A stretch of 64,000 nt of DNA from a virus. A program made the position numbers and the translations under genes. Location of the stretch: IMG/VR virus record IMGVR_UViG_3300007513_001104. One strand, 5' to 3'. Shown piece after piece: positions 1 to 64,000 of the stretch. Positions within the stretch are counted from its first letter, which is position 1. Each line of letters starts with the position of its first letter. The notes beneath the pieces are model-generated. The model saw nothing but the letters and a program-made list of their open reading frames with translations, was not told where the DNA came from and ran no database searches.

Positions 1-922
1 CTTTCTTTTCAGCATCTTTATAATTTAATGTACAACAAACAATTTTTAAGTTAGCTAATTGGTTATCATCCATTAATTTTTTAGTTGTAGTAACCTTATG
101 TACTGGTCCAAATGTTCCTTCCAATACTAATTTATGAGTCTTTGTGCCGTCTAGTGTACCCGTAGTCCCGATCCTATAGGGTGTGTTAGTACATTTATTC
201 ATTAAAGTTGTAAGGGATTTAGCCTTAAATAAATGAGCCTCATCGCCATAGAATACATCAAAGTCTTTGAACCATGCTTTTGGATACTTGTATATTGATT
301 GCCATGTACTAATAGTTATTGGCCATTCATTAGTCTTATCTTTGCCACCATATATTCTATGACAGTTTTCTGAAACTTTCCACGGGTCTGCACTAGCATA
401 GTCCTCAAAATCACCATACATCTGTTCTACTAATGATGTTGTTGGTACTACAATAAGTTGCTTACGTCCTCTTGCTTGGTGATACCTTACAAGAGAATAT
501 ATAATAAGAGACTTACCACTAGCAGTGGGAGAAAGAAGTAAAGATCTACCTTGTTTAATACAATGATCAACTGCGTCCCTCTGATAGTCCCTAATTTGAA
601 TCGCTTTTCCATTAGCATGTAACCTTAATGAGTCTGTTAATAATTTTACGTCTGTTTGTTCGCCAATTTTATCTATGTCTAATTCTATATCATATTCTAA
701 TGTGTTGGCAAACTCTTTTAAGTAAGGTAGTAACCCTACATATAATTCCTTGGTGTATAAACTATATAGTCTTGCTTTACCGTCCCACATTCTGTTTCTA
801 TATAGTGGCATAAACCTAGCGCCTGGAACATCAAAAGTAAAGAAGTCACATATCTCTTGATCAGTACTCATGTCTGTATCTATTTTTAAATATACTGAAT
901 CCTTTTGTCTTACTTTTATCAA
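1..922 (-). CDS. uvsW: UvsW SF2 DNA helicase (5' part; runs off window)
   Basis: Manual minus-strand translation: (TTG)IKVRQKDSVYLKID..FFTFDVPGARFMPLYRNRMWDGK, Walker A SPTASGKS, GDEAH motif II. Lies next to uvsY. TTG start at 922 is inferred. Confidence 0.92.
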   Translation of the reverse strand, partial: MIKVRQKDSVYLKIDTDMSTDQEICDFFTFDVPGARFMPLYRNRMWDGKARLYSLYTKELYVGLLPYLKEFANTLEYDIELDIDKIGEQTDVKLLTDSLRLHANGKAIQIRDYQRDAVDHCIKQGRSLLLSPTASGKSLIIYSLVRYHQARGRKQLIVVPTTSLVEQMYGDFEDYASADPWKVSENCHRIYGGKDKTNEWPITISTWQSIYKYPKAWFKDFDVFYGDEAHLFKAKSLTTLMNKCTNTPYRIGTTGTLDGTKTHKLVLEGTFGPVHKVTTTKKLMDDNQLANLKIVCCTLNYKDAEKK

Positions 923-961
923 AACTTTTTTTGCTCCAAAAAGGTCGTCATTTTTTTCTCA

Positions 962-1405
962 CTATAAAAGGCCGTTAGTAAACTTGGTCCATTCAATAGC
1001 GTTTTTAATATCGAAGGAACGGCTATTTAAGGACCTCATAACACCCTCTAATAGGGTTATACAAGTGTCTATATACTCTACTTTATCTGTTAATGTTATA
1101 ACATCTGGATCTGTATCTAAGAAGTCATTCATTTGATTATTTAAAGGAGCATTGCCTAGGTACTGATCCCAACCAAACTCATTAAGTTCTTGTTGAGTCA
1201 ATTCTCCTCGATAATATCTCCACTTGAGACGTCTTAGGGTTAATAGGTTTGATTTGTTTTTTCGTAACTGTAATTTGAACGTGGATAACATACCTAAATA
1301 CTTGGAATGTAGTTCTGGTATTTTAGTAGACTCTTGACCCAGATTTAACTCATCAATTTTGCAGTCTTCCTGCCACATTTCTTGTATTTCATTTAATTTA
1401 ATCAT
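962..1405 (-). CDS. uvsY: UvsY recombination mediator
   Basis: W..D.KID..L..ES.KIP.LHSKY, YY.G and C-terminal R.FDIKNAIEW.KF pattern; synteny with uvsW. Confidence 0.9.
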   Translation of the reverse strand: MIKLNEIQEMWQEDCKIDELNLGQESTKIPELHSKYLGMLSTFKLQLRKNKSNLLTLRRLKWRYYRGELTQQELNEFGWDQYLGNAPLNNQMNDFLDTDPDVITLTDKVEYIDTCITLLEGVMRSLNSRSFDIKNAIEWTKFTNGLL

Positions 1406-1411
1406 AACATA

Positions 1412-1440
1412 AGTATAGAGTATTTCTAACTAAGAATCAA
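1412..1440 (-). promoter_or_regulatory. sigma70-type promoter for uvsY-uvsW
   Basis: TTGATT-17 bp-TATACT on minus strand; the ATG of uvsY lies 6 nt after the -10 box. Confidence 0.65.
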
Positions 1441-1455
1441 GTAATAATAATACCG

Positions 1456-2343
1456 TTATGCGCCGGAAACGTCAGTAATTGTAATATTAATGTCTTGTTT
1501 TACTGTTGTTGTGCCATCTGTGACGCTAACTGTTGTTGTATAACTGTTCTTAGTTTCATAATCTGGTGCTGAGCTGAATATTAATACTCCTGTTGATGAA
1601 TTTATACTCATGGAGCTTGCATCACCTCCAGCTATACTATAAGTTAGGGTATTATTTTCAGGATCGGTAGCTACAATGGTACCAATTGCTGTTTGGTTCT
1701 CTGCTGCCCAGAAATAAGCAGACGATGTAATAGTTGGTCCTACATTAGTGGGTACAAATGCCACAGGCGGTGTTGTTGTTTCAATTAAGAAGTCCCTGTA
1801 TCTAAACATGGCAACACCAACCATATAGTCTGTGTTCCCGGTAGATATTTCAAAATCTAATCCCTGTAAACTAACAGGAAAAGCATCTCTGAATATAATA
1901 TTAGTAATTGGATTGTTATTTGAATCTAATAGAAATAAGGTAGCATCTGAAGACATGAATGGTTTCTTTTCAACATCTGGAAATCTATAACTTTGAGACT
2001 CTTCAAACTTTGTATGCTGCTCATGATCTTCTGGAAATCCTAATCCAATCATCCAATCATATAACTCTTTATAATTTTTCATGTCCTCTTGTATCAAGAA
2101 ACGTATCATTAATACACCAAAATCTAATTTCTCTCCTGCATAAGGTATATCAACAAGTGGTGTCGGTAATACTGCAGGTGGTAGGTTCATTTCTGGAATG
2201 TTTGCTGCTTGACAGAAGTAAGATACGTTAGGAATGTTATGAACTTGAAATTTAAAAGCATTAGGACGTAAATAGTCTAGTTCATTAGGGTTTCTACTAT
2301 CCCAGCTTGCCTCTGTTACGTTTGTTATGTTCGTTGTTGTCAT
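1456..2343 (-). CDS. gp3: gp3-like tail tube terminator with C-terminal cadherin-like domain
   Basis: L.PN.FKF...P.VSYFCQ.ANIP, FL..EDMKNY.E.YDWM, SDATL..L.SNNNP...F..AFPVSL..LDF (gp3 family). Last ~95 aa show PTITS..AENQT.IGT..ATDPE..LTYSI..DYETK.SY...VSVTDG (cadherin signature). Confidence 0.8.
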   Translation of the reverse strand: MTTTNITNVTEASWDSRNPNELDYLRPNAFKFQVHNIPNVSYFCQAANIPEMNLPPAVLPTPLVDIPYAGEKLDFGVLMIRFLIQEDMKNYKELYDWMIGLGFPEDHEQHTKFEESQSYRFPDVEKKPFMSSDATLFLLDSNNNPITNIIFRDAFPVSLQGLDFEISTGNTDYMVGVAMFRYRDFLIETTTPPVAFVPTNVGPTITSSAYFWAAENQTAIGTIVATDPENNTLTYSIAGGDASSMSINSSTGVLIFSSAPDYETKNSYTTTVSVTDGTTTVKQDINITITDVSGA

Positions 2344-2504
2344 CTACCTTGTCCTCTGTATTTCTTATGACTTCTTTTCTTATGCTTATTCATCGTTGAA
2401 GTTGATATTTTTATTTTTCTACCTCTTCCGCCTTGTCCTATTGACGAAGACTTTCTTTTATGTACATTTAGTCTACTTAATGTTGATCTCCAAATCTTTG
2501 CCAT
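2340..2504 (-). CDS. small basic protein (54 aa)
   Basis: Not in ORF track. MAKIWRSTLSRLNVHKRKSSSIGQGGRGRKIKISTSTMNKHKKRSHKKYRGQGR; abuts the iscA stop and overlaps the gp3 start (ATGA). Confidence 0.75.
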   Translation of the reverse strand: MAKIWRSTLSRLNVHKRKSSSIGQGGRGRKIKISTSTMNKHKKRSHKKYRGQGR

Positions 2505-2825
2505 TTAAAATCCTACTGATACACCACAACCACAAGAAGCTTGTTCCATTGGATTATGAAATTCAAAACCTTCATTTAATCCTTCTTTCTTCCAACTAAT
2601 AATTGTTCCATCTAAATACATTTCTGACATAGGACATATCCACATCTTGAATTTACCATAATCAATTTCAACGTCTCCTTTTTGTGGCTCGTCCGCATAA
2701 TCAAATTCATATTGAAATCCTGCACAACCACCACCCATTAAGGCAAAACGTATGCCTGCTCTTTTATTTCTTTCCACTTTCTCTATCGCCTTTATCATTG
2801 CATCATCAGTGAAATCTATATTCAA
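2505..2825 (-). CDS. iscA: IscA/HesB-family Fe-S cluster carrier
   Basis: GGCAGFQY, YLDGT.I and C-terminal CGCG.S motifs. Confidence 0.93.
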   Translation of the reverse strand: MNIDFTDDAMIKAIEKVERNKRAGIRFALMGGGCAGFQYEFDYADEPQKGDVEIDYGKFKMWICPMSEMYLDGTIISWKKEGLNEGFEFHNPMEQASCGCGVSVGF

Positions 2826-3247
2826 TCGGGTCCTCCGTTGTGTTTTCTATGTTTCTTCTCTTCCCAATTAGTTATTGCCTGGTTTATACTAGCTTCTGCT
2901 AATACAGAACAATGTAACTTAATAGGTGGTAAATCAAGTGCTTTAGCTATGTCTCTATCTTTAATAAGCTTAGCTTCATCAATAGTTCTACCCTTAAGCA
3001 TGTCTACAAACATTGTTGAGCTTGCTATTGCTGAGCCACAACCATAAGTCTTAAATTTTACATCTAAAATTGTATCCGTCTCCGGATCTAATTTGAGATC
3101 TAACTTCATGACGTCTCCACATGCTGGTGCTCCTGTCATTCCAGTGGCAACATCTGGATCATTAGGATCAAATCTGCCTACTGCGTGTTTCTCTGGATTT
3201 TTTAATACTGATTCAAATCTTTCTACTACCTCTTTACTATACACCAT
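2822..3247 (-). CDS. iscU: IscU/NifU-N Fe-S scaffold protein
   Basis: GAPACGDVMKL, KFKTYGCGSAIASS, LPPIKLHCS. Start moved to ATG 3247 (GGAGG RBS upstream). Confidence 0.95.
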   Translation of the reverse strand: MVYSKEVVERFESVLKNPEKHAVGRFDPNDPDVATGMTGAPACGDVMKLDLKLDPETDTILDVKFKTYGCGSAIASSTMFVDMLKGRTIDEAKLIKDRDIAKALDLPPIKLHCSVLAEASINQAITNWEEKKHRKHNGGPD

Positions 3248-3268
3248 ACGGCCTCCGTTATTCAATAG

Positions 3269-3276
3269 TATTTATA
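3269..3276 (-). promoter_or_regulatory. T4-type late promoter upstream of iscU
   Basis: TATAAATACTATT on minus strand. Confidence 0.75.
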
Positions 3277-3321
3277 ATACTTTCTTTGTAACCATAAGTA
3301 AAGAAGGTTGAATACCATTTG

Positions 3322-3329
3322 TATAAATA
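3322..3329 (+). promoter_or_regulatory. T4-type late promoter
   Basis: TATAAATA about 100 nt upstream of the 3430 ATG. Confidence 0.7.
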
Positions 3330-3331
3330 AT

Positions 3332-3404
3332 ATTACAGTAGGGGGTGACATTGCTAAAGTTACCACAATATTTCCGAGCATCATAACAGGATGCCTACTG
3401 CAAT
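3332..3404 (+). ncRNA. candidate structured 5' leader RNA (three-way junction)
   Basis: P1 CAGTAG(3336-41)/CTACTG(3395-3400); P2 GGTGAC/GTTACC; P3 GCATC/GATGC. Starts just after the late promoter. Confidence 0.5.
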
Positions 3405-3429
3405 TGACACATACACACAGGAGAAAATT

Positions 3430-3666
3430 ATGTCAGATAATAAATCAGGGTTCGAAATCAGAGCCGACCTACTAAACCAAGCCCAAGGTATCCTACAGGA
3501 TAACCGTTCAAGTAAAATGGATTGGTATCACAATCAAGTATGCAGAGCACAAGACAATAAAGATGTTGCGTGGCCTGAATATCCACAAGAAGCTTTGGCA
3601 CCTATAACAGCTCAAGATGTTATTGCCGTAGCTAAACAATTTAACGAATTCGTTAATCAAAAATAG
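3430..3666 (+). CDS. small hypothetical phage protein (78 aa)
   Basis: AGGAGA RBS then ATG 3430 (MSDNKSGFEIRADLL...); has its own promoter and terminator. Confidence 0.8.
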   Translation: MSDNKSGFEIRADLLNQAQGILQDNRSSKMDWYHNQVCRAQDNKDVAWPEYPQEALAPITAQDVIAVAKQFNEFVNQK

Positions 3667-3677
3667 CGCAAGCAGAT

Positions 3678-3708
3678 AAAAAAATACCCGCCGACCGGCG
3701 GGTATTTT
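3678..3708. terminator. bidirectional intrinsic terminator
   Basis: AAAATACCCGCC-GACC-GGCGGGTATTTT between the convergent 3430 gene and gp23. Confidence 0.88.
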
Positions 3709-3728
3709 AAGTGTGAACTTAATAAAAA

Positions 3729-4994
3729 TTACATTAAGTTTGTAACTTTTACTGATCTATAATACTGGTTACGATCTGCTGTAAATGTGTCAGCATCTGT
3801 AGTTCCGTTAGCCTGCATTACAAACGGGTTAGCAATCATGCCATACCTAGTTTTGAAACCAATCTTAGGTTGGAATGTGCTTGGGTCAATAGCCCTTACC
3901 ATTTGTAGTGGGACGTATGGACAGTAGAAAAGACCGGCGTCATAAGGGCTAGTGCCTTTATAACCACAAACATAGAACTGACTAGCAGCTCCTGTGTTTG
4001 CTGAATAAGGGTCAATGTAAACTCTGTAACGACCGTTTAGAACTCCGGCAAATGTATTACCTGTGTCATCAACATTTAAATTAGTTGATAATGCTGGAGC
4101 ATAGTCTAAAACGCCTGCCATTGCAAGAGCACTAGCTACGTCTGAAGAACAGATAATAAAGTTACCTTTTCCTCTACGTGTGTCTTGTGCAATTACGTTA
4201 GCATCTCGTTCAATGTTAAACAATAGACCTTTAAATCTTTCTACAGACCACCTACCGTTACTGTCAACATCTAAGTCAAATGTTCCAGCAGTAGCAGTTG
4301 AGGCTGAGCCTGTTTTTGCTACTTTGTAAATAGTTCTGATAACCTCACGGTTAATTTCTGCAAGTATTTCCTGTGAAAGGATATTACTTAGCTCGGATTC
4401 TGCATCCAACCCGTGAACAGCTTTCAAATCTTGTGCAAGTTCAACTGTGTATTCTGCTTTAAGTGCTCTTGACTTAGCAGTAACAGTTGTCTTCTCGATT
4501 GAGAATGCCATTTCTTGTAGGGTAGTTGAGTCTCCGAAGCCTTCTGCAGTGCTTGTAGATACGCCTGTGCCAGTTGTGTAAGAACCGTCTACTGGATTAG
4601 CTCCAGCGTGTGTTCCTGCACCCGAAAAGTCTGTATCTGCTTCGTTAAATAAAGCCTCTGTACCAGTTTGACTAGTATAGTGTGACTTCATTGCGAAGAT
4701 AAGACCTGTTGGGCCTGACATAGGTTGTACGCCACAAACGTCATACGCCATAAGGTTAGGCAAAGCACGTCTAACTAACGATATTAATATCGGATCATAG
4801 TTATCAACGCTTGCACCTGTTTGGTTTGCATGTGTAGCCTCGAAAAGAGCTTCCTTCTCCTCACGGAGAGCTTTCTCCTGATTTTCAAGGACTACTGTGG
4901 TAACTGCGCGCTTATATGGATCTTTGATCTCATTAAGATCAGGATGCTCAAGTACGGGCTGCCACTTTTTCTGTAGTTCTTCTGAAAGATACAT
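3729..4994 (-). CDS. gp23: major capsid protein
   Basis: KW.P.L.H, DPILISLVRR..PNL.AYDVCGVQPM.GPTGLIFAM, TAKSRALKAEYT.ELAQDLKAVHGLDAE, YCPYVPLQMVRA, FQPKIGFKTRYG. Confidence 0.98.
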   Translation of the reverse strand: MYLSEELQKKWQPVLEHPDLNEIKDPYKRAVTTVVLENQEKALREEKEALFEATHANQTGASVDNYDPILISLVRRALPNLMAYDVCGVQPMSGPTGLIFAMKSHYTSQTGTEALFNEADTDFSGAGTHAGANPVDGSYTTGTGVSTSTAEGFGDSTTLQEMAFSIEKTTVTAKSRALKAEYTVELAQDLKAVHGLDAESELSNILSQEILAEINREVIRTIYKVAKTGSASTATAGTFDLDVDSNGRWSVERFKGLLFNIERDANVIAQDTRRGKGNFIICSSDVASALAMAGVLDYAPALSTNLNVDDTGNTFAGVLNGRYRVYIDPYSANTGAASQFYVCGYKGTSPYDAGLFYCPYVPLQMVRAIDPSTFQPKIGFKTRYGMIANPFVMQANGTTDADTFTADRNQYYRSVKVTNLM

Positions 4995-5039
4995 CAGTTT
5001 CTCCTTGTTTTACGTTTGTTATTTAATTTATAACCTAAT

Positions 5040-5047
5040 TATTTATA
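5040..5047 (-). promoter_or_regulatory. late promoter for gp23
   Basis: TATAAATA on minus strand upstream of gp23. Confidence 0.8.
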
Positions 5048-5053
5048 AAAAAT

Positions 5054-6412
5054 TTAATTTTTAACCTTATCAAACTTAGCTGCTTGGGTGATACCTTGTA
5101 CATATCGGCCCATTACAGTATTGTCTGTTAAAGCTCCCTGATCAACGCTATCTTCTAGCTTATCGCTATCATCTGCTTTCGCTTTAGGAAAATAATTTTC
5201 CTTGATAACATTTAGTTTTTCAGTGTACATCTCTTCGTTGTCGTAAGATACGTCTTCGATTAGAGTTGCAAACTTTTCAACTTCAGTTTCAGCTAGATCG
5301 TCAACCACGGAACGGAATACTCTTTCCTTTTGTAGTTGTTCCCTGTCTTCGCTGATTTCAACAGACTTGTTAATCTCTTCGTCTAACTTAGATTTTAACT
5401 CGTCTATTTCTTTTTGTTGAGACGTAAGTACATCGAATTTTTCTTCAGGAACATCGATGTAATGGTTTTGGAATGTCTCTCTAAGATCTTTAATAAAGCT
5501 CTCTGTGATTTCATTCTTAAGACCATTCTCAACAGCTAGTTCATTCTCTGACATCCATTGCTCAGTTACATAACTGAGATATTTGTCAATGTTTTCTACT
5601 AGCTTTTCTTTAGCTTCTTCAAAAGCCTTATTGGCTTCCTCAACAAGTTCGTTCTCAATGAGATCTATTTGTTGATTGACTCGAGCTACAACGACAGTCT
5701 CAAATAATGAGGCTGCTTTTGTTTTGAATTCTTCTGAAAGATGCTCTTCGTCGGCAAATAAGTTAGCAATGTCTTCTTCAAAAAGTGTTTCAGTTTCTGC
5801 TTCTTCTTCTGTTTCTGCTTCTTCTTCTTCAGTTTCTTCTGCGACTACTTCTTCTTCGCCTTCAGCTTGTTCTTCTTCCTCTTCCTCTGCGGGTGCTTCC
5901 TCTGCAGTTTCTTCTTCTGCTACTACTTCATCATCAGTTTCAATAACTTCTTCTAAAGTTTCCTCGTCTTCGCCACCTTCTTCGCTCTCGCCAACAGGTC
6001 CCCTGTTGCCTGCTGAGCTAGGTTGGTTAACTACTGACTTAGGATCTGTAGTGTCTGTGTAGTTTGGAGCTTTTCCAGCGCCTGCGCCTTCTAGGCCAGG
6101 TGCTTTTGAAGCTTTACTAGAAGCTGCTTTACCTACTGGGCTTGTTAATCCGCCTTCTGGGTTGCTAGAACCGCTAAGGTCTTGCTGCTCAGGATTTGGA
6201 TTGGAATTACCTTGTAAAGGATTAGTTTTGTCACCAGCTGTTTTGTCCAACGGACGATGTGGGTCCGCCGAAGATGTTGGCAAGTTAGCTCTTGAACTTC
6301 CACCTTGCATAGGTGGGTTTTGATCTCCAGCAATTGCCTCATCTATAACTTCTACGGTAGCGTCCTGAAGCTTACCTTCTAGAAGTTCTCTGATTTTGGA
6401 TTCTACTCCCAT
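5054..6412 (-). CDS. gp22: prohead core scaffold protein
   Basis: Acidic; LSEEFK.KA..LFE, YL.YV.EQW..EN.LAVE.G, F..HYIDVPEEK, IKENYF; lies between gp21 and gp23. Confidence 0.92.
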   Translation of the reverse strand: MGVESKIRELLEGKLQDATVEVIDEAIAGDQNPPMQGGSSRANLPTSSADPHRPLDKTAGDKTNPLQGNSNPNPEQQDLSGSSNPEGGLTSPVGKAASSKASKAPGLEGAGAGKAPNYTDTTDPKSVVNQPSSAGNRGPVGESEEGGEDEETLEEVIETDDEVVAEEETAEEAPAEEEEEEQAEGEEEVVAEETEEEEAETEEEAETETLFEEDIANLFADEEHLSEEFKTKAASLFETVVVARVNQQIDLIENELVEEANKAFEEAKEKLVENIDKYLSYVTEQWMSENELAVENGLKNEITESFIKDLRETFQNHYIDVPEEKFDVLTSQQKEIDELKSKLDEEINKSVEISEDREQLQKERVFRSVVDDLAETEVEKFATLIEDVSYDNEEMYTEKLNVIKENYFPKAKADDSDKLEDSVDQGALTDNTVMGRYVQGITQAAKFDKVKN

Positions 6413-6463
6413 TTTTCTCTCCTTATTAGTCGGATTATCTAGTTTTACTATAATCTAATAAAC

Positions 6464-6477
6464 TATTTATATTTATA
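6464..6477 (-). promoter_or_regulatory. two overlapping late promoters for gp22
   Basis: TATAAATA at 6464-6471 and 6470-6477. Confidence 0.7.
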
Positions 6478-6487
6478 TAGATTTCTA

Positions 6488-7147
6488 TTAGATTTTGGAC
6501 AGTTTTTGTAGAAAATTGTTAAAGACTTGGAGCTTTTCTTCTTCTAAATGTGCTGAATTTGCACTAGAAATAGTAGCCTGAGCCTCTTCAATGTCCTGTT
6601 CTGTCCATCTCCCATTAACAAAAACCCATTCTTTGCCCTCCATTATACCGCTAACAAAAGCGTCTGGAGCGCTCGGATCAGCAACAATATCTGCTGCTGT
6701 GGCAAGCATAAAGTCATCTTGTACTTCGTTAATGCCGTTTCTCTCTTTTAAAGAGCCCAGTCCTCTGGATGAAACACCCAGCTGAGCACCTTCGCTAATG
6801 AGTTCTTTTACAATTTTACCCATAGGCGTATCCATAACCTTCGCCTTACCGATATAATTGTTGCCGTCTTCCTTAAGTGATACAATCATGTGCGAGACAC
6901 GGTCCAAGTTAACCGTTGGGCCTTCAGGATGACCTAATTCCCCATAAGCTCGTTTAGTGTCAACATTTTCTTTGACATAACGATTTACTTCTCGCTGCAT
7001 TATCTCTCTTGGATATATACGGCCGTTCTTGTTCTTTAAATCTGATTGTAAAAAGACTCCTTCAATAAACACGTTAGGTTTATTTTTATTTTTAGTCTCT
7101 TCTGTGAGATAATTAATCTCTTGGTTAAATTCTTTTATTAATCTCAT
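6488..7147 (-). CDS. gp21: prohead protease
   Basis: IEGVFLQ...KNKNGR.YP, A.GELGHP, LGVSSRG.GS, DIVADPSAPDAFV.GIMEG.EW. Confidence 0.96.
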   Translation of the reverse strand: MRLIKEFNQEINYLTEETKNKNKPNVFIEGVFLQSDLKNKNGRIYPREIMQREVNRYVKENVDTKRAYGELGHPEGPTVNLDRVSHMIVSLKEDGNNYIGKAKVMDTPMGKIVKELISEGAQLGVSSRGLGSLKERNGINEVQDDFMLATAADIVADPSAPDAFVSGIMEGKEWVFVNGRWTEQDIEEAQATISSANSAHLEEEKLQVFNNFLQKLSKI

Positions 7148-7151
7148 TGTT

Positions 7152-7577
7152 CTATCCTAATGAACCGCCATCATACACATTTCCTGCGTCATCTGTGTCT
7201 AATGGTGCGTTTTGATGTTGTTGTGAACCATATCCAGAAACTTTAGCACAATCAACTATGACTGTTCCGCCAGAGCCTCCTGCTATTACGACTTCTATAT
7301 CGCTTCCGTTTTCTGAATTGTCTGAAAAGCCGTAAAAATCTTGTGATCCGCTTTCATGTAGTTCATATAGAACAACGGAGTTTCTTTGCACCTTGGCGCT
7401 AGCTCCGCTTGATAGTGTCCAATGTAGTCCCTTAATGTTTACTGCTGGGGAGCTTTGCGTCTCGGTGGATTTCTTTAACGTTGTTGCTAAAGCTATTGTA
7501 CCTGTTGCTGCAGTCCCCCTAACACTAACCACACCCTGGACTTGGGTTAATTTTAAGTTATTTACTGTGACTGCCAT
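7152..7577 (-). CDS. hypothetical virion/prohead-region protein
   Basis: 141-aa ORF with RBS between gp20 and gp21; ends in DGGSLG. Confidence 0.7.
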   Translation of the reverse strand: MAVTVNNLKLTQVQGVVSVRGTAATGTIALATTLKKSTETQSSPAVNIKGLHWTLSSGASAKVQRNSVVLYELHESGSQDFYGFSDNSENGSDIEVVIAGGSGGTVIVDCAKVSGYGSQQHQNAPLDTDDAGNVYDGGSLG

Positions 7578-7586
7578 TTAATTTTC

Positions 7587-7895
7587 CTATGTTGGTAAGT
7601 TATATTTCTTTTTACTACTATGGTTAATGTGTTTATTCTCTTCAAGAACTTCTATGTTCTCGTCATCCACTTCAACTCTTTCTATACCGTGTTCAAACAT
7701 AACCTTATACCAGGCAACGTTGCCGTTTTCATCTGGTTCTGCATGTTCACCTATAATAGTTTTGCCTTCTTTCCACTCTTTGTGGAAGATTTTACTAGCG
7801 CACATGTGCTTATCGCCTTCTAGTGAGCCTTTAGCAACACCATCAGTAGGAGCTTCGGTAATAACTCCTGCTCTATAATCCTTAAACGTTCTCAT
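7587..7895 (-). CDS. hypothetical protein
   Basis: ORF in head operon; start moved to MRTFKDYR (7895). Confidence 0.65.
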   Translation of the reverse strand: MRTFKDYRAGVITEAPTDGVAKGSLEGDKHMCASKIFHKEWKEGKTIIGEHAEPDENGNVAWYKVMFEHGIERVEVDDENIEVLEENKHINHSSKKKYNLPT

Positions 7896-8160
7896 CTGTT
7901 TCGCCGTCTTCAACAGGTACACCTGTTGTTTGATCTATATCCACTAACTCTAACGGTTCACCCATTGGTTCCATGTTAGGATCTACACTTTGTGGATGAA
8001 ACATTTGCTTTGATGTTTCAACCTTTGCTGCATCCATTGCATGGTTTGTCCTGTCTTGCATTAAGTTATTAAAGTTATCTTGGACATCTGATGCTTTACC
8101 AGCTATCATGTTGTCTAACATGTCTTTAATTTCTTTACTTTGATCTAAATCTTCTGCCAT
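7882..8160 (-). CDS. small acidic prohead core protein (gp67-like position)
   Basis: Acidic ~92 aa directly after portal, GGAGGA RBS; assignment by synteny only. Confidence 0.55.
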   Translation of the reverse strand: MAEDLDQSKEIKDMLDNMIAGKASDVQDNFNNLMQDRTNHAMDAAKVETSKQMFHPQSVDPNMEPMGEPLELVDIDQTTGVPVEDGETDENV

Positions 8161-8161
8161 T

Positions 8162-9754
8162 TTATGCTCCTCCATTAGGTCCTACGGGGTTTCCCTCGCC
8201 TGGAACCTCATCTTCTATATTACCAGCTCCGTTAGGGGCTGCTTGATCAACTGCTGCCAGTGGACTCCATTGATATTGTCTTTGATATTGAGGTTCACTC
8301 AATAATTCAGTTTCAATTTCTTCAATTTCATCATCTGTTAGCATTAAAACGTTCTTTTGTATGTAACGCTTACTAAAAAATGTTCCGATATATGCTGCCA
8401 ATCCGTTTAATACTTCTACTCTACTTCTCAAAATCTCTTGTTCTTTAGACTCTGTATAGTAAGCATCTGTAGAAAACTCAAAATCTATATCGTCTTTAAT
8501 AAGGTGCCAATCCTCTTCGGTTAGAACACCTTTTAGTAAACATTGCGTCTTTAAAAGATCGCTTAACATAACTGAGAACTTCCTTCTTAACTTGATGATG
8601 AATTTTGTAAACTTCATTTCATCTCTGTTAATCTCAGCTGCTCTCCCAAAGTTCATACCAGCTTGTTGTTCCAAACGTGAGATAGGAATGTTCAACGATT
8701 GATATAGTTTACGTTGAAAATATTCTACGTCTTCTATTTGCCCCAGGTTTTGGCCTGCTGGCAATGTATCAATCTGTGTTCCTGTCCCGCCTTCTCTTCT
8801 GGGTAACCAGAAGTCTTCCAACATTGACATAAACTTCTTGTCATCACGGATCTCGCCTGTATTAGCATCGTAAACTAACTTATTACGATAACGATCCATA
8901 ATGTCTTTTAGATATTGTTCTGCCTTCATCTTCGGCAAGTTACCAACATCTACATAAAATATTCGTCTTTCAGGAGCCCTTGTAATTCTATAAATTACTA
9001 CCGCGTTCTCCATCATACGAAGTTGGTTTGCTGGCCTTATGGCCTTGTGTAAATACGACAAAGGTATTTGTTTGTCGCTATCTACCAAACCGCTAGGTGC
9101 ATATGTAATAGCATCCTTTGTTATTTTCAACCCTTGTTGATTCTCAGGTGCTACATAAGCTCCAGGTTTTTGAGTTACGCCCTTATCATTATATATAAAG
9201 AACTCATTAACCTCTTTAACAAACATGACGCCAGTAGGGTTCTTTTCCTTCTTGACTTCACGTACTTTCCTAATTTTCCTGGGATCAATATATCTAATAT
9301 CTTTTATCCCTTGTTTAGGTTGTTCAAGATCTATTACCTTATGGAAATAAATCCTTCCATCAACATACCATCTTCGGAAATAATCCTGGGCTCTATCCTT
9401 AAAGTCCAGGATATTTTTAATTTCCTCGAATTCATTTGCTATACTTTTCCTAACACTGGCTGAAAGTCTTACTTCGTCCAGGTTAATTTCAACGGGTGAC
9501 TCGTTCTCCAATTGTGCAACAGACTCGTTGATTATATCTTCAACTGCTGTATCCACGTCTGCCATTAAAGCAATGTCGCGATACCGCTTAATCAATTCCG
9601 CTTCTGTTTGGGCTATGCCTTCAACGTCCATGTAGGTACCGTAGTACCCACCTGCTCGAATCGACTCTATTGCACCGTCATCGGATGGCGCCACAAAAGA
9701 TTTTTCGCTCTGTGGCGTCTGTTTCCGTTTTATTTCAAACCCAAATAAATCCAT
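8162..9754 (-). CDS. gp20: portal protein
   Basis: LFGF.I, FRRWYVDGR, SYLHKAI...NQLRM.E.A.VIYR..RAPERRIFY.DVGNLP..KAEQY, EDFWLPRREGG. Confidence 0.97.
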   Translation of the reverse strand: MDLFGFEIKRKQTPQSEKSFVAPSDDGAIESIRAGGYYGTYMDVEGIAQTEAELIKRYRDIALMADVDTAVEDIINESVAQLENESPVEINLDEVRLSASVRKSIANEFEEIKNILDFKDRAQDYFRRWYVDGRIYFHKVIDLEQPKQGIKDIRYIDPRKIRKVREVKKEKNPTGVMFVKEVNEFFIYNDKGVTQKPGAYVAPENQQGLKITKDAITYAPSGLVDSDKQIPLSYLHKAIRPANQLRMMENAVVIYRITRAPERRIFYVDVGNLPKMKAEQYLKDIMDRYRNKLVYDANTGEIRDDKKFMSMLEDFWLPRREGGTGTQIDTLPAGQNLGQIEDVEYFQRKLYQSLNIPISRLEQQAGMNFGRAAEINRDEMKFTKFIIKLRRKFSVMLSDLLKTQCLLKGVLTEEDWHLIKDDIDFEFSTDAYYTESKEQEILRSRVEVLNGLAAYIGTFFSKRYIQKNVLMLTDDEIEEIETELLSEPQYQRQYQWSPLAAVDQAAPNGAGNIEDEVPGEGNPVGPNGGA

Positions 9755-9775
9755 ATTCTATACCTATCCCTTAGG

Positions 9776-10306
9776 TTAGGTTACTGTGTACCATTGATAT
9801 TGGAATGTTACTGTAAATTCCTCAATGATATCGTTTTGTGCATATTGTAGTGCTATTTCCGACATATTAATTGGAAAGGCGTCATGTAACTTGTACTGAC
9901 CTCCTGGGAGGTTCTGAGAGTTACGGTCTAAATGATTCACATGTAACAATGTCTGATACTTAGAATGTTCAAGCTCGCCCTGGTTGGCATTTCCGCCTGA
10001 TTCGTTGCCTTTCGTATTCATCAATTCCATCCAAGCTTCAAATGGTTTTCTGAGACTAAATTCATTGTTGTTAGCAATAGTGATGGTCCAAGGATCAAAA
10101 ATCCTTTCGCCAGCAAATTTAACTTCTCTTCCACGATATTGAATTATCGCTGGATTTACCGTTGACGCTGGTAATGCAGCACCTGTAACTAACAGGCTAT
10201 ATTTTCCTTCTGCAACAATACCTGTTGGGAAATTAAGTACGACTTCAAACTGGTTAGGTCTGGCACCGCCTTCTTTTAGCAAGCTTTTAAAATTATCTAT
10301 ATCCAC
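9776..10306 (-). CDS. gp19: tail tube protein
   Basis: GGARPN.F.V, YRGR.VK.AGER.F.PW..T, FP..(S)EI.L.Y, IEEF.VTFQY. Confidence 0.93.
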   Translation of the reverse strand: MDIDNFKSLLKEGGARPNQFEVVLNFPTGIVAEGKYSLLVTGAALPASTVNPAIIQYRGREVKFAGERIFDPWTITIANNNEFSLRKPFEAWMELMNTKGNESGGNANQGELEHSKYQTLLHVNHLDRNSQNLPGGQYKLHDAFPINMSEIALQYAQNDIIEEFTVTFQYQWYTVT

Positions 10307-10325
10307 TTTATTCTCCTCTTCTTAC

Positions 10326-10333
10326 TATTTATA
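10326..10333 (-). promoter_or_regulatory. late promoter for gp19
   Basis: TATAAATA. Confidence 0.75.
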
Positions 10334-10335
10334 CA

Positions 10336-12246
10336 TTACCCGCCAATTTCTTCAAATGCAACACCACTTCTTGTAGCAATAAAGTTAAGCTGTATAAAGT
10401 TGATAGCCTTTGCTGGTTTAATGAAAATGTCTGCAACAAATTCATTTCTATCAATTACTTCGCCTGTATTATTGCTAGAGTTACATATAACTTTAAAGTC
10501 ATATATTCCTCTACGTCCTTTGACGTCCCTTAGGAAAGGTGTAAGCATACTTGAGAATTGTGCTCTTGTAAATGCGTCGTTAAATTCAAACAATTGGAAC
10601 TTAGCTGCTGTTGCTACTGCTTTTTCAATTATGATAAACAGTCTTCGAACATTAATTCTATTAAATGCTGAAGGAGCTGCTAGTAACGTCTTGTCCCCGA
10701 ACAATACGATTCCGTTTCCAGGACTGTTTATAACAGGGTTTACTCCGGCTTGGTATAGATCATCTCTATTTGCCTTAGTAGGATTCCACGCTAGTTTTAC
10801 TGCGTTTCTTACTTGTCCTCTGTTAAATCCTGCTGGAGAGTACCAAGGATCTCTGACGTTGTCTGTGTTTACACATAGACCTGCCATGTCTCCGTTTAAT
10901 GGTACCCAACGATATACATCATTGTATCTATCGTATTGGTATTTCCAGTTACTGTCCATTACACTATATGATGTGGCTGATAAAGCGCCTTTATCACCTG
11001 TTATAGTTGTAACTTCTGAACCGGAGTTGTTTACTACACTTCCTCTCTGTGGTGAAACAAATGCTATACAGTCTTTTCTGACTTTAGCAATATTGTCTTG
11101 TACCCACTTCTTATCAGTGTTGGTCCAGCCAGCCGTCATTACTAGGTTGACGTCAACTGATTCTGCGTCTCCAAATAATGCGTAAGACCTTTGTACGTCT
11201 GCGCTGTCTGGGCTGTCAGAAACACCACCTGTTAAACTGTCAGTATGTTCTGCTGTAGTAAATACTGATGTATAGGCTGTTCCTGATGAAGCTGTTCCCC
11301 ATGTGCTGTCTCCTGCTGGGTGATCCATCCAACGGATAAACTCAGACTGTGTATTAATCACGTCTTTGTAGTATATTGATCCGCCTTGTAGACCTTTAGC
11401 ATCTGATGCTTTGGAAACACCTTCGTGTTTTTCTAAAACTGTACCTGCCACACCCGTAAACAAACCATCTTCGTCAATAACGATTATATGAAGTTCATCA
11501 TTTGAACCTCCTACTAATGCTACGTTCGTTGAGGTTAAAGGTGCGGAGTTAAAGTTGTCTTTGTAAGTCCAATCTGCTGCGAGAACGGCTGTAGCTGTTG
11601 CTCCAGAACCGCCTCCACCGCTAAATGTGATAGCTGGTGCGCTAGTATATCCATTACCAGGATTCGTAATAGTAATTGCAGTAACTGCACCGCCACTAAC
11701 TGTAGCTGTACCTGTTGCTGTAATACCTGAACCTGGAGCTGCAAAAGCAACTGTTGGAGCTGACGTATAGTTAGATCCTCCTGCACTAATTGTAGCTGAT
11801 GCTACTGAATTAGTATCATAGTTGCTTGAGTCTGCAAATGAAACTTTAAGCGAGTTGCCTAGAGCTCCTGGATGTTTTGCTGCCCACATACCGACACTTC
11901 CTTGACCACTGGAATAATTGTTATCATAATCCTCTTCGTTCTTAACTAAGACGCCTGCTGTAGAACCTGCGTTCTTTGCAGCGTCTATGTCACATGAACG
12001 GACTACTTTAAGATTATTACCATAAGCCAAGAAGCTAGCTGCTGTAAACCAAGATTCATAGTTATCTGAATTTGGTTCAAAAAATGTATCAACTAGATTG
12101 TTCTCAGAACTAATTGTTGTGATCTCGTCAGTAGGTCCCCACTGCGCGTCCATTACAACCGCTCCTATTGTAGAAGCGACTGCAGGAACTACACTTGTAA
12201 GATCCCTCTCTGTGACTTGAACACCTGGTGATAGCTGAAATGCCAT
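10336..12246 (-). CDS. gp18: tail sheath protein
   Basis: [54 protein letters not shown]...INFI.LNF.A. Confidence 0.97.
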
Positions 12247-12309
12247 GTTTTTCTCCTCGGTTTATTTTATCTTATGAATGACACAAGTTTAATTATTATC
12301 ATCACCAAC

Positions 12310-12317
12310 TATTTATA
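12310..12317 (-). promoter_or_regulatory. late promoter for gp18
   Basis: TATAAATA. Confidence 0.75.
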
Positions 12318-12360
12318 AATCATATTATTTAGAACCGTTTTTCTGTCTGTACAGCTCCTT

Positions 12361-14055
12361 TTATTTGTGTGTACGTCTTTCTGGTAAGGTTCTAGCATAA
12401 TTTTCTGATATTTTTCTCATTTTTTTCTGTAAGTTCTTATGGTAATCGTCTTCCAACAACCATAAATCACCATTAACTACTTCAAACTCTGGCTCTTGTC
12501 CATCGTCTCTTATATAAGGAGTTAGATTGTGTTCTATTTCTCCCATTTGTTGTTTATATAATCCTTCTCTTGTATTAACATCTGTCATATCTTTAAAGAA
12601 ATTCTGTGTACTTAACCAACCAAATAGTACGCAACACATAACTAAATCGTCATGATATCCTACGTCTGCCTGATATGTATTGCCCTTTTCTATAAATGTT
12701 GATATTTCATGTATTATATGTTCATCAAATATCAACATTTTTCTTTCTTCTAGTAAAGATTTAAATGCAAAACACCCTTGTCTTTTTACTTGTTTTGATG
12801 TTGTAACACCATGCTTACTTGTTTTACCAAATCCTGGACTGACATATTGTCTGTTTTGCTCTGTAACCGTACTACAAATATTCTCATATTCTATTTCTTG
12901 ATGTAATATTTCTACTACTTGTTGTCCTATATCATTAACTTCTACTAATATAAATGCGTCGTTATAGTCTTTTCCTACCTTTCCAATAACATCTGGAAAC
13001 AACATAGGTGATATATCATTACACTTATATTTTGCTACTATATTGTACGGCATTTCTGTTATGTCTGCTACAACAAAGGCGGAATAATCTCCGCCAATTC
13101 CCCTGGCTGTGTCGACTGTAATTGCGTAATAATGATCTTTTTGTGGTTCTTCGTATATGTCTAAATTATTGTTTTGAAATATAGGATCTTTGGTACTCAT
13201 AGAACCTATAGTTTGTGAGTTAATTAATGTATTAGTTGAACCTAAGAACTCACATAATACTTCTTGGTTAAATTTAACATCACCGAGAAGTTGTTTTTGT
13301 TCGTCTAACCACTTCTCATCACGTCCTGGTATCTCATAGTAAGGAATAAACATATGCTCAAAGCCGTTCTCTCCTTTCTCTGCCTCATTCCAGAACTTCC
13401 AGAAGTGATTGTATCCTAATGGTGTAGATGTAAGTAGAATTTTAGTTGTTTCACCAGCAGAAATAGTAGGATAAACAGAAGTAAAGAACTCATCTGCTAT
13501 GTTATTAGGTATGATTGCAGCCTCATCAATATATAACCAATTAACAGACTTACCACGTATCGCTGCTGCTGTTGTTGCTGCTGTTAATACTTTACTATTA
13601 TTCTCTAGTTCTACGTCACCCTTATTCCACGTTTTAACACCTTGTTGCATCCACAAAGGCAAGTTCTCATACATAATTTGATACCTATTCAATACTTCCC
13701 TAGCAGCTGCACTCTTATTAGCCATAATAGCTACTGTTTTATCTTCTTCGAAAATTGTATAATGAAGAATACACGCTGCTGCTGTAACTGTTTTGCCTTG
13801 TTGTCTTCCTTCCATTAAAACAACACGTCTATTATTCATTATGCAATCTACTTTGTCTCTTTGACAATCATATAGTTTAAAAGGTTGTAATCCTTTATCT
13901 AAAGTAATTATTTTTACATAGGTTTCTATGAAATACTTAGGATCTTTTGAACATTTGATATACTCTGCAACTTCTTCTTTGGTGAAGTCGTGTTGATAAG
14001 CTAACGGTTTAAGGTTAGGATTACCATGATAACTATTCCCTTCTGCTTGTGTCAT
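12361..14055 (-). CDS. gp17: terminase large subunit
   Basis: Y.GNPNLK, RQ.GKT, YIDEAA, STP.G.NHF, D..RG.GGDYS, HDDLVM. Confidence 0.97.
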   Translation of the reverse strand: MTQAEGNSYHGNPNLKPLAYQHDFTKEEVAEYIKCSKDPKYFIETYVKIITLDKGLQPFKLYDCQRDKVDCIMNNRRVVLMEGRQQGKTVTAAACILHYTIFEEDKTVAIMANKSAAAREVLNRYQIMYENLPLWMQQGVKTWNKGDVELENNSKVLTAATTAAAIRGKSVNWLYIDEAAIIPNNIADEFFTSVYPTISAGETTKILLTSTPLGYNHFWKFWNEAEKGENGFEHMFIPYYEIPGRDEKWLDEQKQLLGDVKFNQEVLCEFLGSTNTLINSQTIGSMSTKDPIFQNNNLDIYEEPQKDHYYAITVDTARGIGGDYSAFVVADITEMPYNIVAKYKCNDISPMLFPDVIGKVGKDYNDAFILVEVNDIGQQVVEILHQEIEYENICSTVTEQNRQYVSPGFGKTSKHGVTTSKQVKRQGCFAFKSLLEERKMLIFDEHIIHEISTFIEKGNTYQADVGYHDDLVMCCVLFGWLSTQNFFKDMTDVNTREGLYKQQMGEIEHNLTPYIRDDGQEPEFEVVNGDLWLLEDDYHKNLQKKMRKISENYARTLPERRTHK

Positions 14056-14548
14056 CTTTCTCTACGTTTATTACTTTAGGATCTTCTTCCCCTTTTAAAG
14101 CGCTCAATAAATCTTTTGTGCTACCTACAAACAAATTATTCTGAGTTTTAACGTTTCCTTTTTTAGGATCGTCTGCTGTTACACGTTTTTGTCTTTCTTG
14201 TACATCAATCATGTCTTTAGCTGTGTCTTGTAAGTTTTTAATTAGTCCCCCAGCCACTTCATATGCACGTGGTTGGTCACTATTTCTGGCAATATGTAAT
14301 ATGCCTTGTATGGCTTCGTCGTTGTATGCTTCTGCTTGTTTTAATATTGATCTAGCATACTGGAAGTCCTCTTCTTGTTGTTTAGCAAGTAGTGCTTCTC
14401 TATCTTCATCAGACATTGGAACCTCAGGAAGTTGTTTCTTCCTCTCGCTTTCTCTTTCTTTTAAGTTTTTTTCTAGTGCCTTTGTGACTGCTTTAGTATT
14501 AAATTTTTTATCTAAATCGTCAAAAGGATTTTTATTCGAAGTTGTCAT
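14033..14548 (-). CDS. gp16: terminase small subunit
   Basis: D..YAR, PRAYEV...LIK, NNLFVGST.DL; upstream of gp17. Start moved to 14548. Confidence 0.9.
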   Translation of the reverse strand: MTTSNKNPFDDLDKKFNTKAVTKALEKNLKERESERKKQLPEVPMSDEDREALLAKQQEEDFQYARSILKQAEAYNDEAIQGILHIARNSDQPRAYEVAGGLIKNLQDTAKDMIDVQERQKRVTADDPKKGNVKTQNNLFVGSTKDLLSALKGEEDPKVINVEKDDTSRRE

Positions 14549-15314
14549 CAAATTCCTCCACAAACTGATATGCATCTATGGGACTTGCATCTTCTGGATT
14601 AACGTAAGCAGTTAAAGTCTGTTTTAAGTTGCCTAAATTCAATGACATTGTTGGGTCATCGTATATATCTGCAATAACTTTCTTAATTATTCCTACTTTT
14701 TCTACGTTACTGTAAAAATTAAGCCTCATTGTAAAGTTCAAAGTCCATACAACACTTAATCTATTAGCAAAGTCGCCTTCATATTCGTCTTCATAACCAA
14801 CATTATCTAATGTAATCTTTATGTCCCGTTTTATATTTAATTCAGGTAAATCGTTAATTGTAACATTAAAATCAGGATTAAAATATGGAAGAATTTGTTC
14901 CACAATTTGTAATCCATCATCTTGATTCTTCGCAAATATATATAAGGATAAATTCATGTTAAATGGCGCTGAATTAAATGCCGTCCTTACTGTATTTGCT
15001 GTGTCTCCTGACCCGATAGCTTTATTTTTATTTATTATTGGTGTCTTTCTACTAGGATCATACATTATTCCTTGTATTTCAAAACCTATACGTGGCAATG
15101 TAATAGCTACTTCACCTCTTGTATCTGTACCGGTAACCCTAGCTATTCTTGTCATAAATTTTTGCTTAGTAGAGTATGACAATGGTACCCTAAGAACCTG
15201 TGCTACTGCTCCAGCACTATTTTTACGTTCAATGTTTATATTATTGAATATCGATCCAAAAGCAATGACTGCTTTTCGTATATGCTGGTGGTAAAATGTT
15301 TGATCTTTAAACAC
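14532..15314 (-). CDS. gp15: tail sheath stabilizer / tail terminator
   Basis: FYH..IRK.V.AFG..FNNI, VPL.Y..K.KF, LPR..FE, QDD.LQIVEQILPYF.P. Confidence 0.94.
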   Translation of the reverse strand: MFKDQTFYHQHIRKAVIAFGSIFNNINIERKNSAGAVAQVLRVPLSYSTKQKFMTRIARVTGTDTRGEVAITLPRIGFEIQGIMYDPSRKTPIINKNKAIGSGDTANTVRTAFNSAPFNMNLSLYIFAKNQDDGLQIVEQILPYFNPDFNVTINDLPELNIKRDIKITLDNVGYEDEYEGDFANRLSVVWTLNFTMRLNFYSNVEKVGIIKKVIADIYDDPTMSLNLGNLKQTLTAYVNPEDASPIDAYQFVEEFDDNFE

Positions 15315-16050
15315 CTATCTCTCCAAAAGGATTCTTCTCACTGAAGTCTAATATACCTTCTAGTGTTACTAAGTTTTCAAAGTCTGCATTGTCTATTGGT
15401 TCTGCTTTAAGTGAGTATGCTTCATTAATTATTGATCCTGTGTCCTCTTTAAGCCACAAACCACCATCTTCTAATTGTAATTGATACTCCAACATATCCT
15501 GAGAGTATGTTGTTTCTATTCCATCTATTAATGTAATACCTGTATCTAAATCTTCTGAACTGTATTCGAAGAGTTCACAAACTAATCTAAATACATAAAT
15601 TTGGTTTAATTGATAGAATGGATTTTGGAAATCAACATATTTAATTTCAAATAGTGATTTAGTTTTTTCTAAATATATTAAATCTCCTTCTGAGGGTCTT
15701 GTTGTTTGTGTAAATGTGCCTCCAGAAGTTATTACCATGTCTTCCCAACGTCTTTTTGCCATTACAAACGTTGCTTGATCTCTAACTTCTAATCCAAACC
15801 TTGTAAATATGTCTCCTTGTCCTTCGTAACCATTTACATTATCCAAATACATTTCTAGAGGATATGCTTGTGTAAATTTGGACAGCTCATCCTCATCAAA
15901 GATTGTATCTTTGTTGACTAGTGTCCTGGGTAGGTAATAAGTATCGTGGCCGTATATTTTAAGACTTTCTATGATTAGGTCTTCTACTAATCTTTGTTCG
16001 TTTGTTTGTCCTTGTCCTTGGCCTGCTTGGAAATAAAAGTTTGTAGGCAT
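15307..16050 (-). CDS. gp14: neck protein
   Basis: EQ.L..DLIIES.KIYG...YYLPR, RP.EGDLIY, LFEIK.V, CELFEYS.E, DFSE.NPFG. Confidence 0.93.
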   Translation of the reverse strand: MPTNFYFQAGQGQGQTNEQRLVEDLIIESLKIYGHDTYYLPRTLVNKDTIFDEDELSKFTQAYPLEMYLDNVNGYEGQGDIFTRFGLEVRDQATFVMAKRRWEDMVITSGGTFTQTTRPSEGDLIYLEKTKSLFEIKYVDFQNPFYQLNQIYVFRLVCELFEYSSEDLDTGITLIDGIETTYSQDMLEYQLQLEDGGLWLKEDTGSIINEAYSLKAEPIDNADFENLVTLEGILDFSEKNPFGEIGV

Positions 16051-16054
16051 ATTA

Positions 16055-17032
16055 CTATCCTATCATAAATTGTGGGGGCAGTTCATAACTCTTCTGCATC
16101 TGCTCTTCTATTTGTACGATCTCCTGTTGTGCTTCTTGAAATATTTGATCCCCATTCAGTGTAACACCTCCTGGCATTTGAATACCTGAGAACTTACTCA
16201 TGTTAGAGCCCCATTGTCTTTTAATTAAAGCAGTGGCGTATTTCTTAAGAAACATATCATCATATACCTCTGTATATGTTGCAGGGTCTAATATAGCCCA
16301 AGCTTCTGCTACTAAATAATCACCGGGGTTAAATGTTTTGTCCCAGTCTGTGTCCATATAAAGTCTGTCTGTTTTTCTATTCCAACGTATTTGTCTGCTG
16401 CCTGCTAAAAGCATTTCTAGTGTAGTCAAATGACTTTGTACCACACTATAATATATCATGTCTGCTCCCATCAAGTTATATAAATCATTCATTCTAAATT
16501 GATACATTAAGTCAAACAATTCTCCATCTCTGGATACGTTAGTTGCTGCACCACCAAAGTTAAATACTCTTGTGATGCCTAATATATTATTACTAATAGG
16601 GATATATCCTTTTTCGATATCTCCCTGTGTATAGAAAGTGGTGGGGTGTAATGTCGCAACCGATCCGGATTCACTTCCAGTTATTTGTTCGCTTGCCACA
16701 AAATCTGCACTCCCCGTATCCATCTTCTCTACAGTAATATCCTGGCCTGTGCCAGATACTACCTTCGCTGAAGCACCAGAAGTGCCTCCTGTAATCGTCT
16801 CATTCTTTTGGAAGTTTGCCGCTACATTAGTTGTCAAGTGTACTTTGGAGCCTGTGACTGCGTGTTTGACAAACGTTCTCTCAACACCGTCGAAATGATA
16901 TTCTTGCCAATATTGTATGGCATCATCGACTCTGTCGGATACTTGTTGTTCATCCACATTTATTTCTATCACAGGAGCACCTAGTCTCCTTAGACAATAA
17001 TCCTGTAGATCCGTTCTACTAGCTAAAGCCAT
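16055..17032 (-). CDS. gp13: neck protein
   Basis: YCLRRLGAPVIEINVD..Q..DR.DDA.Q...EYHFDG, LK.YATALIKRQWG.N..KF.G.Q.PGGVTLNG. Confidence 0.94.
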   Translation of the reverse strand: MALASRTDLQDYCLRRLGAPVIEINVDEQQVSDRVDDAIQYWQEYHFDGVERTFVKHAVTGSKVHLTTNVAANFQKNETITGGTSGASAKVVSGTGQDITVEKMDTGSADFVASEQITGSESGSVATLHPTTFYTQGDIEKGYIPISNNILGITRVFNFGGAATNVSRDGELFDLMYQFRMNDLYNLMGADMIYYSVVQSHLTTLEMLLAGSRQIRWNRKTDRLYMDTDWDKTFNPGDYLVAEAWAILDPATYTEVYDDMFLKKYATALIKRQWGSNMSKFSGIQMPGGVTLNGDQIFQEAQQEIVQIEEQMQKSYELPPQFMIG

Positions 17033-17041
17033 AATCTACTC

Positions 17042-19270
17042 CTAGTTCAGTTTGGTACCGGCTGCGTTGTATATTGCTGTTCCTGTTATGGTTGCAGTAG
17101 AGCCTTCGCCCTGTGAATGAGAAATAGTTATACCATCTCCTCCACTTACTTGCGCCATGTAATTCCCTGTCGTATCTGTTCCTAAAGCAACACTATTTGC
17201 TGCTATAGTTAATGCTGTTGCTACGTTACCTGTTCCATCAAATGAACCACTACCTGTTACATCTCCTGTAAACGATAATGTTCTTGCTGTTTCTAGTGCT
17301 GTAGCTGTTGCTGCATTTCCTGTAGTATCTTGGTTTAATGTTCCTACTACTAAATCAATTGTATTATCACCATCTTGATAAGTTGCTGTAATACCTGTTT
17401 CAGTGTTAGAACTAAACATAGCTCCTACTGTGTCCGCTACAACCTCACTTAAATCTATGTTAGCAGTACCATCAAATGATACTCCATGGATTGTTCGTGC
17501 TGTTGCTAGCGCTGTTGCCGTAGCTGCTAAGCCAACGGCTATATTAGCTGTTCCATCAAATGATGTTCCGCCAATAGTTCTTGCTGTTTCTAATGCTGTT
17601 GCTGTTGCTGCATTTCCTGTAGTTGATCCTGAAGATCCACTTACATTTCCTGTTACGTTGCCTGTTAAAGCGCCTGCAAACAATGTTGAAGTTAGTAAAC
17701 CTGAACTTGGATTATAAGTTAATCCTGTATCTGTTTCTATTCCTTGTCCGCCTGTTGCGCCGTCTACGAATGTAGGGTAAACTGTTTCGTCTGTTGTGTT
17801 ATTAGCACTAGCCGTAACATTTGTTGCAGTTGTTGCTGTTGTTGCTGTATCTGCATTACCTGTAACATTTCCCGTAACGTTTCCTTCTAAGTTTGCTACT
17901 AAGGTGCCTGTTGTAATTGTTAAATTACCTGTACTTGCACCCGTAAAGGACCCTGTTCCTACTGTAAATTTATCTGCACTTTCATCATAACCGATGAACG
18001 CATTATCTGCACTTCCTCTTTCTATGACTAGACCGGCATCATTACCAGGTGTTCCTGATGTGCCGTTTGCTAATTCAATCAGCGCGTCTGTAATTGTTGT
18101 ATTCGTAGAATCTATTGTTGTGGTTGTACCATTAACATCTAGATTTCCACTAACTGTTACATCATTAAATTGAACATTGGAGTCTGTTGCGACTGCCTGT
18201 CCAATTGCTATTGTTGCTGTTGAACCTTCTGCTGGAGTATGTGTTACTGTAACACCTGTTCCGGCAGACGCGTCTGTCATATAGTTTCCTGTTGTATCAG
18301 TTCCTAGGGCTACACTATTTGCTGCTATGGTTAATGCTGTTGCAACATTTGCAGAGCCATCAACTGAACCACTACCTGTAACATCACCTGTAAAAGATAA
18401 TGTTCTAGCAGTTGTCCAGGAAGCTGCTGTTCCTGTTGTATTTTGATTAAGTGTTCCTACTGTAAAGTCTAAAGTTCCGTCTCCGTCTTCATACGCTACT
18501 GTAATACCACTTTCTGTATTTGAGCTAACCATTGCTCCAACAGTATCTTGTACTACTTCAGTTAAATCTATGTTTGCAGTACCATCAAATGATACTCCAT
18601 GGATTGTTCTGGCATTTTGTAATGCTGTAGCTGTTGCTGCATTACCTGTAGTTGATCCTGAAGATCCACTTACGTTACCTGTAACATCTCCTGTAACATC
18701 TCCTGTTAGATTTCCTGTAACAGAAGTTGTAGTTAAGACTCCAGAGCTAGGATTATATGTTAATCCTGTATCTGTTTCTGCGCCTTGACTTCCTGTTGCT
18801 CCATCTACAAAGATTGGATAAACTGTTTCGTTTGTACTGTTGTTAGCAGAAACTGTAATGTTATCTGCTGTACCTGTAGTGTCTTGGTTTAGTGTACCAA
18901 CCGCAATAGTTGTGCCTGATATACTTAACCCTGTTCCAGCTGTTAGCCATTGTGAGGCTCCTGCTGAATCATCCCAAAAGACAATTCTGTCTGCGTTGGG
19001 ATCTGATAAACTTTCAATTCCTAAGTGAGATAAACTAACCGTTGCACTTCCACTTGTCGCACCACCTGTTAATCCTGTTCCGGCTACGACTGCTGTAATG
19101 TCTCCAGTATTTAATTCTGAATACAAGGCAAGTCTATGCCCGCCTGCTGTTGAGCCGTCATGAACTCGAATATGATCTAAGGTAGTATCGACGGAAATTT
19201 CGCCTACAGCACCGGTGAACGCATCATTTTGAGTCGTCGTTCCCCTTCTAAATTGTACTTGTGTTGGCAT
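17042..19270 (-). CDS. Thr/Gly-rich fibre protein with Mtd_N-like N-terminus
   Basis: N-term QVQFRRGTT..F.GA.GEI..DT....VHDG.T.GG; fibre repeats GNVTG, TATAL..ARTI.G.SFDG.ANI; large internal duplication. Confidence 0.75.
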   Translation of the reverse strand: MPTQVQFRRGTTTQNDAFTGAVGEISVDTTLDHIRVHDGSTAGGHRLALYSELNTGDITAVVAGTGLTGGATSGSATVSLSHLGIESLSDPNADRIVFWDDSAGASQWLTAGTGLSISGTTIAVGTLNQDTTGTADNITVSANNSTNETVYPIFVDGATGSQGAETDTGLTYNPSSGVLTTTSVTGNLTGDVTGDVTGNVSGSSGSTTGNAATATALQNARTIHGVSFDGTANIDLTEVVQDTVGAMVSSNTESGITVAYEDGDGTLDFTVGTLNQNTTGTAASWTTARTLSFTGDVTGSGSVDGSANVATALTIAANSVALGTDTTGNYMTDASAGTGVTVTHTPAEGSTATIAIGQAVATDSNVQFNDVTVSGNLDVNGTTTTIDSTNTTITDALIELANGTSGTPGNDAGLVIERGSADNAFIGYDESADKFTVGTGSFTGASTGNLTITTGTLVANLEGNVTGNVTGNADTATTATTATNVTASANNTTDETVYPTFVDGATGGQGIETDTGLTYNPSSGLLTSTLFAGALTGNVTGNVSGSSGSTTGNAATATALETARTIGGTSFDGTANIAVGLAATATALATARTIHGVSFDGTANIDLSEVVADTVGAMFSSNTETGITATYQDGDNTIDLVVGTLNQDTTGNAATATALETARTLSFTGDVTGSGSFDGTGNVATALTIAANSVALGTDTTGNYMAQVSGGDGITISHSQGEGSTATITGTAIYNAAGTKLN
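17156..18850 (-). repeat. ~190-aa internal duplication in fibre gene (copies ~18278-18850 and ~17156-17810)
   Basis: Segment ANN.T.ETVYP.FVDGATG.QG.ETDTGLTYNPSSG ... ANSVALGTDTTGNYM occurs twice. Confidence 0.85.
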
Positions 19271-19283
19271 TGTTTTCTCCTAT

Positions 19284-19505
19284 TTAATATGTTCCGCCAT
19301 CTATTGTTCCGGATACATTTCCGCCTGGAATGTTTCCAGAAATATTAGCAGCCGAAGCGAGCATCATCTCGGTTCCGCCTGCTGTGCTTCCATCGTGGAC
19401 CCTAATAGCATTGTTAGTAGTATTAATGGAAATTTCACCTGCCGCACCTGTGAACGCATTGTTCTGAGCTGCTGTTCCTCTCCTAAATTGTACTGTAACT
19501 GCCAT
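19284..19505 (-). CDS. stand-alone Mtd_N-like fibre-anchor protein (73 aa)
   Basis: Paralog of the 17042-19270 N-terminus (VQFRRGT..N.AFTGA.GEIS..VHDGSTAGG); ends IDGGTY. Confidence 0.75.
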   Translation of the reverse strand: MAVTVQFRRGTAAQNNAFTGAAGEISINTTNNAIRVHDGSTAGGTEMMLASAANISGNIPGGNVSGTIDGGTY

Positions 19506-19527
19506 TTGTTTTCCTCTAAATTATTGG

Positions 19528-19863
19528 TTATGAAAAAGCGCCTAAGTCTTCAGTAGCGACCCTCATTTTAATAGTAGGATTAACTGAAGTGTAATCTCCT
19601 TTCAGATCATAGATTTTATCTATTAACTGTCCAAAGGCATCTTCACTCAATGCGTTTGCAACACTACCATAATCTCCTGTTGGGAAGATTAAGGATTGGT
19701 CTGCTTCAGTATAATTAGAAACGTTAATAATGGAATCGTTTGAATCCCTAACGTAGATCTTTTTATCTGCGGTATTTAATGCAACTTCTCCGACTGCGAG
19801 ATCTGAGGTTGTTGGTGCATCACTTGCCGTTTCAGATTTTTTAATCTTAATTACTACTGCCAT
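19528..19863 (-). CDS. small virion/fibre-associated protein
   Basis: N-term IKIKKS....P..SDL..GE.ALN.AD.K.Y, a common fibre N-terminal module. Confidence 0.65.
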   Translation of the reverse strand: MAVVIKIKKSETASDAPTTSDLAVGEVALNTADKKIYVRDSNDSIINVSNYTEADQSLIFPTGDYGSVANALSEDAFGQLIDKIYDLKGDYTSVNPTIKMRVATEDLGAFS

Positions 19864-19867
19864 GTTT

Positions 19868-20179
19868 TTACTCCTCTATAAATTGTCCAGATGCGTCTCT
19901 TTTCTTCTTTGAACCTGGCCTAGCATTCATTTTCGGTTCAGGGGCAGGTGTAGGTGCTGCTTTTTCTTTGGGTGCTTCTTGAGCTTTTCCAAAGCCTCCG
20001 CCGTCTTGCACCTGCGTTTCCTGTTCTTTCTGTGCTCTTGCCACGTTATTCGTTTCCAAAAGACTTAATCTAGTTTTTAATAAAATGTTTTCCGCTTGTA
20101 ACTCGTTGACTTTCGCCGCTAAGTTTTTAATATATTCATTAATCAGTTCACTTTGATCATTTTGTTGTGTCATTGTCAT
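19868..20179 (-). CDS. coiled-coil hypothetical protein
   Basis: Heptad segment YIKNLAAKVNELQAENILLKTRL followed by a disordered tail. Confidence 0.65.
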   Translation of the reverse strand: MTMTQQNDQSELINEYIKNLAAKVNELQAENILLKTRLSLLETNNVARAQKEQETQVQDGGGFGKAQEAPKEKAAPTPAPEPKMNARPGSKKKRDASGQFIEE

Positions 20180-20194
20180 TCCCTATAATTAAAA

Positions 20195-21505
20195 TTAGTA
20201 TGAACCACCATCTAATGTGTTAGTCCATGCTGGTGTCCCACTATTAGAATACATGATATATCCATTGGCTCCAGCTGCAGTTGCTTGTATAGCTCCTGCT
20301 CCGTTACCATATAGTACACCATTGCTTGTAAAAGTGCTTACGCCCGTTCCACCATCTGCTACTACTAGATCAGTAATACCTGTGATTGTTCCACCTGTAA
20401 TTGTAGCGCTAGATGATTCTAGAGCTGCAACAAGTGTTCCAACCGCGTATCCTGTTCCACCAGTATTTACAGTTGTTGTAGGAGCGGCTTGTAAATCTTT
20501 AAAGAGTTTCCACTTACCTGAATCGGAAGCGTCTCTAAAAAGACCACCGTATAAGTCTTGTGAACCTGAAGTATCAAATAAGCCGTATAAACCAATATCA
20601 ACAGCGTCAGAGCTGTTATTACCGGAAGCTAATATGATCAATGGATCTGCAACACTTAAAGTTGTGGAATCAACTGTTGTAGTTGTTCCTGATACTGTTA
20701 AATTACCACCAATTGTTACATTGCTAGGTAATCCAATAGTTATTTTATTGTTTGAAACTGTTGTTTCAACTTCATTGGTTGTTCCTTCGAAAGTTAATGT
20801 GTCAGTTCCTACAGTTACAGTATCATTCGATCCTGAATCTGCTGCAATAGTCAGTGTTGAACTTGTTGCTGCTGTAGTGGCCGCTGTTATACGTCCTTGA
20901 GCATCAATAGTTATAACTGGAATTGCTGAACTTGAACCATAAGCTCCTGCTGTAACTGCTGTGTTATCTAGTGTAGCTGTAACTGTTGTTCCAGAAGCAC
21001 TTGTAGAAATACCTGTGCCACCAGCAATAGTTAAAGTTTCAGAATCTAGATCAACATCAATAGTACCGGAGTCAGACGTTACGTCCATATCCTGTGCTGT
21101 TACTTGGGAGTCAACATAAGCTTTCACGGATTGCTGTGTTGGAATCAACGTAGCACTGTTCGAAGCCATATTGTCTTCGTCAACGAATGCTGTCGCTGTT
21201 ATACTTCCATCACTAAGCGAACCAAAGGTGATAGTGCCACCTGCGAAATTACCACTACCATCTCGTACGACGAGTCTGCTAGCTGTATTCGCTGATGCTG
21301 CGTTATCAATAATGTCGGTGTAGTATTTACCACCAATCTCTTGTATTACTTCTGACCCGCCAGAGTCAATTGAACTAATATAGAGTTTAGCGGAGGCACC
21401 ACTATTCGACCTATCCTCAGCGTACGCCAATTCAGCTTCAACCAAATCACCTGTAGCAGGAGCTGCTGAGCCCGTGCTTCTTTTAATTTGAATTGTAGTT
21501 GCCAT
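20195..21505 (-). CDS. fibre-like virion protein
   Basis: N-term IQIKRS...P..L.E.ELAY; [15 protein letters not shown] shaft motif; ends LDGGSY. Confidence 0.75.
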
Positions 21506-21547
21506 TTAAATTTCTCCTAGTTAAATGTTTTGTTTTTAAATTTCATG

Positions 21548-21790
21548 TTAAAATGTTCCACCATCGATAGTAGTAGGTGGCGCTGCATATAATGTTTGCG
21601 CTACCCATTTATTTACTGTCGTGTCATAAACTAATGTGTAACCATCTTGTACACCAGATGTATCTACACTTGATAGATCATCTAATGAAGTCCCCACTTT
21701 AGCAGAAGTTGTTTGTGTTGTAACAACACGCGTTGCTCCTAAACCTACGTTTACTTTCAGTCCGGACTGCGGTGTAACTGTTACTGCCAT
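21548..21790 (-). CDS. small virion protein
   Basis: L.DL..VD....DG..LVYD....KW module; ends IDGGTF. Confidence 0.7.
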   Translation of the reverse strand: MAVTVTPQSGLKVNVGLGATRVVTTQTTSAKVGTSLDDLSSVDTSGVQDGYTLVYDTTVNKWVAQTLYAAPPTTIDGGTF

Positions 21791-21799
21791 TTTATCCTC

Positions 21800-22138
21800 C
21801 TATGCTGCCTTTGTTACCTGTGGGGTTACTGTTACGAGGCCTTCTAATACTCTAAGAGTTTCCACAGGATCTGTTCCTGTGATCTCTACATCATAAACAT
21901 ACCGGCCTGCTTTGATTGCCGTTGTTTGTGCTGCTGTCAATGAGATTGTTACTTCCCCTGTAGCGTCTACTTTTGCCGTGGTAAAGTCTGTTTTTGTCGT
22001 CCCCTCGTATGATTTTCTCATTTGTGATGCTATTGTATAATTCGCTAAATTCTTTGCTGAATTATCATCATTCGTGAGATTAATCGTCAGACTAAACGTC
22101 GTACCTTGGTCAATAGTTATATTTTGTACAGTGGCCAT
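21800..22138 (-). CDS. beta-sandwich virion adaptor protein (BppU/LtfC-like)
   Basis: NI.IDQG.TF, SQMRKSY, I.LTA.QT..I.AGRYVYDVEI, RV.EG..TVTP.VT. Confidence 0.7.
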   Translation of the reverse strand: MATVQNITIDQGTTFSLTINLTNDDNSAKNLANYTIASQMRKSYEGTTKTDFTTAKVDATGEVTISLTAAQTTAIKAGRYVYDVEITGTDPVETLRVLEGLVTVTPQVTKAA

Positions 22139-22170
22139 CTCGCAATCTCTAAAAAAATGTTATTTAATCT

Positions 22171-22182
22171 TATTTATAAATA
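22171..22182. promoter_or_regulatory. palindromic bidirectional late promoter TATTTATAAATA
   Basis: Reads TATAAATA on both strands, between the fibre/neck operon (-) and the glycosyltransferase operon (+). Confidence 0.8.
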
Positions 22183-22205
22183 ATAGTGACTCTAATGAGA
22201 ATATT

Positions 22206-22871
22206 ATGAAAACTATTTTGACATTAAAATATGGCGACAAATATACTGCAAATGCCGTCAATTCAATATATGAACATACTGAAGGAAAGTATAATTATGT
22301 ATGCGTAACCGATGATCCAAAGGACTTGGACCCTAATATACAAGTTATTTATATGGACGACGAACCCGATCCAGGGTGTATGGAAAAATTAAACTTATTT
22401 AAACATAATAACCTTGGAACCATACTGTATTTAGACTTAGACGTTAGAATTCAGAAGCCAATTGACCATTTGTTTGATTATTATCAAGGAAATCCCTTAA
22501 TAATATGGACCTGGTGGAAAGATAAAGGATATAAACAAATGAATATCCATGATTTTCCATACAGATCTGACTTTCCACTAAGTAATTTCAACTCAAGCGT
22601 AATGCTTTGGGAAGATCTTACACATATTTACGAATATTATAATGAGAAAAAAGATGAATATATAGTAAAGTATCCTAATGGAGATGATACGTTTTTATAT
22701 CATGAAGGGTTTACATTTGAACACTTACCAAAGCATGAAGTGTATTCATATCTATTTGCAGGAAGAAAATATAGACCTGAATACTCAATATGTATATTAA
22801 ATGGGCTAACACACTGGCCGGAGATTGAAAAAGAATATGATGAACTTTGTTTGCATCAAGTGGGGCACTAA
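22206..22871 (+). CDS. GT-A fold glycosyltransferase (paralog 1)
   Basis: LKYG.KY...VN, CVTDD, YLDLD (DxD), FNSSVM.W, GDD. Start moved to ATG 22206. Confidence 0.75.
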   Translation: MKTILTLKYGDKYTANAVNSIYEHTEGKYNYVCVTDDPKDLDPNIQVIYMDDEPDPGCMEKLNLFKHNNLGTILYLDLDVRIQKPIDHLFDYYQGNPLIIWTWWKDKGYKQMNIHDFPYRSDFPLSNFNSSVMLWEDLTHIYEYYNEKKDEYIVKYPNGDDTFLYHEGFTFEHLPKHEVYSYLFAGRKYRPEYSICILNGLTHWPEIEKEYDELCLHQVGH

Positions 22872-23604
22872 ATACTCACCTAAATATGTAAATAACCTGT
22901 ACCATATGGTGCAGAAAAACTACCATAAAGATTTTACCTTTACATGTTTTACTGATGAGCCTAAAGGTTTGGACTGTTCCACGGAAAAAATACCTGATAT
23001 AGAACCACTACATCCTAAGTATTGGTTTGGAAAAGAGAATTATTGTTGGGACAGATCTAAGTTTCTTGTATTTAACTCTCACGAATGGCTTGGATATGTA
23101 GGGAAATGGACCTACTTTGACCTTGACGTAATAATACAAAACGACATAACCGACTTAGACGAACTAGCCTTAAAACCTAGAATTGTACATAGCACTTGGC
23201 AAGACCCTAGACATAAACACGATAGAAAATTTATAGAAGTTCGTGGTACATACTTCAATTCAAGTATGATGTGTTGGAACATGGATCAATGTCAACATAT
23301 ATTCATGGACGCAATACAAGAAGAACAACAAATTTTTAGAACGTTCTTTAAAGGGACAGATAACTATCACTATTGGAGACAAAGAGACTTCTGGACTAAC
23401 ATACCTTATGAGTGGACATACTCATATAACAGAGGAATGCGCTATCCAGACGATTTAGAACGACATAAATATAGAGAAGATTGTAAACTTTGTATCTTTA
23501 ATACGGATTTAACTCCGCATCCGATAGCAAAGGGACAGATTAAAATTGATGAATTACAAGATGAGAAACTTTTGAGACTTTGGAATGGTAACACTAATAG
23601 CTAA
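22837..23604 (+). CDS. GT-A fold glycosyltransferase (paralog 2)
   Basis: CIKWG.KY...YVN.L, CFTD, YFDLD, FNSSMM.W, GTDNY. Confidence 0.78.
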   Translation: MMNFVCIKWGTKYSPKYVNNLYHMVQKNYHKDFTFTCFTDEPKGLDCSTEKIPDIEPLHPKYWFGKENYCWDRSKFLVFNSHEWLGYVGKWTYFDLDVIIQNDITDLDELALKPRIVHSTWQDPRHKHDRKFIEVRGTYFNSSMMCWNMDQCQHIFMDAIQEEQQIFRTFFKGTDNYHYWRQRDFWTNIPYEWTYSYNRGMRYPDDLERHKYREDCKLCIFNTDLTPHPIAKGQIKIDELQDEKLLRLWNGNTNS

Positions 23605-25123
23605 TCAGCTAGACAGCAATTATAGCCAACGGCAAATTAATGCCTTTTATACTCAGGCGAAAAAACTGATTGAAGATCCTTTTGACTTCGTTGTATTCAC
23701 TAATGAAGATGAAATGAAGTTATTAGAAACTACAAAAAAGGTAGAAGGTTATATACAAGGTATAACTTTCCATGTTCCTAAATACGGAAAAGACTGGTTA
23801 GAGATAGATATAATGCAACATACAGAACCAGGCGATGTGTCTTTATTTGTAACTCCTAATGTCATACTTAATAATCCTACAGAATTTTTTAACTATAAGT
23901 GCAAAGGTATAGATAAATTAATATTAGAAGACGGAAATTTTTGTTATGTATGTAATCGTAATGAGAGTGCAGAGAATATATTAACACTATGGGATGAACA
24001 TGAAGATGATATGACCTTTAAACATCATTCTTTTGGTGAGGCCTTTTATAGTAATGAAGTTCCTGAGTTCTCTTTTATACAAAACACAAACCATAACTAT
24101 CCAGAAAAGACTGATGGAGATATAGTGGTGTTACCTTATTGGTATGAAGACTTTACAAAAGAGCAATTAGAATTAAGTTATAATAGAGAAACAGATCTTT
24201 ATCCTTATTTGCCAGAAAGAGTTGAAATGGAATTGTCTAATGGTAAAGATCACTTAACAAGAAAACTAATAGAAAATAATTTTGACTTTGACTTTATAAC
24301 AAGATCTAAATTTAAAAGGATTACTCTTGTAGGTGAACCCATTACATGTCCAGAAATAATTGAGATATGTCAATACTTAATGGCTGACTGGGGCATAGCA
24401 ATTGATATGGAAACAGAGGCAAAAGAACATGATCTTATATGGTGGAATAATTTAGGAGTATTGTTTTATAATAATTTTGTTTCAGAGTGGAATGAAAAAT
24501 ATAATGAAAGCGCTAAAAATATTGGTAATATAACTATCCACATAAACACATCTAATCCAGACGAAGAAGTTATGAAAAGAGCTGATGCATTAATAGAACA
24601 AGGTTGTAGAGTCTTTTGGCACTATACTCAAACACATTTATCACAAGTAGAAGATTTAGCAAAAGCTAAAAAACTATCTAAGAAACATAAATTTACTGGC
24701 TTCGTATATAAAAATGAAATGAAAGAAGAAGTCAAACCAATAAAGAAAAAGATTAAAAAGGAAATGCCTGATTATAGTCTTATAGATTTTCACACTCTAA
24801 AAACCGTACAACAAGACGACATATATAAAGAAAGGAAGATAGTTTTTAGTCCTCATGTTGAATGCGAAGGTAAACTTAAAAATCAATTTTACTTAAACGC
24901 TGAAGGAAATGTTTTTCCGTGCAAACATGTAGCATCAAATGTTACAACAGCACACAAATCTCCCGAACATAAAACAGAACTATTATATGATTGGGACAAG
25001 AATAATATTAGTAATAATAATTTGGAGACTATATTTACTAATGATTTTTATAAAGGGTACTTTAATAATTTATTAAAATTGAACCCGCAAGTAATACATA
25101 ATGAACAGGAAGGAATATGTTAA
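23585..25123 (+). CDS. degenerate GT + degenerate radical-SAM/SPASM-like fusion
   Basis: N-term aligns with the GT paralogs but lacks DxD. C-term has GEP, WW..LG and C...FYLNAEGNVFPC, but no CxxxCxxC. Confidence 0.55.
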   Translation: MVTLIANQLDSNYSQRQINAFYTQAKKLIEDPFDFVVFTNEDEMKLLETTKKVEGYIQGITFHVPKYGKDWLEIDIMQHTEPGDVSLFVTPNVILNNPTEFFNYKCKGIDKLILEDGNFCYVCNRNESAENILTLWDEHEDDMTFKHHSFGEAFYSNEVPEFSFIQNTNHNYPEKTDGDIVVLPYWYEDFTKEQLELSYNRETDLYPYLPERVEMELSNGKDHLTRKLIENNFDFDFITRSKFKRITLVGEPITCPEIIEICQYLMADWGIAIDMETEAKEHDLIWWNNLGVLFYNNFVSEWNEKYNESAKNIGNITIHINTSNPDEEVMKRADALIEQGCRVFWHYTQTHLSQVEDLAKAKKLSKKHKFTGFVYKNEMKEEVKPIKKKIKKEMPDYSLIDFHTLKTVQQDDIYKERKIVFSPHVECEGKLKNQFYLNAEGNVFPCKHVASNVTTAHKSPEHKTELLYDWDKNNISNNNLETIFTNDFYKGYFNNLLKLNPQVIHNEQEGIC

Positions 25124-25338
25124 AAGTAAAAAATGGAATTATAATAGAAGGAAATTTTGATAAACAGGAAGGTAAATTGCCTAAGTTAGTAAGAGAGGCA
25201 AGTTTTTCTACTATCATAGTTCATTCAAATTTAAATGAGTTCGAAGAAAAATGTAAAGCTATTGTTGATCTACTCGCAGGAGAAGGAATACAATACGCTA
25301 AAAAATATGTTATAGCAAGGGCAGCTTATGAGAGTTAA
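25117..25338 (+). CDS. hypothetical protein (73 aa)
   Basis: AGGA RBS; overlaps both neighbours in the operon. Confidence 0.65.
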   Translation: MLKVKNGIIIEGNFDKQEGKLPKLVREASFSTIIVHSNLNEFEEKCKAIVDLLAGEGIQYAKKYVIARAAYES

Positions 25339-26140
25339 TATTGTATGTTCAAAATGGGGTAGCAAATATGGTCCTCATTTTGTAAATCGATTAAAAAATA
25401 TGGCAAGGAGACATACAGATCCTAAACACGACTTCCACTTCTACTGTTATACAGATGATGCTGAAGGTTTTGATGATGATATAAAAGTAATTCCTTTTCC
25501 GGATATACCTAATATACATCCTAAGTATTGGTTTGAAAAAGACGACTTTAAATATGGCATGGCAAGATGTTGGGATAGACCTAAAACAATGGTATTCAAT
25601 ACACATAATTTTGCTGAGGATAAACCAACAGGCAGATTTGTATTCTTTGATTTAGATGTTATCATACAAAATGATATAGAACCTTTACTCACTTGGAATT
25701 TTGAACGCCCAACCAAGTTGAGATCATGGTGGCAAGACCCTAGGCCAATGAAAACAAGACGATTTAAATTATCACATGGTGCATATACGAATGGCAGTTG
25801 TCAAATATGGAGCGACGATCAAGCAGAATGTATATGGCAAGATGTATTAGAACATCAGGATAAAATTTGGTTTACATTTACAGACGGAACAGACAATTAT
25901 CACAGTTGGAGATGGGGTAATTGGGGCAAAAAATTATGGGATCATTTTCCAGCAGAGTATGCTTACTCGTATAACCGAGGACGCAGTTGGGACGATGATG
26001 ATTTAGAAACAAAAATCTACAGGGAAACACCTATCCTCTGTGTATTTAATGTAGACCTACTACCACAACCTACACCTGAAAGAGGAAAAGTTAAACAGAA
26101 TGAGTTAGTTGATCCAAACTTATTAAAGCATTGGCAATAA
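25328..26140 (+). CDS. GT-A fold glycosyltransferase (paralog 3)
   Basis: CSKWG.KY...VNRL..M, CYTDD, FFDLD, NGS, GTDNY; closest to paralog 2. Confidence 0.78.
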   Translation: MRVNIVCSKWGSKYGPHFVNRLKNMARRHTDPKHDFHFYCYTDDAEGFDDDIKVIPFPDIPNIHPKYWFEKDDFKYGMARCWDRPKTMVFNTHNFAEDKPTGRFVFFDLDVIIQNDIEPLLTWNFERPTKLRSWWQDPRPMKTRRFKLSHGAYTNGSCQIWSDDQAECIWQDVLEHQDKIWFTFTDGTDNYHSWRWGNWGKKLWDHFPAEYAYSYNRGRSWDDDDLETKIYRETPILCVFNVDLLPQPTPERGKVKQNELVDPNLLKHWQ

Positions 26141-26144
26141 ATAT

Positions 26145-26834
26145 ATGCACATAGAACATTTAAATATCTATACTGTTAAATGGGGAACGAAATATTCTTC
26201 ACACCACGTCAATAAAATATTGGAATCGTGTAAAGAACATCTAACTTATGATTTTACATTTCATTGTTTAACAGAAAGTCCTAAAGGACTTGAAAAAGAA
26301 GTCAATGTTATACCACTACCAAAAGATAACAAAATGGAAAAGTGGTGGAATAAGATGTACTTGTTTGATGATAATGTTGTCAGGAAGAAAGGAGACAATT
26401 TATTCTTTGATTTGGATATTATTATCCAAAAGAATATAGATGACATTGTAAACTTTGATCCTGAGGATTGTTTATGTTTTGGCCAAACACATTGGCACGA
26501 TTTAGAAACAATGAAGAAAGAAACAGAACATGTTCCACACAGATTTACAGAACTTAATTCTAGTATATTAAGATGGAACGATAACTTAGATAAAGAGAAC
26601 ATAACTCTTTATTTTAAAACACACTTAGATAAGATCTTATGGTACTATCGGGGAATAGATAATTTCTTTAGCCACAAAGGTGTGGCAAGAATTAAATACT
26701 TTCCTATAGGATGGTTTTACAGTTACAATCATGGGTACATATTTCCTCATGATATAGAAAAACAAGTCTACAGACAAATACCATATGTCTGTTTATTTGA
26801 TTCAATGGGAAGAAAAGAAGATGTTAAATTTTAA
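26145..26834 (+). CDS. GT-A fold glycosyltransferase (paralog 4)
   Basis: VKWG.KY...VN, CLTE, WWNK..LF, FFDLD, NSSI..W, GID. Confidence 0.78.
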   Translation: MHIEHLNIYTVKWGTKYSSHHVNKILESCKEHLTYDFTFHCLTESPKGLEKEVNVIPLPKDNKMEKWWNKMYLFDDNVVRKKGDNLFFDLDIIIQKNIDDIVNFDPEDCLCFGQTHWHDLETMKKETEHVPHRFTELNSSILRWNDNLDKENITLYFKTHLDKILWYYRGIDNFFSHKGVARIKYFPIGWFYSYNHGYIFPHDIEKQVYRQIPYVCLFDSMGRKEDVKF

Positions 26835-27489
26835 TTTTTTAAACAGCATGCAATATTGGGGAGAAGGTTTGGCCAAAGTCGAGCATGAAATGAAACACAA
26901 GCACGACGACTTTAGGCAAGCTCTTAATCCAAACACTATGGAGGGAGCCATTTGGTTAGTTGAAGAGCTACAAAAAAGTTTAGATAACTATTTAAAAGAA
27001 GAGCAATTTAATATTCTTGTATTAAATAGCTGGTTAGGGATACCTTTAGTTCCTTTACTATGTGAGAACTTGTCCGTGGGAGAATTACACCTAGTTGACA
27101 TAGATAACGAAGCTTTAGAGCTCTCTAAGGTGTTTAATAAGCATTATATTACAGAAGAATACATCAAAATAAATCACTGGAACTTAGACATTCCATTCGC
27201 TTTTGATGAGTTAAATCAATTGAAGGTAGATATAGTAATTACAATGGGTGCTGAACAGATGTATCCACTAAATGATCTTAGGACAGCAAACAAACATGCA
27301 ATATTTGCTTGCCAATCTTCTAATGTTATAGAAGAGATGTATGGAATTAATTGTGTGGATAGTGAAAAGAAATTGATTGAAAATGTAGGACTAAAAGATA
27401 CGACCTACACGGGTAAAGTCAAACAATTTTATTATGATTGGAATGGAAAGGTTTATTACGATAGGTTTATGGCTATCGGTACTAAATGA
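26821..27489 (+). CDS. class I SAM-methyltransferase-fold protein (degenerate motif I)
   Basis: W..E.L, ILVLNSWLG (Gly-poor motif I), LVDID, DIVI, GINCV, RFMAIG. Confidence 0.5.
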   Translation: MLNFNFLNSMQYWGEGLAKVEHEMKHKHDDFRQALNPNTMEGAIWLVEELQKSLDNYLKEEQFNILVLNSWLGIPLVPLLCENLSVGELHLVDIDNEALELSKVFNKHYITEEYIKINHWNLDIPFAFDELNQLKVDIVITMGAEQMYPLNDLRTANKHAIFACQSSNVIEEMYGINCVDSEKKLIENVGLKDTTYTGKVKQFYYDWNGKVYYDRFMAIGTK

Positions 27490-27492
27490 AAA

Positions 27493-28140
27493 TTAACCTC
27501 TGGTAGGATTACCTGGAGGTAATTCTCCATCATTCATTTCCTTATACTTATCTAAATAAACTCCTTCCAAAAGTTTGCTATTAGATAGTGAGATAACTAC
27601 TTCCTCTCCTCCTACGATTTGAACAACATTTTGCATTGGAGCCTTAATAGCCCAAAGTGATACAGTTTCCTTTTCTATATACTCTCTTAAAAATTCGTTG
27701 GAGCGCTCTTCAGTGCAAGGCCCAGAGGATGGGGTTTCTTGAAAATAAGCTCCTATTCGATTGGTAGTATCGAAAATGTTTGGTCTCGTCTTGGTAGGTG
27801 CTATTCCTTTGCAAGCCAGTAGTTTTTTAGGACCATAGTTATATATTTTACCGCCCCAATCTTTTCGTCGAATTTTACCCCCTGCCCAAGTCAAAAGATT
27901 TTTTTCTGTTTGGCCAATTTTATAAATCTTATTGTTTTCAAATATAAAGGCATATACAAAACTTTTATGAGTTGTGCCTGAAAAATCTTCAGTATTTATT
28001 TCAGGGAAAAGACTTGCATTTCCAGATCCAACAAAGTCTTCGTTAACACCATCAGGATACATAGCACCATTTTTCCAAATAAAATTTGGCACTACTAATT
28101 CAAATTCTTTTTTTAATATTTCTTTATAAAACTTACTCAT
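27493..28140 (-). CDS. putative GIY-YIG-family nuclease
   Basis: FVYAF...IYKIGQT two-strand motif, later R and LE..Y/PPGN; free-standing. Confidence 0.5.
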   Translation of the reverse strand: MSKFYKEILKKEFELVVPNFIWKNGAMYPDGVNEDFVGSGNASLFPEINTEDFSGTTHKSFVYAFIFENNKIYKIGQTEKNLLTWAGGKIRRKDWGGKIYNYGPKKLLACKGIAPTKTRPNIFDTTNRIGAYFQETPSSGPCTEERSNEFLREYIEKETVSLWAIKAPMQNVVQIVGGEEVVISLSNSKLLEGVYLDKYKEMNDGELPPGNPTRG

Positions 28141-28566
28141 TTAAAAGTCTCCTTCTGCTACTTGCAATGTTTTTAAACCTAATGTTCTCCAGGCTCTGAC
28201 AGTTTGATTCCTGTCATCTAAAACAAACCTAACATCGTAGTTGGGTTCGATGTCTCTCTGATAAATCTCTGTCTTAACTTCTGAATCTTTTCTGTAATCT
28301 CCGTTCGCTCTCATGAACAAAGCATCAAATTCAAAATCGTTATTGGCCATGAACTGTATTGTTCCTTCTCTTGCTTCTTCTGTTCTAGCAGAAACTACAA
28401 TAATATAATGATCATCCTTATATATCTGAGCAAGGTCTCCAATGATTGGATCGTATTCATCTTCAATTACTCTAGTCATATCGTAAGGATCTCTAGGATC
28501 GTCACCTACTCTATGTGCAATTGTTCCGTCTACATCAACAATGATTGCTTTTCTTTTACCTGACAT
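28141..28566 (-). CDS. HAD 3'-phosphatase (PseT phosphatase domain, stand-alone)
   Basis: DVDGT, VSAR, LFMR..GDYRKD..VK, VLDDR.Q.V..WR.LGL..LQVA.GDF; no kinase P-loop. Confidence 0.88.
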   Translation of the reverse strand: MSGKRKAIIVDVDGTIAHRVGDDPRDPYDMTRVIEDEYDPIIGDLAQIYKDDHYIIVVSARTEEAREGTIQFMANNDFEFDALFMRANGDYRKDSEVKTEIYQRDIEPNYDVRFVLDDRNQTVRAWRTLGLKTLQVAEGDF

Positions 28567-28879
28567 GGTACCTACCTTCGTCTTTAATATATTCAAGATT
28601 TAATTTATCTGCCTCAGCATGTGTTATCCAACCTTTGCCTTTGACATTTTTTAAATCCTCTACTGAAACTTTGTATCTATTGCCAAATGTATCTTCACAA
28701 TAAATTACCTTTGTTAAAGGGCCAACAGCATAGTTTGATTCTTTGTAACTAACGTGGCTCACTTCTTTTATTAAAGGGTTTATTGGAGTTTGGAAGAAGT
28801 GGTGATCAAGCATTGGCTTCTTAATCAAACCTTTTAAAAGTTGTGCTATCTCCCTTATTATGTAATCGTTATACTTCAT
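28556..28879 (-). CDS. hypothetical protein
   Basis: ORF with ATGA coupling to the upstream gene. Confidence 0.65.
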   Translation of the reverse strand: MKYNDYIIREIAQLLKGLIKKPMLDHHFFQTPINPLIKEVSHVSYKESNYAVGPLTKVIYCEDTFGNRYKVSVEDLKNVKGKGWITHAEADKLNLEYIKDEGRYHVR

Positions 28880-29337
28880 CCTGTACAGCTCCCATCTTCA
28901 AACCAATCATTGAGATCAATTCTTGCTTTCCTAGCATCTCTCTTATCAAAAGATCTTTGGACTGCATCTTTTTTTGTCCTTGTTCCTGACGTGTCACCTT
29001 TAACTGGAAGACCATACTCTTTCCAAAAGTCTGAATCGTCTTTTGCTCTAGCAGCTATTGTTCTTTCTGCTGTTTCCATATCAATAGCATCGATTTGAAC
29101 AAAGTCTAAAATCATGTCTGCAAATGGGATGGCTCCGTTTGATTTCCAAACTACAATGCCATCAAGTAAGGTTGCGCCTTTAAAATTCTCTTCTACAGAA
29201 GTATGGAATTTTGGTGCGTCTTTTTCAAGTAAGACATTACCTGTAAATGTTTTGTAGATATCATCATGAGCTGCCATTCCAAAACGTTCTTTTTTAACTG
29301 TTTGGCCTGCTATTTCTACTGTATTTTCTAATATCAT
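28876..29337 (-). CDS. hypothetical (probable early) protein
   Basis: GAGGA RBS; first gene after a sigma70 promoter. Confidence 0.75.
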   Translation of the reverse strand: MILENTVEIAGQTVKKERFGMAAHDDIYKTFTGNVLLEKDAPKFHTSVEENFKGATLLDGIVVWKSNGAIPFADMILDFVQIDAIDMETAERTIAARAKDDSDFWKEYGLPVKGDTSGTRTKKDAVQRSFDKRDARKARIDLNDWFEDGSCTG

Positions 29338-29375
29338 AATTATTAAATCCTCTACTTTTTATTAATTATGCTACT

Positions 29376-29404
29376 ATTATGCACTCTCGTGAACCAAGAG
29401 TCAA
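29376..29404 (-). promoter_or_regulatory. sigma70-type early promoter with upstream A-tracts
   Basis: TTGACT-17 bp-CATAAT preceded by AAAAAA tracts (UP-like). Confidence 0.75.
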
Positions 29405-29450
29405 GCATTTTTTGGGTTATTTTTGAAATCTTTTTCGTAAAATCAATAAC

Positions 29451-30104
29451 TTAGGAGAGATGATCAGCGGATTCACCAGAAATATCCGCAACCATGGACT
29501 GCCAGAGCCCTAAATGGGGTATTACATAACCCAAAGTGAGTCTGGGTTCGTCAGTTCCTGCACAATGATAGTAGACTTTCTCAGGCTCTCTACCTCTGCC
29601 AAAATATCCTACTTTACAGGACCAACCACCAGGGTCTTGTAAGTGAATAACTTCGTGTGTTTTAGGATCTCTATATTTAAAAAACCCTCTGCCATTCTCT
29701 GTATAAGATAATAATATATTATAACCATGGGCATTCCAATTATTGTGCCAACCCATGAAACCTTTTTTAGGATAAAATACATGTACTGCTTCGTTTCTAG
29801 CTCCCAAAAAATTACACAGGTCTATAGAAAATGCTCGATATTTGTCTTGAAAATTTTGTGGGTGATCTCCTGCTTGTAAATCATAACTGTAAGAAATTTC
29901 TGGATACCCTTCGTGGGCACCATCTTTAGTTACAATCTCATCTAAATATTCTCGAGAAGTAGCCCAGCCCAATTGATACAAAGGATCGTTTTTTGGGTTC
30001 TTTATTGCCAATTCTTCTAAGGGAGATAAGTCTTGTTGGAAAAACCAATTTGAATATGGTTCCAACATTTCTAATAATTCATCTGATATCTTAGTAAAAA
30101 TCAT
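29451..30104 (-). CDS. 2OG-Fe(II) oxygenase-like (DSBH) protein
   Basis: YP..GFMGWHNN, distal YHC, and R.TLG; HxN in place of HxD. Confidence 0.55.
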   Translation of the reverse strand: MIFTKISDELLEMLEPYSNWFFQQDLSPLEELAIKNPKNDPLYQLGWATSREYLDEIVTKDGAHEGYPEISYSYDLQAGDHPQNFQDKYRAFSIDLCNFLGARNEAVHVFYPKKGFMGWHNNWNAHGYNILLSYTENGRGFFKYRDPKTHEVIHLQDPGGWSCKVGYFGRGREPEKVYYHCAGTDEPRLTLGYVIPHLGLWQSMVADISGESADHLS

Positions 30105-31297
30105 TTATATTTTAAATATATCTCATGATCAGGAATAGTGTAATGATACAAAACTATATCTTCGCCTTCTAATTCTTTTGGGTCGTGTCCATTTATAAAA
30201 TTCCATTTGACATGTAAGTTTTCATCCCATCTTACACCATGATCACTATATGTTAATAAATTCCACATTGTAAAAGTATCCCATCTCCTAGCATCTCGAG
30301 GATAAGATCCTATGTCATTATTTTTATCTTGTTGCCATAAGAAATGGCCATACCAAGAGTCCATTAGTTGAAGTGTTTGAGGATTATTTCTGTATATAAA
30401 CATTCCACAATGTGCTGTCATTTCTTCTGTGTTAGACAATTTAGTTAATTTTGCGTTGTATGGTCTTATTTTTGTAAACAGTAAATCTAAATCATCTGGT
30501 AGTTGATCAAATACATTTTCTATATCTTCATGCTGACAGATCATATCACAATCTAAATAACATGTCTTTCCTCTATATGGTGTACAAGATAAAGCCCAAA
30601 GTTTAGCCCTAATATGATTAGGTACTCCCCAAGACTCTATCCAATCTGCATGTTCATAGTGTTCTTCTTTTATCCATTCTTTATGTGATACGAAAATTGT
30701 TATATGTGCCTCAGGCCAAAAGAGTTTAATAGACTCTGCAAGATCTATACCTGCTTGATAAAATCTTTCATGGCATGATGCAACAATAACAAATCCATTA
30801 TCAGGAAAATTGTCTGTACCAACAATCTCCATAGCTGGACGAAGCCATAAATTATTAAGTTCTTCTACCACGTAGACCTTTTTAACATCTGGTCTGCCTT
30901 CAAACTCTAATGGTAAAGAAAATAAGTGATTATTATAAAGGAATAAATCACCAACTTTTAATTCTTTTGCGTAATTTAAGTTAGAATCTGTCATGTTTCT
31001 GTCTTCATACAACAAAACATCTTCTACAATTAACTCTGCATTTTCTAAATCAAACTCTGTGCCTTCGTCTTGATCTTTTAATACTTTGTAAACTTTATTT
31101 TCTATCCAAACATGTTGTCCAGCTAGATGTTCCAAGTTGTCGTACCAGATATCTACATGGACTCCTTCAAATTCTTGGACTGGTGTACCAGGTGTGGTGT
31201 GTAAAGAGTCTAGTCTTGCTTTAAACTCTTTATCTTTAAATATTTGTTCTTGGCCGAACTGACCAAATACTGCTTTATCTTTCGTCATCGTCTTCAT
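30101..31297 (-). CDS. GT-A glycosyltransferase with N-terminal duplicated module
   Basis: C-term G...VAS...Y..G..LAES, RAKL.AL..TPY, YLDCD, HCGMF.Y, WD; N-term 88-aa module shared with the upstream gene. Confidence 0.75.
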   Translation of the reverse strand: MKTMTKDKAVFGQFGQEQIFKDKEFKARLDSLHTTPGTPVQEFEGVHVDIWYDNLEHLAGQHVWIENKVYKVLKDQDEGTEFDLENAELIVEDVLLYEDRNMTDSNLNYAKELKVGDLFLYNNHLFSLPLEFEGRPDVKKVYVVEELNNLWLRPAMEIVGTDNFPDNGFVIVASCHERFYQAGIDLAESIKLFWPEAHITIFVSHKEWIKEEHYEHADWIESWGVPNHIRAKLWALSCTPYRGKTCYLDCDMICQHEDIENVFDQLPDDLDLLFTKIRPYNAKLTKLSNTEEMTAHCGMFIYRNNPQTLQLMDSWYGHFLWQQDKNNDIGSYPRDARRWDTFTMWNLLTYSDHGVRWDENLHVKWNFINGHDPKELEGEDIVLYHYTIPDHEIYLKYK

Positions 31298-31562
31298 GTA
31301 AAGACAATATCTGATTATCGTAAAGGAATAAGTCGCCGACTTTTAATTCTTTTGCATAATTTAAATTAGCATCTGTCATATTTTTATCTCTATATAAAAG
31401 TACATTTTCAACGATAACTTCCACATTTGACTTTTTAAATTTTGTATTTTTCTTTTGGTCTTTTTTAACTTTATAAACCGTGTCATCTTTCCAAACATGT
31501 TGTCCAGCTAGATGTTCTAAGTCGTCATACCATATGTCAACATGTACACCTTCAAACTCTTG
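30914..31562 (-). repeat. 264-bp domain duplication across two adjacent genes (30914-31177 and 31299-31562)
   Basis: QEFEGVHVDIWYD.LEHLAGQHVW...VYKV ... NMTD.NLNYAKELKVGDLFLY.N...SL present in both. Confidence 0.92.
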
Positions 31563-32171
31563 GTATAACGATCTTAATTTTTGTTTTGCTCTTAAGCCTT
31601 CAAACAGTTCTTCAATACTTTTATCTAATAACATCTCATCCAAATCAGTAGGTTTATAAATTGGTATTTGTCCTGTGCGTACTAATTCTTCTTTTAATAA
31701 TATAGATGCTAGTGTTTGAACTTCTAATGGAGACTTAGCTTTACGAATTAACTTTTTCAGTTCGTTGTTCGTAGAGTTTTTAATTAATGGAATTTCATAA
31801 GCTTCAAGTTTAGCTCCGAATAACATTTCTTGTTTGCGCCTAACTGCTTCGGACTCTTTACGTTGTAACCTTCTTTTTATATGATCGTCTCTTCTTTGTA
31901 ACCCTTCTTCTGTGTTTTTATCTATTCCCTCTTCACCAAACTCTTCTAAAACTGCTTTATAGTCTGGATTGTTTCCATCATTATCCATGATAGATGCGGT
32001 TGCTTTTTTACCGTTAGGATATACTAAGGTAACGATTAGATGTTTGGCCTCTTTATGAGACCAATAAGGATCTTCAAATTTGTATTGAGGTTCTTTTTTA
32101 GGTTCTTTATCTGGTGGTAAAACTTTTAATTTAGACTTGACGTTGCGTTTTACCTTTTTAGGCTTTGCCAT
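31275..32171 (-). CDS. hypothetical protein (possible fibre-assembly chaperone) with C-terminal duplicated module
   Basis: Follows the YTG-repeat gene, has its own late promoter; chaperone role inferred from position only. Confidence 0.6.
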   Translation of the reverse strand: MAKPKKVKRNVKSKLKVLPPDKEPKKEPQYKFEDPYWSHKEAKHLIVTLVYPNGKKATASIMDNDGNNPDYKAVLEEFGEEGIDKNTEEGLQRRDDHIKRRLQRKESEAVRRKQEMLFGAKLEAYEIPLIKNSTNNELKKLIRKAKSPLEVQTLASILLKEELVRTGQIPIYKPTDLDEMLLDKSIEELFEGLRAKQKLRSLYQEFEGVHVDIWYDDLEHLAGQHVWKDDTVYKVKKDQKKNTKFKKSNVEVIVENVLLYRDKNMTDANLNYAKELKVGDLFLYDNQILSLHEDDDER

Positions 32172-32195
32172 AATATCTCCATAATATATAAAACT

Positions 32196-32203
32196 TATTT
32201 ATA
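32196..32203 (-). promoter_or_regulatory. late promoter
   Basis: TATAAATA upstream of the 32171 gene. Confidence 0.75.
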
Positions 32204-33433
32204 CTAAGCTGTTCTCAACCATAATTTATAGGTGGCCACGTTTTCTTCTGTTGTTGTAATTGTGTCACCTGCATAATATCCTGTGTATGTTCCTGAATAT
32301 GTGCCTGAGTATGCTGAGGTTCCTGTATAGTATCCTGTATAACTTCCGGAATAAGCTCCTGAGTATGTACCTGAGTAGTTTTTAGCTCCTGTATAAAACC
32401 CTGTATAAGAACCTGTATAATATCCTGTGTAAGTTGTACCAGCGTAACCTGAGTAGTCTGCTGCGTAGTTACCTGTATATGCTCCGGAGTAAGCTCCTGA
32501 GTATGCTGAGGTTCCTGTGTATGTTCCTGTATAGTTACCTGTATAACTTCCGGAGTAAGCTCCTGAGTACGCTTTAGCTCCTGTATAGTTGCCTGTATAA
32601 CTTCCGGTGTAATTTCCTGTGTAGCCTGTTGATGCTACTGCATGTCTTGTATCTGTAAATGTTTCACCTTGTGCAGCCCAAGTTCCTGTTTCACTTGGTG
32701 CGCCTGATTGTATTTTGTATGTTCCAACGCCTTGTGTACTTCCAAAGTTTTCTACAATTCTGTTTCTAAAGTTAGGAACAATTTGTTCCATCTCGGATGC
32801 TGACATTTCTTTAATGCTTGTGCCATCAACCTTACAAGGTTTGTAATTGTCAACTGCTGCTGTTGTTGCTGTTGTTTTTTGCCAAATATATTTAGTAGCT
32901 TCTGTTTCATCTACTTGAGTATCTGTTATTGTGTATCTGGATGTCCAAGTTCCACCAGCTGGTGCTGATGCTGCTAGAGTATAGTGACCTGTTACATAAT
33001 TGCCTTGAGCAACCATGTCTGCTATAACTTTATCTATTAAATCTGAATCTAATTCTGAATCTGTAAACTCATGTATTCCTACTGTTCCTGAAGATTCATA
33101 ACCAACCGGTCTGTTAGTAATACTTTCTGACGCTGCTCCTGTAACCTGTTTACCTGTGTAAGTAACTGTGGTTAATGCTCCTGTTGCTGGGTGAGTTCCT
33201 ATTGCTTCTTGTCTTTTTGTATCTGTTATAGTTCCAATAGTTGTCCCTGCGCCTGATGCGTTTGTTGTAATGTTTAATTCAGCTGTACCTGTTCCATCAG
33301 TATTGTCTGAGAAATCTTTTGTTATTATTGCCGAATAATATTGTTCAATTTCAGTATCCGTCATTTCTTGTAACCCTTGGAAGTTACTTGAACTAACTGG
33401 ATATGCTGAAGCTTTAATTTTTAGTGGTCTCAT
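32204..33433 (-). CDS. virion fibre-like protein with Y[TS]G-x repeat array
   Basis: Three-repeat scaffold (RP/KP...EM/F.D.E...TITDT) plus 27 Y[TSA]G units. Confidence 0.75.
   Translation of the reverse strand: MRPLKIKASAYPVSSSNFQGLQEMTDTEIEQYYSAIITKDFSDNTDGTGTAELNITTNASGAGTTIGTITDTKRQEAIGTHPATGALTTVTYTGKQVTGAASESITNRPVGYESSGTVGIHEFTDSELDSDLIDKVIADMVAQGNYVTGHYTLAASAPAGGTWTSRYTITDTQVDETEATKYIWQKTTATTAAVDNYKPCKVDGTSIKEMSASEMEQIVPNFRNRIVENFGSTQGVGTYKIQSGAPSETGTWAAQGETFTDTRHAVASTGYTGNYTGSYTGNYTGAKAYSGAYSGSYTGNYTGTYTGTSAYSGAYSGAYTGNYAADYSGYAGTTYTGYYTGSYTGFYTGAKNYSGTYSGAYSGSYTGYYTGTSAYSGTYSGTYTGYYAGDTITTTEENVATYKLWLRTA
32270..32630 (-). repeat. 12-bp-period coding repeat (Y-[T/S]-G-x)
   Basis: YTGNYTGSYTGNYTG-AKA-YSGA... 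visible in both protein and DNA. Confidence 0.92.
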
Positions 33434-33434
33434 C

Positions 33435-33950
33435 TTAGTTTACCCTAGTTCCTGATGAATTATATATAACAACAGGACTCATCCTGTTCCACTTGGTTGC
33501 TGATACTCCTACCAATGTCAAACTATGTCCAGGTCCTAAGTTTATAGCTGCATTAGCTGACTCAGAATCTATGCTTTCGCTTGCATATGGATAGATCTTA
33601 ATATTGACTGCTGTGCTATTCAGTATGAATGCCTCCAATCCTACCGCCACGTCTGGAAGTTTAACCCCTTGGTCTGCTGATGCTGATGCTACTATGTTAT
33701 ACGTCTTTGTAAGAGCTGTTGCTGCACCTTGAGTTGATCCAGCTGCTGTAACTGACGCCGATGTACTTAGTATTGAACCTCCACCTACGGTTAAAGTTGA
33801 TGTAGTAGTAACAGTAGAACCCGAGATTGTACCTGCCGATATGTTATCGCCTGATTGGTATTTGTCAGTATTAAGATTCGTAAAGTTAGTATCTACTTCC
33901 GTATTGGTAAGCGGACTACCTTTTACTGATCTTAATGTTAATGTACTCAT
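33435..33950 (-). CDS. short fibre/virion protein
   Basis: N-term LR..KGSPLT..EVD.NF..LN.DK anchor motif; ends IYNSSGTRVN, resembling IYNAAGTKLN of 17042-19270. Confidence 0.7.
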   Translation of the reverse strand: MSTLTLRSVKGSPLTNTEVDTNFTNLNTDKYQSGDNISAGTISGSTVTTTSTLTVGGGSILSTSASVTAAGSTQGAATALTKTYNIVASASADQGVKLPDVAVGLEAFILNSTAVNIKIYPYASESIDSESANAAINLGPGHSLTLVGVSATKWNRMSPVVIYNSSGTRVN

Positions 33951-33961
33951 TTAATCCCTGC

Positions 33962-34192
33962 CTATTTAATTTTATTGACTATTACTTCTAAAGTCGCCCT
34001 TATTTCCGTAATCTCTGACTTTAAAGTATTTATATCATTTTCATACTCTAGAATTTGATTCATTTGTTTCTTTTGAATTTTGTATGCTTTAAGTCCTTCA
34101 TAATTACGACTAAGTATTGCCTTAGAATTTTTATCTCTGACAAGATCTCTCTCGCCTTCTATGTTTATAATATCTTTTATTTGTTCTGCCAT
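33962..34192 (-). CDS. small coiled-coil protein
   Basis: LVRD..SKAI motif plus heptad C-terminus; follows the VrlC-like gene. Confidence 0.7.
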   Translation of the reverse strand: MAEQIKDIINIEGERDLVRDKNSKAILSRNYEGLKAYKIQKKQMNQILEYENDINTLKSEITEIRATLEVIVNKIK

Positions 34193-34193
34193 A

Positions 34194-37100
34194 TTAAACC
34201 TGTAATGCTATGGCTCGTAAGTCCTTAAACTTAGGAACCTTAGTGGTATCTGTTGAAAGTGGCACAATCTTAACTGCAAAAGTCTTATATCCTGTGTGTG
34301 TAATGTTTCCTATCGTTGATGTGGCTGCTGCTGAAGAGCCATCTCCTGTTATAGTAACCGTGGGAGCGGATGTATATCCTCTTCCAGGGTTAGTAACTTT
34401 AATTCCACTGATTGTTCCACTACTAATCTCTGCTTTTGCTGTTGCTCCAAAACCACCACCGCCAGATATTGTTACGGTGGCTGTTGAATATCCACTTCCT
34501 GCTGTACCAACTGAAATTGCTGTAACAGAACTTAGTACATATTCAAAAATACTTGTAGATGCGTTAGTTCCTGCTGCGTTTGAACCACGTGCAGGTATTG
34601 AATAACTATATTCTGCAAATCCTTCTGTCTGTTCTGCTGGTGAAGTATTAGCTGTTAGTTCTGTCCAATTTAAATCTTCTTGGAAGTTTCCAGGATCTGC
34701 TGCGTTTTGGAATTTACCATAAACTTTAATGCTTCCTGTGTTTGGAATTGCTGCTTCTAAATAAACCTGTAAATCTTCTGCGTCCATACCTTCTTCTAAT
34801 ACAACACGTCTAGAAATATATCTAGATGATGCTGAGCCTCCTACTCTACCATCTTCTCCTGTAGCTGTATTGTTGACTTCGTTTTTAATACATAACAAGT
34901 CTGCTTGATCTATCTCAATAATTGGAGAAACGTTATCATTAAATGTAGAGAATGTTATCTTAGCTCTTGCTGTCTGTGTAGTCGAATAGTTGACTACTTC
35001 ATTTGTTCTACTGTAAATTGTTTTCTCTTTTGCTAGTGTATGTGTTGTTCCAAAATCTACGTCTTGGTATGAAGTTGTATTGGCTGACCCTGCTCCTGTA
35101 TCTGTTAATGCTAGTTTGCAAGTAGCTGTTGTTCCTTCTCCTGGTTGTAATATGCCAAAGTTAGGTGCTATATCATTAACTACTTTATCTGTAAACCCAC
35201 TTATTGTTGCATAACCGTCTGCGTTACCAACAACATCTCCTACTGTAAAATGTCCAGATTTAAGAACTGTGTGGGCATAGTTGTATAAGTTATCCCAAAA
35301 GTCTACTCTACCTTTATTAAGTCTTAATGTTGCTGTAGCTGTTGTTGTTCCGGCAGCTATTGTTATTGTTGGTGCAATATTATAACCCGATCCTGGGTTT
35401 GTAACTGTTAATCCTGTTACTGCTCCTCCTGAAATTACTGCTGTTAATGCTAATCCTGTTCCGCCTGTGCCTGTGTTTGTAACTGTAACAGCTGGTGCTG
35501 AGCTATAACCCGATCCACCTGCTGTAATTGTAGGTGTAAATCCAACTAGGTTTTTACCTGGACTGAATTTTTTAGCAGCAAAAGACCAACTTGTATCTGT
35601 AAAGTTTAACCAATCAATGGGTTCAGTTATTAAGTGTCCTGAATATGCTTGATCCTTCTTAAACCTACATCTCCTTATTTTAAACATTATGTCTTTGTTT
35701 TGATGTGGGCTCCATGTTCTATCGTTAGCTGAGCTGAACATCATGCCTGCTGCAGGTTGTTTTGAAATTCTTGTTGTTGTTCCGTATTGGTTTTCACCTA
35801 ATTGTGCTATCCAAATCTCAAATCCTTTGTCGTCGTTCTCTGGTTTTGGAACAAAACAATATTCTGTATTATTTTTTAAGTAAACAGGATCTGGGAAACT
35901 AAATACAGTTGGAGTATATGTTGTAGTTCCACCTGATGTTGATGATAAATTAATTTGTGCTGCTGGTAAATATTTTATTCCATTAGGAATGGTTCTAGGT
36001 CCGGGTACTCCATTAACCACTTCTCTAAGTTCCATTGTAACACCATTGGTTCCTTTTGTTTTAAAGTAAATCTCGACGTCTGAAATAAATACTCCGCCAG
36101 GGACTCCGTGGACTGTAAATGTTTGTGCTAGTGGATCAACCCATGGATTATACCCACCACCTCCATTCATGGCCAAAGAGATATCTAACTCTTCCATAAA
36201 ATCCAATTGGCCATCTGTTACTCCCGTATTCCAAGTAACGCCTACAGGCTCATTTGTGGGTGCTAGACAAGTCATGTCTGGCATAACTTCTACAGGCTCG
36301 AATGCCGGTACTACTGTGATATCCGGGATAGTAGTAATTACAGTTTCTATTACATGAGGAGCTCCTGGTGGGCCTTCTGCTCCTGTTGGGCCTGGTAATC
36401 CTGGCAATCCTGTTGGTCCAGGTGGGCCTGTTGGTCCGGGTGGGCCTGGAGGCATATTAGCAACGTCTTCTATAAGTTGTTCAACAGATGCTAATCCGGC
36501 TGCAACAGCTGCATCTGTCTGGGCTTGCCAGTCTGATAAGTCTACTGCTTCTGCAGGGGTTCCTGGAGAACCAGGTGGGCCTGGTGGGCCAGCGTCGCCT
36601 GTTTGTCCTACCGGTCCAGGCTCTCCTGTGGGTCCTGGTGCTCCTACGACGTTTGTAATTTCGTGTATAATAACAGGTGCTGGAGGAGGGGGCAACGGTG
36701 TGCCTGCTCCTATTGAAATTTCAACACTTGTATCTGTCATCACTCTATCTCCTGAGTGATATGTCGGTGTTACGTTTGCTGTTTTAAGAGCAAGTATTGT
36801 GTCTTGTGTTTTTTGTCTTAATCCTGAAGATTCATAATTAGCAGTTGAAGTTGTTCTTGCTAATGCATCGTTGTTATTTACATCGTCTGTTAATTTAAAT
36901 ACCTTGACACCTGTTTTAAATTGTCCTGAAGGAATTAAAAATTGTCCAAAGCATGTGCCATTTGCATCTGTTGTTATTGTTCCACCCAATGTTCCTGCTG
37001 AGTTTGTAACGTGTGCTGATACATCTTCTCCATCAAAGAATGGATAAACTACTGTGTTTGGTTTTAATCTTATACAATTAAATACAACATTTACTTCTCT

Positions 37101-40100
37101 CATAAATGGACTAAAAGATACATCTACTACACTTTCACCTAAACTCTGTGTCTGAGTTGAAGCGCTTATATCTATACCTACGCCTGTTCTTGTTTGTGAT
37201 TGTGCTGTTGTTGTCGTTGTAAATAGTGAGCTATTGCTTGTTCCTTCTCCACTATTGTTTGTTCCATGCGTATTTAACTCTTGTGATACCGTCGATACTA
37301 CGTTAGCTGCTCCGCTGTTTTCCCAGGCGCCCCATTGCGTGCCCCATGCGTTTGACATGTTCTCCCATGCATCGTAGTTACCATCAAAGTTTTTAGTAAC
37401 TGCTGGTTGGACATCTGTTGCCACAAAGTTATCTAGGTTTGGTGTTAAAACCATATCCCCAACATAGTGGAACGTTAATTCTTTTGCTAAATTCTCTATT
37501 TGTGAAGCTTCTTGCTGTGATCTAAATTCTACAATGTCATACGGTAGTGAAATTGTTCTACCTGTTTGTGCTAATGTAGCCGTTGAATTAGCCGCTCCTA
37601 TATCAGTAAATGTTCTTAATGATATATTTTCCATTGAGAAAAACGGTCTTGCATGTTTCTTAACCGGATCAATTGATATTTTATAATCCGGATCTAATAC
37701 TGCTCCTACATTATGTCCTGTAAATGGATCTACTAAGATGCCATTTTTAAATCTGTCTGTGCCTGATGCATTTGTAATTGTTTGGTCTTTTGCGTATGTT
37801 TCTAATAAATTTAGTGAAGCGTAATACTCTAAGTTTTTAATACGAGTTTCTAACGTACTAATATCTTGCATTGTAAAACGTTTGTATGCCACTTGATGTA
37901 CTGTAGCACCTAAGTCTGATCTTCCTACTAACTTGGCCGCTGTTGTTCCTAAACAAGGATAAGGTGGTAAGTTAATAGTGGCCAGGGTCATGGATTTCTC
38001 AGGCTCTACCGGTAGTATAGGATCGTCTGCGTATGCTCCCTCTACTTGTCTAATTTTACCATCAAAGTCACATATTACTCTTAATTTTTTGCCCTGCCAA
38101 TATGAAAAGTCTGTTGTAAATGTTTTAACTGGTACCGGGAATGTAATTCCATTTCCTGGTCTATCAATTTCTTCTAAAGCGTCTGGATTTATAGGAGCTG
38201 ATCCTAATGTAGCATTAGGTGTTGCTGTGTCTGTCATCCTTGGACGGAAGTCAATAGTATTTCTTAAATCATAATCTCCTATTACACTTGATCTGTAAAT
38301 TGGTAGTTCTTCTGTTCTTATTGTATTGGCTGCTGGTGTAGTAGTATCGTCTACTGGATAACTATCTAAACACATAAAAGTTCCGCCACCAGATGCAACT
38401 GTATGTGTAAAGTATGAAAACTTAACAACCACATATCTGTTTGTTGCTAGATTTACTGTTGCTGTAGACTTCTTAAATATCTTGGCATGGCCATAATAGT
38501 TATCTCTTTGTCCATTATCAAATCTAAATTGATCTGTAACTTCGTCTGCTGCTGCTACCGAGTAAGCAGATGAGCTTGCCCAAACTCCTTCAAGTTTGTA
38601 ACCATCTGAAACTCCTAAATTCATTTCTCCTGTTGAGCCATTAGCGTTTGAGTTTGTATCTACTTTAATGTAAACATTTTGTACTAATGCTTTTGCTACA
38701 GGTGTTGTGTCTGTTTTTAATACATTCACATAAACTCTAACTTTATCACTCTGTCCGCCTGCTGTTGTTACTGTTGTTCCTAAATCAATCCTCATTGATG
38801 TAGATGAAGAACACTTAACTGATGCGTTAGAGTTACTAGAGGTTAGGTCAATGTACTGTCCTGCTGTTCTGTTATTTCCTGTTGTTAAATCAAAACCATC
38901 TTGTGCAATTGCTATAATATTGGCTGATTTAATAGTGTCTGTTAATTCTGTGTTTGATGTATCGTAAGGGAAAGTTTCGTCGCCTGTTAGTGTCAGGTCT
39001 ACATAAGCTCCTGATGCATTTAATGTAACATCAAATTCTTTTGTATATTGATACGTGGTGTCATATGTTCCGCCAGCTGCTGCCTTTAATGTTTTAATAT
39101 GATTGTAAGGCATGGCAAACAACATTTTATTTGCTGATGCTTCTTTAATTGTTGCTTTTGAACTTGTTAATACTGTATTAGCTATACCATCTGCTGCGGT
39201 GTTTTCATATCTTACGCCTTTGACGTCACCAAATTCACCACTAACTAAATGGATATCATACAAATATAATTTATATACTGCAGCATTTGCTCCTGCTGTT
39301 CCACTTTTATAAACAATATGTCTAGCTTTTGCTGTTCCTATTTTTGTTCCTGCTGCTGATGCTGCTCCGTCTTGTACTGTGTCATATAAATCTATTGTTC
39401 CGCCACCATCTATATCCCAAAATCCTGATACACGACTTATTTCTGTGTAATTACCAAAAGAAGTTGATATTGGCATACCATCTTTAGTTACTACACCTTC
39501 AGGTTTTCTTATAACTAGACGCTTGGTTGATTGTAATGTTCGTTTAAAACCACCAACGTAAGATTTACCTGGTGCAATTCCTAATACAAGTCCTTCTCTA
39601 TTTCCGCTTTTAGCTGCTGTGTAAACACCACCATTGGTATTAGCTGCGTTTTGTAAATGTTCTCTAACATCTACTGTCATTCCATGTACTGTATAATTAC
39701 CTGATTCGTCGTAAGTTCTGTTTGCTAAAACTTGTCCTACACCTGAGAGTGGATTATCTTTAACTTTATTTCTAATAATTCCACCATCTTGAATTCTTAA
39801 ATACAAATACCAATCATCAGGTTTAGGTATATCTGGATGGAAAGATCTTAAAGTAGCCATAAGGAGCATTCTATCTGCTCCAGGAGCGTTATAGTTATAA
39901 GACCCTTGTGCAGGATCTAGTAAACTTGTATCTATTGCCGATGTCTGGGCTGCTTCATATAATTGGAAACCAACTAATTTTTCATTATACTTAGACCATC
40001 TATCCATTAAGTTATGAATTCTTGTTGTTCTAATAAAATGGCCTCTTGCATAAATAATGCCTGGCTCTAAAATTATTTCATGTGTTTTACCAAAGTATTT

Positions 40101-40619
40101 GGCTTGTTCGTTTGTTGTTGTTCCTGTGTGAACAATGAATGTATCACCATTTCTTGAGGAATCTGTTGACGTTACTGTTAGAGTTTCGCCTGTTGTAAAA
40201 TGGTCATAAGTAGTAGATGATGTATTATAATTAAAATATAATTGTTTTGTTACAGGTGCTCCGCTTTCAGTTCCTTGTTCTGTATGTGCTATAACTGCTG
40301 TTAAACCAGAAGTGCCACCTGTTAGTGTGTCCCCTACATAGTTTGCTAATGTAGAATTATCAACAGCAGCCGAGGAGGCGTCTGTGTCTTTAATTTTAAC
40401 CCAATGTCTTTCTAGTATTTGTTCGGCACACCCAGCAACTACTGCACCGTCTTGAATCATAAATCCAAAACCTTTGTCTAACTGGTCTTGTAAAATTGAT
40501 TGTAGTTGTGTAAGTTCTCTTGCTTGTACTGCAACACCAGGCTTAAAAAGAACTCTATGAAAGTTCTTATAGTCGCTAAAATCGTCGTAATATGGTGATG
40601 CGTTTAAATTTAATGCCAT
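34194..40619 (-). CDS. VrlC-like (DUF4815-type) large virion protein with collagen-like insert
   Basis: LN.SPYYDDF...[70 protein letters not shown]. Confidence 0.85.
36361..36646 (-). repeat. two collagen-like Gly-X-Y blocks
   Basis: [30 protein letters not shown] and [30 protein letters not shown]. Confidence 0.9.
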
Positions 40620-40624
40620 TTTTG

Positions 40625-42211
40625 TTAAAACCTAATCAATGCTTTTATTTGTTCTACTTGGTCTGCCGATCTTGTAATAGGAGACCTGTTATCTAAGTAA
40701 ATAATTTCTCCGGTTGCATTATCAACTTCCGGTACTGTAACACTATTTATACTCAAACCTGTCAAACTCTTGGTAGTATTTTCCAATGTTGATGAATTTG
40801 TAATTAAAGGAATAGATGCTGCTAAATAAACCTTCTTATTATCTTCGTCTATCTGTATAACAGTAAACTCACCGCCGTCATCTGTTTTAATTATATCATC
40901 TACAGCCCAATTTGATCCTAAGCTAGCTACTGTAATAATATAACAAGCTGTGCCTGTATTTGTTGTGTAAGTAACTGCTCCGGGTGTTTTAATGTTCTTA
41001 ATTAAGGCAAGTTGTCTAAAATCATTACCTAAAATTAAATCCCTATTTGTATTATCTGCAAATGATACTGTAAGTCCAAGATTATTTGCAAATAATTCTC
41101 GAGTTGCGTTAGAGCCATGTCCTCCTTGTGGAGATATAATTGCTCTAGCTGTAGCACCCGTTCCAGGTGCTGTTGTGTTAGTTATTGACATTGTTGCGTA
41201 TGAATAGTTTTGGCCCGGGTTTGTAACTCTAATACTTGTCAATGCTCCTGTTGTTTCATTAACATAAGCAGAAGCCTCAGCTCCTGTTCCGTCACCTGTT
41301 ATTGATATTACAACATCGCCTGTTGCATAATCTTGTCCGCCTGCTGTAAGAACTACTCTGTCTACTGTTCCTGCTACTGCTGCACCTTCTACAGCACTTT
41401 GTAATGCTGGTAAACTATCTGCGTCGCCTAAGTTTACAGTTCCGGCCGCGTTAGCTCCACCCCCGCCCGTAAACGCAACAAAGGCAAAACTATAACCACT
41501 ACCTGAAGAAGTTATCGTTACACCTGTAACTGCTCCTCCTGATATTGTAGCTGTGCCTGTTGCTCCTGTGCCATCACCAACAATAGCAGCAGTTGGAACA
41601 GAAGTATATCCTGATCCTCCCGCTGTTATCGTAATGCTATCAACTTCTCCATTGACATCATGTGTTGGATTTCCTGTTATTTTTCTAACAGGAATGTAAT
41701 CTGCGTCTAAAAATTTATTTTGATCGGAAGCTGATATTTGAAACATGAACTTCCAATTGTATTTGTCTGATAATTCGAACACAGATGTTCCTGTGCTTGT
41801 TGGTTTTACCGTTGAAGTACCATTCAAGTTATTAGATATACATTTATAAACCTTAAACTCATCGGTAACAACAAAGAAATTAGCTTCCGCTAAACTTTGT
41901 GCTCCCGAATTTGATTGATTACTAGACGAATATGTATCATCGTATTCGTCGTAAACTGTGCCGGATACCCAGTCAGTTCTATTTGCTAACATACAAATAT
42001 CTGCTGAGTCTATCCTTTGCGTGAACATCATACTACGTCTAAACTCTGATACATAAGCATCAGAATCAACAGGGCTCTCTGGAACAGTATCATCTGTCCA
42101 GGGTAATGTCCTGCCTACAGCAAAGTGGAAATAATCATTATTATTTTTTATATCTCTATAAAAAGATCTTGCTAATTCTACTCTACCTAGTCTGCGTAAT
42201 ACGAGTGCCAT
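40625..42211 (-). CDS. gp8: baseplate wedge subunit
   Basis: W.SG.VYD.Y, F.V.T..FKVYKC..N, Y.WKFM, ISP.GGHG.NA..EL, NDFRQ..LIKN, GEIIY.DNR.PI.R...Q.E.IK. Confidence 0.88.
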
Positions 42212-42222
42212 TTATTTCTCTA

Positions 42223-42666
42223 TTAAGAAATTGTTACTGTCCAAGTAATTGTCATTGAATCAGACGCGCCTTTATTTACAACCGAAAATACAGTCCTGCA
42301 TAAAAGAGTACCACCTGAAGCTGCATTTAATATGCCTGCTTCTGTAATAGCTCCAGTACCTGTGCCTGCTGCAAATGAGCAAACATAAGCTACTGCATTA
42401 CTTGTAACTGTTGTAGATGTAAGTGCAACACGAGCTGCTTCTGTACCTAAAGCGGTATTGCCTGAAGCTGCTGCTGATGTTCCTGTACCAATAGCCATAT
42501 GTGACATGGCTGTTGCTGAAGCATCTTTCATTCGGGATGCTATAAAGGCTAGGCCAGTGTCAACAACCAGGTTTTCTAATTCCCTAGTTTCTTTGACATT
42601 GCCCTGTTTGTCTTTGATTTCAACTTTAAGCTTACCTGTAGCTTTTGTCTCATCTTTTTTAAACAT
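42223..42666 (-). CDS. virion structural protein
   Basis: NLVV.TG..FIASRM, MAIGTG, A.TEAG..NA.SGG.L..R.VFSVVNK...D...ITW. Confidence 0.7.
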   Translation of the reverse strand: MFKKDETKATGKLKVEIKDKQGNVKETRELENLVVDTGLAFIASRMKDASATAMSHMAIGTGTSAAASGNTALGTEAARVALTSTTVTSNAVAYVCSFAAGTGTGAITEAGILNAASGGTLLCRTVFSVVNKGASDSMTITWTVTIS

Positions 42667-42696
42667 TTTAGTCTCCTAATCTATCTTTTGTTTATT

Positions 42697-45276
42697 TTAT
42701 GTAAACGACCAAGTGTCTCCTACATAATCCTCACCTAAATAAAGGTGATCTACATAGTCTTGGTTAAATCCATCTCCTGTGTCCACTGCACTTGAGCTCT
42801 CCGTTGCTGGTTTGCTTAGTGCATTAACGACTGTTTCTGTTACAGAAGGTGTTTCCGTTATTCCTTTGTTAGTATTTATACTGTTTACGCTATCAGAATT
42901 GGAAGTTGTTTCAGATTTGTTCAATCCAATTGTCCAAACTGCACTATCTGATACCGATTGTGTTTCTGTTAATGCTTGACTGAATAATATTGCTGGGCTA
43001 TCTGTTGCTGTTCCTGTGTCTGCGTACTCAACAATTCTACCAATTGTTAAATCATCTGTAATAGTTGCTGAGTCTGAGAACGCTCTAGTAAATGCCGCTA
43101 CCACTGCTGCTGAATCTGTAACAGTAATCGAATGTGCTAGCGGTTTAGTCATAGACCAACTGAACCTTTGTTCCCCAATATTATAATTGTCTGCATCGTT
43201 TCCATCACTAGAGTCATTCCAATAAGCCGAGTTCGGTGACCCACCATCTCCTAAAACAACATATGGTTCGCCGTAATCTTGATCGTCAGCTGTAGCTGTA
43301 GAAGTAAACATGCCAGGAGCAAACGCTATTGCGTGTGCTTCTGTTACTGTACTTGTATCTGTCTTTGGTATTTCAAAGAATTTAGCGACTGTTTCAGATG
43401 TGCTTACTGTGTCTGTTGTTAAGAATTTATAGAACGTGTATCCAGTTGATGAAACTGAGAATGCAACATTGTAATCAACCACACTTCTTACAACAAGATC
43501 TCCAAACACTTGCATTCCTGCAGGGTGTACGGTGTCTCTTATTGCTCTGTCCCAAGTCGTCTGTTCTACAGTTGACTTAATGACATAAGCATATGGTTGA
43601 TATCGTTTGTTGTCTTGTAATACGTTGACATCGGATAATTTTCCTCTGTCATCTTTCCACTTACCTTCATATTCAAATAAGTATCCTGTACAAATTTCTA
43701 TTGTAACCACTTCACCCGTTGGTGATGTTATTACAACATTTGCACAGTCTGCTACAAATCCTGATCCTGCGTTAATGATTTGGAATGTTGACGGAAGGCC
43801 TGCTGTTGTAACAGATGTAACTCTTATATAAGCGTTGTTTTGTCCGCCTATAAAAGTATAATTATCTGTTGCATTTGTATGAACATAAAAATATCCACCG
43901 CCTGAACCGTTTGTTCCATCTCCGGCTGATGCATACCCTTTACCATCATCTCCCGTTTCATTAATTTTGTAGACTTGTCCTACTTTAAACCCTGCATCTG
44001 ATGCTGAACCACTGTAAGACTTATATGTAACCGAGGTTAATTGTCTAACCAAGTATCCATAAATATCTGTCGTTGCGTTTCCTGCTCCGTCATCTACGAC
44101 ATAGGATCGTATGTCTGTAGGGGCTTCTTCTGTGATTATATTAATTCCTGCAGTAGTATATCCTGATCCTGCTGCAGTAACATTAATTGCTGATAGTTTT
44201 CCGTCTGCTATTGTTGCTGTTGCTGTGGCTCCTGAACCATCTCCATATATTTGTATGCCTGGTATTGCGTGATAATCAGCTCCTGCGTCATTAATAGCTA
44301 TACTTGCTATGGTGCCAGAAGATATTGTTGCTGTTGCTACTCCTCCTGCTCCAGGACCATATACTACTGTTGTTGGACTATCAAATTTAAGGATAAGGTC
44401 AAATCTTTGTAATGTTAAACCATTTGTCTGATATGTGTTCTTTTCTACTCTAGTTACCGTTGCGTTTTGCGTGTTTAATGCTGTAACAGAACCTGTTGAT
44501 CGATAATATCTAATATCAATCTTTTTACCTTGTAGTGTTAAAGGTTCTAATGTCCCTCCGTGTTCTGCTTCTTGTAATTTAACAGCTTGTTCTACGTTAT
44601 AATAAGCATCAGAAGGTTTTAAAATATATCTACTAGGATATTGTACTTCAACATTCTCGCCGTACAATAACCTAAAAAATGTTTCTATTGATTCCTTGTT
44701 ACCTTTTGCTTCATAAAAGTCTTTAGCTCTTTTATAAAAGAAACGTTTGTCTACCTTTACACTCTTAGGAAAATCATTTACAAGAGCACCTCTCCATTTA
44801 TCTAAAAAGGCTTCCTGTGCATAGTCAATATCATTACTGTAATTTACTATCTCATCACTTTGCTTAGCATCTTGATCCATAAATTCATAATACTTTTTAA
44901 GGAAAGTAACGAATGTTGGATACTCATCTCTAATATATTCTGGAAATTGATCTTCTATTAAGAAGGAAGTATTTCTTGTTTCTGTTTTTATATCGCCTTG
45001 TGCAGCATCTAATACTGCTGCTGCTGTTGCTCCTGTTGCTGTTGTGTCAGAAGCATGTGGTGTTATAGTAACTGTTGGAACAGAAGTATAACCTGTTCCA
45101 ATGTTTGTAACTGTTATTGTAGTAACTGCGCCACTAGATACTGTGGCTATTGCTGTGGCTCCAGTGCCACCACCGCCGGTAATTGATATTGTAGGCACAT
45201 TAAAATATCCCGTGCCCCCAGCCGAAAGGGTTATAGATGAAACAAATCTATAAAATGATGGGATATAATCAGTCAT
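42697..45276 (-). CDS. gp7: baseplate wedge initiator (gp7-like) with repeat extensions
   Basis: Q.PE.IR..YP.FV.FL..YYE, FY.AKG...S....FRLLY, G.LS....LQD...YQ.Y.YVIKS, VHPAG..VFG; lies between gp6 and gp8. Confidence 0.75.
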
Positions 45277-47465
45277 TAGATCTCTTCTACTTCAGGTGTT
45301 GCTGTTATTACTGTACCTGCTCTTGAATTTATTGTTGAGCTCACAACACTATCATCTAGTGTCAATACTGTATTTCTTGAGGGTTTAGCAACGACTGCAG
45401 CTGTAGAAGTATCTGAGGTTCTAATTAGTGCTTGTGTTGTTATATCCTTTACAGCATCATGTGGAGTAACTTGTATCCTTAATGTTGCTTCTGTGCCATA
45501 TAATTTGTTTATTGTTGTTGATGGAATATTTACTGTTCCTGAATCATAGTCTATTGTTCCTATAGCTGCTATAACTGTTCCTGTATTTGTAACTGCATTT
45601 ACCGTTCCTGTTCCACTATACGCTGGGGCAACCACTGAGGCTGCTGGAACGTCTTGTAATAAAACCTTTGTTGTTACGTTTGCTGTTGTTAAATCAAAAT
45701 ATGTGCTTGTAAGTTCTCTTGGTTGTAACTTTTGATTAAATTGGACTGTATAGTTTTTTGGTACTGCCAAATCAGGTTTGATTCTTTTTTGTAATCTGGT
45801 TTGTATGTTTACAGATATTATTGCGTCTGAAAAAGATTTAATAGTATCGTGTAATCTTGAATAATAAAAACTCTTGTTTAATTTATTTAAACTATTATTA
45901 AAATAAGAATTTACATTACCTAAGACTCCTGATTCTATTTGTCCTTTTGCTAAAGTTGTTAATTTAGGATCATATGTTACCCCCACGTCTAAAGAAACGT
46001 ATGTGTATTCTGGATCTACAAACTCAGGAATAATTGATACCGGAGTTTTGGGTTCTATAACCGCTGTTTTGATATTATCTTTATCTGATTCTGTTATAAC
46101 TGAACCTAACACAGGATTAAGTGATATAAACACTTTACCATATATAGGTGGATCATTTTTCTCTCCACCCCAAACAGAACACGATTGTATATTTGGATTA
46201 CTTGCTAATATAAGTGTTTCATAGTCTTGTTCGGTAACTGCTCTATTTCTTGTTGCATTAAATCGAGGAGCATTAAATCTAATTTCATCTATTGATTCCT
46301 GTACAGAGCCTCCAGAAGCTGCTGCGTACGTCGTATTATAAACTGACTCTCCTGATGTTGCAAGAGTTACAGTTGCTGCAAAACTTTTAGCTGTATTTGC
46401 TTTTGTTCCGTTAGTGTTTATATAATCAATTATAACAATGTTGCCATTAGATAATTTTTTGCCTATAATATCATCTCCAAATCTTATTTGAAATAAACCA
46501 TCAGCTCCTTCTTCTACAAAATATGCTTTGGTATCTGATTTAACATTTAAAAATGTTGTATTTAAATTATAAACCGTTGTTGTTAAATCTGTTGAAGAAT
46601 TTTGAACTCTAACTCTTAATGTGGATGTGTCTGCTCTATTATTTGGTAAAACATAAGGGCCTGCTTCACTGCCTATTGATACTACAAATTGATTTGCTAC
46701 TCTTAAACCTTCTTTAATCGTTAATCCAGGAAAAACAAATTGCTTTTGGTCTGCTGAGGAAGCTGTTTGTCCTGTGTACATGCCATAAGTCAACCCTGAG
46801 GATATTGTTGTATTTTGTCCTGTTGATGTTTGTGTGCCTAACGATGTTTGTGCTTCTTTTTTACTGCTATTAGGTGAATAAAAAGTAACACCACTATATT
46901 CTGTAAACGTATAACTTGTTGCTCCTGTTCCGCCTGTATCTGCTGCTTCTGCTGCTGCCTCTGTTAAATATATAGGATAGTAATATCCTTTACCTAGTGT
47001 TGCATGTGTTCCGTATAACCAATAAGGGCCAGCTCCTCCGGCCGTTACCGCTTGAGTAGTTGTTGTTCCTGCAGGATAAAATTGATAAGTTGTTCCGTCT
47101 ACAGCTGAGGAAAATGAAGCATCTCTACTCAATGCCAGCGTTGTTGCCGTATAACTAGCTGGAACCGTTACTGCTAAATTAATATTTCCAGCAGAACATC
47201 GGGTAGATCTGGGTGTATAACCTAATGCTTTTGCTATTGATACTACAGATTCTCTCTTAATAGCAGTATCTATGAAGTTTTCATTAGCTAACATGTGTGC
47301 TAATATGCCATTATAGTGTGTATTATATGCTAATAAGTCTATTAGAACTGCAAGGCCTGAACCTTCGAAGTTATAATCTGAAAATTCTGTTTGACTATTT
47401 AAAAAGGTCTTAAGGTTTGCCTTTATGTTGTCAAAGTCTAATTCTGTTACGTTTAATTGTGCCAT
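45276..47465 (-). CDS. gp6: baseplate wedge subunit
   Basis: ELDFD.IK.NLK.FL..Q.EF.DYNFEGS.L..L.D.LAYNTHY, FGD...GK, ESI..IRFNAP, RAVT..DY, WGGE.N.PP.YGKVFIS. Confidence 0.93.
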
Positions 47466-47469
47466 TTGT

Positions 47470-47874
47470 TTACCTCAGCCTTGTAAGACTTACCGTTAAG
47501 TCTTGTGGTTCGTTTATTCCTAGAACATGGAATCTAATACTTACATCATAACCATTGTTCTCATAATCAGCTCTAGCTTTAACACTATTTAAAGACACGC
47601 GTGGTTCCCAATTTGTTATTTGCTGTTCTATAGCAGTTGCCAAAGACATTTCCATTCCAGGCCGCATGGGTTCAAACAACATGCCGTATAATCTTGATCC
47701 TAGTTCTGGATGAAAAGGTCTCTCATAAGGTTTTGATAAAAGCAATGTCTTTATTGATTGCTTTACAGCGTTTACGTCTAACTTTTTATTTACATCTCCT
47801 GAAAGAGCGTTTTTCGTAAACAGCATATCAAAGTCTTTATATATCCTTGCTACTTTTAATTTTTGTGTTGCCAT
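47470..47874 (-). CDS. gp25: baseplate wedge subunit / sheath initiator
   Basis: Y.D.D..F, AVKQS...L.....ERPF.P..GS, WEPRV, L.RLR. Confidence 0.93.
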   Translation of the reverse strand: MATQKLKVARIYKDFDMLFTKNALSGDVNKKLDVNAVKQSIKTLLLSKPYERPFHPELGSRLYGMLFEPMRPGMEMSLATAIEQQITNWEPRVSLNSVKARADYENNGYDVSIRFHVLGINEPQDLTVSLTRLR

Positions 47875-47879
47875 AATAG

Positions 47880-47887
47880 TATTTATA
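47880..47887 (-). promoter_or_regulatory. late promoter for gp25 operon
   Basis: TATAAATACTATT immediately followed by ATG. Confidence 0.8.
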
Positions 47888-48496
47888 TCAAAAATCGAAA
47901 TCTGGTAACTCTAAATTTAAGAATTCTTCACCTTGTTTCTTAATTCTATCGCCTATCTCAATATATACGCTTGGTTTCTGTATTGAAGGTAGTGATCCTC
48001 CTTTTAATATTGAAGCTGGATCTATATCTGGGAATGATGTAGGTGTTGCTTTAACTGTAACTTGAACGCCTTCTTTTTCTATATTAGGTATTGCTTTACA
48101 AATCATATCTATATCAATTGCCCCGTTTCTTAGTAAATCTTGTAAATCGTCAAAGTTTTTAATATCTCCTAAGTCTACATTGCCCCATTTATTTTTCAAA
48201 TATTCAAGTTTATATTTTATATCAGGCAATGCTATTGCTCCTAACATAATAACCTTTAAAAAATCTTTAACATCATCATGTAATGTTTTGTCATCATCAG
48301 ATAAAACTTTATTTAAAATACTAGGAATCATATTTTCCATTTTACCCATTACACTATTAACATCTTCTAAAGCATCGTTCTTTATTTCATTTAACTTTCC
48401 TAATGGTGACTCATTAATAATAGAGTCAAACTTATCCTCTGCAGCTTGAACTTGATCTGCAAGTTCCAATAATTTTTTACTAGGTCCGCAACTCAT
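47888..48496 (-). CDS. hypothetical protein
   Basis: 202-aa ORF between gp5 and gp25. Confidence 0.7.
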   Translation of the reverse strand: MSCGPSKKLLELADQVQAAEDKFDSIINESPLGKLNEIKNDALEDVNSVMGKMENMIPSILNKVLSDDDKTLHDDVKDFLKVIMLGAIALPDIKYKLEYLKNKWGNVDLGDIKNFDDLQDLLRNGAIDIDMICKAIPNIEKEGVQVTVKATPTSFPDIDPASILKGGSLPSIQKPSVYIEIGDRIKKQGEEFLNLELPDFDF

Positions 48497-48499
48497 TTA

Positions 48500-50038
48500 T
48501 TATGTCCCCGATGTTGGTGCTTGTGTTTCTTGTGTACTAGGTTGTGGTGAGCTAGATCCGCCAGTTCCAGGTACTTCTTTATGTGTATGTGTATGTAATG
48601 TTATATTATTAGATGTAATGTTTCCTGCAGGTCCGTCTATAGACATAGTGGGTGAGTCAATAGTCATTGAAACATCTGCATCCATATCTAGATCTGCTAA
48701 AGTTTTTATTGTCATTGTAGAACCTGAACCTACTTCTAATAATCCAGTTGCCGCAAGGAAAACATTGTCTCCTGCTAATACTCTATACGTTCCTCCTGCT
48801 GAGACCATTACATTTTCTTTAACACTCTTTAAATCTTTGTTATATGTTTTATTAACTGTTTCTGCAACAGAATCTGTTCTATTTTTTGCTACACTAATTG
48901 TTTGATTTCCTACTATTGTTTCTGTATCATCTTGAGCTACACGAGCTGTTCTATTTCCTTTAATAGAATGTGTTACATCTGATATAACCGATTTAATATC
49001 ATTACCATTTATTTTTGTAACCCTTGAGCCTAAAATTGATAAGAAGTAATCTCCCTCTACTTCTTCGTACTTATCTCCTTGAACTAATAGTTTAGCGTCT
49101 CCTGCTATTGTAACGTTACATGATCCTCTTATAAGAACATTATTGTCTTTAGCAATAATTTCATAATTATCACCTACAATATTTGTAACCTTTGTACCAT
49201 CATCATGAATTTCATAATTCGTTCCTGATGGATGATACTCATGAATTCTTCTGTTTGTTTCTGTATTGTCTATTTCAAATACATGGCCTGCTCTAGTTTC
49301 TTTAACTGTGTTAAATGGATATAAGGAAGTCCATTCTTTGTCTCCTGGCTGTGGGCTTTCTCCGTCTCTTAACTTTTGTGCAGCATCAAAATAATTGGCC
49401 TCGTCTTTTGATTTCCCTCTTGGGTGTGGTTCATCCCACGTTTTTCCTTCGTAATCTTTTCCTGTTATATCATCTAATATGGCATCGCCGGTTTCTTCTG
49501 ATACTGACGGTGCTCTTGCTGTTCTTATTCCTTCGTCTCTTGTTGCTCTTCTATTTAATAAAGAGTAATGTGTTTCTGCTGCTTCATTTCTAGCAAGTCT
49601 AGAAACATCAGGTTCTCCTATACCAGCAAACCCTTGATCAGGTTCGTCTGGCAACCTTGGGAATCTTCCTGTTGGGTCCATAAAACCATCTATGTCATTT
49701 ACTTCAGGCTTTTCTGCTGGTTTTCCTGCTATAGTTCCTAGAATCATAGGAATTTGTCCGTCTTCGCCGTCTGCAAAGAAACCTATAACTGTTGAGCCCT
49801 GTAATAAGGAGTGATTTTCCATTACTCCATTAAGGCCTGCACTTGTAACAGAGTTAATTGGAACAGCATATGGTAAATGTTTTATAGGTAATGTTTGTTT
49901 GTTGCCTGTATGATATCCTGTTATCCTAACTTTAACTCTGCCGGCATAGGCTGGATCGTTGTTATCTTCAACAACACCCAACCACCAAATAAAATCTGGT
50001 ATATTTAATTTGCCGTAATTTTTCATTCCTTGGCTCAT
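48500..50038 (-). CDS. gp5: baseplate hub central spike (no lysozyme domain)
   Basis: OB-fold WW.GVVED..DP...GRV.VR..G.H, V.GFF.DG...Q.P.I.G; YP.N.V.ET..GHVFE.D.T; beta-helix repeats; C-term HTHTH. Confidence 0.88.
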   Translation of the reverse strand: MSQGMKNYGKLNIPDFIWWLGVVEDNNDPAYAGRVKVRITGYHTGNKQTLPIKHLPYAVPINSVTSAGLNGVMENHSLLQGSTVIGFFADGEDGQIPMILGTIAGKPAEKPEVNDIDGFMDPTGRFPRLPDEPDQGFAGIGEPDVSRLARNEAAETHYSLLNRRATRDEGIRTARAPSVSEETGDAILDDITGKDYEGKTWDEPHPRGKSKDEANYFDAAQKLRDGESPQPGDKEWTSLYPFNTVKETRAGHVFEIDNTETNRRIHEYHPSGTNYEIHDDGTKVTNIVGDNYEIIAKDNNVLIRGSCNVTIAGDAKLLVQGDKYEEVEGDYFLSILGSRVTKINGNDIKSVISDVTHSIKGNRTARVAQDDTETIVGNQTISVAKNRTDSVAETVNKTYNKDLKSVKENVMVSAGGTYRVLAGDNVFLAATGLLEVGSGSTMTIKTLADLDMDADVSMTIDSPTMSIDGPAGNITSNNITLHTHTHKEVPGTGGSSSPQPSTQETQAPTSGT

Positions 50039-51465
50039 GCTAAATTTTCTCCTACTACTTTATCATCTATTTCACCTAATGATGCTGCTAATCCATTTTT
50101 AACTATCTCTACTTTCATTGTATGCCTTACACTATCAAATTTATGCTTAATAGCTGTTATTAAATATGGTCCTGTTAATAAAGGATCAACTATATCATCA
50201 TAGGTTGCATCCATTGGCTTATCTCCTGCGTTAGGATAAGCTAATTTAATAAGTTTTCCAACTTCTATATCTGTTCTTCCTGGTAAATCTATTTCAAATG
50301 TGTTATCATTAAATGAACTAAAATAAACTTGCCTAAATAAATTATTAGCTAAAACAGCTGGATTAGCTGCAGCTCCAAATTTTCCATCTACTAATCCTCC
50401 TTGCATTCCTGAGGACTGAAATTGATTTAAATATTTAATATTTACAAATGAATATGGATTACGTTGTATTCCTCCTGGTATTGGAATTCCTATATCTGTG
50501 TGAACGAAATTACCAAATTGATCTCTTCCATCTAATGTAACTTCAGCCTGTTCTTTTGTAAATAAATCGTAAGCTCTTGTGGATGCTGAATAGTAACCAC
50601 TGTCTTGTCCATCTAATATATCAATTGTTCTTGGAATTTGTATAGCTTCTATTTTACTAAAAGATATTGGAAGTTCTGCTGCTAAAAAGTTTTCACCGCC
50701 TCCTCTATGTGGGACCTCTAAACCAGGCGGAGCATACAAAAACTCTTCCCATAATCCCATGTCTAATTGTTTTTGTATTAAATTTTGAAATGATGTTAAG
50801 TAAAACATTTTATTAGATTCATAAAACACATAGTCTGAACCTTCAAATTGACTGCCTTGACATCTTCTGCTTATAAATTGTAGGTTTTGAAACGGTGTCC
50901 AGAAGTTAGAAGTGTATTGTATCTTAGAAGTATGTGGTGTGTCGCCTATAACAAGAGGTGTAACTCCACCTTGTGAATCAATACGTCTATATTCTTGTAT
51001 ATGATCTAAATATATTTGTTCTGCTATTTGATCAGTAGATCTTGGTTGCCCTATTGCACCAAATGCTTGTGTAATACTTCTTGCTTGATCACTGATTGCT
51101 TCTACAGAGCAGAACTTTAATTTGTAAAATTGCTCTCTATCATTATTAAGCATTCTTTTTTCAATGGCATATATTTGAAATGATTTCTCTATTATCATCT
51201 CAGGAACGTCTTCAAATGTTTTTGTTCTCCATTTGCACGTTATCAATTCACCGCCACGGATTGGCCAATTTGTTATTGCATTTATAGCATCAGTAACTAA
51301 TATCTCTCCTGTCAATGTTGGTGACCAAACATCTTCATATAAATTAAATTCAACTATAAAATTCTTAAAGTCCCATTGAGTATTGTCTTGTGTAGTCAAA
51401 AAGAGTTCATCACAAGAAACGTCTCCTGCTTTGAGAATATTTTCTACTGTTGTTTCGTCGCCCAT
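50035..51465 (-). CDS. baseplate hub protein (gp27-like)
   Basis: YED..SP..TG...D..N....PI.GGE, W.PF...., YVFYE, PG......G..I, G.YLITAIKH; lies between gp53 and gp5. Confidence 0.65.
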   Translation of the reverse strand: MGDETTVENILKAGDVSCDELFLTTQDNTQWDFKNFIVEFNLYEDVWSPTLTGEILVTDAINAITNWPIRGGELITCKWRTKTFEDVPEMIIEKSFQIYAIEKRMLNNDREQFYKLKFCSVEAISDQARSITQAFGAIGQPRSTDQIAEQIYLDHIQEYRRIDSQGGVTPLVIGDTPHTSKIQYTSNFWTPFQNLQFISRRCQGSQFEGSDYVFYESNKMFYLTSFQNLIQKQLDMGLWEEFLYAPPGLEVPHRGGGENFLAAELPISFSKIEAIQIPRTIDILDGQDSGYYSASTRAYDLFTKEQAEVTLDGRDQFGNFVHTDIGIPIPGGIQRNPYSFVNIKYLNQFQSSGMQGGLVDGKFGAAANPAVLANNLFRQVYFSSFNDNTFEIDLPGRTDIEVGKLIKLAYPNAGDKPMDATYDDIVDPLLTGPYLITAIKHKFDSVRHTMKVEIVKNGLAASLGEIDDKVVGENLA

Positions 51466-51469
51466 TTCA

Positions 51470-51976
51470 TCACTTCTTAACTAATCTCTTGTATTGTTGC
51501 GTTATATCTCTTAAAAACATTTTATTTAAAAGAAATATTTGGCTTTTTATATTATTTAGATCAGTTTCATACTCTAAATTAGTTACTGCTAGATAATCTC
51601 CTGATGCCACTTTGACCGAGTCCCAATCAACTATAACGCTCTTATCTGCCTTCATAACATAATGATGGACATCTGAGCTGTTTTCCGAACCATATTTATC
51701 TTTTATATAAGCTGTCAAAGAGTTTTGACTTAAAGGCCACTCTCGCTGTACATCTGTTATATTGTTAGCAAGTAAAACCAACCAGTGGTATTTACTTGAT
51801 CCATAAATTTTGTCCGCTACTATTTCAGGGGTTTCACCTTCGCCAACATAATACTCTATTAAATGAAGTCTATTCTGGAAAAACTTATCTAAATGAACCC
51901 TTCTAAATATATCAGGAACGATTGTCTGTTTACCACTATAAGGATAATACATTTTTGGTAGTGCCTTAAAATACAT
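51470..51976 (-). CDS. gp53: baseplate wedge subunit
   Basis: YF...P...Y, GETPE.VA.K.YG...YHWLVLL.N.I.D...WP, HHY, VTN.EYE...N. Confidence 0.92.
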   Translation of the reverse strand: MYFKALPKMYYPYSGKQTIVPDIFRRVHLDKFFQNRLHLIEYYVGEGETPEIVADKIYGSSKYHWLVLLANNITDVQREWPLSQNSLTAYIKDKYGSENSSDVHHYVMKADKSVIVDWDSVKVASGDYLAVTNLEYETDLNNIKSQIFLLNKMFLRDITQQYKRLVKK

Positions 51977-51977
51977 A

Positions 51978-53201
51978 TTAGAACCCTTGTGCTATCCTTA
52001 CCGCTGTTAATGTTTCTAGTTCTGTAAATGCTAGTTCCATATTAATCTCTGTTGGCATTCCGCCGGAGTTTTTGAAAGTATTAAACGCACCATCTGGGCC
52101 ATAGGTTACTTTACATCCTGTTAATGCACAAGATGATATTTTAGGCAAATGTGGATTAAGATCTACATTACCATTCTTGTCTAGATACTCAAATTGTATT
52201 GAAAACTCTGCGGGATAAACTAAAAACAAATCTCCCTCTGAGGCCTCTGGATGCATATGATATTTAAATGTATCAACTATTTCCATTACCATATCTGCCT
52301 CGTTTGGATTTCTAGGTACAAACGTGTAATTAAAAGAAAATCTTCTGAACCCCATACTCTTAAATAATTGTTCTTTGTATGGATTACTAACCTTTTTAGA
52401 TGTTGCCTCTATTGCAGCTCCAAAATCTGCGTCGGCTCCTACTGCTTTAGGCATGTTAGCCGCTGCTGATATCAGACCTCGACCTATAAATTCTGGAGCT
52501 TCTGCTAGGTCTTTAAAGTCCATTCTACCTGAACCCAACAAACCTGCTACTCCTAAATTAGTTTCATCCCAATTAGCTGCGTATGCTGATACTATTGATT
52601 GTGGTACATATAACTGAATGGTTTTTAGTAATCTAATAGTAGAAGTTTGGTTCATTCTACCCATTGCATTTCCAAGAAACGCACCAACAATTCCTCCAGC
52701 TGCTGTTGTTAGTACCTTGCCGAGTTTGGTAGCTCCATCTTTTAATATGTGTCCAGAACTGATACCTGCCATGGTGCCTATTGATGCTGCTAGTGCTCCC
52801 GCTCCAGTTGCTACTGTTTCATATTCCTCTGCTTTGGCTCTATTTTCTTTTGTATATTCTTCATTATAATCTTGGTTTGCTTCTATGAGCCTTTGTCTCA
52901 TTGCCTCGTCAGTGTTAGCAGCTGTAACGGCGTCTGTTGCTGCAACAGAAGTCTGTCTAGCATTTATATAAAAGTGAACCGCGTGGGGTTGACTTGCGCT
53001 AAAGAGTTCTTGAGGATAAGTTAAGGTTTCGCCGTTATCATGGCCTTTACCTCCTAATCCATAACTTGTTTTAGCTTCTTGCTGGGCGTCTATCTGGTCT
53101 TTATGACTTCCTTCATCTAGGATTGACTCTTGAGTCTGCATCAGTTGCTTCTCAGACTTCTTCCGCTCTCTTCTTGCTCTTATTCTATCCCCTATGGCCA
53201 T
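51978..53201 (-). CDS. gp48: baseplate tail-tube cap
   Basis: I.LY.P, NPY.EQLF....FR.FSF.Y.F.PRN..E, YP.EF.I, C.LT...V.Y, P....L.F.ELE. Confidence 0.88.
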   Translation of the reverse strand: MAIGDRIRARRERKKSEKQLMQTQESILDEGSHKDQIDAQQEAKTSYGLGGKGHDNGETLTYPQELFSASQPHAVHFYINARQTSVAATDAVTAANTDEAMRQRLIEANQDYNEEYTKENRAKAEEYETVATGAGALAASIGTMAGISSGHILKDGATKLGKVLTTAAGGIVGAFLGNAMGRMNQTSTIRLLKTIQLYVPQSIVSAYAANWDETNLGVAGLLGSGRMDFKDLAEAPEFIGRGLISAAANMPKAVGADADFGAAIEATSKKVSNPYKEQLFKSMGFRRFSFNYTFVPRNPNEADMVMEIVDTFKYHMHPEASEGDLFLVYPAEFSIQFEYLDKNGNVDLNPHLPKISSCALTGCKVTYGPDGAFNTFKNSGGMPTEINMELAFTELETLTAVRIAQGF

Positions 53202-53245
53202 ATAAATACCTATGTTATATTAATGTTACACACTTATTTATATGG
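53198..53245. promoter_or_regulatory. face-to-face late promoter pair (TATAAATA + at 53201-53208; - at 53235-53242)
   Basis: 11-bp inverted repeat CCATATAAATA/TATTTATATGG; each arm combines one promoter with the opposite gene's ATG. Confidence 0.75.
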
Positions 53246-53676
53246 TTTATGCCAAAGAAATATATAAAGGCCGATTTATTCCACGAAATCCAATAAAGTA
53301 TCTCGGGGACTTAAACTCTATTGTCTATAGATCTAGTTATGAATTAAAATTTATGAACTGGTGTGATCTTAACGAATCAGTTAAAGGTTGGGTATCAGAA
53401 GAGGTAGCAATTCCATATCGTAACCCATTAGACAATAAAGTTCACAAATATATGGTTGATTTTTATATAGAAGTAGACAAGAAAAAATATCTTGTAGAAG
53501 TAAAACCCGAAAGATTCACAAAACCTCCCGACACACAGAAAAGAAAAACCAAAAGATACATACAAGAAGTTGCCCAATACGGAGTAAACGAGGCCAAATG
53601 GAAAAGTGCTAAAGATTTTTGTAAAAAACAAAATATGGAATTTATGATTATAACTGAAAAAGAATTGGGTATCTAA
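53242..53676 (+). CDS. gp4: head completion protein (TnsA-like nuclease fold)
   Basis: Y.G.F.P.NP.KY.GD...IVYRS..E.KFM..CD, W.SEE..IPY, Y..DF, EVKP, N.AKW..A, IITE.EL. Confidence 0.92.
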   Translation: MVYAKEIYKGRFIPRNPIKYLGDLNSIVYRSSYELKFMNWCDLNESVKGWVSEEVAIPYRNPLDNKVHKYMVDFYIEVDKKKYLVEVKPERFTKPPDTQKRKTKRYIQEVAQYGVNEAKWKSAKDFCKKQNMEFMIITEKELGI

Positions 53677-53684
53677 TATAAATA
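53677..53684 (+). promoter_or_regulatory. late promoter for gp2
   Basis: TATAAATACTATT immediately followed by ATG. Confidence 0.8.
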
Positions 53685-53689
53685 CTATT

Positions 53690-54280
53690 ATGGCAACACC
53701 ATTCACAGATATTAGACTAGAGGCAGGAGACAGAGAACGTTCTGCTGCTTGGTATCAAAAGACTGTTCGTAATGTAGCAAGCGGAGTTAATGCTCCTAAT
53801 GAAGTATTTGGTTCAGACTTGGGAGAATATGTATCACAATTAGACGTAGGTCAAATGTATGCTTTTAGATATGATCCTTTTCACAAAGAAACATTACCAT
53901 ATTATGATAAGTTTCCTTTAGTTATAATAGCAGAACCGTTGCCAACAGGATTCAGTGGTATTAATTTACATTATCTTCCACCATTAGTAAGGGCTAGATT
54001 GTTAGGCAAACTTATGGATGCTTCAGATTTAGAGATAGATGTAAGAAGTAAATTAAATGCACAATGGAGTTTTATAAGAAATTTTAGTAGGTTCCCTGAA
54101 TGTAGAGGTTCTGTTAAGAAATATTTAACAAGTCAGGTTCAAAGTAGAATGTATAAAGTAAATCCAGTACATTGGAAGTCAGCAATATTTTTAGATACAC
54201 ATGATTTTGTTGGTGCACAAACCAGTCACATATGGAGAGAGACTGCTAAACGACCTGAACGTAAGAGGGCACAAGTATAA
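53690..54280 (+). CDS. gp2: DNA end protector protein
   Basis: S..WY, G.MY.F.YDP..K.TLPYYD.FPL, GF.G.NLHYLP...R..L, K.YL. Confidence 0.92.
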   Translation: MATPFTDIRLEAGDRERSAAWYQKTVRNVASGVNAPNEVFGSDLGEYVSQLDVGQMYAFRYDPFHKETLPYYDKFPLVIIAEPLPTGFSGINLHYLPPLVRARLLGKLMDASDLEIDVRSKLNAQWSFIRNFSRFPECRGSVKKYLTSQVQSRMYKVNPVHWKSAIFLDTHDFVGAQTSHIWRETAKRPERKRAQV

Positions 54281-55065
54281 TGTCAGATAGTAGAGTAAAA
54301 GACCAAAAAGTCCTAAATAAGTTTGAGAATTTCATAGCGAAATTTAGAGGAATGTCCTTTGCAAGGACTGAAAGGTTTGAATGTCAATTTCAATTTCCTA
54401 ATGCTTTAGAAGGCGAATGGAATAAAATTAAATCAGACCCAATGACAACCAAGAGCATGCCACAAATCGTCTCTGGAGGCACCATAAACACCGGAGGGAC
54501 TAATAGTGCGTCGGCTCCAATGGAGGCTGCTTTACTATGTGAAGAAGTTCAAATACCTGGTATGGTATTAACAAATAAAGAGGTTCCACTTGGTAATTGG
54601 AATTTTATGAGAAACAATAATGTCAACTTTTTAGGAAACGAAATTAATATTACATTCTTAACAGATAGACATTGGCAATTAAGACATTTATTTGAAGCTT
54701 GGATTGACCTTTGTGTGGATACCACATCAAAACAAGTTGCATATCCAGATGACACTCATGGTATAGTCTGGATTAATTCTTTGGATTTACAAAACAATGT
54801 AACAGCATCATGGGAGCTAATGGAAGTTACCCCCAAGGTATTAAACTTAATACCATTGGCAATGGGTGGTGTTAGTGTTGCAAGAACCACTTTAATTATA
54901 TCCTCGGCATACTGGAGGTCTAGAACCATTGATATAGATTTAAATAAAGATATTGCTGAAAAGCAAAAAGCAGAACTAGATCCTCGTTTACTTGGATATG
55001 CTGCTTACACAAACCAGATTGACGCCGACACTTACAGCCGGTGGAAAAAATATAAAGGGGATTAA
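54280..55065 (+). CDS. tail-tube initiator / gp19-like baseplate protein (gp54-like)
   Basis: AR..RF, LCE....PG, I..TF..D....R..FE.W, YPD; tube-fold pattern and synteny. Confidence 0.65.
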   Translation: MSDSRVKDQKVLNKFENFIAKFRGMSFARTERFECQFQFPNALEGEWNKIKSDPMTTKSMPQIVSGGTINTGGTNSASAPMEAALLCEEVQIPGMVLTNKEVPLGNWNFMRNNNVNFLGNEINITFLTDRHWQLRHLFEAWIDLCVDTTSKQVAYPDDTHGIVWINSLDLQNNVTASWELMEVTPKVLNLIPLAMGGVSVARTTLIISSAYWRSRTIDIDLNKDIAEKQKAELDPRLLGYAAYTNQIDADTYSRWKKYKGD

Positions 55066-55087
55066 TGATAAATAATGGAGAAAAATT

Positions 55088-55774
55088 ATGACACTACCTA
55101 GAGTAGAAACACCAACATTTGAAGGAAACTTAGCTTCAACGGGAGAGCCGATTAGATTCAGGCCTTTCTTAGTTAAAGAAGAAAAAATTCTTATGTTAGC
55201 AAACGAAGCTGAAGACTTTAAGGACATGGTAAACGCATGTGCTCAAATTGTAACAAACTGTTCTGGAATTAATGGACACGACCTTACAATGTTTGACCTA
55301 CAAGATCTTTTTATAAAAATAAGATCTAAATCTGTAGGTGAAGTAGCAGACTTTACTCTTTCATGTGGAAGCTGTAGTAAAACTACACCTTATGAACTAA
55401 GACTTGATGAGATGAAAGTCAAGGGTTTAGACAATCCACCCGATAACTTTATCAAGATTAACGAAGAAATAGGCGTACAATTAAAGTGGCCTACGGCTAT
55501 GGTTACATCGCAGATAGAGGAATTAGAAGATGAAGAAATAATTGCTAAATGTATTGATTATGTTGTTGATGGGGAAGAGACATTTAGTATTGAGGAAGAG
55601 CCTTTAGAAGAGGTTGCTTCTTTTATAGACGATCTTCCAATAGAAGTTATGGAGAAAATGAGAGACTTTTTTCAACAAATGCCTCGTATAGAACACACGG
55701 TGGAATATAAATGTCCACATTGTGAGACCGATAATGCTATTAGTATTAATGGATACGAACATTTTTTCGGTTAA
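55088..55774 (+). CDS. gp26: baseplate hub assembly protein
   Basis: LP...P, RPFLVKEEKIL..A, FD...LF..IRSKSVGE, CxxC pairs, FF..MP, ends G...FFG. Confidence 0.9.
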   Translation: MTLPRVETPTFEGNLASTGEPIRFRPFLVKEEKILMLANEAEDFKDMVNACAQIVTNCSGINGHDLTMFDLQDLFIKIRSKSVGEVADFTLSCGSCSKTTPYELRLDEMKVKGLDNPPDNFIKINEEIGVQLKWPTAMVTSQIEELEDEEIIAKCIDYVVDGEETFSIEEEPLEEVASFIDDLPIEVMEKMRDFFQQMPRIEHTVEYKCPHCETDNAISINGYEHFFG

Positions 55775-55965
55775 CTCTTTCTCAGGAGAGTCTTGAAAAC
55801 TTTTACAAGACTAATTTCTTGCTTATGCAAGAACATCAGTATAGTTTAACGGAGCTAGAAAACATGATGCCGTGGGAGAGAGAGGTTTACGTTTCAATGC
55901 TTATTGGGCATTTGAAGAAAAAGGCGGATAAGAAAAAACAACAACAGGAAAAAGAGAACTGGTAG
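55768..55965 (+). CDS. gp51: baseplate hub assembly protein gp51 (conserved 5' part lacks a start codon)
   Basis: Not in ORF track. RLTLSQESLENFYKTNFLLMQEHQYSLTELENMMPWEREVYVSML..HL is the gp51 pattern; first in-frame TTG/ATG are at 55819/55825. Confidence 0.85.
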   Translation, partial: RLTLSQESLENFYKTNFLLMQEHQYSLTELENMMPWEREVYVSMLIGHLKKKADKKKQQQEKENW

Positions 55966-55968
55966 AAA

Positions 55969-58900
55969 ATGGCAGACGAAAGAGTAGATAATCAAATGCT
56001 TTTGGATAAACTCGAAGGAGTAATGGATCGTCTTGAAAAGTCCGATCCCACTGATCCATCAGGCATGTTTGGCAAGTCTGTCAAAGAATTATCTACATCT
56101 AAAGATTTTAAAACCCTCCAAAAAATAGTTGATGAAAACCATGAGCGTTTAACTGAAGATACCGAAATTCTAAAAGGCGATGCCGCAACAAACAAACTAG
56201 CTAACAAAGTACAAATTGCTAAAGAAATTTATGATTCATTTAGAGAACATACAGCGAGCACATTTTATAAAGAACAAAGGAAACATAATCGAGGCGCTCG
56301 TAATTCTCGACAGAAAATGGAAAACCAGAATGATCTAATCATTCAAGACAACAAAAAAATTATTGAACTCTTAAAAGAACGTAAGAGTGGGCCTTTACTG
56401 GCAGTTGGAACCGGAGGCGGTGGCCAGCCAGATCCTTCAGCATCAGATCCTGATCAACAAAGAATTAATGAAACCGTAGACAGAATAGAGGCTAAACAGT
56501 TTAGGCTGAGCCCTAGCGAAATGCGGGATGCAGGTTATAGTAAGCGCGAGTCTGAAAGTGAAGAGTTTATTGACCTTGAAGCTCACAAAAGAAAGGATGC
56601 AGCAGAGAAAGAGAAGGCAGCTGAAGAAGTAAAGAAGAAAGAACTAAAATTCTACAAGCTCAAGGGAGATGGTGTTGATGACGCAATTAAAGACGAAACA
56701 AATTTACAAAAAACTAGAAAAAAATTATATGATGAGAAAGTTAAAGAGGCAGGTACTAATCCTTTAACAGGCGCTCAACAATATCGAGACATAGAAACAG
56801 GACAATATACAACATCTGATGAGGCTAACTGGAAGACAGCTGAACTCGCAGATGCTATTAGAGGCGGATCAGGATATGCAGGCGGTACTACAGACCGAGG
56901 GGCATCCATGGCCTCTAAAGGCGCAGCAACGTTAAGTAAAAATATTGGTGACAATGCTCCAAACATACAAAGAGGTTTAGACGAGCTTGAAAAGATAAAT
57001 GCCAAAGAAGGTTTAGAGGCTAAACAGGCTTTAGAAAAACTTACTAAAATGATGGCGCAAGCGGCATCTGGTGAAAAAGATGCGAAAGGTAAAAGAGTAT
57101 CAGCAGATGATGTTAGACAACAAGCATGGGAAACCAAACTTTTAATGCGTCGGGACAGCTTTGGTGATACCGGAGAAAAACTTACTGAGGATTTAGGCCT
57201 TGATCAAGTATCAAAAGACCTTAGTAGTGAAAGAGGTTTTAGTGCTTTGAGGGGATTTATTCCACTTAATAAAACAGGATTAAAAGACTTTGCCGGCGTT
57301 GATTCAGATGCAGGCTTTGGCAAAGGATTAAAACAAGCATTTTCACCTGAAAGGTTGTTTGGTGTTGACAAAAAGACTGGACCAAGCTTTCTTGGTAAGG
57401 TAATGAATGCACCAGGACGTCTATTTGGGGCTCGTTCGATAGAAGATAGAGTTGCAGAAGAGAAAGCAACACAAACAGTAGCAGCTAGAGATCAGGCTAA
57501 AGGTCTAGGAACCTTAATAGGAGAAGAAGGTTTAGATATAGCCACAAAAGATAAGAAAGAAGAGAAAGCAGAAGACACAAAAGATGCGGTAGAAGCCACA
57601 GCAGTAACAGTAGAAACAACAGCAGCAAAAACAGAAGGTATTGAAAAGGCAACAGAAAGAACTGCAGTAGCTACTGAAGAACTTAGAGACATGGCCAAAG
57701 ATGAAGGATCATTAATGGTTCATGATGTCCATGTTGAAGCCAAACTAGACGAATTATTAAAAGAAAAAGAGAAAAAGGACGGAAGAACAGGACAAGACAC
57801 AGAGTCAATACCTGAAAGACAATTAGAAACTCTTATTGACATGAGAGATTTGTTAGAAGAAGCTACAGCCGGTGCAGCCCTAGGAATGGACAGGAACAGT
57901 AGTGGTCCAGGATTCTTTGGAAGGATGTTCGGCAGAGGCGGAACCCCTCGAGGCGCACCACCAGGTACTAGGGTCGCAAAACCTCCTGGAAGAATGTCCA
58001 GAATGTTTAGCAAAGCAGGCTCTGCTCTTAGAGGAGCAGGTCCAGCAGCCCAAGGATTTGCCCAAGGTAGTGGTGGTGGATTGTTGAAAGGTGCGGCAAG
58101 AGGATTAACAAGATTTGGTGGCGCCATTGCTGGTGTTGGCATGGGTGTTTATGAGGGTGTAACAGGATTTAGAGATGCTGAGGCAAGAGCAGATGCAGGC
58201 GAATTAACAGCAGAAGAAGAACAAATAGAAAAAGGTGAGGCTATTGGAGGAGGCGCCGGAGGAGCAGGCGGTGCCATAGCAGGTGCAGCAGCAGGTGCAG
58301 CAATAGGCTCAGTTGTTCCGGTTATAGGTACAGCAATTGGTGGACTTATAGGTGGAGCAGTAGGTTACTTTGCAGGTAGATGGGCAGGTAAAAAAGCAGG
58401 AGGCGCTATAGCAGATGCCATTCCAGTTAGTGCTAGTGAATTAGCAGAATCTAATGAACTAGCTGAAACCACATTAGAAAATGTTGGAGAAAAAGATCCT
58501 GAATTAGTTACAACAATACGACAAGAAGCAGATCAAATAGAAGCACAGATGTTAGAAGAGGCAGGTGATGAAGTCTCAGACAATGATAAAGCTGCTATTA
58601 AAAATGCTGCTCTTGTAAAAGCAATACAAAATCATACAGCAGAAATTGATGCCCTTCCTGTAACAGGTGGAGCTCAATTAACTAGTCAAATAGAAGATGA
58701 AGATTCAGGGACAATAACAACAAGAACGACTCAAAGTATAGGTGGAACCTTTAGTGAAAGAGACCTGATGGAAAATGATCCTGAAGCATACGCTGAATTT
58801 CAAGAAGTTAAAAAACAGTTTAGAGGACAGCAAGGGGCACATTCAAAAGCAATTATAGAATGGGGTCGTATGGGAAGGACTGAAGGATTTGAAGGAGGAA

Positions 58901-59193
58901 CACTAGAAAGAACACAAAACGGAGTAGCTGTACCTGAAGGTGAAGAGATGGAGGATTTACAAGGGTCTATTGAACGGGGAACATTACCCACAGGAGATGC
59001 CATTGATAATATGACTGACCGAGCAGGCGGAGGTCCAACTACAGAGCAAGGGCCTGTTATTGTAAATAACACAGTACCTGCACCGGCACCTACACCACCA
59101 AGTGATGAGCCTAATATAGCTATTATGCCTTCTAGAGTTAGAACTTCTGATAGCGTTATACAAAGATATCAAGACAAACGTTTTAGAGTCTAA
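55969..59193 (+). CDS. tape-measure / baseplate hub protein (gp29-like)
   Basis: 1074 aa, helical and charged, with hydrophobic glycine-zipper GAAAGAAIGSVVPVIGTAIGGLIGG; C-term PVIVNN; follows gp26/gp51. Confidence 0.65.
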   Translation: MADERVDNQMLLDKLEGVMDRLEKSDPTDPSGMFGKSVKELSTSKDFKTLQKIVDENHERLTEDTEILKGDAATNKLANKVQIAKEIYDSFREHTASTFYKEQRKHNRGARNSRQKMENQNDLIIQDNKKIIELLKERKSGPLLAVGTGGGGQPDPSASDPDQQRINETVDRIEAKQFRLSPSEMRDAGYSKRESESEEFIDLEAHKRKDAAEKEKAAEEVKKKELKFYKLKGDGVDDAIKDETNLQKTRKKLYDEKVKEAGTNPLTGAQQYRDIETGQYTTSDEANWKTAELADAIRGGSGYAGGTTDRGASMASKGAATLSKNIGDNAPNIQRGLDELEKINAKEGLEAKQALEKLTKMMAQAASGEKDAKGKRVSADDVRQQAWETKLLMRRDSFGDTGEKLTEDLGLDQVSKDLSSERGFSALRGFIPLNKTGLKDFAGVDSDAGFGKGLKQAFSPERLFGVDKKTGPSFLGKVMNAPGRLFGARSIEDRVAEEKATQTVAARDQAKGLGTLIGEEGLDIATKDKKEEKAEDTKDAVEATAVTVETTAAKTEGIEKATERTAVATEELRDMAKDEGSLMVHDVHVEAKLDELLKEKEKKDGRTGQDTESIPERQLETLIDMRDLLEEATAGAALGMDRNSSGPGFFGRMFGRGGTPRGAPPGTRVAKPPGRMSRMFSKAGSALRGAGPAAQGFAQGSGGGLLKGAARGLTRFGGAIAGVGMGVYEGVTGFRDAEARADAGELTAEEEQIEKGEAIGGGAGGAGGAIAGAAAGAAIGSVVPVIGTAIGGLIGGAVGYFAGRWAGKKAGGAIADAIPVSASELAESNELAETTLENVGEKDPELVTTIRQEADQIEAQMLEEAGDEVSDNDKAAIKNAALVKAIQNHTAEIDALPVTGGAQLTSQIEDEDSGTITTRTTQSIGGTFSERDLMENDPEAYAEFQEVKKQFRGQQGAHSKAIIEWGRMGRTEGFEGGTLERTQNGVAVPEGEEMEDLQGSIERGTLPTGDAIDNMTDRAGGGPTTEQGPVIVNNTVPAPAPTPPSDEPNIAIMPSRVRTSDSVIQRYQDKRFRV

Positions 59194-59333
59194 TGAAACA
59201 TCAAGACGAAGAGGTATGGGAATACACCCATCGATTAAGACGTCATATTAAAAAACCAATTGAATTAAACGCGTTTGCTATAGTTTTGACACTCTGTCTG
59301 ACAGGCGTGTTGCTCTATTACCTACTTGCCTAG
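59193..59333 (+). CDS. small tail-anchored membrane protein (46 aa)
   Basis: Not in ORF track. TAATG coupling to the tape-measure stop; MKHQDEEVWEYTHRLRRHIKKPIELNAFAIVLTLCLTGVLLYYLLA. Confidence 0.5.
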   Translation: MKHQDEEVWEYTHRLRRHIKKPIELNAFAIVLTLCLTGVLLYYLLA

Positions 59334-59730
59334 CCCACTTACTATCTAACATTTCCTCAGAAGCAAGTTTCCAATGATGGTTCTCTAAATGATTGATAAA
59401 CTTTTTAAATTTACTTAACCTAGGTCTTCCTAAGTTGAACATCATATTAACAAGAACTTCTTTTAATTCATCTGGAAAATTATTCCAACGAGCCTCAAAT
59501 AATACTTCACATTCCGCTATAGATGTATCTAAGTCTTGTTGAAAGACTTCATATATTCTATCTTCGGAAACATCATAGCCTTCCGGAAGACCGTCTTCTT
59601 CATCATCTTTTGTAATCAAGTGTCCTATTCCAAACGTTAAAAATCCTAAGTGATCTTTGTATATACCATATACAATACCCTCATCAATTTTTAATTGTTC
59701 ATAGACATTGTCTCTATTTTCTTTTTTCAT
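59278..59730 (-). CDS. e: T4-type lysozyme (GH24 endolysin)
   Basis: L.IDEG....YKD.LG..T.GIGHL (E/D/T triad), NM.FNLG..L..F, EM.DS.WA.QV..RA. Confidence 0.92.
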   Translation of the reverse strand: MKKENRDNVYEQLKIDEGIVYGIYKDHLGFLTFGIGHLITKDDEEDGLPEGYDVSEDRIYEVFQQDLDTSIAECEVLFEARWNNFPDELKEVLVNMMFNLGRPRLSKFKKFINHLENHHWKLASEEMLDSKWARQVGNRATRLSDRVSKL

Positions 59731-60448
59731 TATTGTATCCTAACATTATGTCGGGTTTGAGAAAACATACTGTAATACTGATCCTTAGTTTCTCATATTT
59801 AATATTATCCGGATCGGGATAGCTTTTATTTAAACCTTGTGAGTCATCTTTCTTATATATGTAAGAGTCTGTCCCAGGTACTTCGTGTTCTAACCAGGCT
59901 GGCCACATTAATAAATCGCCTGTTTCTGGGTAGATTGTTTCTTCCAAATTAAGTTTAGATATTCCTGGTACTGAACTTGTTACCAGACTGTTTATAGGAG
60001 ATCTAAAAGTTATTGGTGCATGCTCTTCTTCTTGTTGAACATAATAAGTTCCAACTAAACAATATTGTGAATGGTGGTGCCAAGGATAATCATCTGTTTC
60101 ATCAAAGACGCTCCACCATGCTTGTACTGGCCAATATTCCTCTAACTGTTCAATCCACATATAATCAGACATTTCTTTAAAATATTTTAGTGCATGTTGA
60201 TGTATTATTGCTCTTAACGTTTTCCAACCATCTACACCTTCCATTGAATCTTTACCTTTATCATAAGCATGATTTCCTTCACTATCATATAGGCCTAATT
60301 TTCTCCAATGTTTTCCTTTTAAAGGATTCTTTTCTAAGTAATATGCTCTTTCGTCATATAACTTTGTAATAGATGTGGCAAGTCTTTTATTAAGATCAGG
60401 ATAATTTGACTTTTGTAGATACAGTTTTGTAGGAAATAAATCAATCAT
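59714..60448 (-). CDS. 2OG-Fe(II) oxygenase-like protein
   Basis: W......H.H....GTYYV, P..GDL..WP.WL.H.V, RISI. Confidence 0.75.
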   Translation of the reverse strand: MIDLFPTKLYLQKSNYPDLNKRLATSITKLYDERAYYLEKNPLKGKHWRKLGLYDSEGNHAYDKGKDSMEGVDGWKTLRAIIHQHALKYFKEMSDYMWIEQLEEYWPVQAWWSVFDETDDYPWHHHSQYCLVGTYYVQQEEEHAPITFRSPINSLVTSSVPGISKLNLEETIYPETGDLLMWPAWLEHEVPGTDSYIYKKDDSQGLNKSYPDPDNIKYEKLRISITVCFLKPDIMLGYNNEKRK

Positions 60449-60947
60449 ATTTTGCCTTTATTATTTCTAAACATTCTTCATAAGTTTTATCAAATATTGA
60501 TACTTTAAAAAGGTGTCTTGTAGTTGTTGGTGGCATAACACCATGCCAATGTTGAGTGTTAATTAATGCAGTTTCATAATACTCATCAATGTCTGAATCT
60601 ATTCCTTCCATATTATTATCGTGTGGTTCCATACGGAAAGTTATAGGGTCTGGATTTTCATCTAATAAAACATTAACAGCACATTCCGTTTTTCTATCTT
60701 GATGAAATGGAAAACGATACCCTGCTTGTTGTATATAAAATATTGGTCTCGCATCTAAATGGCCTAATCCTAAAACATTTCTAAAAAGGTCTGCTACTTG
60801 GTTTGCATATCTTTTCTTTGTAAATTGAATATTCAAAAAGTCTAATTGAATTTTTGTTTTAGGATCAACAAAAGGCATAAGAATTTCACTCTTTAATTCT
60901 TTTAAAAGACGTTCTTTATTTACTCCAAAGTCAAATCTATGTATCAT
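60441..60947 (-). CDS. 2OG-Fe(II)/cupin oxygenase-like protein
   Basis: P.HQD...AVN, LINT...HGV, R..F. Confidence 0.6.
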   Translation of the reverse strand: MIHRFDFGVNKERLLKELKSEILMPFVDPKTKIQLDFLNIQFTKKRYANQVADLFRNVLGLGHLDARPIFYIQQAGYRFPFHQDRKTECAVNVLLDENPDPITFRMEPHDNNMEGIDSDIDEYYETALINTQHWHGVMPPTTTRHLFKVSIFDKTYEECLEIIKAKYD

Positions 60948-61645
60948 TGTAATAATGGGATTATATATTTGCCTGATAAATCTTTTGGACCCATTATTAA
61001 TTTACTTGGGTTCTCATGATGATTCTTATGGTAATCCTCTCCTCCTAAAAATATGTTAGATATCCAACCTAAGTTTGTTGGTTTACCTCCTTTATGGCCA
61101 TTCCAATTTAAGTGCATTGTAAGAATCCAACTCCAACTGAACATGAATGCTAACCACACTACCAACCAAGGACTAATTATGCCTAACAATATTAAAAATG
61201 TGATATATAACTTCCAATAATGTTTGGTTAACCAAACAGCATCTTTATTCTTAGCATAATTCCTCATAAAGATTGGTCTTGTATCAGCATACAAACCAAA
61301 GAAAAATCTTATAAGTCCTATTTCTTTTGGATTGTGAGGGTCTCCAGGTTCGTCACTATATTTGTGATGGTTTAAATGTGCATGTACATAATGTCCAGGC
61401 GGAGTTAATCCAGACAAGACCATACAAGAAAGCATTAACTTCCTTCCTAAGTATGAGGGTTTAAATTGATTATGCGTTAACCAACGATGATATCCTATGT
61501 TGCCTAATCTTGCCACCGAGACTGCCATTATAAAACCTAATATAATTTGCCATATAGGTAATGTTGTTATGGCCTGAGGAACACCTAGTATAGTTATTAA
61601 AAATAATAATGTAACCCGAATAACTGTCCAATCACTAAATTTCAT
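60944..61645 (-). CDS. membrane fatty-acid desaturase
   Basis: His boxes HRWLTH, HLNHH.YSD..GDPH, GE.YHKNHH; transmembrane segments. Start moved to ATG 61645. Confidence 0.88.
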   Translation of the reverse strand: MKFSDWTVIRVTLLFLITILGVPQAITTLPIWQIILGFIMAVSVARLGNIGYHRWLTHNQFKPSYLGRKLMLSCMVLSGLTPPGHYVHAHLNHHKYSDEPGDPHNPKEIGLIRFFFGLYADTRPIFMRNYAKNKDAVWLTKHYWKLYITFLILLGIISPWLVVWLAFMFSWSWILTMHLNWNGHKGGKPTNLGWISNIFLGGEDYHKNHHENPSKLIMGPKDLSGKYIIPLLQ

Positions 61646-61650
61646 ATCAC

Positions 61651-61658
61651 TATTTATG
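61651..61658 (-). promoter_or_regulatory. variant late promoter CATAAATA
   Basis: One mismatch to consensus; 5 nt before the desaturase ATG and just after the gp32 terminator. Confidence 0.5.
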
Positions 61659-61661
61659 TAC

Positions 61662-61687
61662 AAAAAGAAGCCCTCCTAAGAGGGCTC
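61662..61687 (-). terminator. intrinsic terminator after gp32
   Basis: Minus strand AGCCCTC-TTAG-GAGGGCT-TCTTTTT. Confidence 0.8.
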
Positions 61688-61702
61688 CAAAACTTTGAAA
61701 GT

Positions 61703-62611
61703 TTAGTCTTCAGCCAGGGATTTGAAATATGACAAAGTTTCATCTTCATCATCTGTGGTTGAAGGTTCTGGTGCTGCTTGGACGGACTTTACTTTTTCAA
61801 TAAAGTGATCGTCTGCTGCATCATTTGTAGTTTGAGAGATCTGCTCAGCCGTTGCGACTTTAGGACCACCTGAAAGAACTAAATCTAATTTAGCTTTAAG
61901 TTCTTCATAAGTTTTGAATTCACCGGGTCCAACCTTCTCTTGTAAAGAATGTTGTTTACCCCAAATTTCTTCAATTTTCTCATCACTACCATCAATAGGT
62001 GAAGAGTTATCAAATTCACTCTTATCATAATTACGATATCCTTCTACCTGTCGAATTTTTAATTTGAAGTTTGCTCCTTCCCAAAAGTCAAAAGGATTGA
62101 CTGGTTTCTCATCTTCAAACTGTGGTTGCATAACATCTTTAATTTTATCGAAGATCTTCTTACCAAATTTGTAGTAATATACATTACCTACTGTTTCTGG
62201 ATTAGATGAGTCTTCAACGACTAAAATGTTTGCATAATAATTTAGGCGCCTCTTTTGCTTACGGGCAATATCCTTATTAGCTTCAACACCAGAGTTCCAA
62301 AGTTCGGAATTTAATTCTGAGACTGGATCTTGCTTGTTTAAAGTTGTAAGTGAATTTTCGATATACCATTTACCGGTTGGTCCTTGGAATCCGTGATTCC
62401 ACATTCTAACCCACGGCATATCTTCGCCTTGAGGTGCAGGCAAGAACCTAATAACGGCGTAACCGTTACCTGCCTTGTCTACTGTTGGTTTCCATTCCCG
62501 CTCATCACCTTTTTTAAATGATTGGGGATTTGAGATTTTTTCGACTTCCTTCATTAAGTTGTCGAAGTTTCCGCGTTGTTTGCGGAGTTCTGAAAGTGTA
62601 TTAAACGACAT
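61703..62611 (-). CDS. gp32: single-stranded DNA-binding protein
   Basis: D.R.WKP..DK.GNGYAVIRFLP, H.FQGP.G.WYIENSLTT, KFGKKIFDKI, PFDFW.GANFKLK, acidic C-terminus. Confidence 0.97.
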   Translation of the reverse strand: MSFNTLSELRKQRGNFDNLMKEVEKISNPQSFKKGDEREWKPTVDKAGNGYAVIRFLPAPQGEDMPWVRMWNHGFQGPTGKWYIENSLTTLNKQDPVSELNSELWNSGVEANKDIARKQKRRLNYYANILVVEDSSNPETVGNVYYYKFGKKIFDKIKDVMQPQFEDEKPVNPFDFWEGANFKLKIRQVEGYRNYDKSEFDNSSPIDGSDEKIEEIWGKQHSLQEKVGPGEFKTYEELKAKLDLVLSGGPKVATAEQISQTTNDAADDHFIEKVKSVQAAPEPSTTDDEDETLSYFKSLAED

Positions 62612-62640
62612 ATTATTCTCCTGTATTGCGTTGTATTACG

Positions 62641-63276
62641 TTATATTTTCGTTGTATTAGAACTATTTCTAGCTCTAGCAATGTTATTTATAAGAGTTTC
62701 ATGTTTAACTGCTAGTGTTTTGGTATTACACATTACAAACGGTTCGTACCTTTTAACTAATAAACATGTATCTCCTATTAATAAATCACCTAAATAATCA
62801 TCTATAAAAGGCAGTATTTGGTTTAATATAACAACACTTTCTATTGATATATGTTTACCTAACAATAGCCTTATTTCTACTGGATGATCGTTATTAGTGC
62901 CCATTAGTTTTTCTTCAGAGTTTAGTATAACTTCTAAATCCTGTCCAAACGTGTAACTAATTCTATCTTTTCTAGCTTCCCAAGCTTTAAATATTTGGTG
63001 GCTTTCTATACCATAAGGCATACCACACTTCTTTTCTCCTGCTGCTGCATTAGCAACCGACAATGCTACAAACTCATCTTTTTTATATTTGTCGCATACC
63101 ATTTTAAACATTCCTGGCAAACCTATTTTAGCTTCAAACTTGTGTTGTGGCATAGCAATTGCTCTACCAAACTTGTATCTATCTTTAAACATATTAGGAT
63201 ATTTCTTTTGGTCGTACTTGCCCCAAAAGTGGTTTTTAACAGCTACATGAATTTTATATGCTTCTAAAGGTTCCAT
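62641..63276 (-). CDS. gp59: helicase loader
   Basis: Y....AVKNHF...YD, Y.F..D, HP.....L.K.IS.E...IL, RY.PF; canonical gp33-gp59-gp32 order. Confidence 0.78.
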   Translation of the reverse strand: MEPLEAYKIHVAVKNHFWGKYDQKKYPNMFKDRYKFGRAIAMPQHKFEAKIGLPGMFKMVCDKYKKDEFVALSVANAAAGEKKCGMPYGIESHQIFKAWEARKDRISYTFGQDLEVILNSEEKLMGTNNDHPVEIRLLLGKHISIESVVILNQILPFIDDYLGDLLIGDTCLLVKRYEPFVMCNTKTLAVKHETLINNIARARNSSNTTKI

Positions 63277-63881
63277 TTATACATCTGCCAATAATATACA
63301 TTCTTAGGCCAAACTTCTTTTGTATCTAACTCTTTGACACATTTATAACCTGAACTTTCCATTATCTTTTTAACTGTTCCAGAAGATAGTTTGTGCCAAT
63401 AATTCAAAGGATTTTGTATAAACATACCATTTGATCTGCCTAAAGGATTGTGTTTATAATCATATTCATATGGTACTACACCATCTTCTTCAACATCTAT
63501 ATTTGATATAATAATTTTATTGGGTGTAGAATGATTAACTATCTTTTCCAACAAATGCAAAGGAGCTAGCAAGTGATATAACAATCCACAACATACGACC
63601 ACATCAAAAGGCCTTCTTTGACTAAAAAACTCTTCGTAACCATTATGATATATGCTTGCATTTTGTATGCTCTTTTGTTTAATAGACTTCTTTAGCCCTT
63701 GAGCAGAAAATATTTCAGGCTCAACTAGCATTAAATAACTTGGATCTTGTTTTAGAATTAATTTTGAATGATGTCCTGGACCAGGACCTAACTCCAAAAC
63801 ACTTTCATGGCTCTCTATAGAAGAAAAGAATTCTTCATATGACCATTCTAAATATTTGTTCCACTGCTCTTTTTCATTCAT
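63264..63881 (-). CDS. class I SAM-dependent methyltransferase
   Basis: VLELGPGPG, LVEP, FDVVVCCGLLYHL..P..LLE. Confidence 0.82.
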   Translation of the reverse strand: MNEKEQWNKYLEWSYEEFFSSIESHESVLELGPGPGHHSKLILKQDPSYLMLVEPEIFSAQGLKKSIKQKSIQNASIYHNGYEEFFSQRRPFDVVVCCGLLYHLLAPLHLLEKIVNHSTPNKIIISNIDVEEDGVVPYEYDYKHNPLGRSNGMFIQNPLNYWHKLSSGTVKKIMESSGYKCVKELDTKEVWPKNVYYWQMYKWNL

Positions 63882-64000
63882 AATAAAGTGTTTGTCTTTC
63901 TCTTTTCTTTAAGTAAATTAAGATCTAATGCTTCTTCTTTTATTTTTGCTTTGATAGAAGCTGTTAAGAACTTACTAATACTTTCAATTTCAATTGACTT
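63878..64000 (-). CDS. gp33: late transcription co-activator gp33 (3' part)
   Basis: Manual translation ..IEIESISKFLTASIKAKIKEEALDLNLLK..; synteny with gp59/gp32. Confidence 0.75.
   Translation of the reverse strand, partial: KSIEIESISKFLTASIKAKIKEEALDLNLLKEKRKTNTLL

Follow-up and report, generated by a model that had tools for sequence, protein, structure and literature searches.

The closest described setting for the locus examined here is that of the pelagimyophages, whose GT8-rich host-recognition clusters, located between VrlC and gp14, were argued to modify the O-chain of the host, and in which late promoters could not be found (Zaragoza-Solas et al. 2020; PMC7029224). Our locus likewise belongs to a T4-like marine myophage, but it differs from these clusters in that a clear T4 late consensus is conserved before an island of glycosyltransferase (GT) genes, and in that this island is the conserved, not the variable, part of its region.

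Cytoplasmic, stepwise extension of O-glycans takes place in the streptococcal serine-rich-repeat pathway, in which GtfA/B act first and GT8 enzymes such as GlyE follow. As in our island, the gene of a Ser-rich repeat protein adjoins those of several soluble GT8-fold paralogues, and the best fold match of the island enzyme GT3 is to GlyE (Z 16.8, rmsd 3.4 over 211 residues) at a sequence identity of just 11%; the phage island differs in having neither a GtfA/B-type GT-B initiator nor an accessory Sec system. A second cytoplasmic protein, Skp1 of Dictyostelium and Toxoplasma, is glycosylated on hydroxyproline by the PhyA prolyl hydroxylase together with Gnt1, PgtA and AgtA/Gat1. Here the shared elements are a PHD-type fold and a glycogenin-like GT8 (matches to 6t8m at Z 9.8 and to 6mw5 at Z 15.6), whereas the phage protein carries HxN rather than HxD, the island has no GT60 or GT2/GT74 enzyme, and one of three clades of relatives, clade 3, lacks the oxygenase-like gene though its core GTs remain.

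Giant viruses encode PBCV-1 capsid GTs, a viral collagen prolyl hydroxylase and the mimivirus collagen lysyl hydroxylase, and thus resemble our locus in that the virus itself supplies cytoplasmic GT-A enzymes and 2OG oxygenases for its own structural or collagen-like proteins. These are viruses of eukaryotes, however, and the collagen insert and the oxygenase-like gene of our locus are not conserved together; Foldseek does match the 217-aa island protein to 5c5t and 6ax7, among others, but weakly (TM ~0.32). Among phages, Freeman et al. 2023 reportedly measured glycans on the capsid and tail-tube C-termini of mycobacteriophages. Phage-encoded GTs decorating the phage's own structural proteins are what that system has in common with the role proposed below, while host phylum, phage type and GT families all differ; mycobacteriophage virion glycosylation is summarised in PMC12619734. 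Lastly, the LgtC/Waa-type GT8 enzymes of LPS and LOS cores are alike in fold, DxD motif and size, but are encoded in bacterial chromosomal LPS loci whereas the family found here is essentially phage-borne and lies behind late promoters.

Locus layout and late-promoter motifs

The window, by which we mean the whole 64,000-nucleotide stretch analysed (IMGVR_UViG_3300007513_001104), comes from an uncultured marine T4-like phage whose major capsid protein is 70% identical to its counterparts in HTVC008M and Melnitz. The island occupies positions 22171-32203 and, in agreement with the original prediction, consists of two convergent units, each behind an exact T4-type late promoter, TATAAATA. Besides four paralogous DxD GTs, the + unit encodes a methyltransferase-like protein, a 73-aa protein and a protein in which a degenerate GT is joined to a Cys/His-rich domain; the - unit encodes p298, a fifth GT (GT5) and a prolyl-hydroxylase-like protein. 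Comparison with cultured phage genomes did not find this locus in any of them. Its features are as follows.

21800-22138, - strand: LtfC-like beta-sandwich protein, fibre-associated (Pfam LtfC 9e-6; PHROG 3304 'L-shaped tail fiber protein assembly' 6e-23)
22171-22182, both strands: palindromic bidirectional T4-type late promoter TATTTATAAATA, with TATAAATA on each strand, serving GT1 rightwards and the LtfC-like gene leftwards
22206-22871, + strand: GT1, 221-aa DxD GT paralogue (PHROG 1962 glycosyltransferase 2.7e-10; weak Pfam GT8; family profile E 2e-58)
22825-23604, + strand: GT2, 259-aa DxD GT paralogue (46% identity to GT3; Pfam GT8 18.7 bits; family profile E 2e-70)
23585-25123, + strand: 512-aa protein with GT-like N-terminus and Cys/His-rich C-terminus (18-homologue alignment; matches to the GT family and to GT-fusion proteins)
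25117-25338, + strand: 73-aa protein, position kept, sequence divergent (32-77% identity)
25328-26140, + strand: GT3, 270 aa, predicted retaining-type GT-A of GT8/GT24 fold (AlphaFold2, Foldseek, VIA, DxD)
26145-26834, + strand: GT4, 229-aa DxD GT paralogue (PHROG 1962 1.9e-9; family profile E 6e-75)
26821-27489, + strand: methyltransferase-like protein, 222 aa from its likely start (ORF opens at 26785); most conserved island gene
27493-29337, - strand: variable cargo at the convergence point, namely 215-aa, 151-aa PNKP-type HAD phosphatase (Pfam HAD_PNKP 2e-42), 107-aa and 153-aa proteins
29451-30104, - strand: 217-aa prolyl-hydroxylase-like protein, double-stranded beta-helix, motif H120-x-N122 ... 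H180 ... R188
30101-31297, - strand: GT5, 398 aa, N-terminal duplicated ~95-aa module and C-terminal ~245-aa DxD domain
31275-32171, - strand: p298, ~165-aa lysine-rich N-terminal domain and C-terminal copy of the GT5 N-terminal module
32196-32203, - strand: T4-type late promoter TATAAATA, 24 nt upstream of p298
32204-33433, - strand: 409-aa structural-type protein, candidate acceptor (28 x-Y-(S/T/A)-G units; constant island neighbour)

The palindrome lies 23 nt from the start of GT1 (22206) and 32 nt from that of the LtfC-like gene (22138). Matches to TATAAATA are over-represented in the window (19 observed against 8.9 +/- 2.7 expected), and 13 of the 19 fall between genes and precede a gene start on their own strand by 3-63 nt, as they do at the genes for major capsid, scaffold, tube and sheath proteins. 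The exact palindromic 12-mer is kept in 47/49 loci of the window's clade while the surrounding intergenic sequence drifts, and the motif before p298 recurs at the same position in 6/7 long relatives listed, L078 lacking it, and in 6/6 scored loci. The sister clade has no + strand motif before GT1 and no p298 promoter, its - unit following same-strand structural genes instead. With TATAAATA upstream of the first gene and conserved in relatives, both units carry what, by sequence, appear to be T4-type late promoters, the + unit of the sister clade excepted.

Island order, together with the structural neighbours (the LtfC-like, 409-aa, 171-aa and VrlC-like proteins), is kept in ~100 IMG/VR contigs that form three clades, and the rest of the fibre/baseplate region varies among relatives. 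In a comparison whose relatives were chosen by GT3 itself, GT3, GT4 and the methyltransferase-like gene reach a median identity of 84-91% (84% for GT4, 89-91% for the methyltransferase-like protein) as against 64-73% for the flanking structural genes. The - unit does contain p298, GT5 and the oxygenase-like gene originally listed for it, but goes on beyond a 113-nt gap into the four cargo genes at 27493-29337, which are present, absent or replaced across relatives, are wholly missing in L078 and in the sister clade, and lie outside the glycosylation core.

The island enzymes

GT1-GT4 share 26-46% pairwise identity and an invariant D-L-D, as expected of the four paralogous DxD GT-A enzymes originally proposed. 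None reaches the Pfam Glyco_transf_8 (PF01501) cut-off of 24.3 bits (GT1 scores 16 bits, GT2 18.7, and GT3 and GT4 give no match), 11 of the 61 members compared give E <= 0.01 (best 5e-6), and the best PDB sequence-profile matches are to LgtC at E 0.02-0.05; the paralogues have a GT8 fold, yet form a separate sequence family. The AlphaFold2 model of GT3 (pLDDT 88) matches GT6, GT8 and GT24 enzymes in Foldseek at E 2e-8, and VIA alignments of model residues 1-270 give Z 15.2-16.8 to GlyE, UGGT, LgtC, WbbM, LARGE1, glycogenin and Gat1 over 193-233 residues (rmsd 3.1-3.8). All 61 family sequences compared keep D108 and D110, a DxD that aligns with that of LgtC. Modelling therefore places the paralogues, as a predicted assignment, in the retaining GT-A GT8/GT24 fold group.

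The family comprises 4,208 cluster representatives and is almost absent from prokaryotes (9 loci in 185,579 genomes by motif scan, mostly on short MAG contigs), which suggests that it is essentially phage-borne. Its members are fused to a methyltransferase-like domain in three proteins (P0041, P0091 and P0149) and to a Cys/His domain in five, and GT2 of the sister clade is joined to a Cys/His domain in an 838-aa protein. In a 170-kb, 99%-complete relative, every GT-family gene sits in this locus; Mosig and C48C1, two cultured phages, carry family members not in the structural module but in replication-side or hyperplastic surroundings, where methyltransferase, sulfotransferase and carbamoyltransferase genes adjoin them.

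The 512-aa protein had been taken for a GT/radical-SAM pseudo-fusion. Its N-terminal domain is indeed GT-like, matching the GT family, but degenerate, with an invariant TPN across 18 aligned homologues where the paralogues have DLD. Its conserved C-terminal domain (motif C-x13-G-x4-C) matches the GT-fusion proteins P0035/36/38/40/44, and the distal Cys cluster is down to one terminal Cys in the window's copy. A radical SAM identity finds no support: CxxxCxxC occurs neither in this protein and its 17 homologues nor in the fused relatives P0035, P0038 and P0040. Pfam SPASM is matched at E 0.003-0.02 in four related proteins, every one under the cut-off. The 512-aa protein has no PDB sequence match and the 73-aa protein no family match. 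The methyltransferase-like protein, for which a start at 26821 is more likely than the 26785 first assigned, matches nothing in Pfam, in PDB sequences or among the annotated Mosig methyltransferases; in a language-model feature search its ten best named clusters are all class-I methyltransferase families (best 0.96), and its glycine-rich loop, LNSWLG, is followed by an acidic LVDID.

In the - unit, GT5 proved to be the fifth GT anticipated there, with D249 and D251 invariant. Its profile finds GT-family members down to E 1.7e-5, the family profile finds GT5 at E 7e-4 and hhalign gives 67% around the DxD, so its C-terminal domain appears distantly related to the paralogues; in most relatives GT5 consists of this 245-aa domain alone. 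The lysine-rich N-terminal domain of p298 is conserved in all three clades, and we find no support for the chaperone label given to this protein, which has no family match.

The 217-aa protein, proposed to be a 2OG-Fe(II)-like oxygenase, has the expected double-stranded beta-helix and prolyl-hydroxylase fold. Its AlphaFold2 model (pLDDT 93) matches P4H and AlkB enzymes at E 1e-5 in Foldseek, and VIA aligns 146-160 residues with PHD2, P. putida P4H, Dictyostelium PHD (PhyA-type) and PiuC at Z 9-10.1; on this second alignment it is nearer protein prolyl hydroxylases than AlkB. It has no Pfam match. The spacing of 60 residues between H120 and H180 is close to that of PHD2, which we take to be 61, and R188, invariant in 36 sequences, lies 8 residues past H180, where the basic residue that binds the 2OG C5-carboxylate usually lies ~9-10 after the second His. 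The HxD/E...H iron triad itself does not hold: the Asn of H120-x-N122 is invariant in 36/36 aligned homologues and the carboxylate ligand is missing, so hydroxylase activity is doubtful.

Candidate acceptors and the proposed function of the island

The flanking proteins are as Ser/Thr/Tyr-rich as had been claimed (25-29% Ser+Thr, and 38% Ser+Thr+Tyr in the 409-aa protein), and the VrlC-like protein does bear collagen-like sequence, in two runs of 10 G-X-Y triplets each. Homologues of the 409-aa protein adjoin the island in all three clades. The proposed co-occurrence of the enzymes with YTG-repeat fibres did not hold up: the window's clade has 21-37 Y(S/T)G units, whereas L099 has 6 and L091 has 1, both from sister clades that retain the core enzymes, so the tract is not co-conserved with the island. 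Some relatives with the oxygenase-like gene likewise lack the collagen insert, as far as their loci are sequenced.

The best explanation of the island is a phage-specific cytoplasmic set for building and tailoring glycans, probably transcribed together with virion genes. That it glycosylates the phage's own virion proteins is the best of the readings, a tentative first choice to which we would give somewhat less than an even chance. The sequences and models show which genes, domain fusions and fold classes are there, with their motifs, promoter motifs and conservation, whereas late expression, the transfer of sugar and especially the acceptor are what we infer. T4-type late promoters would supply the five soluble, retaining-type GT-A enzymes (GT1-GT4 and GT5) when fibre and baseplate proteins are made, and these enzymes, drawing on host nucleotide sugars, would build an oligosaccharide stepwise on the Ser/Thr/Tyr-rich structural proteins whose genes surround the island, at side chains of Ser/Thr or possibly of Tyr or hydroxylated residues. 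The methyltransferase-like protein might cap or tailor the sugar, and the degenerate GT-Cys/His protein, p298 and the prolyl-hydroxylase-like protein may serve as accessory, targeting or priming factors.

Several observations favour virion proteins as acceptors: placement inside the fibre/baseplate module with order and neighbours conserved; conserved late promoters with the motif that also precedes genes for capsid, scaffold, tube and sheath; the conservation of GT3, GT4 and the methyltransferase-like gene; the GT-domain fusions, soluble enzymes and phage-specific family; and fold neighbours that act on proteins, namely GlyE of the pneumococcal serine-rich-repeat pathway, glycogenin, Skp1 Gat1, UGGT and the protein prolyl hydroxylases. 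The conserved enzymes, their folds and, in the window's clade, late promoters inside a fibre module stand as originally read. Set against virion proteins as acceptors, and against the stepwise hydroxylate/glycosylate/methylate pathway originally proposed for them, are the Y(S/T)G tract and collagen insert that are not co-conserved, an oxygenase-like protein without its carboxylate iron ligand, the sister clade without a + strand TATAAATA before GT1, and the Mosig and C48C1 members outside the structural module.

The chief rival, to be taken seriously though less likely, is remodelling of the host envelope, in which the soluble GT8-like enzymes, working at the cytoplasmic face, would extend or alter a host surface glycan such as LPS core or lipo-oligosaccharide, masking receptors to exclude competing phages or to keep progeny off debris. 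GT8 is the classic LPS-core family, and LgtC (lipo-oligosaccharide, Z 16.6, also the top PDB profile match) and WbbM (O-antigen, Z 16.3) are level with the best fold matches of GT3, tying within 1-2 Z units. LPS enzymes of the cytoplasmic face are likewise soluble, the missing sister-clade promoter and the sulfotransferase, carbamoyltransferase and methyltransferase neighbours of the Mosig and C48C1 members fit as well, and host O-chain modification is the published reading for pelagimyophages (PMC7029224). Late promoters conserved on both units in the window's clade, however, would leave little time for glycan export before lysis; no island enzyme has a transmembrane segment, and no flippase, polymerase, ligase or Gtr-type component was found in the island. 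The triad of GT3, GT4 and the methyltransferase-like gene is also more conserved than one would expect of a function that follows variable host glycans, and near absence of the family from cellular genomes in the motif scan argues against a recently captured host LPS gene set.

We regard it as improbable that the acceptor is instead a non-structural protein of host or phage, a soluble oligosaccharide, or a small molecule or peptide, with the Cys/His and methyltransferase-like proteins as tailoring enzymes. Recurrent GT fusions with SPASM-like Cys motifs and methyltransferase-like domains do resemble natural-product and peptide tailoring sets, and a 73-aa protein is conserved mid-operon, but we found no precursor-peptide signature, radical-SAM cluster motif or transporter, and this reading would account neither for the constant position amid fibre genes nor for the sharing of a late promoter.

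Phage GTs, multi-GT sets included, hypermodify DNA elsewhere, in systems that Pyle et al. 2024 (a reference cited in PMC12619734) reportedly described, and those of T4 are pre-replicative and of GT-B fold. That the island's GTs act on hydroxymethylated bases of phage DNA, as in T-even phages, is scarcely credible, despite fold matches of the 217-aa protein that include AlkB-type nucleic-acid oxygenases, because the 170-kb, 99%-complete relative has no gene of the PF00303 (thymidylate-synthase/dCMP-hydroxymethylase) family, because the island promoters are late-type, unlike those of the T4 enzymes, and because the 217-aa protein itself stands nearer to protein prolyl hydroxylases.

Glycosylation of virion proteins could also be narrowed to a dedicated fibre-decoration machine, whose glycogenin- and GlyE-like GT8-fold enzymes would place a methylated oligosaccharide on Tyr/Ser/Thr of the x-Y-(S/T)-G protein and of the neighbouring fibres, with the triad-deficient prolyl-hydroxylase-fold protein and the catalytically dead GT recognising substrate. 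In so specific a form we consider it distinctly improbable. Were it true, glycosylated tail fibres would be a widespread determinant of oceanic adsorption and particle survival in an abundant, uncultured marine T4-like group.

Phage identity, relatives and late promoters

The phage is a T4-like myophage, and the window covers its structural arm, in which PHROGs profiles identify the major capsid protein, scaffold, portal, sheath, large terminase, and baseplate wedge and hub. Its capsid protein shares 70.9% identity with that of Methylophilales phage Melnitz and 69.6% with that of Pelagibacter phage HTVC008M, and a 170-kb, 99%-complete relative genome carries no psbA; we therefore group this phage with the marine heterotroph myophages and not with the cyanophages. 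The locus turned up in no phage when 50,697 GenBank phage records were searched at the nucleotide and protein levels, the only matches being partial and distant (phages Mosig and C48C1 and some jumbo phages). Two scans of IMG/VR yielded approximately 280 candidate stretches that fitted our search patterns and 100 distinct loci, and single protein clusters hold hundreds of member sequences each; these are abundant phages from a group infecting streamlined marine heterotrophs. The related loci (L-numbers below) are metagenomic and were picked by similarity to GT3, one of the island's glycosyltransferases (GTs), and the clades that they form are few and non-independent. Two contigs, L111 and L112, whose GT3 homologues are 89% and 73% identical, had been assigned to MAGs of Flavobacteriales and Bifidobacterium breve; they are almost certainly phage contigs placed in the wrong bins.

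The open reading frames of the GT island lie where the original prediction had placed them, and its main landmarks are as follows.

21800-22138, minus strand: LtfC-like gene
22171-22182, both strands: palindromic T4 late-promoter consensus TATTTATAAATA, in the 67-nt gap between the LtfC-like gene and GT1 (start 22206, plus strand)
27493-29337, minus strand: four cargo genes at the convergence point, including a PNKP-type phosphatase (Pfam 2e-42)
32196-32203, minus strand: TATAAATA, 24 nt upstream of p298, the first gene of the minus-strand unit

The octamer TATAAATA occurs 19 times in the window against an expectation of 8.9 +/- 2.7, and 13 copies are intergenic, 3-63 nt 5' of same-strand starts that include those of the capsid, scaffold, tube and sheath genes, a placement suggesting that it is the late promoter used by this phage. 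Late-promoter prediction was reported to be unsuccessful in pelagimyophages (Zaragoza-Solas et al., PMC7029224), whereas candidate late promoters are detectable in the window's clade. Of 49 loci, 47 carry the 12-nt palindrome unchanged, and the remaining spacer is variable. In the sister clade, which includes L099, the 20-35-nt spacer holds no plus-strand TATAAATA and no promoter separates p298 from the homologue of the neighbouring 409-aa protein. A second divergent TATAAATA pair, at 53201-53242, consists of separate boxes that form no palindrome, each 33 nt from a start (53242, plus strand; 53201, minus strand).

Proteins encoded by the island

GT1 to GT4 are 26-46% identical and have in common an N-terminal K-W/Y-G-x-K-Y motif, an invariant D-L-D and an N-S-S, bearing out the prediction of four paralogous DxD enzymes, whose GT-A fold is supported by a model of GT3. 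With a threshold of E <= 0.001, a profile search of 1.84 billion representatives recovered 4,208 relatives, nearly all close to 230 aa in length. Pfam GT8 is the sole recurring family match for the paralogues, always below or near threshold, and PDB profile matches are uniformly weak and, except for the weakest (E 2), fall on GT8 enzymes (LgtC, glycogenin, Skp1 Gat1). In Foldseek, the best hits of the AlphaFold2 model of GT3 (pLDDT 88) are GT-A enzymes of the retaining type from GT6, GT8 and GT24 (E 2e-8), and a second structural alignment over its whole length gave Z scores of 15.2-16.8 to GlyE, UGGT, LgtC, WbbM, LARGE1, glycogenin and Gat1. Since protein- and lipo-oligosaccharide-modifying enzymes are tied in Z, the modelled fold does not separate these two kinds of acceptor.

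The 512-aa protein encoded downstream of GT2 has a GT-like N-terminus with an invariant TPN where the paralogues have DLD. A MAFFT register that sets its E-I-D under the DLD motif was rejected: aligning G-x3-LFV-TPN-VILNN gives a better match to the family strand, with TPN invariant there. Its C-terminal domain is conserved and recurs behind intact GT domains in five proteins (P0035, P0036, P0038, P0040 and P0044), and in the sister clade an 838-aa protein (L099, 7495-10011, plus strand) unites an intact GT2-like domain with this C-terminal Cys/His domain, an arrangement that corresponds to two genes in the window, GT2 and the gene of the 512-aa protein. The Cys/His domain carries a C-x13-G-x4-C motif and repeatedly matches SPASM; as these matches are sub-threshold and no member with the domain contains CxxxCxxC, a 'dead radical SAM' is a guess. 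Of the GT/radical-SAM pseudo-fusion originally proposed, the GT-like half stands and the radical-SAM half is unsupported. No profile match for this protein was found among PDB sequences.

The methyltransferase-like gene is the most conserved of the island (median identity ~90%). Its product has no family in Pfam, PHROGs or precomputed Pfam assignments on hundreds of homologues and no PDB profile match, and hhalign of its profile against two annotated Mosig methyltransferases returned nothing; a feature search placed class-I methyltransferase clusters as its neighbours. Three proteins fuse this domain with the GT family, in both orders, and these fusions argue that the two domains would act on the same substrate. 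The first 50 nt of the open reading frame (26785-26834) are shared with the end of GT4, an overlap conserved in relatives. This conservation would most simply reflect coding of the GT4 C-terminus, and the methyltransferase-like start is likely the ATG at 26821.

On the minus strand, the catalytic part of GT5 (~245 aa, DxD invariant) is distantly related to the four paralogues (profile-to-sequence E down to 1.7e-5 one way and 7e-4 the other; hhalign 67%), in keeping with the fifth GT predicted for this unit. GT5, p298 and the 217-aa protein have no family in Pfam, PHROGs or precomputed Pfam assignments on hundreds of homologues, the 73-, 107-, 153- and 215-aa proteins have none in Pfam, PHROGs or precomputed Pfam, and PDB profile searches with GT5 and the 217-aa protein gave chance-level matches only. 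A ~165-aa domain of p298 is kept in all clades; the protein bears no mark of the putative chaperone it had been called, and that label is unsupported. A ~95-aa module (FEGVHVDIWY...GQHVW...VYKV...) found at both the end of p298 and the start of GT5 (30887-31562) represents a local tandem duplication that spans the boundary between the two genes. It is limited to some sub-clades (L005, L006 and L008; the GT5 N-terminus in L010 and L029), and in others GT5 is ~245 aa and the p298 homologue ~165 aa.

The 217-aa protein is modelled (AlphaFold2, pLDDT 93) as a double-stranded beta-helix nearest to protein prolyl hydroxylases (Z 9-10), and has the motif H-x-N...H...R, with the Asn invariant in 36 homologues. 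It is an oxygenase by modelled fold and lacks the canonical triad; the predicted 2OG-Fe(II)-like assignment is retained for the fold and given up for the metal-site motif. In phage C48C1 (OQ984149.1, Kyanoviridae), three separate places match this HxN prolyl-hydroxylase-fold protein (best identity 33%), suggesting that the family may be multi-copy in some phages.

Island order and structural neighbours

On contigs of the window's clade that are long enough, gene order is constant: the LtfC-like gene, GT1-GT2-512aa-73aa-GT3-GT4-MT (MT being the methyltransferase-like gene), variable cargo, 217aa-GT5-p298, and 409aa-171aa-76aa. The sister clade keeps the island order, directly adjoining the VrlC gene, with GT3 ~75% identical and the other genes 38-57% identical; the selection of loci on GT3 similarity biases the conservation of GT3 itself upward. 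A more divergent contig, representing a third clade, retains just 512aa-GT3-GT4-MT, p165 and the 409-aa homologue. The four genes at 27493-29337 are present, absent or replaced among relatives and are cargo. The segment 28141-28596 (minus strand) encodes a stand-alone PNKP-type HAD phosphatase domain, the C-terminal part of PHROG 'polynucleotide kinase', with no kinase domain.

The x-Y-(S/T/A)-G tract of the 409-aa protein and its homologues (32204-33433; L005-L099) has fixed Tyr and Gly, and Thr, Ser and Ala replace one another freely at the third position. The window's clade has 21-37 Y[STA]G units, against 6 for the sister clade and 1 for the third clade; the low counts weaken the case for the Y(S/T)G tract as an obligatory acceptor, and the tract and the enzymes are not co-conserved across clades. 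The collagen-bearing protein predicted in the flank is real, being a VrlC-like protein whose collagen-like insert occurs in only some relatives with the 217-aa gene. Its G-X-Y runs (36357-36644, minus strand) vary in length and sequence among relatives (L055, L056, L065) and are missing from the covered part of L034, L041 and L099. We no longer regard the insert as the hydroxylase's substrate, an idea left unsupported by its absence from the sequenced part of several relatives in which the 217-aa gene is retained.

Target of the island

We tentatively favour glycosylation of virion proteins by the island. In keeping with this reading, the island occupies a constant place amid fibre genes and shares a late promoter, its enzymes look soluble and come with no membrane partners, and its core triad is strongly conserved compared with adjoining fibres. 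The GT family was also almost missing from 185,579 prokaryote genomes, as judged by a motif scan whose sensitivity was limited, and fold neighbours include enzymes from known protein-glycosylation pathways. Remodelling of the host envelope is less likely and the main rival; it would accord with the classic role of GT8, the tie of the GT3 fold with LgtC and WbbM, the missing plus-strand late promoter in the sister clade, the placement of the family members of Mosig and C48C1 away from the virion module, beside sulfo-, carbamoyl- and methyltransferase genes, and the published interpretation of pelagimyophage GT clusters, GT8-rich examples of which are already described among fibre genes (PMC7029224). 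Another acceptor is improbable, and DNA is a very unlikely target given that the complete relative lacks a thymidylate-synthase/hydroxymethylase-family gene and the island promoters are of late type.

Freeman et al. reportedly established, in 2023, virion glycosylation by phage GTs in mycobacteriophages. Should the island act on the virion, oceanic T4-like phages would join mycobacteriophages and giant viruses as carriers of their own protein-glycosylation machinery, which would also matter for how marine viruses decay and are grazed and for which hosts they infect. If the host surface is remodelled late in infection, that timing would be unusual and require an explanation of its own. Either way, the GT (4,208 cluster representatives), methyltransferase-like and HxN prolyl-hydroxylase-fold families are large, phage-specific and unannotated.

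Follow-up and report, generated by a model that had tools for sequence, protein, structure and literature searches.

The window, a stretch of 64,000 nucleotides of virus DNA, is part of the genome of a marine T4-like myovirus and has a G+C content of 36.7%. Among cultured phages the nearest are cyanophages, Methylophilales phages and Pelagibacter phages, with DNA identities of 65-75% in short stretches only. The minus strand of the window carries gp6-, gp5-, gp27-, gp53- and gp48-like baseplate gene homologues. On the plus strand a gp4-like head closure gene (53242-53676) and a gp2-like DNA end protector gene (53690-54280) precede a gene for a tail-tube-like protein (54280-55065; phrog_45, tail tube, E 7.7e-22), directly 5' of the chaperone locus at 55088-55965.

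A tape-measure-like gene on the plus strand (55969-59193; 1074 residues, the gp29 equivalent) begins 3 nt past the TAG that ends the chaperone locus at 55965. This ORF has weak PHROG matches, including one to the tail length tape measure protein family phrog_794 (E 5e-13), and a tape-measure-like gene occupies the same position in cyanophages, phiM12 and KVP40. The chaperone locus thus holds the position of a G/GT-type gene, between a tail-tube-like and a tape-measure-like gene, the latter called from weak profile matches and synteny. Next to the tape-measure-like gene, on the minus strand, are a lysozyme-like ORF (59278-59730), which adjoins it and weakly matches families of tail lysozymes and endolysins, and a gene for a 2OG-Fe(II) oxygenase (59714-60448), a typical auxiliary gene of marine phages.

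The first ORF of the chaperone locus (55088-55774, plus strand, 0 frame) encodes a gp26-like protein of 228 residues, the short chaperone form or TAC-N. It matches the T4_baseplate family PF12322 (E 3.3e-56, residues 11-227 on profile positions 6-218 of 219) and phrog_150 (E 3.2e-56, profile positions 5-232 of 282), and with these whole-domain matches it belongs to the T4 gp26/gp51 family. Its identity to the gp26 of any cultured phage is at most 37%. With uncultured relatives, identities of 79-88% are reached.

An AF2 model of the short form (pLDDT 91) was compared by VIA-align with 48,161 chains. The top three matches, all on residues 1-90, were 2ob9_B (Z 7.2), 3fgx_B (Z 6.8) and 3klu_A (Z 6.3). 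The same chains were at the top with a separate model of residues 1-95 (pLDDT 84): 2ob9_B had a Z-score of 7.3 (rmsd 3.2, 81 residues aligned), 3fgx_B of 6.1 and 3klu_A of 6.0, after which the scores drop to 5.0. These entries, 2ob9 (the HK97 tail assembly chaperone), 3fgx and 3klu (YqbN), are given in PMC9603447 as the three solved phage tail assembly chaperones. Foldseek returned no significant match with either model (top match: 3fgx_A, E 0.45, TM 0.53), and a PDB sequence search with the gp26-like protein found nothing. The top three matches belong to a single functional family and span the domain in full, but their Z-scores are middling, and it is therefore with moderate confidence that the modelled N-terminal domain is assigned the tail assembly chaperone fold of the HK97 gp13 type. 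Four cysteines in two CxxC pairs, Cys93 and Cys96 (55364-55375) and Cys209 and Cys212 (55712-55723), are invariant or nearly so. The part of the model that bears them gave weak fold matches to zinc-ribbon proteins (VIA-align ranks 9, 15 and 24), and from the model the T4-like short chaperone seems to carry a zinc-ribbon-containing domain that is absent from lambda gpG.

The junction of the gp26-like ORF and its -1 extension

The gp26-like ORF ends with the codons GAA CAT TTT TTC GGT TAA. These include the slippery heptamer T TTT TTC (55762-55768), an X XXY YYZ sequence in phase with the ORF and coding for Phe-Phe, and one codon past it the 0-frame stop TAA (55772-55774) that terminates the short form. 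In the -1 frame TAA 55747-55749 closes the reading frame on the upstream side, after which it is open from 55750 until TAG 55963-55965. A change from the 0 frame to the -1 frame must therefore fall within 55750-55771. The translation of the -1 frame from 55750 begins WIRTFFRLTL, runs through SQE and the SLENFYKTNF block to LLMQEH, and ends with ENW. Its earliest ATG, GTG or TTG is TTG 55819, 3' of that block. The sequence GGAG (55785-55788) precedes TTG 55793-55795, but this codon is in the gp26 frame and not in the -1 frame. The heptamer with its phase, the limits of the open frame, the lack of a start codon before the block and the out-of-frame TTG all agree with what the earlier note had described.

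A slip on the heptamer would give a long form (TAC-NC) of 292 residues, made up of residues 1-227 of the short form and 65 residues from the -1 frame (55768-55965, plus strand; 65 codons and TAG), to which the 'gp51' part of the databases corresponds. The predicted junction is ...GYEHFFR/LTLSQESLENFYK, and the tryptic peptides expected across it are CPHCETDNAISINGYEHFFR and then LTLSQESLENFYK. As in G/GT-type genes, a short ORF with the slip site at its 3' end is followed by a -1 extension.

Several comparisons indicate that the extension and the gp26-like domain belong together. The 65 residues of the extension match phrog_634 ('hub assembly catalyst') with E 2.6e-26 and also cover positions 235-277 of phrog_150, where they continue the profile matched by the upstream ORF; in the long form the gp51 C-terminal segment is collinear with the gp26-like domain. 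In phage T6, gp51 (249 residues) spans phrog_150 positions 14-280 in a single frame and gp26 (208 residues) spans positions 14-235. A BLASTP alignment of the 292-residue fusion with T6 gp51 continues through the junction without gaps (query segment ...GYEHFFRLTLSQESLENFYKTNF...), and the C-terminus of T6 gp26, ...EFFEL, lies two residues beyond the Phe-Phe. The T6 genes for gp26 and gp51 are divergently transcribed and both carry PF12322. Given this gapless alignment of T6 gp51 and the end of T6 gp26 at the junction, the T-even phages have two paralogous genes, one for the short and one for the long form. Judging from the reading frames, a shift is required for the long form of the present phage, unlike that of the T-even phages.

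Conservation of the slip site among relatives

The junction was compared in 80 related IMG/VR loci and in P-SSM2, S-CAM1 and P-TIM40, together 83 loci with 64 distinct junctions. All 83 loci have the extension in the -1 frame, and the in-phase T TTT TTY is present in all 64 distinct junctions, as TTTTTTC in 50 and as TTTTTTT in 14. The first Phe codon is always TTT. The codon before the two Phe codons varies (CAT 28, AAT 18, AGT 14, GAT 3, GCT 1) but keeps its final T throughout. The 0-frame stop follows the heptamer directly in 12 of the 64 junctions and after one codon in the other 52. Four lineages have a -1-frame stop right next to the heptamer and twelve have the 0-frame stop immediately behind it, one relative (L073) having both, so that in these lineages only the 7 nt of the heptamer can host the shift. 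The junction alignment is gapless over 117 nt, and a conserved block with the consensus LS[QH][ED]xLxN[FY]YKTNF starts exactly 12 residues past the shift site without indels.

The same heptamer in the same phase is found in KVP40 (Straboviridae), Methylophilales phage Melnitz-2, Pseudomonas phage pf16 and Sinorhizobium phage phiM12. Slip site and phase are thus kept among diverged relatives, as is characteristic of G/GT-type genes, and the evidence for a frameshift is spread over Kyanoviridae-like phages, KVP40, phiM12 and pf16. An alignment of T4-like junctions of this kind was among the checks proposed in the earlier note, which expected a constant heptamer and phase; both proved invariant.

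The gp26-like gene (orf090) of Escherichia phage Cba120 (L085 in our set) ends GAG ATT TTC ATT TAA and lacks a canonical X XXY YYZ heptamer. It is followed by an unannotated -1-frame ORF (4283-4468) that bears the gp51 motif (YSIFEISESMPWHLD). Another slip site, or a separate start (GTG ATG) for the gp51 part, may be in use in the Ackermannviridae.

Possible origins of the long form

In view of these observations, the gp26-like gene probably yields a short chaperone of 228 residues and a long one of 292 residues through tandem -1 slippage of two tRNA-Phe on T TTT TTY, a mechanism in line with all of the constraints. The majority of ribosomes would halt at TAA 55772 and release the short form. 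A minority, with two tRNA-Phe on TTT TTC (55763-55768), would slip back by one base and re-pair on T TTT TT, after which they would go on in the -1 frame from CGG 55768 and end at TAG 55965. The last 65 residues of the long form so produced would be the database 'gp51'. By analogy with lambda G/GT and with T4 gp26/gp51, both forms could act on the tape-measure-like protein in the initiation of hub and tail tube, with neither being kept in the virion. The ribosomal nature of the slip, its frequency and the binding target of the extension are given here as we infer them.

Signals that might stimulate slippage were sought around the heptamer. RNAalifold gave no consensus RNA structure for the 64 gapless junction sequences, and a conserved stimulatory structure at the usual spacing of 5-9 nt was not found. 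A possible hairpin of 7 bp (AGTCTTG/CAAGACT, 55789-55812, plus strand) lies within the SLENFYKT codons. In the alignment of relatives its arms (columns 34-40 with 51-57) are paired in 77% of cells, against 27-44% when the partner is slid, and they also beat shuffled sequences; some pairs change on both sides (A-U to C-G, four rows). As a stimulator the hairpin was rejected: it was derived from the sequence of the window itself, its distance from the heptamer is 20 nt, and in many lineages the pairing is disrupted. A Shine-Dalgarno-like GAGG, GGAG or AGGA about 9 nt 5' of the heptamer is present in 30 of the 64 junctions (relatives in the range L001-L003 and L042-L083), where it consists of an invariant Gly codon and its neighbours. 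This element recalls the upstream stimulator of dnaX, but a Shine-Dalgarno-like GAGG 5-20 nt upstream was discarded as a general stimulator, being restricted to those 30 junctions and absent from the window and its clade. In the lineages that have it, a 0-frame stop abutting the heptamer may help slippage.

Slippage could also occur during transcription. RNA polymerase would then add an extra U in the T6 run, and the same 292-residue fusion would be translated from a fraction of the mRNAs. We regard this as a rather unlikely source of the long form, although several features are compatible with it. Every lineage has a homopolymer at the site (T6 in 50, T7 in 13 and T8 in one of the 64 junctions), and a canonical downstream stimulator was not found. 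Bacterial sites of programmed transcriptional slippage, however, are runs of about 9 or longer, and six T are short by that measure. Moreover, position 7 is kept as C in 50 of 64 junctions though a synonymous TTT would extend the run, and the start of the run is fixed at codon position 3 in all 64, as needed for tandem tRNA re-pairing but irrelevant to a polymerase; this fixed phase is in part a consequence of the conservation of Phe-Phe.

The avoidance of such sequences elsewhere was examined in the 58 long ORFs of the window, which contain 28 x-Phe-Phe tripeptides. An in-phase T TTT TTY occurs once, at the gp26 site, whereas synonymous-codon shuffling predicts 6.4 +/- 2.0 occurrences (P about 0.002). 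Runs of at least six T are also scarce, with 7, 0 and 4 in the three codon phases against 12.2, 5.4 and 11.6 expected from the synonymous shuffle (total 11 against about 29). The depletion in all three phases, a point that can be counted in favor of polymerase slippage, means that avoidance does not separate ribosomal from transcriptional slippage. By itself it looks like a general avoidance of T homopolymers in the coding sequence of this phage. The earlier proposal of a programmed -1 frameshift fusing gp26 to gp51 is supported as the most likely reading, and it is between ribosome and polymerase as the slipping partner that the sequence does not separate.

A further option dispenses with recoding and treats 'gp51' as a separate small protein that starts at TTG 55819 or ATG 55825. 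The ATG, at columns 70-72 of the junction alignment, is nearly invariant, and P-SSM2, P-TIM40, phiM12, KVP40 and others have a gp51 CDS of their own in their annotation. Yet the stretch upstream of this ATG has the properties of coding sequence. In 59 distinct rows covering the region from the heptamer to the ATG, the column entropies at the three -1-frame codon positions are 0.67, 0.50 and 1.29. Of the codons that differ, a fraction of 0.47 is synonymous in the -1 frame, as opposed to 0.115 and 0.066 in the other two, and the start-less stretch has no stops in the -1 frame against 263 and 188 in the others. By these measures, the stretch ahead of the first conserved ATG evolves as -1-frame coding sequence, i.e. 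it is translated. The constrained part comprises 17 codons 5' of the ATG and includes the LS[QH][ED]xLxN[FY]YKTNF block, before which 51 of the 64 junctions have no -1-frame ATG, GTG or TTG; this disfavors independent initiation of gp51, which the earlier note had listed as an observation that would speak against a fusion. No Shine-Dalgarno sequence is within range of 55819 or 55825, the same segment is internal in T6 gp51 with Val at the position of the Met, and one relative (L060) has ATC in place of the ATG. A separate gp51 as the sole product of the -1 frame is therefore very improbable, but the ATG at 55825 could serve as the start of a small independent peptide.

The earlier note had listed a homopolymer assembly error as a possible objection. 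T-runs are error-prone on some sequencing platforms, and a sequencing or assembly error here would mean that the true gene is one in-frame ORF. This reading can be practically dismissed because the run and the need for a -1 shift recur in 83 independent assemblies and cultured-phage genomes, T7 and T8 variants included, and also in view of the lengths of the best 120 database homologues (all 155-249 residues, none about 290) and of an identical 228-residue protein recorded on two contigs from two sources.

Relation to other tail chaperones and to database annotation

The locus shares with lambda gpG/gpGT its place just 5' of the tape-measure gene, a short product and a -1 extended product, and a first ORF with the slip site at its 3' end. 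The modelled chaperone fold of the N-terminal domain is, with moderate confidence, a further likeness to lambda-type tail chaperones. There is no sequence similarity to gpG/gpGT, however, and the slip site is T TTT TTY instead of the G GGA AAG of lambda. The short form is also larger than gpG, its 228 residues including an extra domain with the four conserved cysteines. A tail chaperone -1 frameshift on a T-run heptamer, in the E/E+E' genes upstream of the tape-measure gene of the myovirus P2, is said to have been described by Christie et al. in 2002. The sequence of P2 E/E+E' is unrelated to the present chaperone, and P2 has its own type of baseplate.

In T4, gp26 and gp51 are hub assembly chaperones (Leiman et al. 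2010, PMC3004832, Table 2), and gp51 is needed for assembly but absent from the particle (PMC3004832). The T4/T6 gp26 (208 residues) resembles the short form and T6 gp51 (249 residues) the long form, collinear across the junction. In T6 these are separate, divergently transcribed paralogous genes without a slip site, whereas here one gene with a -1 shift would provide both forms. The earlier note had also proposed that gp26 and gp26-51 are the equivalent of G/GT in the T4 superfamily. The position of the locus, the in-frame counterpart in T6 gp51 and the N-terminal fold speak for this equivalence. Its reach is narrower than proposed, since the T-even gp26 and gp51 genes are truly separate and divergently transcribed paralogues, and it is to the T4-like phages outside the T-even group that the frameshift applies. 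The majority of T4-like lineages seem to rely on the ancestral frameshift, which the T-even phages seem to have replaced by two paralogous genes. Citing Xu et al. 2004, Atkins et al. 2016 (PMC5009743) describe G-T frameshifting as a conserved trait of the long-tailed phages and name T4 as the exception. The distribution found here would close this reported gap in a near-universal tail-chaperone frameshift (PMC5009743).

According to papers that cite their work, Vladimirov, Gautam and Davidson identified the genes that encode tail assembly chaperones in T4-like phages (Virology 2022;566:9-15, PMID 34826709). The PRFect paper (PMC10274946), in the passage that refers to this study, states that in some T4-like phages a pair of genes, one short and one longer and fused, takes the place of frameshifting, and the study is also the reference given in PMC12846349 for poly-T '-1 frameshift signals' in 'TAC-N genes of T4-like phages'. 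As far as these citations convey its content, the 2022 study concerns the same family and the same idea, the present case being that of an uncultured marine phage. Our literature search found no direct report of a gp26/gp51 frameshift, the study of Vladimirov et al. being represented in it through the citing papers only. To go by those papers, the idea of frameshifting in T4-like chaperones is already published (2022), and the value of the present analysis therefore lies in corroboration and annotation and not in discovery. If the published work covers only the identity of the chaperones and the two-gene solution of the T-even phages, the family-wide evidence presented here would be the first systematic case for a frameshift in non-T-even T4-like phages, which we consider improbable. 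The same improbable reading includes a variant in which polymerase slippage on only six T would constitute an unusually short programmed slippage site.

The site is a strongly conserved recoding signal that is useful for annotation and offers a clean test case. The extension matches 539 phage records, in which it is listed as a protein of its own ('baseplate hub assembly catalyst' or 'hypothetical protein') or lacks annotation. The seven records of the frameshift type that were opened contain either two CDSs or gp26 alone, and none has a joined CDS; probably all such records should carry one. The label itself is heterogeneous: positions 2-57 of the phrog_634 profile align to residues 146-200 of T6 gp51, which form the end of the gp26-like domain, so that the PHROG 'hub assembly catalyst' family is a mixture of genuine extensions and fragments of the chaperone domain.
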